Origin: Haplodiscus bocki
Lineage: Eukaryota
Reading direction: 5' to 3'
Assembly: GCA_965655095.1 (NCBI GenBank)
Contig: OZ296656.1
Span: forward strand, 82,894,001-82,958,000
Length of the DNA: 64,000 nucleotides
A program made the position numbers and the translations under genes. Below, piece by piece: positions 1-64,000 of the stretch (its first letter is position 1; each line of letters begins with the position of its first letter). The notes under the pieces are model-generated. The model was not told the DNA's origin, made no database searches, and saw nothing but the letters and a program-made list of their open reading frames with translations.

Positions 1-3000
1 AAGTTTTTTTTGCCTATTAGTCAAAAAATAGTCAACAAAAATTGACCGCGTTACTAACCGTTGAAAGCCTATTTATGGCAAAAAGGGAAAATAACAATAG
101 AACAAGCGTAACAAGCCATGAATGCCCGCCCCATAAAAATACATCTACCTAAAATCGCAGAGCTTTGAAAATGTGGACTTCCAAAACTGCTAGCCCCCCG
201 CACTTTTTTGAAAACTCAAAGTTTAACGCAGTGTTTAAACAACTCCCTCCAAGAAACTGACCAGGGACATGTCGATATTTTGCCTGTTCGTTGAGAAATT
301 CGATTTTGAATGTTGACCTAGGTACCCAAGGTTGTTATTTTGGCAAAAAAATTAAAACACTTTTCAATAAGACTAGCTACAGAGCTCATCTTTTCGTTAA
401 AATGTTCCACGTCAGACTTACTAACAGATAATAACCACCCCTCTCCTGGACACAAATTGTACGTTGAGAAAATACACCTCAAATTGACCAAAATTGAATT
501 TTTCGAACTTTTAATTTTGACCACTACCAGAAAATCGCATCTTTCGACAAAGATAATTGAAATTTTGTACAACAAAGTACATTTTCCCAAAATGCAAAGT
601 AAGAACCTGGTTGTGCACTTTTTTTACGCCGATGTTTGTAATAGACACAATCAAATATTGAATTTTAGATACAAATTGCACCCTTTTTGTCGAACATTTA
701 TTCTAGCATAATTATTATCATGGGAATGGTCAAGAAGGACCTTTTATTCACTTTTTTGGAAGTACTTGATCACCCGCTATGAATAGAAAAGCTGACACAT
801 CAACCGATAGAGCTTGTGAATCAAAACAGTGACTTAGACGAAAGGGAATGATTTGTTCATTTTCTAAAACCCCCGTTTTGCCAGTGCTTACGACCAAAAT
901 CAATTAATCATATCTGTTGTGAGCTGAGAAAATAAAAACTGAGTAGTACCAAAGTTGTTGATTACTGTAGCGAAGTTAGATAAACGGAGTAAAGAGCAAA
1001 AAATTGATTAGTCATTTCGGAAACTTACGATACGATTAGCCGGAGGAATAACAGTAAGGCCGAAAATAACCGTAGGGTTGAGAACACGAAGTCAACCAAG
1101 CCATAGAGCGTTCCTTTTTGCCGCCAAAAGAAAACTAGTTGAATTGACGGGCAGTTACTGCTTTGCTTAAAACCGTTTTTCTTCAACTTAGTCCGGGACT
1201 GAAGTTGAGAAATCGAATTTTCGAGAATCGTTTTTGAGAAGTTGTCGTTGAACAGTCCGGGACTGTTGATTGTATTTCAGTTATTCGATTGAGAATCGAG
1301 TGAGACTAGATTCTCCGTTGCATTAGGAGTTGAGTTGTGGTATTGGTGTGCGATCCAGTTCCATTAGTAGTACCGAAAGTTGTCTGACTATCAACGTAAC
1401 GTTGCTGTATTAATTTCTGCAAATTGATTGATGCTATTATCTGACCAGTAACAAAGTATTTTCTGAAGTATTTGTTTTTTTTTCAATGTGGGAGTACGAA
1501 CTGGTAATATTATCACTCGTTATTATTCTAGTAACCAATACTATTCTTATGCTATTATTTTTTATAACTGCGAAAGTGTGTGTGGTGTGAGGAATTGACT
1601 AAATTAATCTTTGCCAGACAATAAACTGCTTCAATTCATTTAAACAGCAGTCAACAGCTACGAGACACCCCTCTCAGTTGAACGGTGTAATTTACAGAGT
1701 TAGATAAATATTTTGCAGAAGAGCCCCACCGCCTCCCAAAAATAGAATCTCACTTTGATTGGTTTTGGAGTTATACAATTTTTGTGGTTCTCAACCCATT
1801 CCCCGTCTCGTGAACAGTGGTACTACGGTTTAATCGAGTTGAAAGTTGATTCCAAAAATTCTTTACAAATTCTGAGAATTGATTTTACGTGGAATGATTT
1901 TTTGAGTAACTTCAGTTAATTTCTTATTTGATCGTAGCTGGTGCAGTCTTGTACCGTAAATCCCATGCAATTCAACTGAACGGAAAGCTGTCTGCTACAT
2001 CTTCTAGGTATGTTCTGGTTGCATGTTGATACTCACCAAACTCTAATGATTTGTTGTCTTGATATTTCAGCTGCAATTAATAAAACCTGCCGAATTTGGC
2101 GAGATTGATGGAAAAATCAACGTGGCAGACAAGTCATTTCCACGTTCATTCATTTAAAAGCGCTGAAAAAGTTTTTGGTAGTAGGTAAAGTCAAACAAAT
2201 GTTTCATGCTCTGTCGACCAGGGAAGCCTCAATAATCAAGAATGTACTTATTATGTCTTCAATATTATATTTTCAAACGCTTACTTATGTTCCATTCAAT
2301 GATGATATTCTTTGCCATTCAGATTTTTTTATGGCACCGACGGAGAGTTTTTTGAACAACGATCTTGTTCATTAAATTTAACATTCTTACCTTCGGGTTT
2401 CAACTCGAATTTGAATTTTAGGGAATAAAAATTAATCTCGTTGCAAATTGTCTGACATTGATACAAATTTATCCAATATAATCCGGAGATAATTCAATAT
2501 ATAACTCAATTATGAATAATTAACTAAATAATTTTTTTCGTTCCTATAGATCTTTGGGTAATCAAGCCAAGACGAAATTTGTTCACGACAACTTTACAGC
2601 GGATGTAAATTATCTCAAATCACCAGAAAAGTAAGTTTGGGGGTCATTCATTTCGGTGCAATCAACAATCGGAGCCATGGTATTTGTTATGTTAATAAAC
2701 TTGGTCTGTACTTTTGAAGTTATGAATAAATTACTAACCGCTTGCACACTACAAACGGCGTCCCCTTTTCGGCTGTTGTTTTTATTGTTCACGATGACAA
2801 GTTGGCAGATACAAGATTATGAAAGATAACACTCGAATCCGGGAAAAACGCAGGAAAACAAAAGGAATAACAATCGAAACTAATGAACTAAATACGGTAG
2901 TTACTTCAATCTAACAACGTCCATCCAAAATTTAGTGATTTTTATCAATTTCATTTTGACTCAAAAACGTCTTCTCTGGTCTGAGTAAAGGAAGACCTTA

Positions 3001-3586
3001 TACTTGGAATGCATTTTGGAGTGTACAGAATATCAAAGGAGACCAAAATTTGTTCCATTGTTTATTTCTGGAGCTCAGTAGGAAGAAACTTGCGCAGATT
3101 TTAAAAAATACGATGGTTCTGTAAAATCTGGCACGAAGTTGCTATTTTTGGCTTGTATCATAGTCAAAAAACTGAAGCAGGATCAGATATCCTTCCTTCG
3201 TCTTCCTCGAACTTTTCGATTCATAACTTTATAATTTTTACAATGGGGCAAATTTTGTGCTTTTTCGGACAGTTTAAATACCATTTTCAGATGCACTTTT
3301 ACATGTATTCAAGTTGGATGTCTGATCGAATATTAGGTTTGAGCCGAGGTAGTGCGTTGGGCAGATATGACAATGAGGAAACATTCCGAAAAGCAGAATA
3401 AACTATATGTGTATAGCATTCACTGCAAGCCGATAGATTTTCTGAGTATTGTCAATGACCAATCAAATTGAAATATTCATTCGTTTTCTTTCATTGTCTA
3501 CTTTTGGTCTCACTTTCAGTAACTTCTGTTTGATTTGTCTTTCTCACGGTGAGCCTCCGATTTGAGTGATAGATTCTCTCTCTAAT

Positions 3587-3702
3587 CAAAATCATTATGT
3601 AAACCAGGTAATGGTATACTAAACTGGGGCTTTTTCCGTTAGGGGAATAACGGAAACGGCTCCAGTTCAGTATATCATTATCTGGTTTGCGTAACGATTT
3701 TG
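3587..3702 (+). repeat. Long hairpin (55-bp arms, 6-nt loop)
   Basis: Arms 3587-3641 and 3648-3702 are reverse complements with 9 mismatches and no gaps. Confidence 0.9.
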
Positions 3703-3983
3703 GCTGTTATAGCTACTGCTAGCAGTTTTGTATTCAGTGAATTCATCTGTTGTGAGTAGCAGACAATGAACACAATGCGCAAATCTCAAGTAACTTCCAA
3801 GAAGTTGACTGCTAACTCAAGCAAGGTAAAGTAAACAAATAGCTAGTTCCAATAACTTTTATTAAAAAGAAATCTTGAGCAGAACTTCTCAGCTCAATAT
3901 CAGTTATAGGGGGATAATAACTTCATCAGTAGGCCTGGGAAAATAACGGATAAGACTCTCTAAACTGTAATTAGGTTCACTAA

Positions 3984-4315
3984 GTGGTCCCAAAAACGAT
4001 GCATGTTCTAAATTTCCAGCTCTCAGAATAGTTCATATCAGGAAACAATACGTCGGAATTTTCTTTCAGTCGTCGCATCAGGTCTGCAAAATAACAGAAC
4101 TAACACCTCACAGCAGTTCAAATTGTGAAAATGGCCATTTTATGGTCAGATTGTGAGAGTTTTTTAGACCTATTTTATGGAAATGGTCCAATTTTCACTT
4201 TGATATTTGAAGGAAGAAATGTCAAGATTTCGATTGAAGCATTTCGACAACTTCTCTACTATAACCTCCAACTTTGAGAGCTGAAAGTTTGAACCTGCAT
4301 CATTTTTGGGTCAAC
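3984..4315. mobile_element. MITE-like element with about 44-bp imperfect inverted repeats
   Basis: GTGGTCCCAAAAACGATGCATGTTCTAAATTTCCAGCTCTCA versus the right arm's reverse complement GTTGACCCAAAAATGATGCAGGTTCAAACTTTCAGCTCTCA. Confidence 0.6.
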
Positions 4316-6659
4316 AAGCAATACAGTAGTAATTTTATTGAAGTAAACTAAGTATTTATAAGATATAATTTCGAATAAATCTCAAAGCTCGGGACAAACA
4401 TATTGGGAGAAAAAGTTGTTGGCACAAACTTTTTTTAGACTTTTGAAAAAGTTACATAGGTTTTTTTTCACCAAAGTTGTTCAAAACTCAGAAACTTTGA
4501 AACCTCCAATTTTAGGAATTTATTGTCAATTTTGCACTGTTTGCATCTTTTGAGGGTCTAATTCGAGAAATCATCTCGATTTCTATAACCTTTATATCAT
4601 CAAAGTTGCACAGAACTCAGAAAGTTTGAGACCTCCAATTTTGAAAATTTTCTAACATTCTAGTAGATTTTGAGGGAATAAAATATCAAATGACCTCAAT
4701 TTAATAAAGTCAACTGAACACTTAGAATCCACCCAAAGTCAAGATGAGCAACGTTGAGCCAAGTTTCATTTTTTTGAAAATTTTCATCTTCTTAAGAATC
4801 GCTATTTTCATACTCGGTGTGATTTTTCATTCACGTCAGTAAATGTGATCTCTCATTACTTTTCCATATTTTACAGGAAATGCATTTTTGTAAGCATTCT
4901 CACGATGAAGATTTTCCAAAAAATGCAGTCTTTTCAAAGTCGTGAAACGTGTTGCAAAAATTGATGTTGTAGCAAACTTCCGCCTGGTACTCTCATGAGA
5001 AGTTTTTTGTCCACAATGTTTTTTCGACATGTACATAGTTTGCTGGAGCCATTTTGCAAGAAAAGTATTTTCAGTAGGAATGCTAAAAGTTTTATATTTT
5101 TCTGTGGGATGATTATAACTTGCCTTTTTTGTCAGCACGTTTACATAATTTTATACAAAAAGACAATATTATTAATTAGCTTTAAGTCGGCGCTCAGGTC
5201 AATTACCCTCAGCGTGAAATTTAAGCACTCCAGCAGTCATGGAAAGGTCCCAATAATCCATGAAACTTTCATACACACAAGAAGACTGATAAATCTGCCC
5301 ATACAAAAAAAGGAAAATCAGCCGCAAACGGCGTACGTTTTTACGTATACTTGCATCATGCACAATTGAACAAAACGACGCCTTTGAATTTGCAATTTTT
5401 TATCGTGGAAAATTTGCCGTGAATTACGCATAAAGTAGTAGCATTTTTCTCAATTCCGGTCTACTAGCATTTCGAAAATCGGGTCTCCACAGAGAAAAAC
5501 TGTTTTTCGAAAAAAAAATTAAAAAGATCTTTCGAGCAAATCGAGAGAAAGTGGCAAATTTGCTGCAGAAGGCGTGTAAATTCGTGATATTTCACAAAAA
5601 TGGTTCCCCACCCGAAACTTTGCATTTTTGAGAAACTTCAGAATTTTTTCAAAATGCTTGAAGGTGGAAACTTTGCTTTGAAAAACTTCAAATCGAAGAG
5701 TTTTTTCATAAAACGCTGTAACTTAGAAGTTACTTTTGACAGAAGTTGAGTGTGGAAGAGATGTCGATGGAACTGAGTGCATTGTACTTCTTGTACTCTA
5801 ATTGCAATTGTTTAGTTATGTAACTTATTGGTTTAGAAATGCAGGCAATTTTTTTGGAAAATGCAAAATCAGAAGCAGAAGAAAATCAACTTGAAAGAAG
5901 CACAATTCCAACAAACTTGTATTACATTCCGAGCTCGGTTTGAACCTTTGTCGATTAAAAGTGTTCATTAAAGTCACAACTAGAGATTAATCAACTAATT
6001 AAAAAAAAACTTTGAGTTCACCTTTTCCACAAAATATACAAAATTGTAGACCCCGGCTCAAATTAAAATTAACCGATCACGAGTCGTTCTTTCAACAGCT
6101 GTGGCAAAGACCTAAACCTCGGTTTTTAAATTAAAATGATTTCCAGATAATATATGAAAATGGAGATCCGGGGTTTTCAACAGATATTCCAAATTACGAG
6201 TAGCTGACTTAAAAGTGGATCATTGCAAACTGCTCATCAAAAAATAAAAAAAATATAGCGAAAAAAGATAAGATACATTAATGACTATCCATCTCAGCAT
6301 TTTCATTCAGCAATACGATCTTTTCGTGGAACTTTCCATTTGAAAAGACGGCCGAAAGGAATTGAATCTCAAACAGTATACTCAGTTCCGAAGTTCCGAT
6401 CTTCCTTGTGAGCGAGGCACCCTTTTATTGCAAGCCCAGCAAGTAAAACTTTGCAAATAATTATTCAGAGTTGTCTACAGCCAGAAAAAAAACATGGACC
6501 GTAATGAGAAGGTGGTGACAGCTTGAAAGAAGTTCAAAATCTATGAATGACATCGTTTAGATAATCTCAAAACCGTTTCGGTTTTTTGGAAACATAACGG
6601 TCTTTTTACCGTCATTTATCGGCCATTTCCCACTTTTTTCAGCTATTTTGAAAAAAACC

Positions 6660-7125
6660 TAAATCTTTGTGTTGAAACGTTCATACACCAGTTGAATTTT
6701 TTTTTTTAGAACAGAGATTAAATTCCAACAAATAGCATTTAAAAAAATGGCAGGATATTTTTTTTGACTCAGAACTAAGATATTTCTGAGCAATTTCTAA
6801 AATCTGAATATTATTCTAAATTATCATGCAATGTATTCAGGTTTTTTTTTCAGTTTCTCTAAAACATTATTCATTTCAGTTTGATTATATAAACTTTGAG
6901 TCAGACAAACGCCGAGATATGTCACATTGGATTTCGTCTCAACTGATTGATTTGCCGCTTGAAGTTCCAATTTTTCATGATGGACTTTTTGGAGCTTTTT
7001 CCGGCATGTTTCTTTCAAGAGTGGCCGTCGCGTTTTTGATACTTTCATCTGATCTGAAAATTATGGTTTCATCAGCGTATTGTAAGAGACTGCAGTGTAT
7101 TTTAGCTTCATGAGGCATATCGTAA
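6660..7125 (-). mobile_element. Non-LTR retrotransposon (LINE, CR1/L2-like) RT 3' fragment
   Basis: Minus strand CSLLQYADETIIF (YADD motif degenerate), then VTYLGVCL (KYLG motif) and downstream ILVLSQKKYPAIFL. Confidence 0.7.
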
Positions 7126-7796
7126 TGAAATTATTGAGAAGCAGTGGACCAAAATTTGTCTCGATAAGTAAGTCTCGGAGGTAACTTGTCTCGGAGGTAA
7201 GTCTCGATAGAAATTAATGCAATCCGAGTTGCAGGTCGATAGCTTTCAATTAGGAACTTTTGTTTCATAGCTATTGACGGTAAATCAAAACTGTTCTCTC
7301 CTACGTTTTCAACTGATATTCTATTCAATATACTGTCAAAAATTTTTATTAGATAGAAAGATTCTGCGGCAGCACTTCGATTTTCATCAGTATGAAAATT
7401 AGAGAAAACGATAATGATGTACCGAATCTTTTCTGCATGATCATCAAAGAATAACTGGAAAAAATCCAGTTGAAACAATATTTCATGGTCAACGACGTTT
7501 CCCAACCAGATTAACGAAAAAATGCACTTGAATTTTTTCTTCACAGCATTCTTCAAAGAAAAATCACAGCATTGTTTTCAATTATTGACCCACAAAAGTC
7601 CTATTGGAAAATCTCAGGAAGATTCGAAGGCCGGAAGCTTGAAAGTTAGCAGATAAGAGGGCCCATGTTATAAACATTGTCTTTTGGTTGGCATTGATTT
7701 ACAATTCTAAATGATGCTAAATAATACGCTAATTCAAATTAATACAGTTTTTATTAGCGCTGCTAATTATCCCTATTTAGAGGTAATTAAAATTTT

Positions 7797-7861
7797 GGGC
7801 CGAATTTGACTTCGGTCCGAATTTGTCTTTGGTCCGAATTTGATTTTTGTTCCGAATTGTC
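7797..7861 (+). repeat. 17-bp minisatellite, about 4 copies
   Basis: GG(G/T)CCGAATTTG(A/T)CTT(C/T) units. Confidence 0.85.
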
Positions 7862-7872
7862 GCATTACCATA

Positions 7873-7995
7873 TGGCGTGTCATCTTCAAATCTTTCCAAA
7901 AAAATTCATTTTTGTGACAGCTGCGAAACCAACAGGTTTTTGATGAGATGTATTACAGTTTCCAAAAATTTTCTTCATTTTAAGATGACACGCCA
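7873..7995. mobile_element. 123-bp MITE
   Basis: TIRs TGGCGTGTCATCTT(C/A)AAAT (18/19 match), flanked by ATA on both sides. Confidence 0.7.
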
Positions 7996-9855
7996 ATATT
8001 GCTTTTCTTCACCTTTCGCCTAAATTCTCAATTTAGATCATTATTTGTTTCAAAATCTATCGCTTGAAGATACATGTGCGTTTAAATATATTCAAACAAC
8101 GACCTACCGGTTTTGAAATCGAGCAGAAATCCCGCAAGTCAGAACTGTTTAAGGATGTGTAAGAAATAGTAAAGCTTTTGATAACCTGGGGATCAAGGTT
8201 GGCGTAGAATTAAAGATCGATTATAAATAGGAAAACGAAACATAAACAAAGTTAGTAGACTGTCCTAAGAAATAAATTGTTTACTTCCGCTTTTTTTCTA
8301 AACCAAAACAATCTAGATCCGCTATCCGCAAGAAATATCTACCGCGGATTTAGAACAAAAGTTTGGGATTTGTCAATTTATACTTAAGGTGTAGCACTCT
8401 TGCTCGTGGTGACGGAATTGTATTGTAGTCTCTGTGAAGTCCGGAATTAATTCTGTAGATTTGTTTCAGTGAATCCTTGCAAAATGCGCCAAGGGGGTCG
8501 CTTATTATGTCAGTATTTTCCACAATTTTGCGTAAAACTGGAAAACTGAAACTTTCAAACTTAATAAGAGTCAAATGTTTCATTATGATAAACACCCGTA
8601 GTAATGCTTATTATTATAATAAACACTTTATAAATCTTGATATACTAACGGTATAGTCCAGACAATGTCGTATATGTACCGGTTATACATTATTTACAAT
8701 AAAGTTCCTTATTAGTAACCAAAAATTTCGTTCCGGCGGAAAGGTTCAAAACGTCGCAATGATTTTGCCCTCAACCTGGGACAAGGCTAAACTGTTTATC
8801 TACATTTCTCCAAGAATTTTATTTAGAATAACCGCTTCTCGCAGCAAAAACGAACCCCCGTAATTTAATGTAAAGGGCATTTAAAGAAGTGTTAAATTAA
8901 CACAGAAATGTTTATTTTACTCCCATGCCGCTAAAACGGAGCCTCGGTAGAAATTTGTGACTTAATTTTGAGATCCAAAGATTCACGCGTTCGCTCAGTT
9001 CACATAAACAACATATTGTATGTTGTAGAAAAGTTTCCTTTAGCAAAACGTTTTTTAGCAGAACTGGGAAAATTTGCAAAAACGGTCAATGCTAACATTT
9101 TTGAATCAGAAGCAGGTAATTTTGTGTATTTTTTCATTTATGATCACACAAATTTCATTTATGACTTGCAAAAGTAATCGGTAAAACTTGCTGTGGCAAA
9201 AAATACCCATTTGTTGAAAAGAACCTGAAAACTGATTGACACTTTCAAATGAATTGATAGCCTAGTAAATGGTGCATGAAGTTTTTATATGCTGCATTTA
9301 TGTGTACAGGCAAATAGTTTCTATAATATAGAAAATTTAGACATTGATTACAGATGTATTTACTACTGCATTAAAAGAATGTTCAGGCGATATATATCGA
9401 AAGAATAAAATAATTGGCTCATCCGATGTTTCCATCACTGCTATGCCACGTTTGCTAGTAGTACTAATTACCAGGCCATGAAAAATTTCCACAGTTAATT
9501 ATAAATGAAAACGAATTTATGAAAAAAATGAAATATTCTATCCGCAAAAAACAACACGAATTTTGCGTAGTTCTTCCAATGCCGGCTGTATCGTTCTGAT
9601 AGATTTTCGGATTGTGTAAACTTTTGGAACAAACGAAGCTGTTGTTTGATAAAGAGGATTAAATGTAGCCTACAAAGAAGAAGCCTTGCCTTTTAAACAA
9701 TTTTTTAGTCTGGTATACAAGAGCTTATTGAAGCTGATAGTAAAAACTAAATATCAAAAAAAAATTATATATCCAGCGTGTACCAAATTGAAAGCTTATG
9801 AAAAAGAGACTCTCTCCGCAGAAACCTAGCAAAAAATGAGATCCTGTAGCACACA

Positions 9856-10048
9856 AGTAGTGTAGTAAATAGCATTTGACACCAGCCGCCCGCGCTGCAC
9901 TTCACCAAGTGAAACATTGAAAAAAAGAAGCAGACGCAAAATTATAACAAAATTTATACTATATCAAAGGGGGTACAGAGGAATAAGAAAACTAAATTTT
10001 GTAAAAAAAAATATTTTGAATAGTATCATCAATGGGGGTACAAAGAAA
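9856..10048 (+). repeat. Left terminal inverted repeat of Polinton element 1
   Basis: Two homology blocks with the right end: a 45-bp terminal block, and a block of about 95 bp containing two copies of ATCAA(T/A)GGGGGTACA. Confidence 0.85.
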
Positions 10049-10299
10049 ATTATAGGAATTTGTGTAAAATTATGTCAAATTAAAAAAATATCTTAAATTA
10101 TAGTACTAATTCCATGGTTTACTTCCAATAATATTTTCAAACCATCGTCTGTCATCAATTGGAGATAGGGTAGAATTTTGTACTCGTTGAGGATACATTT
10201 CATGATTATGAGATCGAATAATATGAATGTTACTTTCTTTTTGATCACGAGAAAAAGGAGATCTTATAAAAATCATTTCAAAAAATTTTATCCAAATAA

Positions 10300-10476
10300 A
10301 TGGATATTGATAAACAAAATAAAATATATTGTGCTGTTGATGAGCAAAGAAAAAATTGTGATATTTGTCAAAAAAATGCTATTGATAGTTATTATAACAA
10401 ACATCTGAAATCACAAACTCGTATTATTAACTTTCAAATAATACAACAACATAATATTCCATTTCCAAATATATAA
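10300..10476 (+). CDS. Small zinc-finger-like viral protein (58 aa, probably decayed)
   Basis: Manual translation MDIDKQNKIYCAVDEQRKNCDICQKNAIDSYYNKHLKSQTR...; CxxC...KHLKS pattern typical of matrin/U1-type fingers, with the last His lost. Confidence 0.5.
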   Translation: MDIDKQNKIYCAVDEQRKNCDICQKNAIDSYYNKHLKSQTRIINFQIIQQHNIPFPNI

Positions 10477-11032
10477 CTTAATTGGTTCAATATCATGGAT
10501 ACAATCCTGATCTAACAGATTTTTCCTCCAATTCACATTTTCATCATTAGTTTAACAAACTAAATCTTTACCCAAGGCAGTTAGTATAATAATCATTCTC
10601 AAAGTATAAATTTTTTCATTTGTTATTTTTCTAACACCATCAACTATTAATTTTTCTATTTCATTGATTTGTCTACAGTTAGTAAATGAATTATCAGTAC
10701 CATTACGACTTTTAATACAATATTCTCGTGTTAAGTTTAATTTGATAATATATTCAATCACATCTAAATCCAATGATATAAAACTATCAACTTAATTCAA
10801 TTTCTTTTTCCATTTTTTGAGGTAAAAAGTAGACGTTTCCATTATAGTAAACGTATGTGATGAATTTTACCGATGGTTATGATAGTTTCAATATTTGTAC
10901 AAATAATGAAAACGATGATAATAATTTTATTATCAAACATCACCTTCTATGAATTTCATCTAGTTAACTTTTACAAAGTCCTGTTAGTTTAAGTATATGG
11001 ACAATTCTCAAACTTTTGTTAACTAATGAAGA

Positions 11033-11767
11033 ATGGAGAGGTTTCTATATCCAAAACATCCAGTTCGCTTTATTATTACAGGACCTTCTAAATGTGGAAA
11101 ATCCTGTTTCGCAAGAAATTTAATTTTAGAAATTATTAACAAATTTGAGAAAAGTTACATCTACTCATTAAGTCTACGCCAAGATTTGCTTCAAAAATTA
11201 ATGAAATGTTTAAGTAACTATATACCCATTCACATAATCCCAAACAATCTGAATGAAAAAGATATTGACTCAGTAAATAATGAAACGGTTAATGATAAAG
11301 CTTTTGAGGAATCAGCTAGAGAATTAGAAACATATGACAGTACAGAAGAACTTAAATTTCTTCAAGACTATGAAGACGGAGGTATATTTATCCTAGGTGC
11401 TCTCAACGAACCAGAAAAGAACGGTCCTGGAGTTCAAGCAATCTTCAAAGGATCTAGACATAATAATTTATCCATTTTCATATTCAGTCCGGATTATTAC
11501 GAAATACCAAAGAGAACGATCAGAAATAAGGGACTTATCAACCACGTCTTCAAACCAAACAATTACAGAGACATTCATAATTTCTATCAAGACAAAACAA
11601 GTATGGATATGACACTTAAGGAACTCAAATACCTAAGTTCAACCTGTTGGGATAAAAAATACCAACCAATTACCTTTGATATGACAAAAGATAAACTTAA
11701 AGGCCGTTATAGAGTAGGATTTAATAGTTTATTCGTTCCAAAAAGCACTCATCTTAAAACACTTTAA
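11033..11767 (+). CDS. A32/FtsK-like DNA packaging ATPase (open frame, catalytically degenerate)
   Basis: Walker A GPSKCGKS after the hydrophobic strand RFIIT; A32-type SRHNNLSIFI motif; Walker B reads IFILGAL instead of hhhhDD. Confidence 0.88.
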   Translation: MERFLYPKHPVRFIITGPSKCGKSCFARNLILEIINKFEKSYIYSLSLRQDLLQKLMKCLSNYIPIHIIPNNLNEKDIDSVNNETVNDKAFEESARELETYDSTEELKFLQDYEDGGIFILGALNEPEKNGPGVQAIFKGSRHNNLSIFIFSPDYYEIPKRTIRNKGLINHVFKPNNYRDIHNFYQDKTSMDMTLKELKYLSSTCWDKKYQPITFDMTKDKLKGRYRVGFNSLFVPKSTHLKTL

Positions 11768-12649
11768 TTGAGTATTTATCATTTTTTTACTGAACAAGGA
11801 TTGATTAATTTAGCTAAATTAGCATAACAACAAAAAAATCAACGAGCAGAAAAAAATAGGAATAGAAATTCAAAACAGACTCATGATAAAAACTAACAGA
11901 AAGCTTTGAGCCTGTAACTAAAAGCATAACAGAAGTGAATGAGTCTACTAAAAAACTTGGAGACGTATTTGAAAATGGAAACCAACAAAAGATCGTTCCT
12001 GTTGAATTTGACTCAGACACTTCAGAGGATGATATTAGGCCTAATATACGAGCTCCTCCAAATATTACCAAGTCCACTGTTCTAACGCAAGACACTTCAG
12101 GATCGTTAATGAAAAGTCACAATTTTCTAAAACTAGAGCAAGATGATTTGGATAAAGCAACCATTTTCGGAGTCCCTGTATTTACTCTAGGTTGTGATAG
12201 ATTGAGAATAAAAGATAATGTGTGCGAATTGACTTCTGAAAAACAAAGTCCTATCTTCATCAAAGTATACTTCTAAAACTATCAAAAATGATAGTGACGT
12301 TTTAATGTTGAATAATATTTCAAACGATTTGGGTTACACAGGTGTCGGAGATAAATCATCAAAACGCCTTTTTGAAAAGATTTGCCTAAACAAATTGATG
12401 AAATAGAATCTGGCAAATCTATACGAGAATGAATCTAATATTCTACAAGCTGAGGAAATGCAAATTTTTATCCCATCTAATATCATTGATTGGAATGCCA
12501 CATTAGATGTCTTATTAGCATTAAAACTATCTGGACATACTGAAACCCTAACAGAAGCTAGTAATCTAATAGATGAATCATACAAAACGGGTGAAATACA
12601 GACTGAAGAAGAGTATTGAAATGCTCTTTATAACTTTCGCATAAAATAA
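11768..12649 (+). pseudogene. Conserved Polinton core gene (coiled-coil N-terminus, conserved helical C-terminus), frameshifted
   Basis: ORF 11935-12276 plus downstream frame IPSNIIDWNATLDVLLALKLSGHTETLTEASNLIDE, resembling the xLxxRLxLLxAxxxAGxT motif of Polinton accessory core proteins. Confidence 0.55.
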
Positions 12650-13420
12650 ACTGAACTAGCTACGAAAATATTACAGCAAATAGCGTTTAATACAATACCT
12701 GAAAGAGAAGAGCATATGTTAATTGTTTTGAATGAATCTACTCATGATGAGTACTTATCTCAATCATTGCAAACTAATATTGAACAATTTAAAGAAGGTG
12801 TCACTTTTCTAACGGGTAATAACGAAAGATTTTATGTTACAAATTCAAATAAAAAATTGTATTTCGCAAAATCAAATACTGATAATGATGGTTTCTTCAA
12901 TTTGCTACTCCACCAAGGCCTTACGAAACCGAAAGATTGAATAATGAAATAAAGAAGATTAGCTTTGAAAAGATCATTTTACTGAAGCAGATTAACCGTC
13001 TACAATCCAACCAAATTTTTCAACAATTGCATCTAATATAGAAATTTCCAGAAAAGAACCATTAATTAGTTTTCTTCTTGATGATAGTATACAAGATCTT
13101 TCGGGTTTTTTTCCAGCATTCTATATGAAGAAAATAACATGTCACCTACTCCAGTCGACATATTATCGTTCGACAGAATTTTAGTTGAGGAAGGATTTTC
13201 AAAGGAAAATGAAGTGAAGTAATTCATCATTTTACTATGGATGTCGATCCTTTGTATAAATATAAAGAAAAATTTCGTGGCGGAGTACACTGGTAAAAGA
13301 AGGAGAGTAAAGGTTTTGTTTCAAATTTCAGTTTCAAATTAAATAAGGATAATGGTGGACTAGAATCATTCAATGGACAAAACATTGCTTTTCGTTTATC
13401 AATCAAGGAAATTCAATTTT
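12650..13420 (+). pseudogene. Minor capsid protein (penton, single jelly roll), disrupted
   Basis: TFLTGNNERFYVTNSNKKLYF at the N-terminus; PVDILSFDRILVE; C-terminal SFKLNKDNGGLESFNGQNIAFRLSIKE matches the penton xDxxGxxxxFNGxxxxFxL ending. Confidence 0.72.
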
Positions 13421-13578
13421 TTAACATAAGAAATGCCGAAGACCTTAATAAAACCGAAATTGCTTCCCAATTAAAATAAATTAAATTTAAACCTAAATTG
13501 AACAATACCAAAACAAAATTACCTGAAGATCTACAAATAATTAAACAAAAAATATTATCAGGTGATGGGTTTGTTGTA

Positions 13579-14858
13579 TGCAATTAGTATTTTTCTTCCG
13601 AATAAACGAGTTTTGAAAATTTCAAATTAATAGATAATGAACCAATGGATAATTCTATCATAAAAAGAAAGTTTTTGAAAAAATATCACCAACAAGGGGC
13701 AAATTTGAATAACCCAGATCAGAATATTGAATTCTTATTCGGAGAAAATAATAACTATCACCAAATAGATAACACCTATCTTCTTTATGATATAACAATA
13801 TGTAAAGCTGATAATACTAATTTTATCGAAGAAGCAATAAGGTTTGTATATAGTCCGTTTGTTTATACGTTTAAAGAGGCTCCATTAGCTACTACAGGTG
13901 CATCAGACTTGGAAAAAAATAAATACGTCGGCCAAATATCAACGATCATGATAATCATACTTAGTAAAGATGACGATTTATTATCTTGTTCTGCTATAAA
14001 TTAATGAAAATAATAAAAATAATACGTCTTTGAAACAAATACTAAATAACCATCATGATATTCATACTAATAAAGGTAAAATTAAAGGTCATTTATCACT
14101 TGAACATTATTTTGTTTTTCGCAGAACAGTTAAAAAACTTCTAATTATTTTAAATTTCACCTAAAATTCAAACAAGTCGATCTACAGGATATTATAATCA
14201 CAATATTAGCAGATAATATTAATATAACAATAAATAATTTCAAATTAGACGTTCCTCTTTTTAATCCAAGAGCTGAAACACAAGCTATGTTTTTTGACTC
14301 TATCACGAATAATTATACAATTTCATTTCATTCGTGGCATAGCGATAGAAAAGTGGTTAATGATGGATTAGAGTTTCAAGCTGATATAGGATCAGCTCAA
14401 AACATTAATAGTTTTAAACGTCTGATAGCAGCACATCAACTTTTAGCTGGGATAGGTATACCAAACAAAACGAATAGTGTAGAAAAGTTTGATACTCTCG
14501 ATTTTAGAAAATAGCATGTTGAAATAGATGGACAGACATACCTAAAAGATGCTGTTATTACAAACTATGCCAAAAATGATTATATGGATCAATACAGAGA
14601 TCCTGATTTATTTTATGAGGAATATGCGTGGGAGGAATTATTGAATTTCTCTATAAATTATTTTGATTGGAAAAGTTTTTATCCTATTCAAGTAATTGAT
14701 TTAAAACATCAAGAAGATCATAAAATCCTAAAAAGTTTCACTTTTTTGAGGAATACAGAATTGATCCTGGTAATGGTAGAACATTCGTTTTAATTAGACA
14801 TAGGCAAGTTGCAATGATATCAGATGGAAATAGAATTGCAGAATAAAAAGGTATATAA
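13579..14858 (+). pseudogene. Major capsid protein (hexon, double jelly roll), disrupted
   Basis: ORF pieces 13645-14004 (DNSIIK...NIEFLFGENNNYHQIDNTYLLYDITI...FKEA), 14287-14514 and 14584-14793 (FYPIQVIDL). Size about 420 codons, positioned between penton and protease. Confidence 0.78.
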
Positions 14859-14875
14859 ACAAATTGACAATACTT

Positions 14876-15262
14876 ATGTTAAAAGATTTCATGAGAAAAT
14901 ATAATTTAAAAAATGATACTATGAACGAAAGTGAATTGTAAAGAGTTTATAATTATCCTATTTACCGCAAGGGTTTGAGTATATATTCAGATAAAGGATT
15001 CGTAAATATCGATAAAGAATCTCAAGGAGTTACTCACTTTACCTATTTATGTGTAAAATATAATAAATCATTCTATATTGATAGTTTGGGTTCACAGGCG
15101 GATAACTGTTTAATTAAACAATTGCCAAAACCAATTACTTATCAGAAGTATAAAAATTAAGATATAGATAGTAGACCATCTGGATCTTATTGTCTATATT
15201 GTTTTTATCTGATAGAAAGAATGGATTATTATGGTGCTATTGTAAGAATGTATTTGCGTTAA
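14876..15262 (+). pseudogene. Adenain-like (C5/Ulp1-fold) maturation cysteine protease, disrupted
   Basis: GFVNID...GVTHF (catalytic His), YIDSLG (Asp), N*DIDSRPSGSYCL (oxyanion Gln now a stop, catalytic Cys now Ser). Confidence 0.8.
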
Positions 15263-15266
15263 ATAA

Positions 15267-16683
15267 ATGAAGATAAAAATATTTGTTAAAATTTCTTCTT
15301 CACATATTAATGAAAATAAGATTGATAGATCACTCTTTGTACAAGAACCTTTTTTAAGAATTACTTACGTCGAATCTATTTTTGAAGAAGACATTGACAT
15401 GAAAAATGAAATGAAAATTTACTTTTTTTCTGTAGAAAAAACAGATGCTGTTTGTAAATTTCATGCTGATGGTTTGGAGGTTCTAAGTATAGTTAGAGAC
15501 ACTGCACAATGATAAAAGTCTTGACATTGTTCGATTTGTTAAAGTAAACCCTAGCGATATCTCAACATTAAATTCCTAAGCAGTATGTGGATAATTCCAT
15601 AGATGAAGTTACATCAGTGAGAATTTATTGAAATGGTGACTTTGAGAATAATACATTGCTTAATATATGGAGTATAATTCTAAGTTCTGATCCAAGTAAG
15701 TATAATCACGCTGCAAGAAAAAACTATGTTGATAACACTATAGACAAATCATCATTGTTAAGAGTAGATCCTGATCAAAAAATAAAACTAGATGAACAAG
15801 ATTCTAATAATTCTAATTCTACTTTAACATCACCGGAGACGATAAAAAAACACCTACCAAATCATATGTTCATAGGTTACATGAAAATACTAGAAGTATA
15901 CGAGATATAACGACAGTATCTAACGATCAAGATAATGAATTTGATTAAAATATTTCAAAAAATTTAGATAGTTTTACAGTTAATAGAAATCCCAGTTCAG
16001 ATAACGGAGTCTCAACCAAAAAGTATGTTGATGACTCAAAAGGAGAAGGTGCATTAGTTAGGTTTAATCAAACTCTACAAAACAATATCAAAGTTTCCGT
16101 CAGGAACGATGTTTATTCTCTTCCTAAATATGACAAAATACAAATTACACAGACAACAACAAATAAATATCCTAACAGTGATGGATGTCTCTTACCAGAA
16201 TGGACTATAAAATGTAATGGTAAAAACAAAAATTGCAAAATACAAAGCTTTATAAAATCAACAAAAAGATCCAGTCCAACAAGTTATTCGGGAGCAACGA
16301 GTTTACCTGCTATAGGAGATTCATTCATGTATATAGAAACAAGTCAAAATAGTTCGGGTAGTGAAAAGATTTTTGTTTCCTTTGAACGAACAGATAATAT
16401 ACAAATTACCAATATCACATTCTATTATAACAGATTTTCAATTTTAAATAATAACTCATTGAAATTGATGAGTTGTTTCGGAAATCAACTTCTATTGAAA
16501 GATTACACATGGAACACGAAATTTATTATCTCGAAAATTAGTGATTCGTCAACAAATTGGACCTTAGCTGCTTTAAATTTTGCAGTAGAAAACTATGGCA
16601 TCAAATTAATTTACAATCAACTCGATACACCACATGCAGGTATGTCTTATAGTAATATGACAAAAACGCATTCTTCATACTAG
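15267..16683 (+). pseudogene. Putative fibre/receptor-binding protein with xxKxYVD repeats, disrupted
   Basis: Repeats HAARKNYVDN, VSTKKYVDD and degenerate AVCKFHAD, followed by a beta-rich C-terminal domain (ORF 16327-16683). Confidence 0.5.
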
Positions 16684-17144
16684 ATGGATCATATATTTTA
16701 TTTTAGAGATTTGTTCGAATCAATTCCAGATTATAAGAAAAAGTGTTAAAAATGTTCTTACTTAAAAACGATGTTTGTTTACTAACTGGATGTGGATTTT
16801 TAAACAATGATAATAATCGCCTTTGTTTAGAATTAAAAAGATATTACTGGAGCACAAGGAAGATTATTTGGATAACATAAAGAATGATGGAGAACCTATT
16901 ATCGAAAAGATTTTAAATAAATGATTGGAACAAAAGTTTGCTACAATGGTTGAAGATATTAGACATGAACGATACCTAATTTTATTACTATCATTAACAG
17001 ATCCAGATAACTAAAAAATAGCAAAGTTACTGATCCTGAGATAAACAATATAAAAAAACTTGCTGCAGAAAGACTATATAAACAGCGAATGTTGAAAGAA
17101 CATGCAGCCTTACAGTTAATGGAATAGTATTTTCTGTTGATTAA

Positions 17145-17760
17145 ATGAGGGTTAATCAAAATCTGAATAGCGGTCCAAAATAAATAAGTTAAAACAAAAG
17201 ACGACGAGATCAGAGAATTAAAAAATAGAATGGAGAAACACGATTACGAAAATACTTTAAAGTATCTTAAAGTTCATAGTGAATATTACAAAAGGAACTA
17301 TAGGAGCTTAAATAAAAAAAATTTACGATCGTTTCAGAAAAATTGATTGGCACTGTTGGATTAGGAGTTGGATCCGCTTTGACTGTATCAGGATTAGCTC
17401 CTGTCGGAATTGTGTGTGCTAGTAGTATTTCATTCTTATCCAGCATCAGTACATTGATTACAAATGAAATATTTTAAAATTAAAAACACCATTTACTAAA
17501 TAAAGAGATTGGATTATTGTTATTACTTTAATAAATGAGAAAACAATGAAACAATCTAAGGTTGAACAAAAAAAATTGATGAGAAAGAAACATTGTAATT
17601 AAGTAGGCTTTAAAGTCATAATTTAGATAAAAAGAAAAAGATTATGCAAAATACTCAATTTAGAAACGAAGATATTTTTGGTGAAATAGTAAGTAAAGAA
17701 CCTATTTCATCAGAACACATTACTAAACCCAAACAAACTTTAGCCAAAAAGACCTAAATA
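17145..17760 (+). pseudogene. Coiled-coil plus two-transmembrane-helix viral protein, disrupted
   Basis: KTKDDEIRELKNRMEKHDYENTLK coiled coil followed by LIGTVGLGVGSALTVSGLAPVGIVCASSISFLSSISTLITNE. Confidence 0.55.
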
Positions 17761-17869
17761 CTAAATTTTGTTTAACTATAATTTTATTTAAACCTAGAAA
17801 GGAAAAAATTAAAAAATATGACCCAAGTTCTCCTCCCGAAGATTCAACTTTTTAGTAAATAAAAGAGCT

Positions 17870-18600
17870 CCGAACGAACTTATTGTGTGGGAGGAGGTCA
17901 TTTGAGTAGTACATACAACGTAGTAAGATATTAGAAGAACAACCCTAAAACATGAAAAACTGTTAAAGTCAGAAAAAGAAAGTGTGAATAATCTGGACGG
18001 AACGAATCACAAAAATTTACTAAGTAAATGACACGAGAAGGAGATTTCATTAGGAAAGGGAAATGTAAAAGTAAACACTGTTCACTAAGGTCACATGCAG
18101 CATGGTGTGTTTTAAATAGTAAGGTTGATACGATTATTCTGGACGGAACGAATCACAAAAATTTACTAAGTAAATGACACGAGAACGAGATTTCATTAGG
18201 AAAGGAAAATGTAAAAATAAACACTGTTCACTAATGTCAAATGCAGCATGGTGTGATTTAAATAGTAAGGGTGATACAATTATATTACAAGATATTTGTC
18301 GTAATCAGAGACGTAAAATTCAAAAGCAAAGTACGTTTATCCAGGACATTTTCAAACGGAAGGAAGATCAATTCAAGATAAACTATAATTAGTTTTCCGA
18401 GGAACAGAAGCTGCTTGGTGTAAATCTCTAAAAACAGCATTTAATACAACAACTCCCGTTATTGGAAAGGCCGTGGCTGCAAAATCAAAGAATGCTGCGG
18501 CTGGAGGAACTGTTACAAAAAATTTAAAATCATTAACGGGGGACGGGTCTTAAATTTGACAGACGTTCATGATTACGAATTGAGATTGAGAAGAATGTAT
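17870..18600 (+). pseudogene. Small Cys-rich protein (YCVGG) plus Cys-rich protein with amphipathic Gly/Ala/Lys tail, disrupted
   Basis: RTYCVGGGHLSST...; MTRERDFIRKGKCKNKHCSLMSNAAWCDL; tail FRGTEAAWCKSLKTAFNTTTPVIGKAVAAKSKNAAAGGTVTKNLKSLTG. Confidence 0.5.
17992..18283 (+). repeat. Tandem duplication, 2 x 146 bp
   Basis: 17992-18137 and 18138-18283 differ at 8 positions by manual alignment. Confidence 0.95.
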
Positions 18601-18629
18601 TTTTGTTTCAATAAATCTTTTATAACAAA

Positions 18630-19200
18630 ATGAGTGCTAGCAAAAAAAATTATTTGATTATTAATTGGATAAAATTGTAAAAAAAATAGAAATACACAAT
18701 TGAAATTGACTTTTTAGAAAGATAATACAAAAAATGATGGAGTTCAAAGCCAATGGATAACCTGTGCTAAACAATATCATAGAGATGATAGGGAAGAAAA
18801 TTTGCTTGATAGAAAAACAAAAGAAAAAGATATGAGCTTCAGTTTGATTTGTAATATAAGAAAACGGACAAATCAATTATTCAAATCTCAAAATATTAGG
18901 AAAACAAAGAGATCATATAGTTTACTTGGATGTTCTAGTCCTTTTTTCAAGGAATGGATACTCTATCACCTATATGGTGATATTAGTGTAGAAAACTAAG
19001 GTTTCGTTTGGACAATCTATCACTGTTATCTTCCTCCTAAAACTGACCTATACAATGAAAAGGAGATGTACAAAACAACCAATTGGATTATTATAAGGCC
19101 TTTGTTTGCTAGTGAAAAAAGTCAGAAGGATCTAAAGTTAACCATATTCTATATCTACTGCAAGAGATTAGAGCTAGGTGTTTTTTTTAAGATTGAACGC
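18630..19200 (+). pseudogene. HNH/endonuclease VII-like nuclease of the type found in large DNA viruses, disrupted
   Basis: LICNIRKRT...SYSLLGCS..FFKEWI...GDISVEN*G.VWTIYHC...TNWIIIRPL..SE matches the LLGC...ENYG..WxIDH...NWxNLxPL...EN pattern. Confidence 0.65.
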
Positions 19201-20062
19201 CCATGGAGGATAATGTTAGATCATTCAATTTTGAGATATATTCCAAATCACCTGAAAACAATAAAAACAATTATCCAACTGTTCAATTAACATATAATCA
19301 GGTCGATGAAAAATGGAGCTTCTTTTGAGAGGGTTTTCCAGTTTATAAAACAACGAACAATAGCGTGTTTAGGTATATATTCATCAAAATCGATAGTTTC
19401 TCAAAATATACAAGGACTTTTCCTTTAAAAAAGAAAAACGTTCAAACAGCCACAAAAGAATTTTCGATTATTCTAACAACAATCAAATACTCTCCTGTTA
19501 AATTAAAATCTAAACGAGAAACAGAATTTTATAAATCTTTTTTCCAAAACTTCTTGAAAATTAAAAATATACAACACTTTTCGAGATTCACAGATAAAGG
19601 TCCTCAATAAGAGAACGAATAGTTAGAACTGTACGTAATTTGTTAAAGAAATTAGTTTTTTTTGGCCGGAAGAGCTTCTTGGATATCTGAAATTCCATCT
19701 GTCAATAATAATATAATTTTACCATACACTATTCAACCAAAATGACTCCAATCGATGGATCTAAACAATTTTACGAAAAAGTAGTATTTTTCAAACTCCA
19801 AGACAAAAGAAGGAAACAAAAACCAAAACTTAGATTGATAGATATGGTTAGAACATCTGATATTAGATCAGTTTTCAGCAAAACAGATAGTACAAACTAC
19901 AGCTATGAGCTTTATGCAATAACCGAAATCATACACCACACTACCTTTAAGTATCGAGTCAACTATTTACCCGAGAGACACAACGAGAATCTATTAAGAT
20001 CAACAAATTTAACCCTTGATGAAAACAATCAAATTGTAAAAAAACTAAATTTAATTCAATGA
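19200..20062 (+). pseudogene. Retroviral-type (rve) integrase of element 1, disrupted
   Basis: FRYIFIKIDSFSKY...PLKKK...PVKLKSKRETEFY (from xxSDxGxEF); ERIVRTVRNLL; MTP; VFSKTDSTNYSYELYAITEI. Confidence 0.88.
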
Positions 20063-20077
20063 AAAGACAGATAATAA

Positions 20078-20560
20078 ATGGAATTAACTGAAGATGAAAT
20101 TCTTCAAAAAGATGCAAAACTATGCAATCACTGTATGAGTAATACTCTTCTCTCATATGGATAAAAATTTACTTGTATCGCCTGTGGATATAACGTAATT
20201 GAACGAAAAAACGAACTTTGTAAAGTTTCACGGAAAAAACTAAATTTTGGTTAACAGAATAAAATAAACTCAACACAAAAATTTTCGAATTTGTGTAGAC
20301 GTTTATAAAACAATTCAAGGTGAGTTTTGCAATAAAAATTTTGAAGTATTATCAAAGTTAAAAATAAAAAACCAAAAACTAAGAAAATGTTAATTGAAAA
20401 ATATGCAAATATGAAAGATTATCCAATTTTTGAAAAAAAAACAACCATTCAAGAACTTCAAAAGCTAATAACAAATTAGCTTATGATAGTTTCAGAAAAC
20501 TGAAAATGATGGCATAATATTATCATTCTTATGCAAACATAAATTATTTTGATTTGATGG
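20078..20560 (+). pseudogene. C4 zinc-ribbon protein, disrupted
   Basis: MELTEDEILQKDAKLCNHCMSNTLLSYG*KFTCIACGYNV (CxxC-x13-CxxC). Confidence 0.5.
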
Positions 20561-21591
20561 CATCTGTTTTGAGTTTTCTAAATGAAATATCCTAATAATG
20601 GATATTATGTGGAAGGAAATGATAAATGATCTTAATTCATCCAAATGAAAAAATAATATTACGAGAATGAGATCCACCAAAATCTTTGGAACTCAAAATC
20701 AAGTACAAATATAAACAAAAATTATTAAATATCAAAAGTTAACAAAAACGATATTTATGTGTTAGAAGTTAAACCTTGTCTTAAAAAAAACCAACAATGG
20801 AAAAACCAAAAAATGTTCCTTTCTTGTACAGGTTTAAAACAAAAAAATTAGATGGAAGTCACCCATGGTTACTATTACTATTGAATGTGAGTTTTTTACT
20901 CATAAACAAAAACACCAGATAGATAAAAAAATACCTAGAAAAGATAAGAATTTTTCAACGAGATTAACTTATGCTATTAAAAAGATGAAAAAACATCCTA
21001 TTGTATGGTTAATACTAAAAATATCACGACGGAAGGTAAGATTAGTAAATTACAAAGTTAAAGGTAAACCAAAATTCAAATTTACCAAAATATAAGTAAA
21101 TATTATGATGAAATTAAAAATCAAGGGCAAAATGCTTGTTTTCAATTTGAAGAAGATCCTTTCAAAAAAAAGGTAAAAAAAAGTAAAATAATTCATGAAG
21201 TATTACCATTATTGAAAATTTCACAGACAAAATCCAAAGTTAGGAGCATGAGAACAATTCAGTATAATTTGTACTATACAGCTATTAAAAACAAAGGTGA
21301 AAAAGAAGTAGAAGATGATGAGAATACAATTGATATCTATTATTATTTCTATATGATTTTTGAGTGCAGAAAATTAAGAGCTCAGATACTTTCTTTTAAG
21401 CTCTTTATCCCATATTAATGGGGACGCAAAATAATAATAGACGCAATTTACATTTCCATGTTAGATTAAACAAAAATATTAAATGCTACAAAAAGATTGA
21501 AATATAATAAAGCTGATAGAGGAAACGTAAGAAATTTTTTTTATAGAAAAAATAAAATTAAAATATAAAGACAATCCTACTAAAATGAGAA

Positions 21592-24500
21592 ATGGAAAAG
21601 ATGTTTAGAATTTTTTATTTTAGGAAAGATATAGTTACTAAGGAAATAATTAAGAACTGTAGATGTGATATTTATATTATTGATTTTCATAAAGCATCAT
21701 TTGCTAAACACATAAGAAGCAAAAGCCATTTGGAAAATATAAAAAAAAACGCAATGATTACACTAGAATGGTTGTTTCATGAAATTTTTGACTATAAACC
21801 TGAGATAAATTCTAATCCCAAGCCTTTACGAGAAATAGCAAGCGATAATATTTAAATAGATGATAAGCAATTAAACAAATTATTGGCCGAAAATATGAAT
21901 AATCCATATTACTTCACTGATAGAGCATCACAAGGTAGAATTAATTTTACTCTGGCAAGCCATCATAATAATCACACGAATTCTAATTTAACTTATTAAC
22001 CAAATTATTCAGAAAATGGAACTGAAATCAGAGATATCAAAAAAGTATTAAAAGAAATGGCTACTATTTATGCTAGAATAATAAATCAATAAGAATTTAA
22101 ATATCAAACAGTGTTTTCAGCAAAATTTGATAAACAAGATGAAGATAGACAGATGTTTGATGAAATTGAATTGTATTTAAACTTAAATTATAATCATAAT
22201 TAAACAGAAAGAGATAATAATAATATTAATGATAATAAGTCTCCATTAGAAAGTCAAATTCAAAATCAAGAGAAGAAATATTCTTGATGTAGATGTGATA
22301 AGAATAATTCAATGACAGTATTTTTTTTTATAAAACTACTGAAATCAATCGTTCAAGTGAAATTAAAATTCCGTTGAGAAGTTCTGCTATCCTGAATATT
22401 GGAAATGATGATAAATAATGTTTCCCTTGGTCGATAATAGCAAGTCTTCATACTTGTGAAAAAAATCATCCCAACAGAGTATCAAATTATAGAGAATAAC
22501 TTTGAACATTCAAGATTTTATTTTTTTAATTAGATTTAAATGGAGTGATAATCATTTCTTCGAAAAAGTAAGTAGTTTATCCTTATTTTTATTTGAAGTA
22601 AGTTTTTATCAAGATCAAAACAAATGGAAGCATAAATTAATACCTATTGAAAGTAGTAAAAAATAGTTCAAATACAATTTATGACTTACTGATATTAAAA
22701 AGTCCTTATGTTCTCAATAAAAATTGACGTGCATTTTATGTTATCAAATTTCTGAATTTGTTTGTAGAAGATGTTTGAGTTCTTATACAAGTCAGAATGT
22801 ATTAGTGAAAAATAAAATATGATGTTAGCAACAAGAAACGACAAGTATTAGAACTTCACATGAATCTCATTCACATTGGAGAAATAACTTTCATAAGAAT
22901 CCATTTCATTTTCGGATATATGCCGATTTTGAAACTGATAAAGAAATTGATAGTTCTAGTATAGGTAAGGAAAAACTATTGTTTTTAGGCAAAATCCTAT
23001 ATGTGATGGATTTTAAATAGTATCTGTTATAAATGATTTTCCACAAACTGGTTACTATGAATCTCATCTAGGATATGATAATGTAGATTGTTTTCTTGAG
23101 GAAGCAATAAAAATAGAAAAAAAAATGGTTTTCTATTTTAAAACCACTAAAAAAGACATAATAGAGAGTGAAAAATATGAAAAACAACGTAGGGATGAAA
23201 ACAATTGCCGATTTTGGAGTGAACAAATATTTTCTGATAACGTTAGTGATCATTGTCATCTCACTGGTAATTATAGAGATCCCACTCAACAAAACGTAAT
23301 TCTAATGTCATACAGAAACAAAGTAATTTTTTACCATTTGCAATCCTCAATTTCAGTAAATAAGATTATCATCTATTTTTCAAGAAGCTGGATGATAAAA
23401 ATAATGATAAAGTGAAATTTGATTTTACACCTAAAACAAACGAAGATTATTTATCAGTAAAATATCGGTGCTTAAGTTTTAGTGATAGTTACAGATTTTA
23501 ATGAAACAGTTTAGATTCATTAGTTAAAACATTCGATAATAATGATTTGGAAATTTTGAAAAAAAATTCCAGATAAATGGTTGTATCTCAAGAAAAATTA
23601 TATTATCCGTTTGAATATTTCAATAGTATCGATGTTTATCAAGAGCCGGTTAATAGTTTGAAAACGGAAAAAATCTTCAGTAAAATAAAAAATAATTATC
23701 CAAATGATAGTGAAATAGAAGGAACAAAAGAAATGATTAAATTATTTAATAATAGAAACGGAGCTGAATTGACTAAGTTTTACTTAAAAAGAGATGCTAT
23801 TTAGCTGATGTCTTTGAAGAATTTATGAAAGCATCTATAAAGGAACTTGATATCAATCCTCTATATTGCGTGGGTCTATTAGGTTATACTTGGCAAAGTG
23901 GATTGAAATTTATTAATTTCAGCTTACAAACACTTCAAGACAAAGAATTGATTTTATCCCTGGAGAATAATATTCGAGGTGGAGTTTCGTCAGTAAAGGG
24001 TGATAGATATATAAAATCAGTTGAGAATAAAAAAGGTTTGTATATTGATGCTATTAATTTATATGGTTGGGCTATGAGTGAATCTCTACCACACAATGAA
24101 ATTGAAACGTGGAAAGGCCATCCTGATTGTTAAATGGACAAGTTAAAAAAATTCAAATACTCCAGATGATTCAGATATAGGTTATTTCGTTGAAGTTGAA
24201 CTGAAATATACAGATGTAAACAAGGAAAAAACAAAAACTCTTGCATTTTGTCCTGAGAATAAAGTTAGTTCTCAAAATAAATTTACTAAACATTTGAAAG
24301 ACACAAAATTTGATAATTATAGTCAAAATATGAAAATATTATGTGATTGGACAGATAAATGGAAATATTTGCTTCATTATAGGATGATAAAAATTATGTG
24401 AATCATAGCATGATAGTTGAAAAAATTCATGGGATAATTTCATTTAGGCAAAACAAATGGTGGGAAAAATATAAAAAGATTTAATACAAAAAAAATTTCA

Positions 24501-25292
24501 AGCAAAAACTCATTTTAAAAAGAATTTGTACAAATTACTCAATAATGCAGTCTTTGGAGAAACGATGGATAATATTCGTAATCGGGTGAAAGTAGAGTTT
24601 ATTAAAAGAAATCATATTGAAAAAATTATTAAACAGCAATCAAAATTAAGCTTCAATGGAATACATAAGTCCTACACAAATTATTGTAGTTACACATTTA
24701 AGCAAAATGAAGAACTTATGAATCAGCCAATTTACTTAGGATTCCCAGTATTAGAATTAAGTAAATTATTGATGTATGAAGCAATTTATGATAAATTGCA
24801 AACCTGTTTTGGAGACAAAAATATAAAATTATATTATATGGAAAATGATAGTTTCATATTGAATGTGATTACAAAAGCTATTATTGAAAACTTAAAAAAG
24901 CTTGATGATTTATTTGATTTTAGCAATTTGAGTGAAAATCTTTATCTATTTTTTAATAAAAAGAACAAAGAGTTTGGAAAATTCAAAGTAGAAACTCCTA
25001 AAAATGTTTAGATTGATGAATCTATTTGTCTGAGAAGTTAAATGTATGCATTTAAATGTGGAATTGATCAAAAAATAAATTGAAAGTTTTTTGTAAATCT
25101 CCCTCGAAAATAGTAATTTTGAGGAACATATAAAATGTTCAGATGGACGTGATTATCAAAAAGAATGTGATAATTATATTTTTCGTTCACTAAACCATGA
25201 AATGTATCCTCAAAATACTAACATCTACACTATCTCCATTTGATGAAAAACGGTGTTAAATGAAAAATATTGAAAGTAAACCTTGGAAATAA
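21592..25292 (+). pseudogene. polB: Protein-primed family B DNA polymerase (pPolB) with EndoVII-like insertion, heavily disrupted
   Basis: N-terminal Zn finger and AILNIGNDDK*CFPWSIIA; ExoI IYADFE; DHCHLTGNYR insertion; YPFEYF; NIRGGVS; motif A LYIDAINLYGWAMSESLP; motif B YKLLNNAVFG; motif C YYMENDSF; GKFKVE; terminal DEKR. Confidence 0.93.
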
Positions 25293-25923
25293 TACTATTC
25301 AATGGTTATAAAAAAAAGAAAAACTTGAAAGGACTAGAAATGCTAAAAACAATGATAAGTCTAAAAAATTCATTTTATGATGACAAAGATGAACAATATA
25401 TTATGATAGAAGTCTATTTAAATCAATAGAAAGACAAAAAAAACATATTTTGGGATCATATTATAAGTTTTTACACAAAATCCACCGGCCAACTTTCATG
25501 TCTACTTTTTCAAGAATACGCGAGTGAGCATTCCTGGCAAAGTTGCGCTTCGATCTAGTCAACTTTTTCAAGCCTCAAGACGCAGACAGTTCCTCCATAT
25601 AGCTTTCATGGCAGTTTCACGACAGAGACAGGAGATACGTATTAAGGAGTGAACCCCAAACACTCCGGCGAAGATTTAACTGAAGTCAATGTCACTTTTT
25701 GCATATACCAATCAGATATCAGAGACATATACATATCAGCATATACATATCATATTCAGTCGGCCTAGTTGGTAGTGGTGAATTTTTTCAGTCTCGCCTA
25801 TATCGTAAAAGTGCGCGTGCAAAATTTTTATCAGTTGTATATTCATTAAAACTTAAAAGAATTTTAAAGGAAACTTTCATATGTTGTAGAAAACAAATAA
25901 GTCAAGTAAAATTTTTTTTCTGG

Positions 25924-26084
25924 TTTCTGTGTACATCCATTGATAATACCATTCACAATTTTTTATACAAAACTAATTTTTTTTTCTGTGTACCCCCATT
26001 GATATAGTATATATTTCCATTAATTTTATTACCTAATTTGTGCGGCGCGCGCGGCTGGTGTCATATGCTGTTTTTAATGTTACT
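25924..26084 (-). repeat. Right terminal inverted repeat of Polinton element 1
   Basis: Reverse complement reads AGTAACATTAAAAACAGCATATGACACCAGCCGCGCGCGCCGCAC...TATACTATATCAATGGGGGTACACAG...ATCAATGGATGTACACAGAAA. Confidence 0.85.
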
Positions 26085-29000
26085 CGCACACTTTACGGCG
26101 AAACACTATTTTTTCGGGAGAAACTTTGAGCCCTGCTTATCACATCTTTCCCCCGTTAACAAACAATTTCTTCTTTTTCATAACTTACGTCGATTAGTTT
26201 TATATCCACAAGACTGAAACTGCCTCACCTGAAAAATGCGATCAAAGTGAATCGATTTTTCTACATGTAAGATTTTTTCAGATGCATCTTAAAACATGAA
26301 AAACTCACAGATTTGTTGCCAGAACCTACTTGTATTTTACGGAAAAAGCCAATCTTTGACAAGTCCAGCAAAAAAAACTAGGATGGTATGAACGATACAG
26401 ACAAATTTTCACCGGAGAATGCTTTAAACGGAACGTATTGTAATAATTCAGAATGTCTCAGCTAACACACAAAATCAACCAAATATTTCGGTCAACCATC
26501 ACTAGGGTAACCAATTTCTACTAGGTGATGATAGATGAAGAGTTTTTAAGAAAAACTATGTTGAAGGAAAGTCCACGTAAAGTTTTTTACTACAGGTCGC
26601 AAAAAATACCTGAATTGAAACTGTTGACAGCACCTTAATACAGTTATGAATTTCACATTGCTGGCAACACCAGAATTGACGTCATGGATTAGTAAAAAAC
26701 AGAAACGCAAAGAGCTCAAAAACTTCAAAGCATCTCAAACACTTTAAACTGTTGGCTGTTTTTTTTCAGAAGATGAAACAAATGCCATCAGAGAATTAAC
26801 TTTTTGTAGCCATTCTGTTTTGCTTTCGAACTGAAACGGCAATGACATCAATCAGCCTGAAAAAAATTGTTGAGTCATCTGACGAGAGTTGTTATTTGAA
26901 AAACAACGGCTTTCCATAAAAAGTAAATTATCACCGGAGAGACTTATTTCGTTAAGGTTTCAGCTCTGAGAAATATCATTGCCCTAAGTGTTATTAAAAT
27001 GCAACGATTATTTCCCTGGAGACATTTTTCTATTTTTCTCGGAAACTGCATGCTTGTGGCACCAATTTTTTGACAAGACAATGAGGTGTGTCTTGGAAAA
27101 AAACATGAATTTAGACGACTATCGGCAGACAAAAAATTTCCTTTCCTGAAACTTTTAACTCTCGAAAAAAGCGAACGAAATGAAACTTCAACGCTTAACT
27201 CATAATTCACCTAAACAATTAGGAAGTCGCCCTATGTTTCTTGTCATGTGCAGTGTGTTTGTTGCCATAGAAAACGATGCGGGCAATAAACGTCGGAAAC
27301 ATTTTTCGACATAAAGATTAGCTCAAAGTTTTTGCATATGACATCAAAAACATTAAACGACTAGGTGACTAGGTGTCGGGAACAGTCCAAAGAAACGGTT
27401 ATCAATTTTTTCTGCAAGATATCTTGAATTATGCCAAAAAGTTATTCTCAACATAATTGTTGCAGTCGGAGACTGAAAAATCTGAGAAATTGAAAGTTTT
27501 TCATTTTTGGTTGAGTTGTATGATAGATGTTTCTAAACCTCAAGAAAGCCTTAGCATTTTCTCAAGATATGATATCATCGATGAGGTGCTTCATAGCGTC
27601 TTTTTGGACCTTATAACTATTCAAAACAGTGAAATTCACTTCTGTTCCTACCCTGACCTTCAGTGTGCCATTTCTCATGGCCACTTGGTGCTTGCGACCA
27701 CATATTTTGGCGTACCAAGTTTCTTAGCCAGTTTACATTTGCATTGGCTTTGAGCCCGAACCGAGATTAAAAATTTCAATTTGCTGCCCAATGGGACTTT
27801 TTTTGATGGTTATATCTCATGTCATAAATTTTGAATTTTTGGCCATTACTCGATTTTTTGTTTGTAATTTTCTTTTTTAGGAGCGTTAGTTACACCAGTT
27901 GTGCTTCAAGCATCTTCAGGGACACCTATATTGACAATTGTTGTAGTTTGATTTTGCAAAAAGTGTTAAGATTTCACATGTTTAATGTCAAACTTGACAA
28001 TTTACATACCTTTAAGGGCAGTTCCTGTCCTCGTCTTCCCTGTCAAATGTCAATTATGATCTCGGCCATTTTTTATGACTAAAATCCGTTTACTTGACTG
28101 CTCTTATGTTAACACCTCTCACCCTATATTTTTACATTGCTTGAAGATCACGTTTTCAGGCTGTTTGTTACGTTTATCCTATTATTGTGTTTATACATTT
28201 TGCCCTAATCTAAAAACCTTGTAAGTTTTTAGTTAATTTGGTTCCCATGGTAACCTCCCGCCCCATTATGTTTCAGAAATTTCAGTTTTCAATTTCATGA
28301 AAGGTTTTTCACGGGTTATACTGTTGTTAATGTCAGAATTTGCTATGTAAACATTGGATACTCTAGCATTATTGTGAAGTAAAATTTAACTGATCGAAGA
28401 ACAGTTGCTCTGAAATTCGATATTTTAATTAACAATTCCTTATGCTAGAGCATGCAGGCAAAGATACAGTCAGATAGAGATTTGAAACCAAAATTGCTGG
28501 AAGCTCAAAGACAGCAATAAGGTTGTGGAAAAGTTCTAATTTAAAAGTAGCCGGAGTTGGAGTTATTCCAACCAAGCAAGAAAAACAGTCCTTTCAAACC
28601 TATTGGACGGACCAAGGCCGGTGTAAAGTATAAGAACAGAGTGTTCTTGTACAGCCATTACAATAATTGAGTGATTTCTCATTTGGCTCAAAGTCCAAAA
28701 ATACAGGCAAAACGAGAATCGAGCTTGGCCCTCTAACATAGGATGAAGGTTGAAACATGAATTCTTGCGCTAAAGGTATCAAACATGTTTTGCATGAACT
28801 TTTAAAATTTTGTCTCGGAGTTAACAGATTTGACCTACTAGAGCAAAGTACTGGCCTCGAGAGTACCTCTTGCTAGTAAAAAGTTTCCGACTAGAAAATT
28901 CATTCCGCCAAACACCTGTATTTGAAACTTTTCGGTTTTTTCCGAAGAATAAAAGCTTAGAACGATGACGTTTTATCTGCAGAAAAACCGTCTCGGTACA

Positions 29001-29479
29001 TAACCTACGTACGGAGACATGAGGGCTCAACGTTAGTTTTACCGAAACGTGTCAAGGAATATGCTAAGCGAACGTGCACTCAATGAGCTTTGCGCTTAGG
29101 CTATGAACATAAGCAGGATGAAGCGAATCAATCCTTTTCGAAGTTTTCAAACAGGGCTGACATAAGATTCCAAAGGGACATCTTGAAAACATAATGTTGA
29201 AACGCTTGTTGCAATATTTTAAACGTCTCGACTCCAAAATGATCCGAACGCTTACTCATCATCTGATTGTATCAGTTTTTTCTACTTGACCTTGCAACAG
29301 CTAATGAAAAATCTGGGACAAAACTTTGAGAGTATTTGAAAGAAACAATCAAAAAAATAATCAAGGGGCGATAGGTTTGCCGATGGCTTAAATAACAAGG
29401 CGACCGGCTACCACCAGCATTTTTTCCGCCTTCCCCTTCTGGTAAAGCTGCTTTTTTAAAAGATGAAAGCGTAATTTTT

Positions 29480-29935
29480 TTCAAAATACGGTTTCTCCAT
29501 CACATTTTTTTATTTTCCAACTTTGAAAATAATTTAATTTTTCGCCGGAAAAACCTCAGAATTAAGGTGGATAAAATGTTTTTTTTTTGCGAAAAAACTT
29601 CATTTGATACGCATTCTAGAAACAATTTGCCATATTTAGCGATTTTGAAAAAAATTCAAGGTTCTTTTTCGAAAAAAATATCGATTTTTTCAAAAAAAAA
29701 CATATTTCCTTCGTTTTGAGAAATTTTACTATTTCAGCCGCATTCTACGGCAATTTGGTGAAGTTTTTTTGCTACAATTATATGAAAAAAGTTCACGTTC
29801 AGAAACGTGAACGAGCATCGTGAACGCAATTGGCAAACATCGGGTAAAAAAAACCGTTCCATTAGAGAAGAAGGTTTTTCTTCCATAATTAAAAAATATG
29901 GCGGAAAATAATAAAAAATATGGCGGAAAATAAAA
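29480..29935 (-). repeat. Copy of a dispersed AT-rich repeat family (other copies about 5400-5700, 34440-34720, 53960-54290)
   Basis: Shared motifs AAATTTGCYGTAGAATGC.., ACGCAATTGGCA and TATGGYGGAAAATAA recur at these loci. Confidence 0.6.
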
Positions 29936-32900
29936 ATCAATTATTTTTTACGTAAAAAGCCACTTCCCGCGAAATTTTTACTTGCCCAACGGTAGTAAAT
30001 CGTAATTGAAAACGCTTGTAGGTTTAGAAGGCTGGAAGATACAGCTATTGATTGATACTCTTCTGAAAAATTTTGAGATTTATGGTTTGAATATTGATTT
30101 TTCAGATAAATTTTGGCCGGAAGAAACGGCGGCAAACAAAACGTCGTATGTAGTTTTTTGAAGCATCTACCTCAGTACCACAGCCATATGGAAGCTTTGA
30201 AGTACTGAGGCGGCGAAGTAATGGGCTCCAAATCAATTTTTCTTAATTTTTCCCTTGAAAAATTAACGGAACGTTGCTGTACTATCTACGATATACAAAC
30301 CAACAGAAGAATGAAGGCCAAATTTTTCCTAAAGATGTCTTGATGTCTGTGGAAAAACAAAGCGTCCACATACAGGCATTCTCCCTTCAATCGAAATTGT
30401 ATTGATTAAATCAAGAACATCATAACAGTACGTGTTTTGGTTCAACGCTGTTTTGGAATTAGACCACTTGTGTTTTTCAACAATTTTCGTTGGACTTATT
30501 TTTAGTCAGCACCTGGATATTATTACCAAGAAACTTGACAATTAAACTATCACTGAGGAACTAACACTGTATATGAAGTTCCTTCTATCAACAAATATGC
30601 CTCACACCTGATTCCTTATACTTTACTGCTGGCAAAAACACTTGACTAAATGTATGATAGACGCTCCAATAGAATAAAAACCACCAAAAATATTTCCTAA
30701 GCGGAGAACTAAAGCGTCAATCACTATCACTCATTTTTTTTCGTGGTAAATTAACTTTCTTGAAGAAAAAGATGTTTCAAAAGGTTTTGAAATAAAGGCA
30801 GTCTTAGAGTTTTCTAGGTGGCATATATTGAACCAAAGGTTCGCTCTATGAAGTTTTGAATTTTTTCAGACAAAAGGTTACCAAAGAAAAATGTGAGTAT
30901 AACAAATTTTGTCGAAAAAGCCAACATTTTTCGAAAACGCCTCGGTGGATATTTGGATCCTTACGGTTTGAGCCGTCCTATTGTTACAAACTTTGAAAGA
31001 ACAAGCGACAGAAACTCAAATCTGCACTGGCCGTATGACTCAGCATGTGAAGGAAAACCATTAAAAGTATTTAAAACCTTTCTCAAAAAAACTAGTGTCG
31101 GAAAAATTGGTGTCGAAAAATGCACTAGCTACCGGAAAGGTTAAAGGTAAACACATTTTTCAAAAAACCTAACACAAGTTATAGACGCTATTTGGAAAAG
31201 GGTCTGCCAGGATTACATCGCTCTTGCACATCGCACTCAAATTGAGCAGAATGGCTCTGGATTATTAATGTTTATCGGTTGTAATGGCCGCCTGGCAACC
31301 CTGACTTCAATCAGACATGGTATGAATTTGAAAGTTGCGTGACACAATAGCAGGTGAAATGGGAAAGCTTGCTTAATTTTATCTCAGAAGTTATTGATAA
31401 AATAGATACATCAAAAATTCAGAATTTCTATGAATCAATGCCCTCAAGGAATGAGAAAATGCATAAAAACAATGCATATTTCCTGAACTATTAAATTACC
31501 ACTGTTTTACATGCAGTGTATTGTTTCTATACACTTACTTTTTTAAAAAATCAAAAAATTTTGCGTCAAGACTGGTACTTAGTGTATTCTCTATTCGCAT
31601 ATGTTTCATACAATGAGAGGCGGGATCATTATCACGAAATTTTTTAAGTTGCAAAAGCTTTTCGCTATGGGCAAAGGAGTATCACCAAAAACTTTCGGTG
31701 GCTACTTTTAAAAAATAGAATATTTGAATGTCATGTATTACATTTCCACGCTTTGGACCGTTCCATGCAGTAGAAGGCAGAGCGGTCCTATACTAGATTG
31801 TAAAAGCCTTGTAGAATTTCATCCACTACAGAGGTCTTAAGAAAGTAAAAGCCACTTTTCTAGACCAGCACTTTTTCTGTTGAAACGCGTCGACTAAAAA
31901 CAACTCGAGAACGAGAACGGTCAGCGTTACCGTTTAAGCTTGAAGCAGTGATAAAGTTGATCGGTATTTTGAAAACATTTCCTTCGTTAACGATTGTGAT
32001 TTCACAATTGTGAAATGCTTGATATACTGAACTGTTGTCATAAAAATTTTGACTCAGAGTGCCCAGCATTTTCATAGTGGTAATAATTTTGCACTAATCT
32101 TAACCGAGGAAACTCGGTACTCGGTGGCTCACAATCTTTAGTATACGTGACTGAGACTGTTTCACAAGCATTTTTGGTGTAAGTCTTTTTTCACCACGAC
32201 AGTATATGAAAAACGGACATCAATTTTTTTCTGCTTCAAAATTTTTGAAAAAATATTGGAGCTCCCGTGCGTCTCTATTAGAAAGTTGATGCGTTTTTCC
32301 TTGTTTCTACCAGTGTTGTAAAAAATGATCTCGTATCCAGCTCAAAGATTGTTGTTCGAGCTATTGTCTTCGCAGCTCACAATTTCTCCCGCCTTATTTA
32401 CCAACGACAGAAATTTTGCGAGCTTCAAGTTTTGAACATTTATTGGGTTTTCTGGTGACATAGTATTAGAATGGAGCGAGAAACGTTAACGTTTTTTGTC
32501 GTTTTTTCCCAGCTACTGATTTTGTATTGAAAAAAAGAACAAAATTGAAGTCGGCAACGAGCATTACGTCATAAGACAAAACAGAACCACCAAACGGAAC
32601 GCAAACGTGTTCTAGAGAAAATCCAGGCTCGAAATTAGTTGATGTCGATTTATCAAGTTTATAAACAAGATGTCGGAACTTCTTCGTAATTTCAGAGTTG
32701 CGGTTTTCAATCGCCAAAGCAGACACGTCGATTGCAAAGGTTAATGTGAAGGGGCAGATTTCAAAAACTCAAAAAAGAGCGCGATTGTAATAGATATTGG
32801 GATAGTGAATTGGGTCTCCGTTTTCCCCACAGCATATATTGCTCAATGACAATCCGGAGAGGAAAAAGTTCAATTTATAAACGAAATTTGAACAATCGAG

Positions 32901-33348
32901 GAAGTAAATTGCAAATGGCAATTTCTTTAACGAAAGGTTCGACGTTTTTGCCTTGATATTCGTAATTCAAAAGTTAGTTCAAATGAACTTTAGCATTGTC
33001 AAAAATTTCTGAGGTGGAAGATGCAAACGCTAGAAGTTGTCCCCTGAAGTGTGATCTCAGAAAAAATCTGCTGCAAAGTCCCAAATGACTCACAGATATG
33101 ACATAATAAATCTTGTCGACAATCAATTTTTTTAATATTTCCTCTAAAAAATGCGGTTTTTTCTAATTTCCATTTTCAAGTTGCTGGATGCTAGATGCAA
33201 AATTTGAATACTAGGGATCTTTTTTGATTTCAATGAGCATTTTCGGTAAACTAAAGCCATAATAACTACATTATCATAAGTTACGAGAGTCACCCGTTGC
33301 AAAACATGGATTTTAATAAATGTACCACCGATTAATTATGGGATATCT

Positions 33349-34019
33349 ACAATAGTGTTAAAAATCAACGCATCAAAGCACAAATTTCAAATTCGAATAT
33401 CACCAAAACTACTAGGATTTTCAACAAATGCCCTTCGTAAAAATTTCTTAGAATTTTAACTAGTTTACAATCGTTTTTGTTTGAAACGTATACGGTGAAA
33501 ATTCCAAAAGTTGCTAATTGCCATTTTGGAACAATTTTGGCTCAAATTGGGCATTTTTTTTTCATTTTTGATCCACTTAAACAAATGTTTTCTGGCAAAT
33601 TTTACATTCAAGACATTACCTTGAATATCTTGAAGCAACTGAAATGTTTTGAATCGAAAGTTTACTTGAAATAGTAAAAAAACGAGATGCCAAAATAGCT
33701 CTCTTTGAATTCACATGTTTCAACATAAGGTTTTGAAATTTGCAAATTTTAAAAACTCCATTTTTGGAAATTTTTTGAAAAAAACATTGCTATTAAAAGG
33801 TATCAGTGACTTCAAGAAGTTCAGGGGATTCTTTTTGGGGGAAAACTTTTGCGAAAAGAATTGTATGATACATTCAAAATTAGGCAAAGCTACAAAATCA
33901 ATAGAAATTATCTCAACTGGACCAATAGTATTTGCGTTTTTAATTTTAATTAGCCTATGATATTTCTCAATTTATGTCTATTTTGAGTTCTTTGATGCGT
34001 TTGTTTTCAACACTACTGT
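33349..34019. mobile_element. Foldback/MITE-like segment with 30-bp inverted repeats
   Basis: ACAATAGTGTTAAAAATCAACGCATCAAAG versus the right arm's reverse complement ACAGTAGTGTTGAAAACAAACGCATCAAAG (26/30). Confidence 0.55.
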
Positions 34020-37000
34020 TTAATTCATCCATGAGTTTCCATGTTTCAATTTGTACATTCAAGCGAAATCGATAATCTTGGATGATTTTCCGTGAACTGT
34101 CATGAGTGGTCAGCCTGGGGCCAACGCGTTAACCGCTACAAAATTTTGGGACTGAGAGACAATTTGCTTCTCGCAAAAAATTGAAGAAATGCAAATAGAT
34201 CGATTGACAGCGCTGCATTGAAACGTTTTTGCCATTTTTTCTATTGATTCGTGTGATATTTCGAAGTAATCTTTTGTATTGGATTTATTTGATTTTAGTT
34301 GTTATTTTCCACCCACATTTAAATATGGAACGAAAATTAACCACTGAACGCGAATGTTTTTACTTCTACTTGCCAATTCAAAATTTTCGAGTCCGAATGT
34401 CAGTGTCCGGCACGACAAAATGACGATTCTGAATTTGAAAGTTTTCATTACCAATTTATGGCAGATTTGCCGTAAAATGCAACTGAAATAGTAATATTTT
34501 CCAAAATGTACGAAATTGGTTTTTTGGATTATTTTTTTTAAAGTCGGTAAAAGTGACTAATTTTCTCTAGAATTAGTACAAAATGATATCATTTCTCAAA
34601 AATGTCTTTTTTTCCAACTAAAATAGTTTTTTGCACGAAAAAAAAAAAGATTTTTTTTAATTTGGAAAAATTAGAAAATTTGCTGAAAAAAGAGTTTTTA
34701 AAAAAACCCTGTTAACCTTCAAAAAAGCATCACTGTAAAAATTGGAGGGTGGAAAATTTGCGGGTGGTAGCCGGCTGTCTTGTTTTTTATTGTATTTGAA
34801 TTGTAACTGAATAACTTGAAAATAAAATAAATTGGCTTCTCCGAATTGAAACGGTACAGCAATTCAGTTGCTTTCAGCAAAAATGAAAGTATCCAAATGT
34901 ACTCACCTATACACAATCCGAAATTATCGATTTCCATCGGGATGATTTGAAAAGATCGGTTGACAGTTAATTAGGAAATTTGTTTCTCCAATTTGTTCCA
35001 AAAGATATCTCGCTCTAAAATCCAAGAGTTACCCAAAGTTTTCAATCGAGAGAATGGAAACACGTGAAGGCATGAACCAAGATGCACAGGGATGTTTTTT
35101 TCCTTACTCGGTAGTACTACGCTCCGTTAGTTCTAAGACTCGAATAATTTTTTGTAATAACCATTGTTTCTAACAACTGTTTGGTGATTTTGGACTCAAT
35201 TGATCCAAAAGGTTCTGGACCACATTATGTCTTCCATTAATTTCTTGGCGGTTGCTGAAAGACTTGTGAACTGATTTTATGGGAAGTTTTCACGCCTCTC
35301 GAATTTCCTTTTGATCCACTTCGTGAAATTGTCGCTTTGTATAGTTTCACTTTCGGTAAACTTTCCCATAAATGATTTATCAGATTTGGTCACCAATATC
35401 TATCTCAAACTAATGTAATACAAACAAAATAATAAACAGTACTACTCTGGCAAACTCGAGGAATTTCAGAATGAAAGAATAAATTAAGAAAAGGTCTCGG
35501 AAGATCAGAAAGAGCCCGCTCGGGCAAAATTGACCTGAAGGTGGTCGAGTGTTTTTGTGACCTAATTGAAAGATAATTTCGCTTTTGTGAAAAGAAACGG
35601 AGCGATTAATGTATATTCAATGTATGCATTTACCCTTGATTAATCATTCAATTAACAAACATCAGACAGCCAATCTTTCTTACATAAACAAAATTCTTAT
35701 TCCGAAAATTATAGAACTTTATTATAGCCAAAAAAATTGGATGAAAAAAATGAACGATAGAGTTAATGTGACCTCTGATTTTCTTGTTTGCATTCTCAGG
35801 AAAATCAGTGTCACTAAAAATGCGAATATGTGGTACTAAAAACTCTGACTACCTGAAATATTTCCCTAGCTGACGATGCAGTAAAACTTCCATCACCATG
35901 TACGTTTTCAAGCAAACTTTCCAAGAATTTCCTTGATTCAGATAAAAAGTTACAGCATGTACTTTATCTGATACTCTGAAAGATGTCTTCAGGTTTAGGA
36001 ATAGAATTACCTGGTACTCAAGTCGTTGAGTAGTTCAATTCAGGAAGACGATCATCTGAAGCATGATCCTCAGAAAGTTCCTGTGTTTCACTTGGCCACT
36101 CCGGAAAATTCCTGGAAGATTTTATGTGTGAATTTGTTCTTGCGATTTTGTGAAAAAATTTGTCTAACTCTGACAGTGTGCCCTAACCAAGTTCCCATTA
36201 TCTGTTCTATCGAATTCTTGAGATTTTCTTTATTACTCGACCCAAAACGTCCCCAGAGCCCGGATGTTCTTCTAGGTTTTCTCTGCTTATGGCAGCTAAG
36301 TCGGTCTTGTTTTTGAGTGTTGCCATTTTTGGAGAGAAAAAAACAAATTTTACAACTAAACAATCTCAAGTTGAATGTAACAGCTGCTCAACGTTTAAAC
36401 AACGAATTTGACCGTTACGCCGGTCTTTATTGGTTCCTCCAAATTTCTACTAACAAAGCAGGGTAGAGTTCTAGTTTTCAAAGGTAAGTCTTTTCCAGGT
36501 GATTTCAAATAGTTCTACCAGTCAGCTTTTCATATCCTTGAGAATTTTATTCTTAATTACAAAGAAAGAATTTTCATCAAAAAGAATGAAACATACCATT
36601 GCTGCCCGTCATTAAAACCTCCTAGTAACGAGTAGTTACATTAGAAACAGATGGACACAATGTGATCAACAGTTTTCAAGAAAAGACATTTAATGAAAGA
36701 GGAAGTTCAACTTACTTCTGATTTTTTATTTTGAAGTCGAAATTTATCTCAATAAAAGGCACCGTGAAATCGCGAAAGTTTTATGTGCATTCAAAACAAC
36801 CCATTACTCTCGGAGAAAACTTTGCTGAAAAGTGAATTTTTAGAAATTCATTGAAATAACTCAATAAATCTTGCAAAAGAACACAAAATAAACAAAACTT
36901 TGAGATGCCTATAATCAAATTTAGTTCGGAAGATCAGATGTTTGACGCCGTCCGACCAAAAAGTTCTATGAGAGACGTTTTTGACTAATGACGCAAGTAA

Positions 37001-40000
37001 AAACATCTCTAAGTTTCAAATGGACGTTTTTATTTTCCGCTGTGAAAGACAAGAACAGACCATCCCTGCTAGTAAACTGACTTTCTGGGCACAAAATAAT
37101 TGAATATTGAACGAAGCGCAAGATCCTTCCAATCTAATCAAAAGCCCTTGAAAAGGAAACATTTGTTTAAAAGGGCACCAATTAATGGCATTGATTTCCC
37201 AAATAAACTTCAAATATTTCGCAAATGTGTAAGAAAAGACACTTGGCGGCAAAAGTGTAAGAGACAGTTCACCAGCCACTGCGCAGATCCACTAAGTTTC
37301 AAGCATCCGAATCACCACTGATACGCAAACCAATTCCTAGTCTTCGAGAAAAACACCTGTGGAAGACATATACGAAAATTCATTAGCTTATGAGAAAAAA
37401 ATTCATAAAAAGGCATAGCTTGAAAAAGTTAAATACACAGTTTTTTTTGCGCTATCTGCGGAATAGCCACGCTGAAAGGCTAAAAAATAGACATGTCGAC
37501 ACATTCCAATTGGAAAACAGTACCTGAAAATCATTTATTGGAAATTTGTCAGAATCTGCAGTGTTGCTTTCACCAGAACCTGTAGAAAAAGAAACAGAAT
37601 TATGGGACTACGCGAGTTTTACACGTTACATTTTTAGTTAGTTTTCAAAAACTACACCAAGCAATGCGGCCTGAAGACGCGAGGATGATCGTTCATTTTT
37701 CACAGGGAAGATTGTTGTACAAGAATATGAACCTCGAATAGCAGTTACCGAGAATTAGCAGATACCTGATGCAACTGTAGCCAAAAGGCTCATTTGGAGA
37801 GCAAGCTAACAAACAGATCTAAAAAATAGCAAACTTCAGAAGTTTTTGGTTGACTTTAAAGCAGCAAGAAAACTTCTAATAGTTGTAAAAAGTCTCCAAA
37901 AACTCGCACTTTTTGTTTAATTTAGATAGATACTTTCTTTTTTGGAGAACAAATGAACAGGAAATTTGTAGTAAAAAATGAAGTCAGCTCTTTTCGCTTG
38001 CTAAAAAACGCTAAAATGACTTCTATATAGCAAAAAAATCATGCACAATTGCAAATCATGTCTTCCCATATTGGTGTTCAATGCACTTGTGGCTAAAAAG
38101 CAGAGTTGGAAAGCAAAATAGCGGAACCTCTCAACCACTGAACAAGATTTTTTTCATTCGTTTCACCATTTCAACTCTGAACAGCTCGTCAACCACAGAA
38201 TCGACTTTGATAAAGTTTCAACGCAATGTGTAAATAGTGGTCAATTGTTTGCGTTAAAATTTTCTTTTTGCTGTTTTTCTCCACTTCTGAGAAAACTACA
38301 ATATTTCGCTTTTCAATTTCTGAGCAGAGCAAGGTTTGCTCTAACATCCATAGATTTAAATCTTCCAGCTACGCTTACTTTCTACTCCATTCCGATAACA
38401 AAAAACTTGAAATGTAACTAGTGCATCAAACAAACAAGAATAACAGAACACAGTACTGTTCATACTTTGATCTAACCTCTACCCAGCACGTGAACATGAC
38501 CTCGAAAAAAAATTGAGTCCAAATGTTTTTATCGAAAAGTCATATTTACCGTCAGAACAATGTTTTATTCATATCATTCCGACAGCTGCAGAAACTGCTG
38601 AAAATTTTCAAAAAAGGATTGAACTTGTCTCAAGAAGATCATTTTTCTGAATTTTTGTTTTTGTAAAAAATAGATAAAACTCACTGCAAAATTGCAGTTG
38701 AAGCTGGAAATTTTGGCACACAAAGTTTTGAAATTTTGAAAGCGTTTCACAATGTGTGTCCAGGTTTCATCAAACCTACCCACCCCATAAGTTAGGGATA
38801 TTTTGAACCTCGAAAGTGTCGAACAATAAAAAGATAGCTTTTATTTGTCCTAGAGAACCCTTATGGCATTGAAGCCAAAAAGCAACAATAAACCCCAATA
38901 AAACCATCTGACAAGCTGTGTACTTGTAGTTTTTCTATATATTCTCAAGTAAACCCTTTTTTTACGTTGGAATTACTAAACTAACTCCACTGTTCAAAAG
39001 ATTATACTTGCTCAACAATTCCATTTCACCAAAGATTACCAGGTAAGTTTTGCACTCTGTAGCACCTGCGCATGAAATAAAAATTTTTCTCAAATACACA
39101 TCAATTTTTTGGAAAATGTGGAACGAAGCGTGCAAGTTTATGGCAATTTTTGGGCATTGCATCATCAGACTTAGAATATTTCTCTTCAAAATCACTGAAA
39201 AATTACTCTTTCTCAAAGGTTACACCCTCTTTGTTTTTGAAACCCTTTAACTTAACATCAAAATACCATGATTGTTGGCCTGGATGGAGCTTCTAGTAAC
39301 TTTAAAAGATTGACAGTCGAATTCTCACCAATTTCAATTGATTGAGAATAGGTGTGAAAACGATAGCCATCGACCTCTTTTCAAGTCAGACTGATGGACA
39401 GTCGATTAAAAGCGATTAGTGATGAATGTTTTCTCCTTAATTTTTACGCTCATGGAAGAACTCCCTGGAATTTCTCAGCTGGAAATTAGACCTCCAATTC
39501 AAAGGTAAAACTGAATGTTGGCCTCGACTTGGCCACAACAGCTGCGGAAATAGGATCTCCTAAAAGTTCGAAAGTTTGTTGGATGAACTGATTTTTTTAC
39601 ATGAAAAACCTTAAGCCCATTTTATCAGATTTGCTCAAAGACAACGTCAACGTTTGCGAATAATTCCGTTGCAATATGGGCGGCCACGCAGTACGTGGGC
39701 ATCAGACTGCTTTCACTAATGGATCGGATTTTTCTTGTATTACACTAGTAAACGCTGATAACCACCTAATTAGACCCTGAGCTAATCGTTTGTAGGCAAA
39801 CGTTCTTGAACCAAAATTATTGAAGAGTAAGTGAATTTGCGTGTTCACGTGAGTGGTGGCAAGACACAATTCCTACCATCTTCCAGCTCTGATTGACTCG
39901 TTAGCTGTAACCTTCATAATTTAATTGACGTGTGAAACGCAAAGTTGCGACTAGAGGGACAAAAGCAAGTAAAGTAGGCTTTTTGTGAGCAAGCTTCAGA

Positions 40001-42257
40001 ATAGGTTTAATATGGCGGATAGCAATCTTACTGTATTAAAAATGATCTCGAAGCATCAAATTTAAGCAAGTGAACTGCATAAAACTAACAAATTCTGATT
40101 TCCAGCATATTTTGTAATTTAAAACGTGAAATGTCTGTGCAATAAAAAATCAATTTAGAAATAAGGTTGTGAAATCTGTAAAAATCTGTGCTAAATATAC
40201 AACTAAATTCGAGCTGAGACATCCAACAATGTCCGTCTCCTAATTGCGGACATATCGAAAACTCTGTTCTAGAAGTATCAGCTGCATTTAAGCTGATACA
40301 TCTAAAAATGTCTGTCATGAGTGATGGGTCGGGACCTCTAGAAAAACACGGATTCATGGGAAGTATTGGCGTGTTTAAAAACATAATTTGCATGTGCTCT
40401 TGTCCATCCTTTTCGATGGGTGGGATGAGAACTGATGCTTATATGCGTTATTCATCGCCTTCCGTCCTTCAGGAACTTCCGTCCTTTATGTTTTTGTTTA
40501 AAGTCGCTCAAACCACAAAACCTTTTTGTTAAGATCGTGCTACAATGATAGCTTTATACATATAAAACATAAGTAGTTTTAAATGCATGCTGATAACTCA
40601 TTGACTCTGAAAAACTTCACAGTTAGAAAGTGTATAACCATTCAACCGTGAGATTTCATCTTCGGTATAGATTCCCTGTGACGTAAACACTGCACTTGAC
40701 AAAAGTGCGTTTTATTCTTGCAAATAATGCGCAAATCTGGAGCCTTACAGTAATATGAGGGCTTCTCGAAAGGTTTTTTAATAAGCATTTATGAAATTTT
40801 TGGATAAATTTTGACAATGTTCACTACCGAAACATCCAAAAGAACAGTTCCGAAACTCTGTAGTCGAACTGCTGCATCACTCTTGATATTCTCCACCCTT
40901 AATTCTTATATGGAAGGAAAATCTTTCACTCAACATTCAGGTTATTTTTTCATGTCATTTTCCAATTGCACGACAAGCAAATGGCCCGATCAAAATCAGT
41001 TGCAGCACCAAACTGTTCCAAATGTGCTACAGAATGCGTTTTATATAGTAGTCTTTCCTGAAAAACCGTTTTCTCTCAAAAAAAATTGAAAAAATCCTAA
41101 TTTCCAAGTTTCAAGGCATTTTTTGGACAATTTTGTCGACATTTTCCAGCTTTCTCATCATCACTTAAAACTTCCAACTTTTGCACGTTCATGACTATTT
41201 TGGAAGGCGCAAAATATCCCGAAATGCGCCAAGCTTCCTGTCCCGATTTCACTGAGTGCTTTCGCATATTCCTATGAACTCTGCGGTAATCTTTTTATGG
41301 TTATGCTACATCGCGTCACAGTGTGTTGATAGAGCAAAGATGCACCATGCTTCTACTATACGTGAGAACGCTTGGGAATACGAGACTTAAATTTCTTGGA
41401 ATTCATTGTAAGTGTTTGAAATGCGAAGAGTTCTTTTCAGAAAATAGATCTTTTGTATTTAGAGCTGTTGTATTATTTCAAAAGAACCCCTGAAGAATTG
41501 CGAAATAATTGGTGAACATTGCTCATATATCAAACGCTATTCTCTTTCTATTCAGAAAAGAAAATTTGTTGAAATCTTAGTTCATATTTAATATCAATAC
41601 AGATGCACCCACAAGAAAATGGCATGATGTTTTTATAATGACTTATAAGCAGGAGCCTGATTTAAATTTTAGCATCTTAAAGACCTTATACTTACTATAA
41701 TGCAATTTCAGACTCAAAATATCTATTCTCGAGAAATTTCTTTTATTTTAGCACCTAAAATGGTCAGACCTAGCCTCATTTCCGACTTTTTCAAAAATCG
41801 CAGAAGAAATTAATTTAGAGAATTCTATCAAACACTCTTTCCAAAACACTCTTCTGAAATTTAACACGAAAAAATTAAAAATTTAAACCGAGAAAATGGA
41901 AAATACTTTTCCCATATTTTCGGCGCAAAAAGCAAAAATAGGTTTCAGAAAATTGTTCTCTGGGAACATTTTCCTTTTTTTGAAAGGTCTCCAAGTAAAA
42001 TTAGACGATTAAAACCACTTATTTTAACTATTTTGACTAGTAAAATGGCTGATTTAGCATATGAGATAGCAAATATGAACTCTTTCTATTTCACCTAAAA
42101 TCCGCCCCTGCTTATAAAGCCCATCTGTTTGTGTGGATTGCCAAGATTTAAAAATTTATAGTTTTCTATAAGCCCCAGTTCAATTTAATCTCAGTGCTGC
42201 ATTAAATTATTCCAGTTTTTCCCCGCGTTTCTTTTTTTCCTTTGAACCTCTTTTCGT

Positions 42258-42542
42258 CTACTTCCCTAACTCCTTTTGCTTCAAAACCCGGCGAAGAATT
42301 TTCCCGCTGGCCGATTTCGGAATTTCTGCAATGAACTCAACCCCACCGGTCAGCCTTTTATAGGGGGCCACTTTCTCGGCTATAAACTTCTGGATCTCCA
42401 GGGCACTGGAGACCTGGCCGGGTTTGAGGACCACATACGCCTTGGGAATCTCGCCGGCTCTATCGTCAGGTCTTCCCACAACTGCACAATCCTGGATGGC
42501 CGGGTGGGTCAGTAGAAGACTTTCCAGTTGGGCTGGGGGTAC
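42258..42542 (-). CDS. 4CL-like acyl-CoA synthetase, last exon
   Basis: VPPAQLESLLLTHPAIQDCAVVG...GEIPKAYVV...IPKSASGKILRR...ELGK stop; acceptor ttttcAG. Confidence 0.95.
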   Translation of the reverse strand, partial: VPPAQLESLLLTHPAIQDCAVVGRPDDRAGEIPKAYVVLKPGQVSSALEIQKFIAEKVAPYKRLTGGVEFIAEIPKSASGKILRRVLKQKELGK

Positions 42543-44977
42543 CTGAAAAAGGAATCGAAGCATAAATGAGTCATAGTTTGATCATCTTCGGTAGATCCTC
42601 AGTTGAAGTTTCAAAAAAATTTTCAGGGCCCATTTTAAGGGTATATTACGGTGACTTTAGCAAACTTAATCAATACGCGAAACGCCAATACCAAAAATTT
42701 TTGTAATACCCCCACATTTCTCAAAAAAACGCGAATATCCAATATTTTTGCAATACCCTCTTGCATGATGCAAAATTCTGACGATATACATGCCGAAAAT
42801 TTTCGTGATACCCCTTTTGAAAAACCAAAAACTCCAGAAGGCAGATACCAATTTTTCTCAACTTCTTAGTCTTCGAGGTAGTTTGTAAGGTTCCAAAAAT
42901 CCCTTTGAGAATATAAATGGCAAAAAAACCCTGATGCTGCTCTTGAAACTTTTTCGAAAATGAAAAGTTTTTCAAACATCAAAAGCTCCGTCCTGCGATT
43001 ATTTTGAGTCATGCGGGTGGCACCCTTTTTGCAACACCTTTAATGTTTTACGATTTTGTTTAGCGATTATACGTTCTCTCAGAACATTGAAAAATTGCCA
43101 CCCTGGTTGGAATCTGAGTAATCGTGACTGTTGATCAGCACTGGAAAATTTAAGGTTCCGAGAATGCGCTCTGTTGAGTACTGACAACCTTCGGGACTTC
43201 AGTGTAGGAAACACCTGGGTAAGTCAGCACGACACCAAAATAGAAAGACGTTTTCTCTAATCCCAAGAGTAATTTGAATGACAAAATCCAATTTTTTCAT
43301 AGATGCAGATCATTTTGCAAGGAACAACTGCGAGTTGCCTGTTTGGAATCGATTTATTTACAATCAAAAATTGTACCTGAATTTTTTAGAATCGAAAACC
43401 GTGGTATCGATTACTATTAAGAAAACTGCGAAATTTAATTTGAGATGAAAAACGTCTCTTATTGATTGTTTAAAGACAGTGTCAATTAGTTTTGAGTTCA
43501 ATAAGAATTAATTTAATTAATTTGTGACAAAAACCAGTCTACACATACAGAGCCAAAGTCTGTGCGTCTCCCAAGACTTTGAATAATTGTAGGGGTTTAC
43601 GTCATTTTCAACCGAGTAGATACATTAAAAATTTTCCAAATGGTTATGAACATTTTTGAGCACAAGCTAATTTTTAATAACTTTTTTCACTACCGATAAA
43701 ATTTTTGAAAAAAAAAATAAAAAAGTTGCCAGTTTTGAAAAAAATTGAAAAAAAGTCGATCCTGAAAAAAATCGCGCTGATTTTCGATTCAAAATAGTTT
43801 TCAAAACTGTTCATTTTCAAATACTTAGGCGCTATATGTAGCATTCTCACACTAGCAATCGTCTTGAAAGGAAACTCTAGTATCACTATACAAACAACTG
43901 TTCAGTTCCCAAAACTCATTAGTCCTCCATTTCTAAGTTGCCAGACTTCTATCCAAAAAATTACAACAACAAATTGACTTGTCAAAAATTAAAATTTTGT
44001 AAAAAACAAATCAGAACATTGCTTACTTCAAAATGCAAAACTATGGAGGTTCTACCGACAGACCTCAAAGTAGCTAAAATGACAATATCCCTAATCGACA
44101 ATGCATGTATATTTTGTATGAGTTTTTATGTTACCAAAGACATTTTGAAAGATTTTTAATGATAGTTTCAAAACTTTTCATGCCTAATTTTACTGTAGCG
44201 TTGCTATTTTACAAATTTCTTCGATGAATCTTGCAAAATTTGGCGGGGTTTTATAAGTTTCATGTAAAATTTGAATGACAACAAATCATTGAAACTTTCC
44301 AAGATTTAAGACGCAACTCAAATTATTTTATATGTAGCAGACACTTTTCCAACTTTGCAGCGTTTTTCAGCTGAAGTAGTTAAAGTTGAGTTGATATTAT
44401 TCTAGTGAGCGTCACTTCTGAACAAACAATAGATCTACGGCCAAGGAGTCAACGATATAATATGTATTACGAGCAAGCGTGAATAAGGAATGATGGAGTC
44501 AAAGCACAGTCAAAGTATTTTATTTTTCAACGCATATCTCGGAAACCTAAACATTCTTTAGAGGCAGCACTGAAAACTTTCAAAGTACATGTATGCTAAA
44601 CGTATGAGTTTTCTGTGTTTCATAAATTATTTTCGTGTAAACATTAATGCAGCATGCATAATATTCATGTAGGTTCAACTTGGGATACTGAGTCAACAGT
44701 TGTCACTCCAAACAGCAACTAATTTAGCTTTTTCAACAAAAAAAATCACTATTTTTTCGAACCAATATTTTGATGAATGACACATCGAGCGTTTTTTTTT
44801 AATCTTGCTACGCTTCCCTTGATTGTGCATGACCATGGTTGTGCATGACCAAAATGGATGGAAAATTAACGGAGAGTTGCAATGCTTTTGCATGATCGTA
44901 CCAGTCATGCCACGATCTTGCAAAAATAATGGCAACATCTTGAAGCCATGATCTTTTTTACTGGGACAAACACTTAC

Positions 44978-45133
44978 CTGGAATCCCTTGCACTTGATGA
45001 GTTCCTTCAGACGATCAGTGATAAACAGGTGATGATCTTCATCGAAATGGCCGATATCACCCGTATGCAGCCAACCATCGGCCGATATTGTCTCCTCTGT
45101 TGCTTTGCTGTTGTTCAAGTACCCTTTCATCAC
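44978..45133 (-). CDS. 4CL-like acyl-CoA synthetase exon
   Basis: VMKGYLNN...GWLHTGDIG...[13 protein letters not shown]; acceptor accAG, donor GTAAGT; 156 bp, phase 0-0. Confidence 0.95.
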
Positions 45134-46665
45134 CTGGTGGAAGAAAACACGTCTGAAAGCTGAGCAGTTTATTAAATTGTAATAAAAGTATGAATAAAAC
45201 TAGTCAAAGTTCAGGCAACAATACCAGAAAAAAAACTAAAAGCAAGCCGGGAACCGCCCAAAGCAGCGCAGCCCCTAAGGCTCAAAATATCCATGGGGCC
45301 CTTTTTTCTGGCAAATTGGGACTCTTCCGGCAATTTTTTTTGTATAATTACGTTTTTTTCTCTGAAACATTTTTCTCACGTTACCAAAAACATTCGTAGA
45401 GATCCTTTGGTACAATCTACACTTCCTGAGGAAGAAGTCAATAGTTCAAAAGTTTTGAGCAAATATTTCATCAACATTATGGTAAGTGTGAAGAGGACTT
45501 TGAAAAGTTTAAAACGGAGGATTTCTTCCGCCTGCTGTCTTCCAAATTTGATGAAAATTTTATAAAATTCTGTGAATGCACTGAACTGTTTGAACAAAAT
45601 CGTCGTCTACGGCTTTGAAAAAAAAACAAAATTCATTGTAATAGTCTGGAGCTTTTCTGATAAAAAGCACTGACTAAAATACGCCTTTAAAAAAGGAAGA
45701 GCACCTATGAAATTTTAAAACATCTTCGGTTTAATCAGAAATGTCCATCCAAAATCAGAGGAGTTTTGGATGGAGAATTACTGTGAATTCCGGCAAATAA
45801 ATCGGTCAGTTTTGACACAACTAATTTTAAGCAAGTTTTAGATTCCAGCTTATATGCAGATGCAGTTAGCTTTACTTGTTTCCCCAAAAATTTTTCGGAG
45901 TAGACTTCAGGATAAAGCATAGAACAAAATTTTAATAAGGCATGTCATGAAAAAAAATAAAAAATTCGGAAGATCTTTCATATAACATTCAGCAAGCCCG
46001 GAATGATTAAGTCGGCTCTACCCGTAAGGTTAAAAAATATCAGAAGGGTATCAAAAAAGTTAGGGCAAAATAAATGGAAAAAAAATGATGCTTTTTCCCA
46101 AAAAAAATGCACTATCCTAGTTTTGAACCCGTATTTATGGCTTAAAAGTGTTTTGTCCTACCCTCTAGAGTACCGGTCATTTTCATTTAATTACAAAATT
46201 TTAAACATTTGGACCTTTTAGCAGTGAAAAAGACGAGTCCCTGAGTTGAAAAATAAATTGATTTTAACGAAATTTCAGTATGATATTCAATGATGGTCGG
46301 CTTGTTGAATGCCATTATATTAGGACGTTAATCTAAGTTTAGATACTCCAACTTTTAGTCTGCACTTTTTTGTTACTTAGGTTAATCGTCGATTGGAAAT
46401 GCAGGACGCTGTTGTTCCTTGTGTCTGTTTTCAGCTGATTAGGGGAAAGTCGAAGTTTCCAGCTCGAAAACGCATTAATATACGACGGAGAAAATGGTCC
46501 TGTACACCAGCGTTAAAAATTGACTGTACTTTTCTACTATCAGGGTTGAAACTACCACCGCTATTTTTCCGGTTAAAACCCGCTTCTTTCTATGGTTATT
46601 TTTGACCGCCGTTATCACTTTTACAATAGAACAATTTCAGCCAAAATTTTGACTCGGGTACATAC

Positions 46666-46841
46666 TTGCGGTCCTCTAACACAAACTTCGCCATCTTGTC
46701 CGACCGGGAGCGACTTTCCACTTTCAGTGTCGACAATTTTGCACTCGGTGTTGGGCAGCACCATCCCTCCTGACCCATGTTTCATCTGTCCCTCCTTAGA
46801 AGGAAAATGCGAGGTAGGACTCAGCTCAGTCATGCCGTAAC
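46666..46841 (-). CDS. 4CL-like acyl-CoA synthetase exon
   Basis: GYGMTELSP...GEVCVRGPQ; acceptor tttAG, donor GTATGT. Confidence 0.95.
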
Positions 46842-48094
46842 CTAAACAGTTACGAGGTTTAATGAATTGATCAAAAAATTGAAAAACTTGAAATGTAAGG
46901 TTGACCCCCTTTAGTACATGAGAGTTTATGGTTTTCTTTTTCATGAATTAAATCATCCAACATGGAAAGTTTTCCGGCAAAACTTTGTACAACCAATCGG
47001 CTCATGTCTTGTCCAGATTAGACATCCAAGTTGACTACTCATGGCAGCTCTCGCAAAATCATCCATGATCATGGATATCGCCTGGATGAAGATGCACCAA
47101 CATTAATAATCACGAATGAGCCATGATGTCAATTGAATCATGGATATTTGCACACGAAAACATATGCTCATCATGGATCTCAATTCATACGTCAAAAATT
47201 CGTCCACGTTGATTAAAAATTTCGGGAAAAAATGATTGTTTTTCATCCATGAATCATCCATGATACATCCATGAATCTCAAAGTTTTGCAACAAATTTTG
47301 ATAACGTAATTAACAGGATTCTATGTTCTGGAAATGCTCATTGAAATTAAATAAACTATCCTTAATTTTTAATTATAGCATCTAAGACATGAACGGCATC
47401 CAGCAATTTTTAAAACCGTACTTCGACGAAAAGTACAAGACATTTTGCGCGCGGGGGGGGGGGGTGGTAAAAATCATTTGCGCACCAAAGTTTTTATGTC
47501 AGTTATGTCATATCCGTGAGTGTGTTGCATCAGTCTCATCCACGAATTAATTCATAATAAGATATGATTATCCATGAGACTTTGTACAATATGGATATAG
47601 AATATAATGATCTATGACGCGGCAATCCATGAGTCATGAGTGAATCATGGATAGCAATCAATGATTTGTCAACGTGGCATAAGCATACATTAAAGTATGG
47701 TTGTTGTTAGTCCTAGAAGATGGTACCCTGGATCGAGGGCACGAAATGCTCCAGATCAGCGCAAATACGCCGTCGGCAAACGACAATCATGCCTTCATAA
47801 ACTTTCGGACTGAGCTGTGACTGAAACAATATTTTAAAAAGTTTTGACTCGTTTCACACTGCATTTTGTCTCTTGTAAAAATCCACCGACATCAGCTTCG
47901 ATCATCATTTAGTTGAGTAGAGTATTGGAACTATCCGTCTAGATTACGTCAAAAATTTCAATCATGGTCGCTTCGTTGAAATTACTTGTGTTTATATGTT
48001 TACCTAAGTTTAGATTTTCCAATCTTTCAAAGAAATTAGAAGACTTTGCAACTAGAAAGCTTTTCGGACAATTTAATGTCAGGAAGAAAGTTAC

Positions 48095-48309
48095 TGTTCT
48101 ATTCTGGTTCTCTCGGTTAAAAAAAAATTTAAAAAAAGATGTATCAAATAACAACTATTCCTTGGTATGGTTAATTTTGTATAACTTTTCATTGATGATT
48201 TGAGTTTAAAGTAATGTATTTTTTACTAATATGTATCAACAATTGTCTAAATATAGATTCTACTCCGGTACGGTTATGTAACCGAATGTACGCTTGTCAC
48301 CGTATAACA
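48095..48309 (-). repeat. 3' LTR (215 bp)
   Basis: Same termini as 52034-52234, with an extra A-rich insertion of about 14 bp. Confidence 0.93.
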
Positions 48310-48322
48310 TTCCCCTCCTTCT
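48310..48322 (-). promoter_or_regulatory. Polypurine tract
   Basis: AGAAGGAGGGGAA on the - strand abutting the 3' LTR. Confidence 0.85.
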
Positions 48323-49049
48323 ATCCGCTATTTTTTTCGTATTATCCATCATTGTCATTCGGGTCGCAAGCAGATTCGATTTCCTCCGTTGTCATTAGTC
48401 TCGGCTTCGGTGCTTTTTCTCGGGTGGGTCCTGTTAAAAAACTAAATGTTATTTTAATGTTAGAAATACGGTACACTACTCAACCGTTCCTGTGGTTCAT
48501 ATACTCCATTTGATCTGCGCAAGTTAATTTTACCGTTCCTACCCCGTGTCTCATCGTTGTTGTTGATTTTGTCTTTTTCCGATATATTCAGTAACAGCGC
48601 TGAGGTCGGCTTGTTACTCTCGGCCATCTCCTTATCAACGTCAACATCTACCGGTTTGCCTTCGGATCGGTCGAAGCACTCAAAATCACTGTCTTCGTCC
48701 TCCGAGGCCACTTTCCGTGCTTTCGGTTGGGACTCGGAGAACATTCCCTCTTCAATTAGTCGAGATCTCGGTTCTTCTTTGTATTTCTCTTCAAATGATT
48801 TTATCTGGTTCCGTTTCTCAAAAATGTGTATGGGTATTATAAATTCTCACTAACTGGTTTGGCCGGCCTTCTTTTTGGTGATTGGTGTGACGAGCAACAT
48901 GCAGTTTTCCTCTTCCTGGCCATAATCAAATGATTTGTCACCTCTCTTTTTTCGTTTCGGGCCACATATAATGGTATCTGTTTCGGCGGCACTCAAAAGT
49001 TCAACGTTCTCCAGTCGGATAGGTAGCTCTTGTTTCCTTTGATTATGTT

Positions 49050-49982
49050 TGTTAGTTCGGTTCTCGGTTTTGTCCCGTGATGCAGTTCGAATGGGCTCAT
49101 CATTATAAGTCCGGTATGTATTGTAAGACGCATCACTCTGTGCTCGGTTTTTGCTTTCTGTTAGCTCGATCTTTGCTTCTTGATTGGCAATAATTAATTT
49201 TTTCTAGCGTTGGTTGGGCATTCAACCGGCCCTGTACCAGTAAGCAGTCTCGGTGGGGTATTTTTTATTTCCATATTCCGATTTTTACAGAACATTTCAA
49301 CTTCTCTTGATATGAACGCCTTTCCCCTATCGGACTTTATTTTTTCAGGGACACCGTAAAAGTTTATGAAGTTTTCGAAAAAATTCATGACTTCTTTTGT
49401 TTCGGTTGATTTTTTCATATCCAAACTGCGGGCCATTTAATATATCGACCGATGTTTGGTTCCCCGGTTACTTGTTTGTTATGTAACTTGCCGAAAAAAA
49501 TTGATTTGTATCTTTTGTCCGGGTTCGCTCAATGCCGGTAGTCTGATTTTTTCCCTAAATGGTGTTTAGTACTTTACATTCTTACCGGAACTCATGCATG
49601 CGGTGAATGTGCTGCACTTGCTTTTTTTGTCTTTCTTCATCCCGGACCACCGGAATATACTATTTTCTGCAAGCATCTTTGTGGATCCAGGGTGTCCAAA
49701 ATTTAGTGCATCCACCAATGGTCTTTTCAGTTCGCCAGAAATCACAACTGTGTCCCCGGTGAATACCAAACCGAACTTTTCGGTTATTTCGCTCAAAATC
49801 AGAGATAATTCTTCGGGAGTTCTATCTTTTTGTTTGTTGCGGACACATAGTTTCAGTTGTAAGAATTTCGGATCAACCGAAGATTTGTGTATCAGAGTTT
49901 TTAACTCAATCTTGAAATTAAACTCGGCTTTCTTAAAGTTTTCCTCAGCTTCTGCGATTTTTGTTTTTGGTTTGTCGATCAC
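49050..49982 (-). pseudogene. pol: Gypsy integrase (H2C2 zinc-binding plus rve core), frameshifted
   Basis: LNFGHPGSTKM...WSGMKKD...CSTFTAC; YGVPEKIKSDRGKAFIS...FC...TGPVE. Confidence 0.88.
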
Positions 49983-50269
49983 ATGATTAGTTTGAGTATA
50001 ATGGATTGTCCTTCGGCGATATCGTCGTTTTTGAGGTCGACTATTGGGACGTTCGACGAAGAGTTTGCCACCTCAATTTCTTCGGTGCTCGAGACTGGTT
50101 CGGGTTCAGTCGTGCTTTGTTCCCCTGTACTTGACTTTTTTTTACTAGAACTGGGTTTCGGTTCATTAAACTCAAAGTAACCTCCGCCCCACAGGTTCTT
50201 TTATTTGTTCCGGATAAGAAGTTCGAGGTCAATTGCAGCCACCTCATCCTTTCTTCGTTGACAATTATC

Positions 50270-51030
50270 CTTATTGATCTTCTTTCGACATCCGTAGTGG
50301 TTCGCTACGTGGCCGTGTTATTTCAGTAGATTTTTTGATTTGATAATTCCTCCATGCTTGGCATATATGCTCCCATTTATATGCAGCTATCGTTTAATTT
50401 TCTTGAGTCTAACGCAACATCAACTGATTTTTCCCTTTTCACGGTGATTCCTACCGGAGTGACAAAACAGTCCTCGTCTACTTTTTGTACTTTCTCTAAA
50501 TGTCCCGATTTAATTAAGTTGTCATAGTCCCCCTAGACATAATATTGTAAATGATTTGGTATTGGTCTATCTTTCTCTTTTATTGGTAGATGACCCAGCT
50601 TTATTTCTATTTTATATTCTCGGTATCTTTAATTGTTCGGTTCAACTTGAATAGCTTATCAAATTGTGTAATACTTTTTGCCTCTTTTTGGTTGGTCGGT
50701 TAGTGTTGTCGTCTCTTCAACATGTCGTATAGTCCAATTAAATTCTCGTAGCCAATCCCTACCGAGTAATGGCTTGATACCTTTTCGCTTTTCGTTCGGT
50801 AATGAGCATGGATAGATTCTTTCTATTTCCTTTACTCTCGGCTTCTACGGTAACCTTTCCGATGAATTTAACTTCGTTTTTGTTAACGTCCTGACTTTTC
50901 TCGTTACCTTTAAGTTAATATTTCTATGTCTTTGATTGTTTCTTTGTTCAGTGGTATTATTGTGACCGGTGATCCGGTGTTGACGAGGAACCGTCAATTG
51001 TTATTATCATAGTATTATGATTTTTTCGGT
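50270..51030 (-). pseudogene. pol: Aspartic protease and truncated RT N-terminus
   Basis: FLVNTGSPVTII (from DTGS); LLGRDWL; EDCFVTPV...ITRPRSEPLRMSK, after which RT homology stops. Confidence 0.75.
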
Positions 51031-51051
51031 CGGTTACTTGTTTTATTTTGG

Positions 51052-51960
51052 TTATTTTTTTGGCCTGTCGGTAACGCTTTCATCGGTCTCTGCAGTTTCC
51101 CTCAGTTCTTTAATTTCTTGTCGTTTTTGTTGTTCAAGTCTGCATGCTTTCGCGGAGTGGCCTTTCTTTTTACATTTGTGGCATAATACATCGCGGGCTG
51201 GGCGTTTGTGATTCGAATTCCAACCTGGGGCGTCATAATGTCTGCAATTTTGGTCTTTGTGTCTCTCTTTTGACCTTGTCCCGTATTGTCCGGTATAAGC
51301 TATTTTATATATAGGCTTCTCTTTGATGTTTTTTTCCCGATTTGATATTAGGGCTTCCGGTATGGTATTATTTTTGTTCTTTCGGACGTATGCGATTTGT
51401 TGTGTTTGTTCGACTACTTTCGGTACATCTAAGTATTTCACTTTCAACAGTTTGTCCCGTAATTTTCTGTCGGTGAATGATTTTATGATTTTTGATATAA
51501 GTAATTTGGTGCTGAATTCCGGAAAATCGAATTCTTTTTCTTTTTCGAGTAATTTCTCCGAGTGGTCTTCCGGTGTTTCCGTGTCTGTTTGTGTTGCCCA
51601 AAAGAAATCTCCTCCTGAGTTATATTTGCTTCTTTTTGGTAGGTAATGTCTGTTATATAGTTTTATTAGTTTGGCTATTTTGATATTGGCTGCCTCGGTT
51701 CGGTGTTCGGATTTTGTTATTTGGTGCGTTGCTTTGGGTCCCAGTGCCCACAGGAGATACTGTGGTATCTTTTCTTCTTTAGTGTTCCATTCGTTGGCTC
51801 CGGTCATTTTTTCTTTTTTAATTAGTGGTCCAATATTGATCTCATATTTACGTTTTGTATATTGTTTAAATCGGTCTAGCCATTGTCGGTAGTTATAAAT
51901 TCTTTTTCCGTCGAGTCACTTCTCGTCCAGGTATGGTAATTTTGTTCGGTCGTCCGTCAT
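51052..51960 (-). pseudogene. gag: Gag with CCHC zinc knuckle
   Basis: CHKCKKKGHSAKAC (CX2CX4HX4C) preceded by a degenerate first knuckle; internal stop near the N-terminus. Confidence 0.85.
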
Positions 51961-52020
51961 GTGTTCTCGGTGTAATAATCAATTTAATAAGTTCCGGTAA
52001 AAGTTGCAGTGGGGAGTTAT

Positions 52021-52033
52021 GCTGACTGCGCCA
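52021..52033 (-). promoter_or_regulatory. Primer-binding site (probably tRNA-Ser)
   Basis: TGGCGCAGTCAGC on the - strand immediately inside the 5' LTR; TGG is complementary to the tRNA CCA. Confidence 0.75.
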
Positions 52034-52234
52034 TGTTCTATTATGGTTCTCTCGGTTAAAACAGATGTATCAGATAACAAATATTTTCTGTATGGTTAAT
52101 TTTGTACAGTAATTCTTTGACGATTCGAGTATAAAATAATGTATTGTTTACTAATATGTATCAACAATTGTCTAAACATAGTTTCTTCTCCGGTACGGTT
52201 ATGTAACAGAATGTACGGTTGTCACCGTATAACA
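52034..52234 (-). repeat. 5' LTR (201 bp)
   Basis: TGTTCTATT...CACCGTATAACA on +, clearly homologous to 48095-48309. Confidence 0.93.
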
Positions 52235-52602
52235 GTTACATAGGCATAGTAACTAAAAGAATTTTGGTAGCCTAAATATTCCGAAGAATTTGAATGATTT
52301 GTTTTAGATCACGGCGTACTCTTTTTTTATCTGTATAATATAAAAGTCAACGCATGATAAGAATAACTAATCTTTCCTAAAGTTGATTTCATATTCGGTA
52401 TGACTATTGAGTAGATTTAAATACCTTTCCTTCTTGTCAATAGCAAAATGGCCTTTTCTTTATAAACTAACTGAACATCACTTCTACCGTCTCATTCCCA
52501 TCATTATGAGAAAAAGTTGCACATATCCGCTCAGTTGACGGAAACAATATCCAACTCACTGAAGTGGTAATTTTTAACCTAAAAGATCCCCATTGACCTA
52601 AC

Positions 52603-52842
52603 CTTGCCGCAAACACTTGACCCCCAATTTAGTGGTGACCTCTTCTGCTTGTTCCTTCCCGAGGGGGGCAGCTCCACTGAAGATCTCCCTCACGCTAGAG
52701 AAGTCGTATTTTGCCACTAAGGGGCTCTTGCATAGAAATAGAATTATTGGAGGCACCAGAGGAAGAACTGTGATCTTGTATTTCTGCACTGCAGCCAAAA
52801 AACTGTTTGGCTCAAATTTCTTCATCGTGATTATTTTGGCAC
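52603..52842 (-). CDS. 4CL-like acyl-CoA synthetase exon
   Basis: GAKIITMKKF...LVPPI...YDFSSVREIFSGAAPLG...RQG; acceptor tttcAG, donor GTTAGG. Confidence 0.95.
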
Positions 52843-53340
52843 CTGAAAGAAAATCCAGTTTTAAAATTTGAACCAGGATTTCGAAATTACAATTTGAGAG
52901 ATTAAAGTATATTACAAGAATTTTTTCCATAAAATGATAAGACTAAAAAATTAATTGTTTTCATGAAATTTTTAAAAAAAAACAGCTATACGACTTAATA
53001 TATGCGCGTATAATCGTCTGACAAGGTTTCACATGAAAATTGTAATGTTAAGAGAACTCCCATCTATTAGCTGTAAATTCGAAGGAGTTGGTTCGAAACA
53101 CTTGAAATACAACAATTTGTTTCATAGGTCTTCATGTGTGCCAAGCTGAGCTATCGAGCGAGCTTGGTTGACAAAAAGTGGGTCAAAACTTTTCCATTTA
53201 TGCTCATTTAGTAATTATAAGGCACTGATCATCTCAATTTAAAATTTAAAACGTAAAATTTTATGATTGTTCTGATTTGCTCGGAATATCCTCCAAAATT
53301 TTTTCACAAAAAGTCTTTTTTGTGCTATGAAGCAACTCAC

Positions 53341-53637
53341 CTTGATAGAGAGCTAGAGACATAATTACGACCATTCCATAAATATGGAAAAAGGGCAGAA
53401 TCGCAATTAAGGCATCGTGCTTATAGGTCAAATGTAACAGATTCTCGGGTTTGAGCTGACACAAGTTCGCAATCAGGTTGTAATGGGTCAGCATTACCCC
53501 TTTGGGTAACCCAGTTGTACCTGAGGAATAGGGGATGACTAAAACGTCGTTTTTGGGGTCAATATCTTTGGGGCGTTTTTCGATGAAATCTCCGTTGTCC
53601 TCCATCAGTTCTGAGAAAGGTCGAATGTCTTCGCTGG
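53341..53637 (-). CDS. 4CL-like acyl-CoA synthetase exon (AMP-binding P-loop)
   Basis: PYSSGTTGLPKGVMLTH and LPFFHIYG; acceptor tttcAG, donor GTGAGT. Confidence 0.95.
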
Positions 53638-54459
53638 CTGAAACATTTCGAGAAGTAAATGGCCAAGGATGGCAAATATCAGCGGCATTCAAAAAGCTTG
53701 CTCTATCATAAAAAGGGCATGGGTTTTCGAATATTTCTCGTTTTTAATGATGTATTTTGCGTTTCTTCTATGTCTTTTGAAAACTTTTTTCCACTTGTGA
53801 AACGAGTTATCATGATATTACTCTCTAATTTTATTACCAAACTGGACGAGTTCCACAAAGAGTTGGCGCTATACATTGGTTGAGCTCGAAAATTGGAAAT
53901 TTGGATACATCAGAGTTTTGATCAGTGAGAAGAAAAAACAAAACGCTCGGCTATCACCAAAATATTTTCCGCCGTCCAACTTTGTTTGAATGCAATTTTA
54001 GGAAAAAATATCATTTTTTACAAGCAATATCGCTACTTTTTCCCCAATTTGAAAAATTTCATTTTCTTTTCAAAAAACCCAAAAATTTCGCTCAAAAAAG
54101 GATTATTCTTTGGAAAAGGTCCCAGTTTATTCGAATTCTACTGCAAATTTTCTACAATTAAATCATTAAAAAAATTTCCAACTCAAAATCGTTCAATTTG
54201 ATAAAATCACGCAATTGGCAGTTATACGTTAAAAAAACACACGGCGAGTGGATGATTGCCCTTTCTTATAGAAGTATGGTGGAAAATAAAAAAGTAACAG
54301 AGTGAATTCAAGAGCTCGGACTAAAATTTGGTATTTGGAAGGTAATAATAACGCAGTTCGTGCATTTTAGATCAAAATTTCAAAAATCGGGCAATATATA
54401 TTAAAATATTCGAATATCTTTTCGAAAAAATCTTGCAGATACAGGACTTTTTTTCAAAC

Positions 54460-54689
54460 CTGATCCAGTGAAGTCCCCCATGACCCAAATGTTTTTGCAG
54501 TTGTTGAGGCCGGCCGTGATCTGTTTCACCTTGTCCAGGTAATCTTCAACTGTGATGACCGCTTTGGCATTGCTGTCTTTCAGCTGGTGTTGGGTCTCCT
54601 CAACCGTGTAGACTGGGTTACATGTGGTCACAGTTAGGCCAGCTCGGGCCAGAGCGTGGAATGCGATACAGTATTCAGGGAGATTGTGG
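54460..54689 (-). CDS. 4CL-like / firefly-luciferase-family acyl-CoA synthetase, most 5' exon seen
   Basis: HNLPEYCIAFHALARAGLTVTTCNPVYTVEETQHQLKDSNAK; acceptor ttttAG, donor G|GTTTGA; phase matches the next exon. Confidence 0.88.
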
Positions 54690-57600
54690 CTAAAATGATA
54701 CATATTTACTAGATCTATTTTTATATTTATTAGTTATGTATATACTCAGTACGTCTAATCGTATGATATTCTTTCTCTACTAGGTATGAAATATTTACAT
54801 GAAATGCTTGAGAAATATATTCATGAAATTTTTATGAAATAACCATTAGAGTCGATCATAACATTAAGCGTACCAAGAAAATCTATAGCTCTGAATGACT
54901 TGGTGGTGTTTTGAAAATTCCTGGAAAAAACAAAAACGGGTCTTCAATAAAACCCATAACCAACTTACAAGAAAAATTTTAGTCATCTAAATCACCAGTT
55001 ACTTCAATTTTGAACCATAGTCAACCCAGCAACAGTATTTAACTGCATTTGATATTAAAATGATTGAGGTCTATTTTCGATTCCGGAAAACGTTATAACG
55101 ACTCCATGAAAAGTTCACAGGGTAAATTTCTCAAAGATGAAGTTTCACATCCTCATACACTGGTTTTTCATTGAAACGGTTATTTGGTAGATAGTACGAC
55201 AAAGTTTTCGGCTAGTTTTTGTCGAAAAACAATTCCGACAACTTTTGTTTCCTGGATTTTTCAATGACAACTGTTTCAGGGTCAAAAACTTTTGACTATG
55301 TAGCGGAAATTTCAAGTCAAGTGCTTTAGTGCAGTACCTTGAGCCCCACCTACACTACTGCTAGTCAACTCAAAGCCTAAGTACTGCTCTATACAAAAGT
55401 TTGTTCATGGAAAAGGTTTCCACCAGTCAGAAAATTATGCAAAACTTGAGTAGTATAGAAAAACGCGGAATTTGGAGTCTCGCTCACGAAATCCGCGTTT
55501 TTCAGTACCACTGCCTCTCAAAAAATTACTCCAAAACAAAAAATAAAAACGTCATATTTTCAACTTCAAAAATTTGCATCCTGTTTAGGATAAAGGCATA
55601 TACACGGTTATTGTTAAGTACATTTTCGGTGCATGAAAAAATATCCTGCTTAAGATTAAAAGCATAGACACACGCTTTAAGCCAGGGTTATTTTGCATGA
55701 AAATTTCGCTACACGAAAAAAAACTTTACTAGCCAACTCCATAGAGCATTTCTGGTAAAGAACGTATGTTCATACGTTTCTGTACAGATTCTCAGGCGTA
55801 CCACCTTTTCCTCTCCCGATGGAAGACGCCGCTGAATCTGAGCTAATGCACAACAACTGCCTGCTAGTGAGACGGGTGATAAACTGACTAGGCCTTTTAG
55901 GTGACATTAACCAGTCACAATAATATTATTCAAAAAAGACCAGTAAAAAATGTGTGATTAAAGTTAAAATAAGCTTTTTCTTCAATATATAGAGACTTAT
56001 TCATTTTTTCCTTCAAAAAAGTCCTGTACTAATAATATAGACACAGCTTCTAACTCTCACAAAACGTTAACTCAACTTCGATACTACGTCTATGTGAACA
56101 AAAAAAGCTAAAATTATGGAAATGACAACTATTTGCCCAAAACTAATAAAAAAAACAGAAGGAATGGGTTTTTTTGGTTAAAGGACTCAAAGATAGAGAA
56201 AAGATATTGAAATACAGAGTTCTTAAACTAGAAAAAAAATGAATGTTCGCAGAACTTCTGTGACTTCAATCGGCGTGAAAGCAGGCAAATGTGATAATAG
56301 GACTTTCTCTGCCAAAAAATGGATTGATGAAGCCTTTAATACTAACTAAAAGCCTGAATTTATTGAAACATTTAGTGAAAAACCAAAAACTTAAAAAGAT
56401 ACAGACGTATTTGGTGGTAAAAGAATAAAATGAATCATACAAAACACAAACCCAAAAAGCACGCAATGCACTGATCTAAAGAAGAATTCAAGAAGAAGCA
56501 ATAGAAGTTTTGGGTGAAGCCATAAAAGGTATTTATTGTATAAATTCATCCCAAAGACAACAAAAAACTTTTCAGCCAATAAAATAAAAATTTCGAATGA
56601 AAAATTTACAGAAAAAGTGAGTCTAGCCGAAAATTGTCAAATAAAGAAAAAAGAGTTAAAAAAAGGTTCAATGAAGCTAGTGAAAAACAAAACGAATTCA
56701 AACTTAAAAAATTAAGAAAAAAAACCGTATGTAACCAAAATTTTTGTATATTTCATTCATAAAACAAATCGCGATAATTTTCTACTTGTCGATCGATTTT
56801 TGTATCATACCCAATTATGAATGATTTACACCAGTTATGATAAATTTGGTAAAACCGATCTTTACTATGCTGTTTCCGCAAAAATAAAATACAAGATAAA
56901 CATCTGACACAACTAGACAAGAGGAAGTTCATTCGAACCGAGCAAAAAATATATATGAAAAAAACTAAGCTTTAGGGAATTCAATTTTAACGATTTTAAA
57001 AATATGTATAAAAATGGGACTAAAAATAGAAAGGAGCTGATCTTTCACTAAGTGAGACTGCAACCGCACCGTTAAAAGCGTTCGATATACCTTTAAATAG
57101 TTTGCAGTCAGAAGATAATAGTTTTATAGATAATTCTGTTTAACCTACAAATAAAATATTTACTAACTTGGGATTACTTTACAACTTTGGTAAAAAAAAT
57201 ATGAAGTCACTAAGGATTATATTGCCTGGAACAGAACACGAAGAAGAGAATTGGAAACAAATAAATATTAATGTCACCATCTCTGACGTGATTTCATAAT
57301 GAACCTATTTAAAAAAACAAAGCAACATCAAATTTTTAATGGAAGTACTAAACACTTCGGGATTCAAAAGAAACATGTACATGCAAAATTTTTGATGTAC
57401 AAAAAAAGACGGAAAGGTAATTCTTCACCCTACCAACAGCACCATACAGAAAATGTTTTTATTTCAATTGGTTTGGATGTGAACTACCAAAAATATTATC
57501 AGGTTTTAACAATAAACGAAATTGAAGTTATGTTTTCTTCCGAAATATGATATCCGGGGAAGAGATCTTTACTGCGCTGACTTTTCTCTGTTTTTTAATT

Positions 57601-58270
57601 AGCAAACAAAAAAACTATAAAAGGATTTCAGATCTGCAGTATTGCAGTTATGTTTTTAAAAAAACGGACGAAAAGAAAACGAAAAATTGATAAAAGTGTA
57701 AAATACACCCCCATAGATGAAAGTTTTGAAACCAAAATAGAAAATTGGCTTGAAACAAATTTTGCAACTAAATCTAAAACGTAAAAAGACACATAAATCT
57801 ATCACTAAAGAAAACAAAATTTTGTAGAGAAATTGTCTGGTGAAGATTTCAGAGCTATTGATTTAACTTTAAAAAATCAGTTGCGTTTTTACGTTTAAAT
57901 AGAAACAATACAGACTTACTCATCAGTCGAAGGAAAACAAGACTCAAGAAAATATAGAGATGAAGTTAACAAACAAATTGGAAACTTTTTCATTGATTTC
58001 TCAACTTGAAATAAAAAAGAGAAAATGGATGATAGCAGTTTTTAGTTTACATTTGTAGAATTCAGTCTTTACTAAAAACAACAAAAGATTTAAATTTTGT
58101 ACACCTGGACATCGGAAAAACCTTGACACTTTTACTGAACTAAAAAGTTTGAAAGATCAAAGAAAAGAAAATGGAATCGATATACATGTACAAGAAGTAT
58201 TTGAAAAGAAGGACTAGAATAAAAAAAACGAAAAAAAGAATACAAGTTTATCGGATTTTGAGGACCATAG

Positions 58271-58928
58271 TTGGCAAAATATTATATTTACCACTTTAAA
58301 CAAAAACATGATGACTTTGAACACATGGTATTTAGAATGAATTTAAAGTATAGTGAATTGGAATACATATTCAACAAAAAAAATATTGATGCTGAAAAAA
58401 ATGTTTTGGTTTCAAAAGGAAAAAATGAAATGGGAGGATATTTCAACACTCTATAAATTGTTTTACAAGAAAAATTAATAATTGGTATTATAGAGACTGA
58501 TATTACAATGAAAAATAATCAGACGACGCATACTATCACGGATGAGCTGTTAATGAGTTGTTAGAGTTATATGAAAAAACTTTTGCAATTACATTTTAAA
58601 GGATATACAACAACTGAATATTTTAGATGTTGTTATACATGTTAAAAAACCTGTAAAAAGTAATGGAATTGATGAAAATCGTTTAAAGTGCAATTTTGTA
58701 AAGGGAGGTTTTGTAAATGGCGCAAAACTCCAGTTTTTATATAGCTTCGGACTAATTGGATCACCGGGCCATTAAAAAAACCAAGATGTTATATTTGTAA
58801 GAAATTTTTAAAAAAATCTGTTTTGAACAAATTAGCTTTTTATATAGAAGACGATAAGAATAACACAAGCAATTTCTTGGTGTAAATATGATATTTACTT
58901 TGTCATTGAGAAACTTAAAAATGTATAA
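58271..58928 (+). pseudogene. Penton-like minor capsid paralogue A (element 2)
   Basis: C-terminal KPVKSNGIDENRLKCNFVKGGFVNGAKLQFLYSFGL..SPG...ISFYIEDD...FLGVNMIFTL. Confidence 0.65.
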
Positions 58929-60030
58929 ATGAATTAAAAATAAAAGAATTATAAAAACTGAAGGTTTATTACTTTCAATTGCAACAAACACTGACACACT
59001 TATTGAAGAGATTCAAACAAACACGCAACAGATTTAGAATTTAATATAGCAAAAACCAGGGACATATTTTCGTTTGACAATACCGTATCCTTAGAAGAAG
59101 GAGACTGGATCTTCCAATTAACTAGTTTAGAAGTATACGATTCTGTTTTTGAAATAATTCGGCAAAAAAACTAATAGTTCAAGTTTGAAATATCTGAACC
59201 TATTGAGAAGTAGAAGTAATAATATTACTTGGAAGAATTGGAAAATGGTGGTGAAAGCTTTCGTCCTGAAGACCTCAAAGATAACACATTACGACCAGTG
59301 GTTATTGATAAACCAAAAGAAAACCAATTCGATATCAAAAGTAGACGAGATATTTCGTGCAATTAAACATTTAATAGAAGAAGAAATGGAATCCATTACA
59401 ACTAGTAACAGAGCCACAGTTTCAGTATTCGATGAAAATGTGAAAGATTATGAACAATGTTTTTTCCAAGATTTCTTAGAACAAACAGATCTGAAGAACG
59501 ATATTATAAAATCATTTTACATAAGTACATTTCTAATTTTACTACTTATGAGATACTTCCATTTTTTTGACGTTAGTGATATTGATAAAACCTTAGATAT
59601 TCTGATAAAAGCTTTTGTTTTCATTGAAACTATCACAGTGAAATCAGAAACAAACACTAAACAAAGTTTTGCAATTTGGTGAAAAATCTTTTTTCACACA
59701 AAACTAGAAGTTATCCCACATTGGGATTATAAACCTAATAATGAATAAATTCTTCAAAAGAAGATAAAGGCAACTAAAATAGATAAAATTCTTTCACAAT
59801 GCGAACGTTAAAGCGGGTGAAAGTTAAATGGTGTTCGTGAATCGGCATTGTTTAGTTACGGTTTACTTGAACCTCCTCAATTTTGGTTTTTTGGAGGCAG
59901 AAAGAGTCCACTACAAAAACAGCAAAGCTATAAAGAAAAGTTTTCATTTTACCTGGAAGATAGATGTTGCCAGACGAGGGATTGGTTTCAATGGTGAAAG
60001 TATGACCTATTCTTTTTCAAAATATGAGTA
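58929..60030 (+). pseudogene. Penton-like minor capsid paralogue B (element 2)
   Basis: N-terminal LEEGDWIFQLTSLEVYDSVFEI; C-terminal KIDKILSQCE...LNGVRESALFSYGL.EPP...FSFYLED...IGFNGESMTY. Confidence 0.65.
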
Positions 60031-60239
60031 AACAGTCACTTCTAAGTATTCACTTTGCGTTATATGCACGCATTTTAACAATCTGCTTCTTGATAGTATT
60101 TCAGAAACATAACACAACAATTAATACGTTCACGCAAAGAACAATCAACTCTGCTGTCTTTTTAATGGTGGCTCGCACAGCCAATTTCGCTCCGCGAACG
60201 ATGAAACCAAGACCTTTACTCGTTTAATATTGAAATTAC

Positions 60240-60668
60240 AAAAAATAGAGGTGCTATCACAAAAACAAAACTAATCCTTTTTGTGTGGGAGGACAACATC
60301 ATTCTAGTACCATAAAAAATGGTTCTATAACTGAAGCAGGTCAAAAATTAGTAGTTGGGTTCAAGGTAAAAGAAACTTCAATGACTATTGCTGTTACTAA
60401 AATATCAGCCAAAGCTTCAGGTATGTTTTTCGAAAAGTTAGGAAAAATTTCTTCTAAAATATGTAAAGAACTGGCTACAAGTTTAGGAAAAAATCCTGGA
60501 AGAGCATTAGAAATTAGAGCAAAAACCGGTAGCGCAGCTGTACTTAAAAATCCTAAGGGAACTTTTTTTACTATTACAGATGTAAGAAACTTTTATCACA
60601 CCGGAAAGGACTGTATCTTCGAAAAATTGTGTAGATTCAAATGTAAGAACAATTTTTTAAACTTATAA
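60240..60668 (+). pseudogene. CVGG-motif / amphipathic helix protein (element 2)
   Basis: FCVGGQHHSST then SGMFFEKLGKISSKICKELATSLGKNPGRALEI; homologous in style to 17870-18600. Confidence 0.55.
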
Positions 60669-61110
60669 ATGTCTACCAAAAACTTATAACATTCTACGCC
60701 ACTAAAACCGACAACAGTTGTTGAAAAGCGATAAAAAAATGATGAAAACAACTTCAATAACTCAATCAACAGCCTTAATGAAATGATTATTCACTTCAAA
60801 ACCAAGAATCTTAAACCAAAAACCAGATAAAAAAAACACATTGTAATTTTTATTATACTAAAAGCAGCTGATACTTTTGTAAGTGTGGCTACCAAGTACT
60901 CTGATGTAACGTTATCAATTATAGGTTTTTTTGTTGGTAATGCCAAATTCCACTGTGATTGCTTCTGGACAAACGTTAACTGAGAAAATAGTATTTGAGA
61001 CGATTATGAACAATTATATTAAATGCGAAAAACAAAATGAAAGACCATAAAAGAAAATCAGTTTCTAAGCGAAATGAATTTTGACTCACATATAAAAAGT
61101 AAAAGCGTGA
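60669..61110 (+). pseudogene. Coiled-coil plus transmembrane protein (element 2), disrupted
   Basis: NNFNNSINSLNEMIIHFKTKN...ILKAADTFVSVATKYSDVTLSIIG; same architecture as 17145-17760. Confidence 0.5.
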
Positions 61111-61357
61111 ATGATAAAAATGTTTCAAAAAATCATTGTAAGGAAAGAGCTTTCTTGTATCTGGACTAAAAAGTCGTCCAGAAAATCCAAATGGATTATG
61201 GGGTAGATTACGTTTCATACCACAAAAAGAAAAAAATGGAAATGATATGGATAAACTGTTTGAAGAAGTTGTTGCTATGTTTGATAAATTATTAGAATGC
61301 AAAAGCATTACCAACTCGCCCTAAGTTTTTTTAATTGATTTTATTCTAAAAGAAAGA

Positions 61358-62680
61358 ATGTTTGAGATAGACGAAAGAAGTGAAGTTCATCGATATATCT
61401 TTAGAAGTGATTACTTTCGTTATTTTCCATATGTTTAAAAAATGTAGATACACCACGTTCTCAAACTTCTCTTGACGTCCAAGAGAACATAGTGTTATTC
61501 CTTTGCAAGACAGTCATATTGCATATGATTTTAAACTAACTCGTAATGCAGCTTCTCATAACGATTATGTAAAAACTGATGGTACAAGATTAGTTAATTT
61601 AGTTCCTTTTGCTTCATTTAGTGAATATATATTGACTACTCGTAGAGGAAAACCTTTAGAACGTTTTCATTACGCTAATGTTATATGCTCAATGTACAAA
61701 TAAACAACAAGTAGCAACGACATCCTTAATTTATCAATTGGATTTGATGGAAGTGGTCAAAAACGTCAGCAAAAACTGGCTAACGATGAAGAAGCGCAAG
61801 GTAAGGGTAGACTTCAAGTCATATTTTATTTACAAGATGTTTTTGGATAAATTGAGCATCAAATATAGTGCATATTTGGTCTGGGTTACAAATTTGAAAA
61901 AAATTGAAATAAAGCGGATATTGTATTCAGTCATGAGTTCGCCTGTGGAGCAGCGGTTGGCTGTGCTCAAAGTGTGGTTGATGATGTTAATGATGCTCTG
62001 AAAAAATGAATTAATATAAATGATTTTAATTGGTACGCCCCACATTATACACCAAACATAGGCCGAGATGCGACGTTAGCCAACCATATTATATCAGGAG
62101 CACCAACAGAATTCTCATACGTTGAAATATCAGTTTTTTAAGAAATTGTAATTCCTGAAAACATTCGGACTTTTGAGTTGGGAATTGAAAGCGAAAGTAA
62201 CGTGCCTACTTTTTCTATATTAGGCTTCCAAGAACGAAATTGTTTAGGCCGTCAAAACACAAACAACGATGGGTTTCAAAGTCCTACTGCTTCAAGGGCA
62301 AATTGTATTGATAGAGCAAAAAATATCCAGATGCGAGTGTAAGTTTTGATTACGAAATCGAAAAGTCTTCCCAAGCCTATGGTGTAAGTGTATCTTGTTT
62401 TAGACTTTCGTCTAAAAATGATATCTTTCATACTTTTTGTTACACACTCACTTCATCGTCAAATCTCAAGTTAAGTATAGCCTGTATGTTTATAAAATAG
62501 CTTACCAAAAAGGCTAGTCGTCTCCCCAACCCAAAAAATTAAAGATTTTCTTTCAGACTTAAACTTCCACCTGCTGTACAATTAAGAGGATATTATAACA
62601 TATTGACAAATAAAACATTGTCAATTGGCAGTGATGGTGAAAAACAATTTGACTTGATCATTTCTTTAATTACTTCAAAA
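61358..62680 (+). pseudogene. Major capsid protein (hexon, DJR) of element 2, disrupted
   Basis: MFEIDERSEVHRYIFRSDYFRY; RLVNLVPFASFSEYILTTRRGKPLE; LQDVFG...FGLGYK; WYAPHYTP; FELGIESESNVP...IIGFQ; terminal SIGSDG. Confidence 0.72.
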
Positions 62681-63470
62681 CTTTTTTATTTTCTTCCATT
62701 ATTAATTCTGATTTCCTGGGCAATGCTTCGTTAAACATTTGAGGGAAGTTCTTTATAGGATATGAAGGTATTGTACTTCCAATAAATTCTGTACTTTTAT
62801 ACAACTTTTAACTCCAAATTGTACTAACACTTTTAGAAACAAAATTCACTTGTCTGTAGTCCTGAACAAGTCTCCTATTTTTTATCTTTTGCCCAATGAA
62901 TTTGGGTGAACATATCCCCCATTATCTTATATTAATGCTTGCATTGGTGTTAACTTGCTTGAGAAAGGTTATTTCTTGCTAAATTGTTTTGTCAGTGCCT
63001 TTATTTCATCTACTCGATTAGCATTATCTTTTTCAAAAGCATTTTTCAGCAAAGTTTTTTTAAATTTCTTGAAATTTTAGGCGAATACCGAACAATTTGA
63101 TTTGCAGTGACTATATCTTCTAAAAGTGGTTTTAATTAGGAAATCTTTGAAAATTTTGTTTACACATTTTTTCCATCCTGTTTCAACTAATTTTGATTTC
63201 CTTTCCGAAGTCAGGAGAACTTTTTTTCCGAAGGAGTTTTTCATTGCGTGAGACTTTTCAATTTTCAATGTGTCCATTTAAACCTGCTAAAATTATCAAA
63301 TAATAAGAAGACAAATCTATCACGTTTAGTATTGTTTGGTACGTTGTCCTCTATATCTACGAAACCTCCAAGTATCCTCAATTTGACAAATTTTGATTTT
63401 GTTAGTTACATATATCTTTTTTGGAGGGCTAGCATAATTTTCAAATCAAAGAATTCACTTCTTTTCGTTT
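62670..63470 (-). pseudogene. rve integrase of element 2, disrupted
   Basis: Minus strand YASPPKKIYVTNK...IEDTW...RFVFLLFDNFSRFKW...RKSKLVETG...SVFA*NF...KLTPMQA...GDLFRTTD...STIWS*KLYK; collinear with the element-1 integrase. Confidence 0.78.
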
Positions 63471-63479
63471 CAATACTTA

Positions 63480-64000
63480 CTTATAAAATTAGCATATGAC
63501 CATATTCATTTCGTGGCTCTCTTATCAATTTATTAATAATAGCTCTAGTTCTATAGTTTGTTTGATTCTGTTCTGCATTTATCACAATTTTCATCAACAG
63601 ATTCGGGAATAGTTTTCGTATTTTCTGAATTCAGTTGATATAATAACACCATTTGAAAGTGACTTTTTGCAAACTAGAGGAAAACCTTGTTTAAGGGTTA
63701 CTCCACTTTGCATCTCAAAATATTCATTGTTTTCCATCTAATACCTTGACGACATCTTCAAATCCTTTGAAAGTTTTTTTTCTGCTAAAACTTCATCATC
63801 ACTAACTGTTAGACTTTATTTATTTTTAGGTGCAAAAAGTAAAACATAAAACATACTAGCTTCAACATAATCATTTTTTCTTTGTCCTAATTCTTCCACA
63901 ACATAGCCTGCTATGTTTGGTTTCTTCAAAAGTTTTTTCTCTCCATAAAAAATGAATTTGTAACCATATAATAAACGTTATTAGATTTAAGTCCATCTAT
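63480..64000 (-). pseudogene. polB: C-terminal part of pPolB of element 2
   Basis: Minus strand NNVYYMVTNSFFM (degenerate motif C YxDTDS), ELGQRKNDY, FYVLLFAPKNK*SL, FKGF, ending REPRNEYGHML. Confidence 0.7.

Follow-up and report, generated by a model that had tools for sequence, protein, structure and literature searches.

Is the element at positions 9856-26084 a complete Polinton/Maverick, as a sequence-only reading had proposed, and what kind of virus was the family that left it? We followed this up in a 64,000-nucleotide stretch of the Haplodiscus bocki genome (hereafter the window) and in related copies elsewhere. The element and its boundaries are as follows.

9850-9855, no strand: left target-site duplication, CACACA
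9856-26084, gene remnants on + strand: full-length Polinton/Maverick, 16,229 bp
9856-10056, + strand: left terminal inverted repeat, starting AGTAGT
10100-10245, - strand: inverted copy (78%) of the polymerase 3' end at 25155-25298
17986-18283, no strand: 152-bp tandem duplication, 93% identical
25916-26084, - strand: right terminal inverted repeat, starting AGTAAC on the minus strand
26085-26090, no strand: right target-site duplication, CGCACA

AGTA lies at both ends, from 9856 on the plus strand and from 26084 on the minus strand, as had been claimed. The inverted arms are imperfect (approximately 200 and 170 bp), with 129 of 167 aligned bases identical (77%), and the inverted copy of the polymerase end is likely the inner part of a formerly longer repeat. 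The tandem duplication is younger than the element insertion. CACACA and CGCACA agree at five of six bases; two random 6-mers of the 64-kb window differ by at most one mismatch in 0.9% of pairs. Their single CG>CA difference, also described before, may reflect CpG decay. In the hexon gene 14 of 24 CpG columns are altered, compared with 41% of all G/C columns; in the ATPase gene only two of nine are. Ends starting with AGT and a perfect 6-bp duplication were found in four of 26 other fetched stretches, many of which do not span both element ends. Exact matches to the 9856-26084 stretch occur in read contigs of two samples, one bridging the right junction. Since no empty-site joint is among those in the filtered listing for two samples, the insertion is likely fixed in the host.

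The following gene remnants were mapped between the inverted ends.

10300-10482, + strand: 63-aa Cys/His-rich accessory gene
10854-11039, + strand: small accessory gene (~70 aa)
11033-11767, + strand: A32-type packaging ATPase (Pox_A32, E 4e-12)
11768-12646, + strand: accessory gene C5, ~290 aa in relatives, 5 breaks
12650-13425, + strand: penton-slot gene, by position and size; 260 aa in relatives, 7 breaks
13444-13584, + strand: conserved gene of 51 aa, lying between penton and hexon
13606-14858, + strand: double-jelly-roll major capsid protein (hexon), 4 breaks, start codon lost
14864-15259, + strand: adenain-like maturation protease, 2 stops (Peptidase_C5, E 0.036, weak and below cut-off)
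15267-16683, + strand: accessory gene C3, 440-470 aa, repeat-rich, 6 breaks, TAAATG start intact
16684-17133, + strand: two small conserved genes (80 and 73 aa)
17188-17748, + strand: accessory gene C10, 205 aa, hydrophobic stretch at centre, 6 breaks
17875-18024, + strand: conserved 52-aa gene
18174-18597, + strand: accessory gene C12, 143 aa, 3 breaks, TAAATG start intact
18676-19198, + strand: accessory gene C9, Cys/His-rich, 4 breaks
19206-20071, + strand: retroviral-type (rve) integrase, 4 breaks
20078-21349, + strand: accessory genes C4a (20078-20583) and C4b (20582-21349), 16 breaks, both TAAATG starts intact
21613-25286, + strand: family B polymerase of divergent protein-primed type, with an HNH/EndoVII-like insert, 31 breaks

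The ATPase, penton-slot, hexon, protease, integrase and polymerase remnants all lie on the + strand. Aligned with unbroken relatives in the same genome, they cover 95-100% of the full length, at identities of 55-64%. The co-oriented ATPase, hexon, adenain, integrase and pPolB had been recognised correctly. The ATPase is the sole large frame still open, although its Walker B motif is altered. A hexon relative, 57% identical to the family of the window remnant, matches Pfam DJR-like_dom above cut-off (E 1.6e-13), which upholds the proposed double-jelly-roll capsid gene at 13579-14858; its start is near 13606 instead, and 13444-13584 is a separate small gene. The single-jelly-roll penton is putative and is labelled by its slot and size: the profile has no match among PDB sequences, the AlphaFold model has a pLDDT of 32, and its look-alikes in the Atlas are viral clusters without names (0.98). 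The hexon model is similarly poor (pLDDT 38), and a fold search with it was uninformative; in both cases the alignments are too shallow. The His, Asp and Cys motifs of the protease are visible in its relatives. The integrase remnant is 60% identical to a relative over residues 4-285 of 289; a relative matches rve with E 4e-12, the window piece only weakly. PolB motifs A, B and C are visible in relatives of the polymerase, for which protein priming is inferred, and the window type has no DNA_pol_B_2 (Pfam) or PDB sequence match. In sister copies a DNA_pol_B_2 protein occupies the same slot. Accessory remnants number 13, close to the "about 10" suggested earlier. C3 is probably fibre-like, and the Atlas look-alikes of C10 are unnamed only (0.90, weak).

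Could the ends or gene labels be products of chance or assembly? The arms at 77% identity, the mismatched duplication and the poor structure models would fit such an explanation, but collinear relatives occur genome-wide, four other copies have perfect duplications and the read contigs match exactly. We consider it highly improbable. With double-jelly-roll, A32 and rve matches above cut-off on unbroken relatives, and with the ends and duplication as described, the element is a fossil full-length Polinton.

The copy itself is dead. Its approximately 19 gene remnants carry 47 frameshifts and 41 stops, and it has decayed almost neutrally since insertion. It is not a rare view of an otherwise lost genome: the family has at least 1,600 copies in the H. 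bocki genome, and this is one of the more decayed. Mostly degraded full-length copies are the norm for Mavericks in the accessible text of PMC8097293. Scans of viral contigs found no relative. The window copy by itself is ordinary; the family is unusual, in its poxvirus-type gene starts, a poxvirus polymerase subunit and an intein, all of which the sequence-only reading, with its emphasis on the window copy, had missed.

The gene starts were analysed in two co-resident families, A and B, whose capsids are ~26% identical. TAAATG opens 65 of the 82 Met-initiated ORFs of at least 120 aa in family B and 59 of the 106 in family A, as against 42 of 1,165 and 73 of 1,433 background ATGs (4-5%). This is an enrichment of about elevenfold to twentyfold, for a short, AT-rich motif and with copies within one family being non-independent. 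Counted by distinct gene start, the motif is present at 15 of 16 (family B) and 14 of 21 (family A). T peaks ten bases upstream in both families; weighted by gene, 0.60-0.78 of starts have it at -13/-14. This arrangement fits the vaccinia late consensus, given in the available part of PMC11980589 as TAAAT(G) covering the start codon together with an upstream T at a distance of ten bases. Four such starts are intact in the window copy (C3, C12, C4a and C4b), and all seven metagenome hexon relatives (70-77% DNA identity) have one. The exact motif is absent from the polymerase gene of family A and often from the fibre-like and protease genes. None was found at the starts of three histone genes, which made up the whole host control.

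An ordinary Polinton fossil might acquire TAAATG as a translation-context or compaction habit of an AT-rich compact genome, with the polymerase subunit and intein as unrelated passengers. The elements are indeed 73-75% AT, in several copies the penton gene begins at a genuine stop-start junction, and both passengers are confined to a minority of copies, the window copy having neither. We nevertheless judge this explanation improbable. The enrichment is strong and only TAA is used: stop-adjacent starts have it in 188 of 188 cases, and TAG or TGA in none. Stop-start coupling as the source of the motif was rejected, because in only 5 of 91 cases does the TAA double as the stop of an upstream ORF. 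The -13 T peak is common to two families with capsids ~26% identical, and both supposed passengers are under purifying selection.

The polymerase subunit is a homologue of vaccinia rpo18, present at no fewer than 150 family loci and confined to a sub-lineage. It matches Pfam Pox_RNA_pol with E 1e-21, and vaccinia rpo18 is its sole significant PDB match (E 1.8e-9). A dN/dS of 0.28 across 13 copies indicates purifying selection.

These features could also belong to an autonomous nuclear polintovirus, with host RNA polymerase II reading the TAAATG promoters, perhaps through an element-encoded factor, rpo18 (Rpb7-type) acting on the host polymerase, and the pox-like genes being relics of past co-infection. 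TAAATG may then be a Polinton-wide signal for polymerase II. Integration requires access to the nucleus, copy numbers in the thousands also fit autonomous transposition in the nucleus, and family B carries a helix-turn-helix gene. No helper was found either: a VLTF3 search of the host genome was blank, but its control was silent too. On the other hand, no TBP or TFIIB is among the family proteins scanned in Pfam, and the PDB match of rpo18 is to a poxvirus, not to cellular Rpb7. The motif also sits on the start codon with vaccinia spacing, and as an initiator it would leave no room for a normal 5' leader. Such a virus seems to us a credible but rather unlikely source.

The third feature is a LAGLIDADG intein, found in ~3% of family polymerase genes. 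Its insertion site in the window copy is the following.

24832-24855, + strand: polymerase motif C, where an intein would insert between 24843 and 24844; the site is vacant and mutated

The intein matches Pfam Intein_splicing above cut-off. Ser1 and the block-B His are present in all 44 in-frame copies, and the catalytic Asp residues of the nuclease in 44 and 42 of 44. Thr is at +1 in the in-polymerase flanks read, with one decayed exception, and the nuclease part has a dN/dS of 0.15-0.31, again indicating purifying selection. Among the outside relatives scanned, 17 of 22 are PolB proteins of DNA_pol_B type; in the flanks of two outside PolB relatives the intein occupies the same motif C site, and one close relative reads as phage-like rather than giant-virus-like. 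Co-conversion markers and the scattered tree position of the intein copies fit spread by homing, with ordinary recombination a possible source as well; the polymerase region upstream gives a star-like tree, which does not separate the two. In the second family the intein is a free-standing gene, with exteins of 11 aa and 4-10 aa. Its own start codon, the short exteins and a dN/dS of 0.22 on shared changes make a mere leftover of a polymerase swap less likely, although a recent origin also helps to keep frames open. In all, about a hundred intein copies with intact nuclease residues face more than 1,500 empty sites in animal chromosomes, and of the first 100 empty sites listed, 39 carry a locally divergent Cys allele.

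Given the TAAATG late-type starts, with rpo18 in some copies and the intein in some, the family was likely a parasite of a pox-like virus: on balance, we favour an integrating satellite in the manner of mavirus, with a pox-like helper providing transcription. The rve integrase would have inserted a 16.2-kb linear genome, giving the 6-bp duplication. Within the cytoplasmic factory of a co-infecting pox-like virus, the helper's late RNA polymerase would transcribe the family from poxvirus-type late promoters, and the polymerase, ATPase, capsid proteins and protease would copy and package the genome. The shared compartment could have allowed capture of rpo18, whose product may adjust or block the polymerase of the helper. 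The intein may have been captured from a large-virus PolB and then homed among polymerase alleles. A fuller reading from sequence, to which we would give a little less than an even chance, is that these Polintons are the provirophages of a poxvirus-like virus: two families, with well over a thousand copies in the germline, would run on pox late promoters, one lineage with the helper's Rpo18, and in one family the intein would act as a free-standing nuclease against the intein-free polymerase of rivals, which the Cys allele would escape.

The findings bear on the autonomy of animal Mavericks. Dependence on large DNA viruses, or defence against them, is raised in the accessible text of PMC8097293 as a possibility only; no animal Maverick virion has been seen so far (10.64898/2026.06.19.733378). 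The pox late-promoter layout and the captured poxvirus polymerase subunit name a likely helper class and make the question testable. The parts of the published Polinton/Maverick literature that we searched contain no report of poxvirus-type late starts, captured rpo18 or a true pPolB intein.

The element otherwise resembles known Polintons/Mavericks (adintoviruses, Polintoviricetes), which in the accessible portions of PMC4028283, PMC8097293 and PMC8502044 are likewise 15-20 kb long, with (AGT)2 ends, a 6-bp duplication, pPolB, rve integrase, A32 ATPase, protease and capsid genes, most copies being degraded. In Polintons of nematodes, two polymerase types are swapped within one genome, as here (PMC10748475). 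An origin of pPolB HNH-type inserts from inteins has only been suggested (PMC11161782).

The family intein shares with motif-C inteins of viral PolB a Ser start, TxxH, two LAGLIDADG motifs, a His-Asn end and Thr at +1, in YxD|TDS, at 31-43% identity. These LAGLIDADG inteins of viral family B polymerases are of the Pol-c type. Here, by contrast, the host protein is a protein-primed-type polymerase in animal chromosomes, and in one lineage the intein is a free-standing gene.

Mavirus and the EMALEs of Cafeteria, as far as the available text of PMC10945749 goes, likewise combine pPolB and rve integrase in many integrated copies, and their gene starts match the late promoter of a large DNA virus, a precedent for promoter sharing between virophage and helper. 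They live in a protist, their helper (CroV) has been isolated and their reactivation is proven, whereas the present family has an animal host, a helper that is only inferred and a capsid that is putatively Polinton-type rather than virophage-type. Polinton-like viruses in entomopoxvirus occlusion bodies are a second precedent. In the accessible part of PMC11296320 they are Maverick-related, tied to animal poxviruses and recipients of poxvirus genes; two are without a known integrase, and the terms 'promoter', 'TAAAT' and 'RNA polymerase' are absent from that text. In the present case, unlike theirs, the link to poxviruses comes through the promoters and the rpo18 gene of a family endogenised on a massive scale.

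The Polinton in the window spans 9856-26084 (16,229 bp). AGTA stands at both termini, flanked by the 6-mers CACACA and CGCACA (chance of a pair with at most one mismatch, 0.9%), and 129 of 167 aligned bases are identical between the inverted arms, bearing out the sequence-only reading of a complete element with a 6-bp duplication carrying one mismatch. GC content is 25-32% within the element versus 33-38% in the flanks, with consistent strand skew. In two samples from a single study, read contigs agree exactly with the stretch; one bridges the right junction, and none of the joints listed for them skips the element. Gene remnants were mapped with natural open frames of other copies as probes.

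Features of the window
3587-3702: short palindrome
9856-26084, all plus strand, in order: ATPase, C5, penton-slot gene, hexon, protease, fibre-like gene, C10, C12, C9, integrase, C4a, C4b, polymerase (C-numbers are accessory genes); six small conserved genes in addition to these 13 larger ones
29389-29753 and 34467-34789: two arms of a degenerate inverted repeat, separated by about 5 kb; like the palindrome, probably an old DNA transposon
44696-54733, minus strand: host gene exons, presumably encoding a 4-coumarate-CoA ligase/luciferase-type acyl-CoA ligase
About 48100-52200, within the host gene: retrotransposon-like gag/pol remnant bounded by an 83% direct repeat
About 57300-64000: second, more decayed Polinton remnant (family B), with protease and two penton-like genes
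61479-62659: its hexon
62688-63442, minus strand: its integrase
Running off the window end: its polymerase, of the second type

Unbroken relatives gave Pfam matches above cut-off to Pox_A32 (4e-12), DJR-like (1.6e-13) and rve (4e-12), and a weak Peptidase_C5 match for the protease. Apart from the penton fold, the copy shows every Polinton/Maverick feature looked for; the penton is assigned by slot and size, and "fibre-like" is our presumptive label. The 13 larger genes contain 41 stops and 47 frameshifts. Of the hexon columns that seven relatives conserve, the window copy deviates at 27%, at all codon positions (0.28, 0.23, 0.33); the same measure is 1-3% for three relatives that are themselves part of the yardstick. 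The window copy is old and dead, a fossil provirus as the earlier reading held, and a genuine, ordinary-looking fossil of an unusual family. C12 (L049:8864-9292) and C5 (L055:3627-4511) from other stretches of the genome contain xGG/xGxG stretches, which we take to resemble adenoviral protease cleavage sites, suggesting that both may be core proteins.

The host genome (1.5 Gb, twelve large contigs) contains tandem histone arrays and Wnt genes, which mark it as that of an animal. Fragment searches yielded 8,068 first-look candidates for hexon and 10,760 for polymerase, the best 150 of each being scored; a 21-base pattern of the empty polymerase motif C site had 1,598 exact matches, and its reversed control none. 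Among 26 element-sized stretches fetched for comparison, many without one end, four have AGT-starting ends with perfect 6-bp duplications, and inverted arms of other copies reach 99.6% identity. The left end and 6-bp flank of one copy are duplicated 1.7 kb apart (L027-L028), and elsewhere the C-terminal part of the polymerase recurs in every unit of a tandem array with a period of about 1.2 kb (G000:C9:8562231-8593953). There are two families, A (that of the window copy) and B, which differ in gene order and share about 26% identity in their capsids. Two unrelated types of polymerase are found, both of them in each family, as likewise reported in nematodes (PMC10748475).

Some copies carry a 347-348-residue in-frame insert in polymerase motif C with conserved splicing and LAGLIDADG residues, an intein we take to be of the "Pol-c" kind. 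The filled-site pattern has 94 genomic matches versus 1,598 empty ones; because around half of these filled sites belong to free-standing genes, about 3% of polymerase genes carry the intein, as does one of the 29 nearest polymerase relatives. In the window (24832-24855) the site is empty and, judged by flanking bases, of the Thr type (residue at +1). Of 63 classified loci, chosen through intein searches, 34 lie inside polymerases and 29 are free-standing; these follow the other polymerase type, each having its own short start and 4-10 residues after the intein.

L066:1411-2517, L090:6692-7777 and 27 others: free-standing intein-endonuclease gene, in young family B elements

Intein dN/dS is 0.15-0.31 (0.22 on changes common to free-standing copies), and frames are open in 23 of 29 free-standing inteins versus 7 of 27 within polymerases of family A. 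Four positions upstream, a Cys codon is present in 18/21 family A and 4/5 family B intein alleles and in 0/34 empty alleles; B intein alleles have A-type residues directly at the insertion site. Synonymous difference between A and B is 0.35 over the first 300 intein bases and 0.65-0.74 (uncorrected) in the upstream polymerase; corrected distances are 0.77 for the whole intein and 0.92 for its nuclease part. The Cys marker, the A-type residues in B and the A-B distances fit homing. The scattered placement of intein-bearing alleles in a tree of the flank (70 rows, full-length upstream pieces only) also fits general recombination. One in-polymerase intein, L134, nests among the free-standing ones and lacks the Cys marker, as if a free-standing gene had returned to a polymerase by homing. 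Among the empty alleles, one has Cys at +1 and makes up 39 of the first 100 sites listed (hand count). It diverges sharply directly at the site, with a synonymous difference of 0.75-0.89 in the first 60 bases, and no instance of it carried the intein. Identity to outside relatives is 31-43%; of the 22 scanned, 17 are DNA_pol_B-type polymerases. The donor may have been a large DNA virus.

A 140-residue gene of some family A copies, presumably a poxvirus subunit acquired by capture, matches Pfam Pox_RNA_pol (1e-21) and a single PDB chain, vaccinia rpo18 (1.8e-9).

L098:602-1030, L044:8968-9546, at least 150 loci in all: rpo18 homologue of certain family A elements, lying close to their left end

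Every one of the 150 loci scored exceeds the Pfam cut-off, and dN/dS is 0.28 (13 copies); no remnant of the gene was seen in the window copy.

Gene starts are of poxvirus type. TAAATG, the TAAAT late-promoter motif overlapping the ATG, stands at 65/82 long Met-initiated ORFs versus 42/1,165 out-of-frame ATGs in family B (five stretches), and at 59/106 versus 73/1,433 in family A (seven stretches). Counted per distinct gene start with at least three copies, it occurs at 15/16 in B, polymerase and integrase included, and 14/21 in A, where three misses are, by reading, internal methionines of broken frames. T peaks at -13/-14 (0.72/0.78 in B, 0.78/0.60 in A), ten bases ahead of TAAAT, the layout of the vaccinia late consensus (PMC11980589); conserved genes of a fish poxvirus are also marked with TAAATG (PMC4542343). 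The TAA closes an upstream ORF in only 5/91 cases, and stop-adjacent starts have TAA in 188/188. TAAATG is present in 7/7 hexon relatives (two metagenome records) and absent from three host histone genes, the whole host control. The window copy keeps it at 4 of 11 starts looked up, three more retaining TAA with the ATG lost. Counting against the rule, the family A polymerase start has a different context, preceded by AGACGCAAAA, a motif also seen in the terminal repeat (for example, window 9931-9941); protease, rpo18 and some fibre starts have TAAATATG instead. The main rival account, which we hold less likely, is transcription by host polymerase II under the direction of factors that the element encodes. 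The family proteins scanned in Pfam gave no match to TBP or TFIIB, though a divergent factor could escape such a scan.

The simplest account of the TAAATG starts, rpo18 and the intein together, and the one we lean towards, is that the family lived as a satellite within a pox-like virus's factory in the cytoplasm. A VLTF3 search of the genome found no helper sequence, its control being also silent. Polinton-like viruses have been found together with entomopoxviruses (PMC11296320). Our searches, which covered few subscription journals and not Repbase, found no published description of poxvirus-type starts, rpo18 or this intein in Polintons/Mavericks; supplements may list such genes. The elements would use the factory as mavirus, a satellite of CroV, does that of its helper; in that system the integrated elements that respond can be predicted from the late promoters they share with it (PMC10945749).
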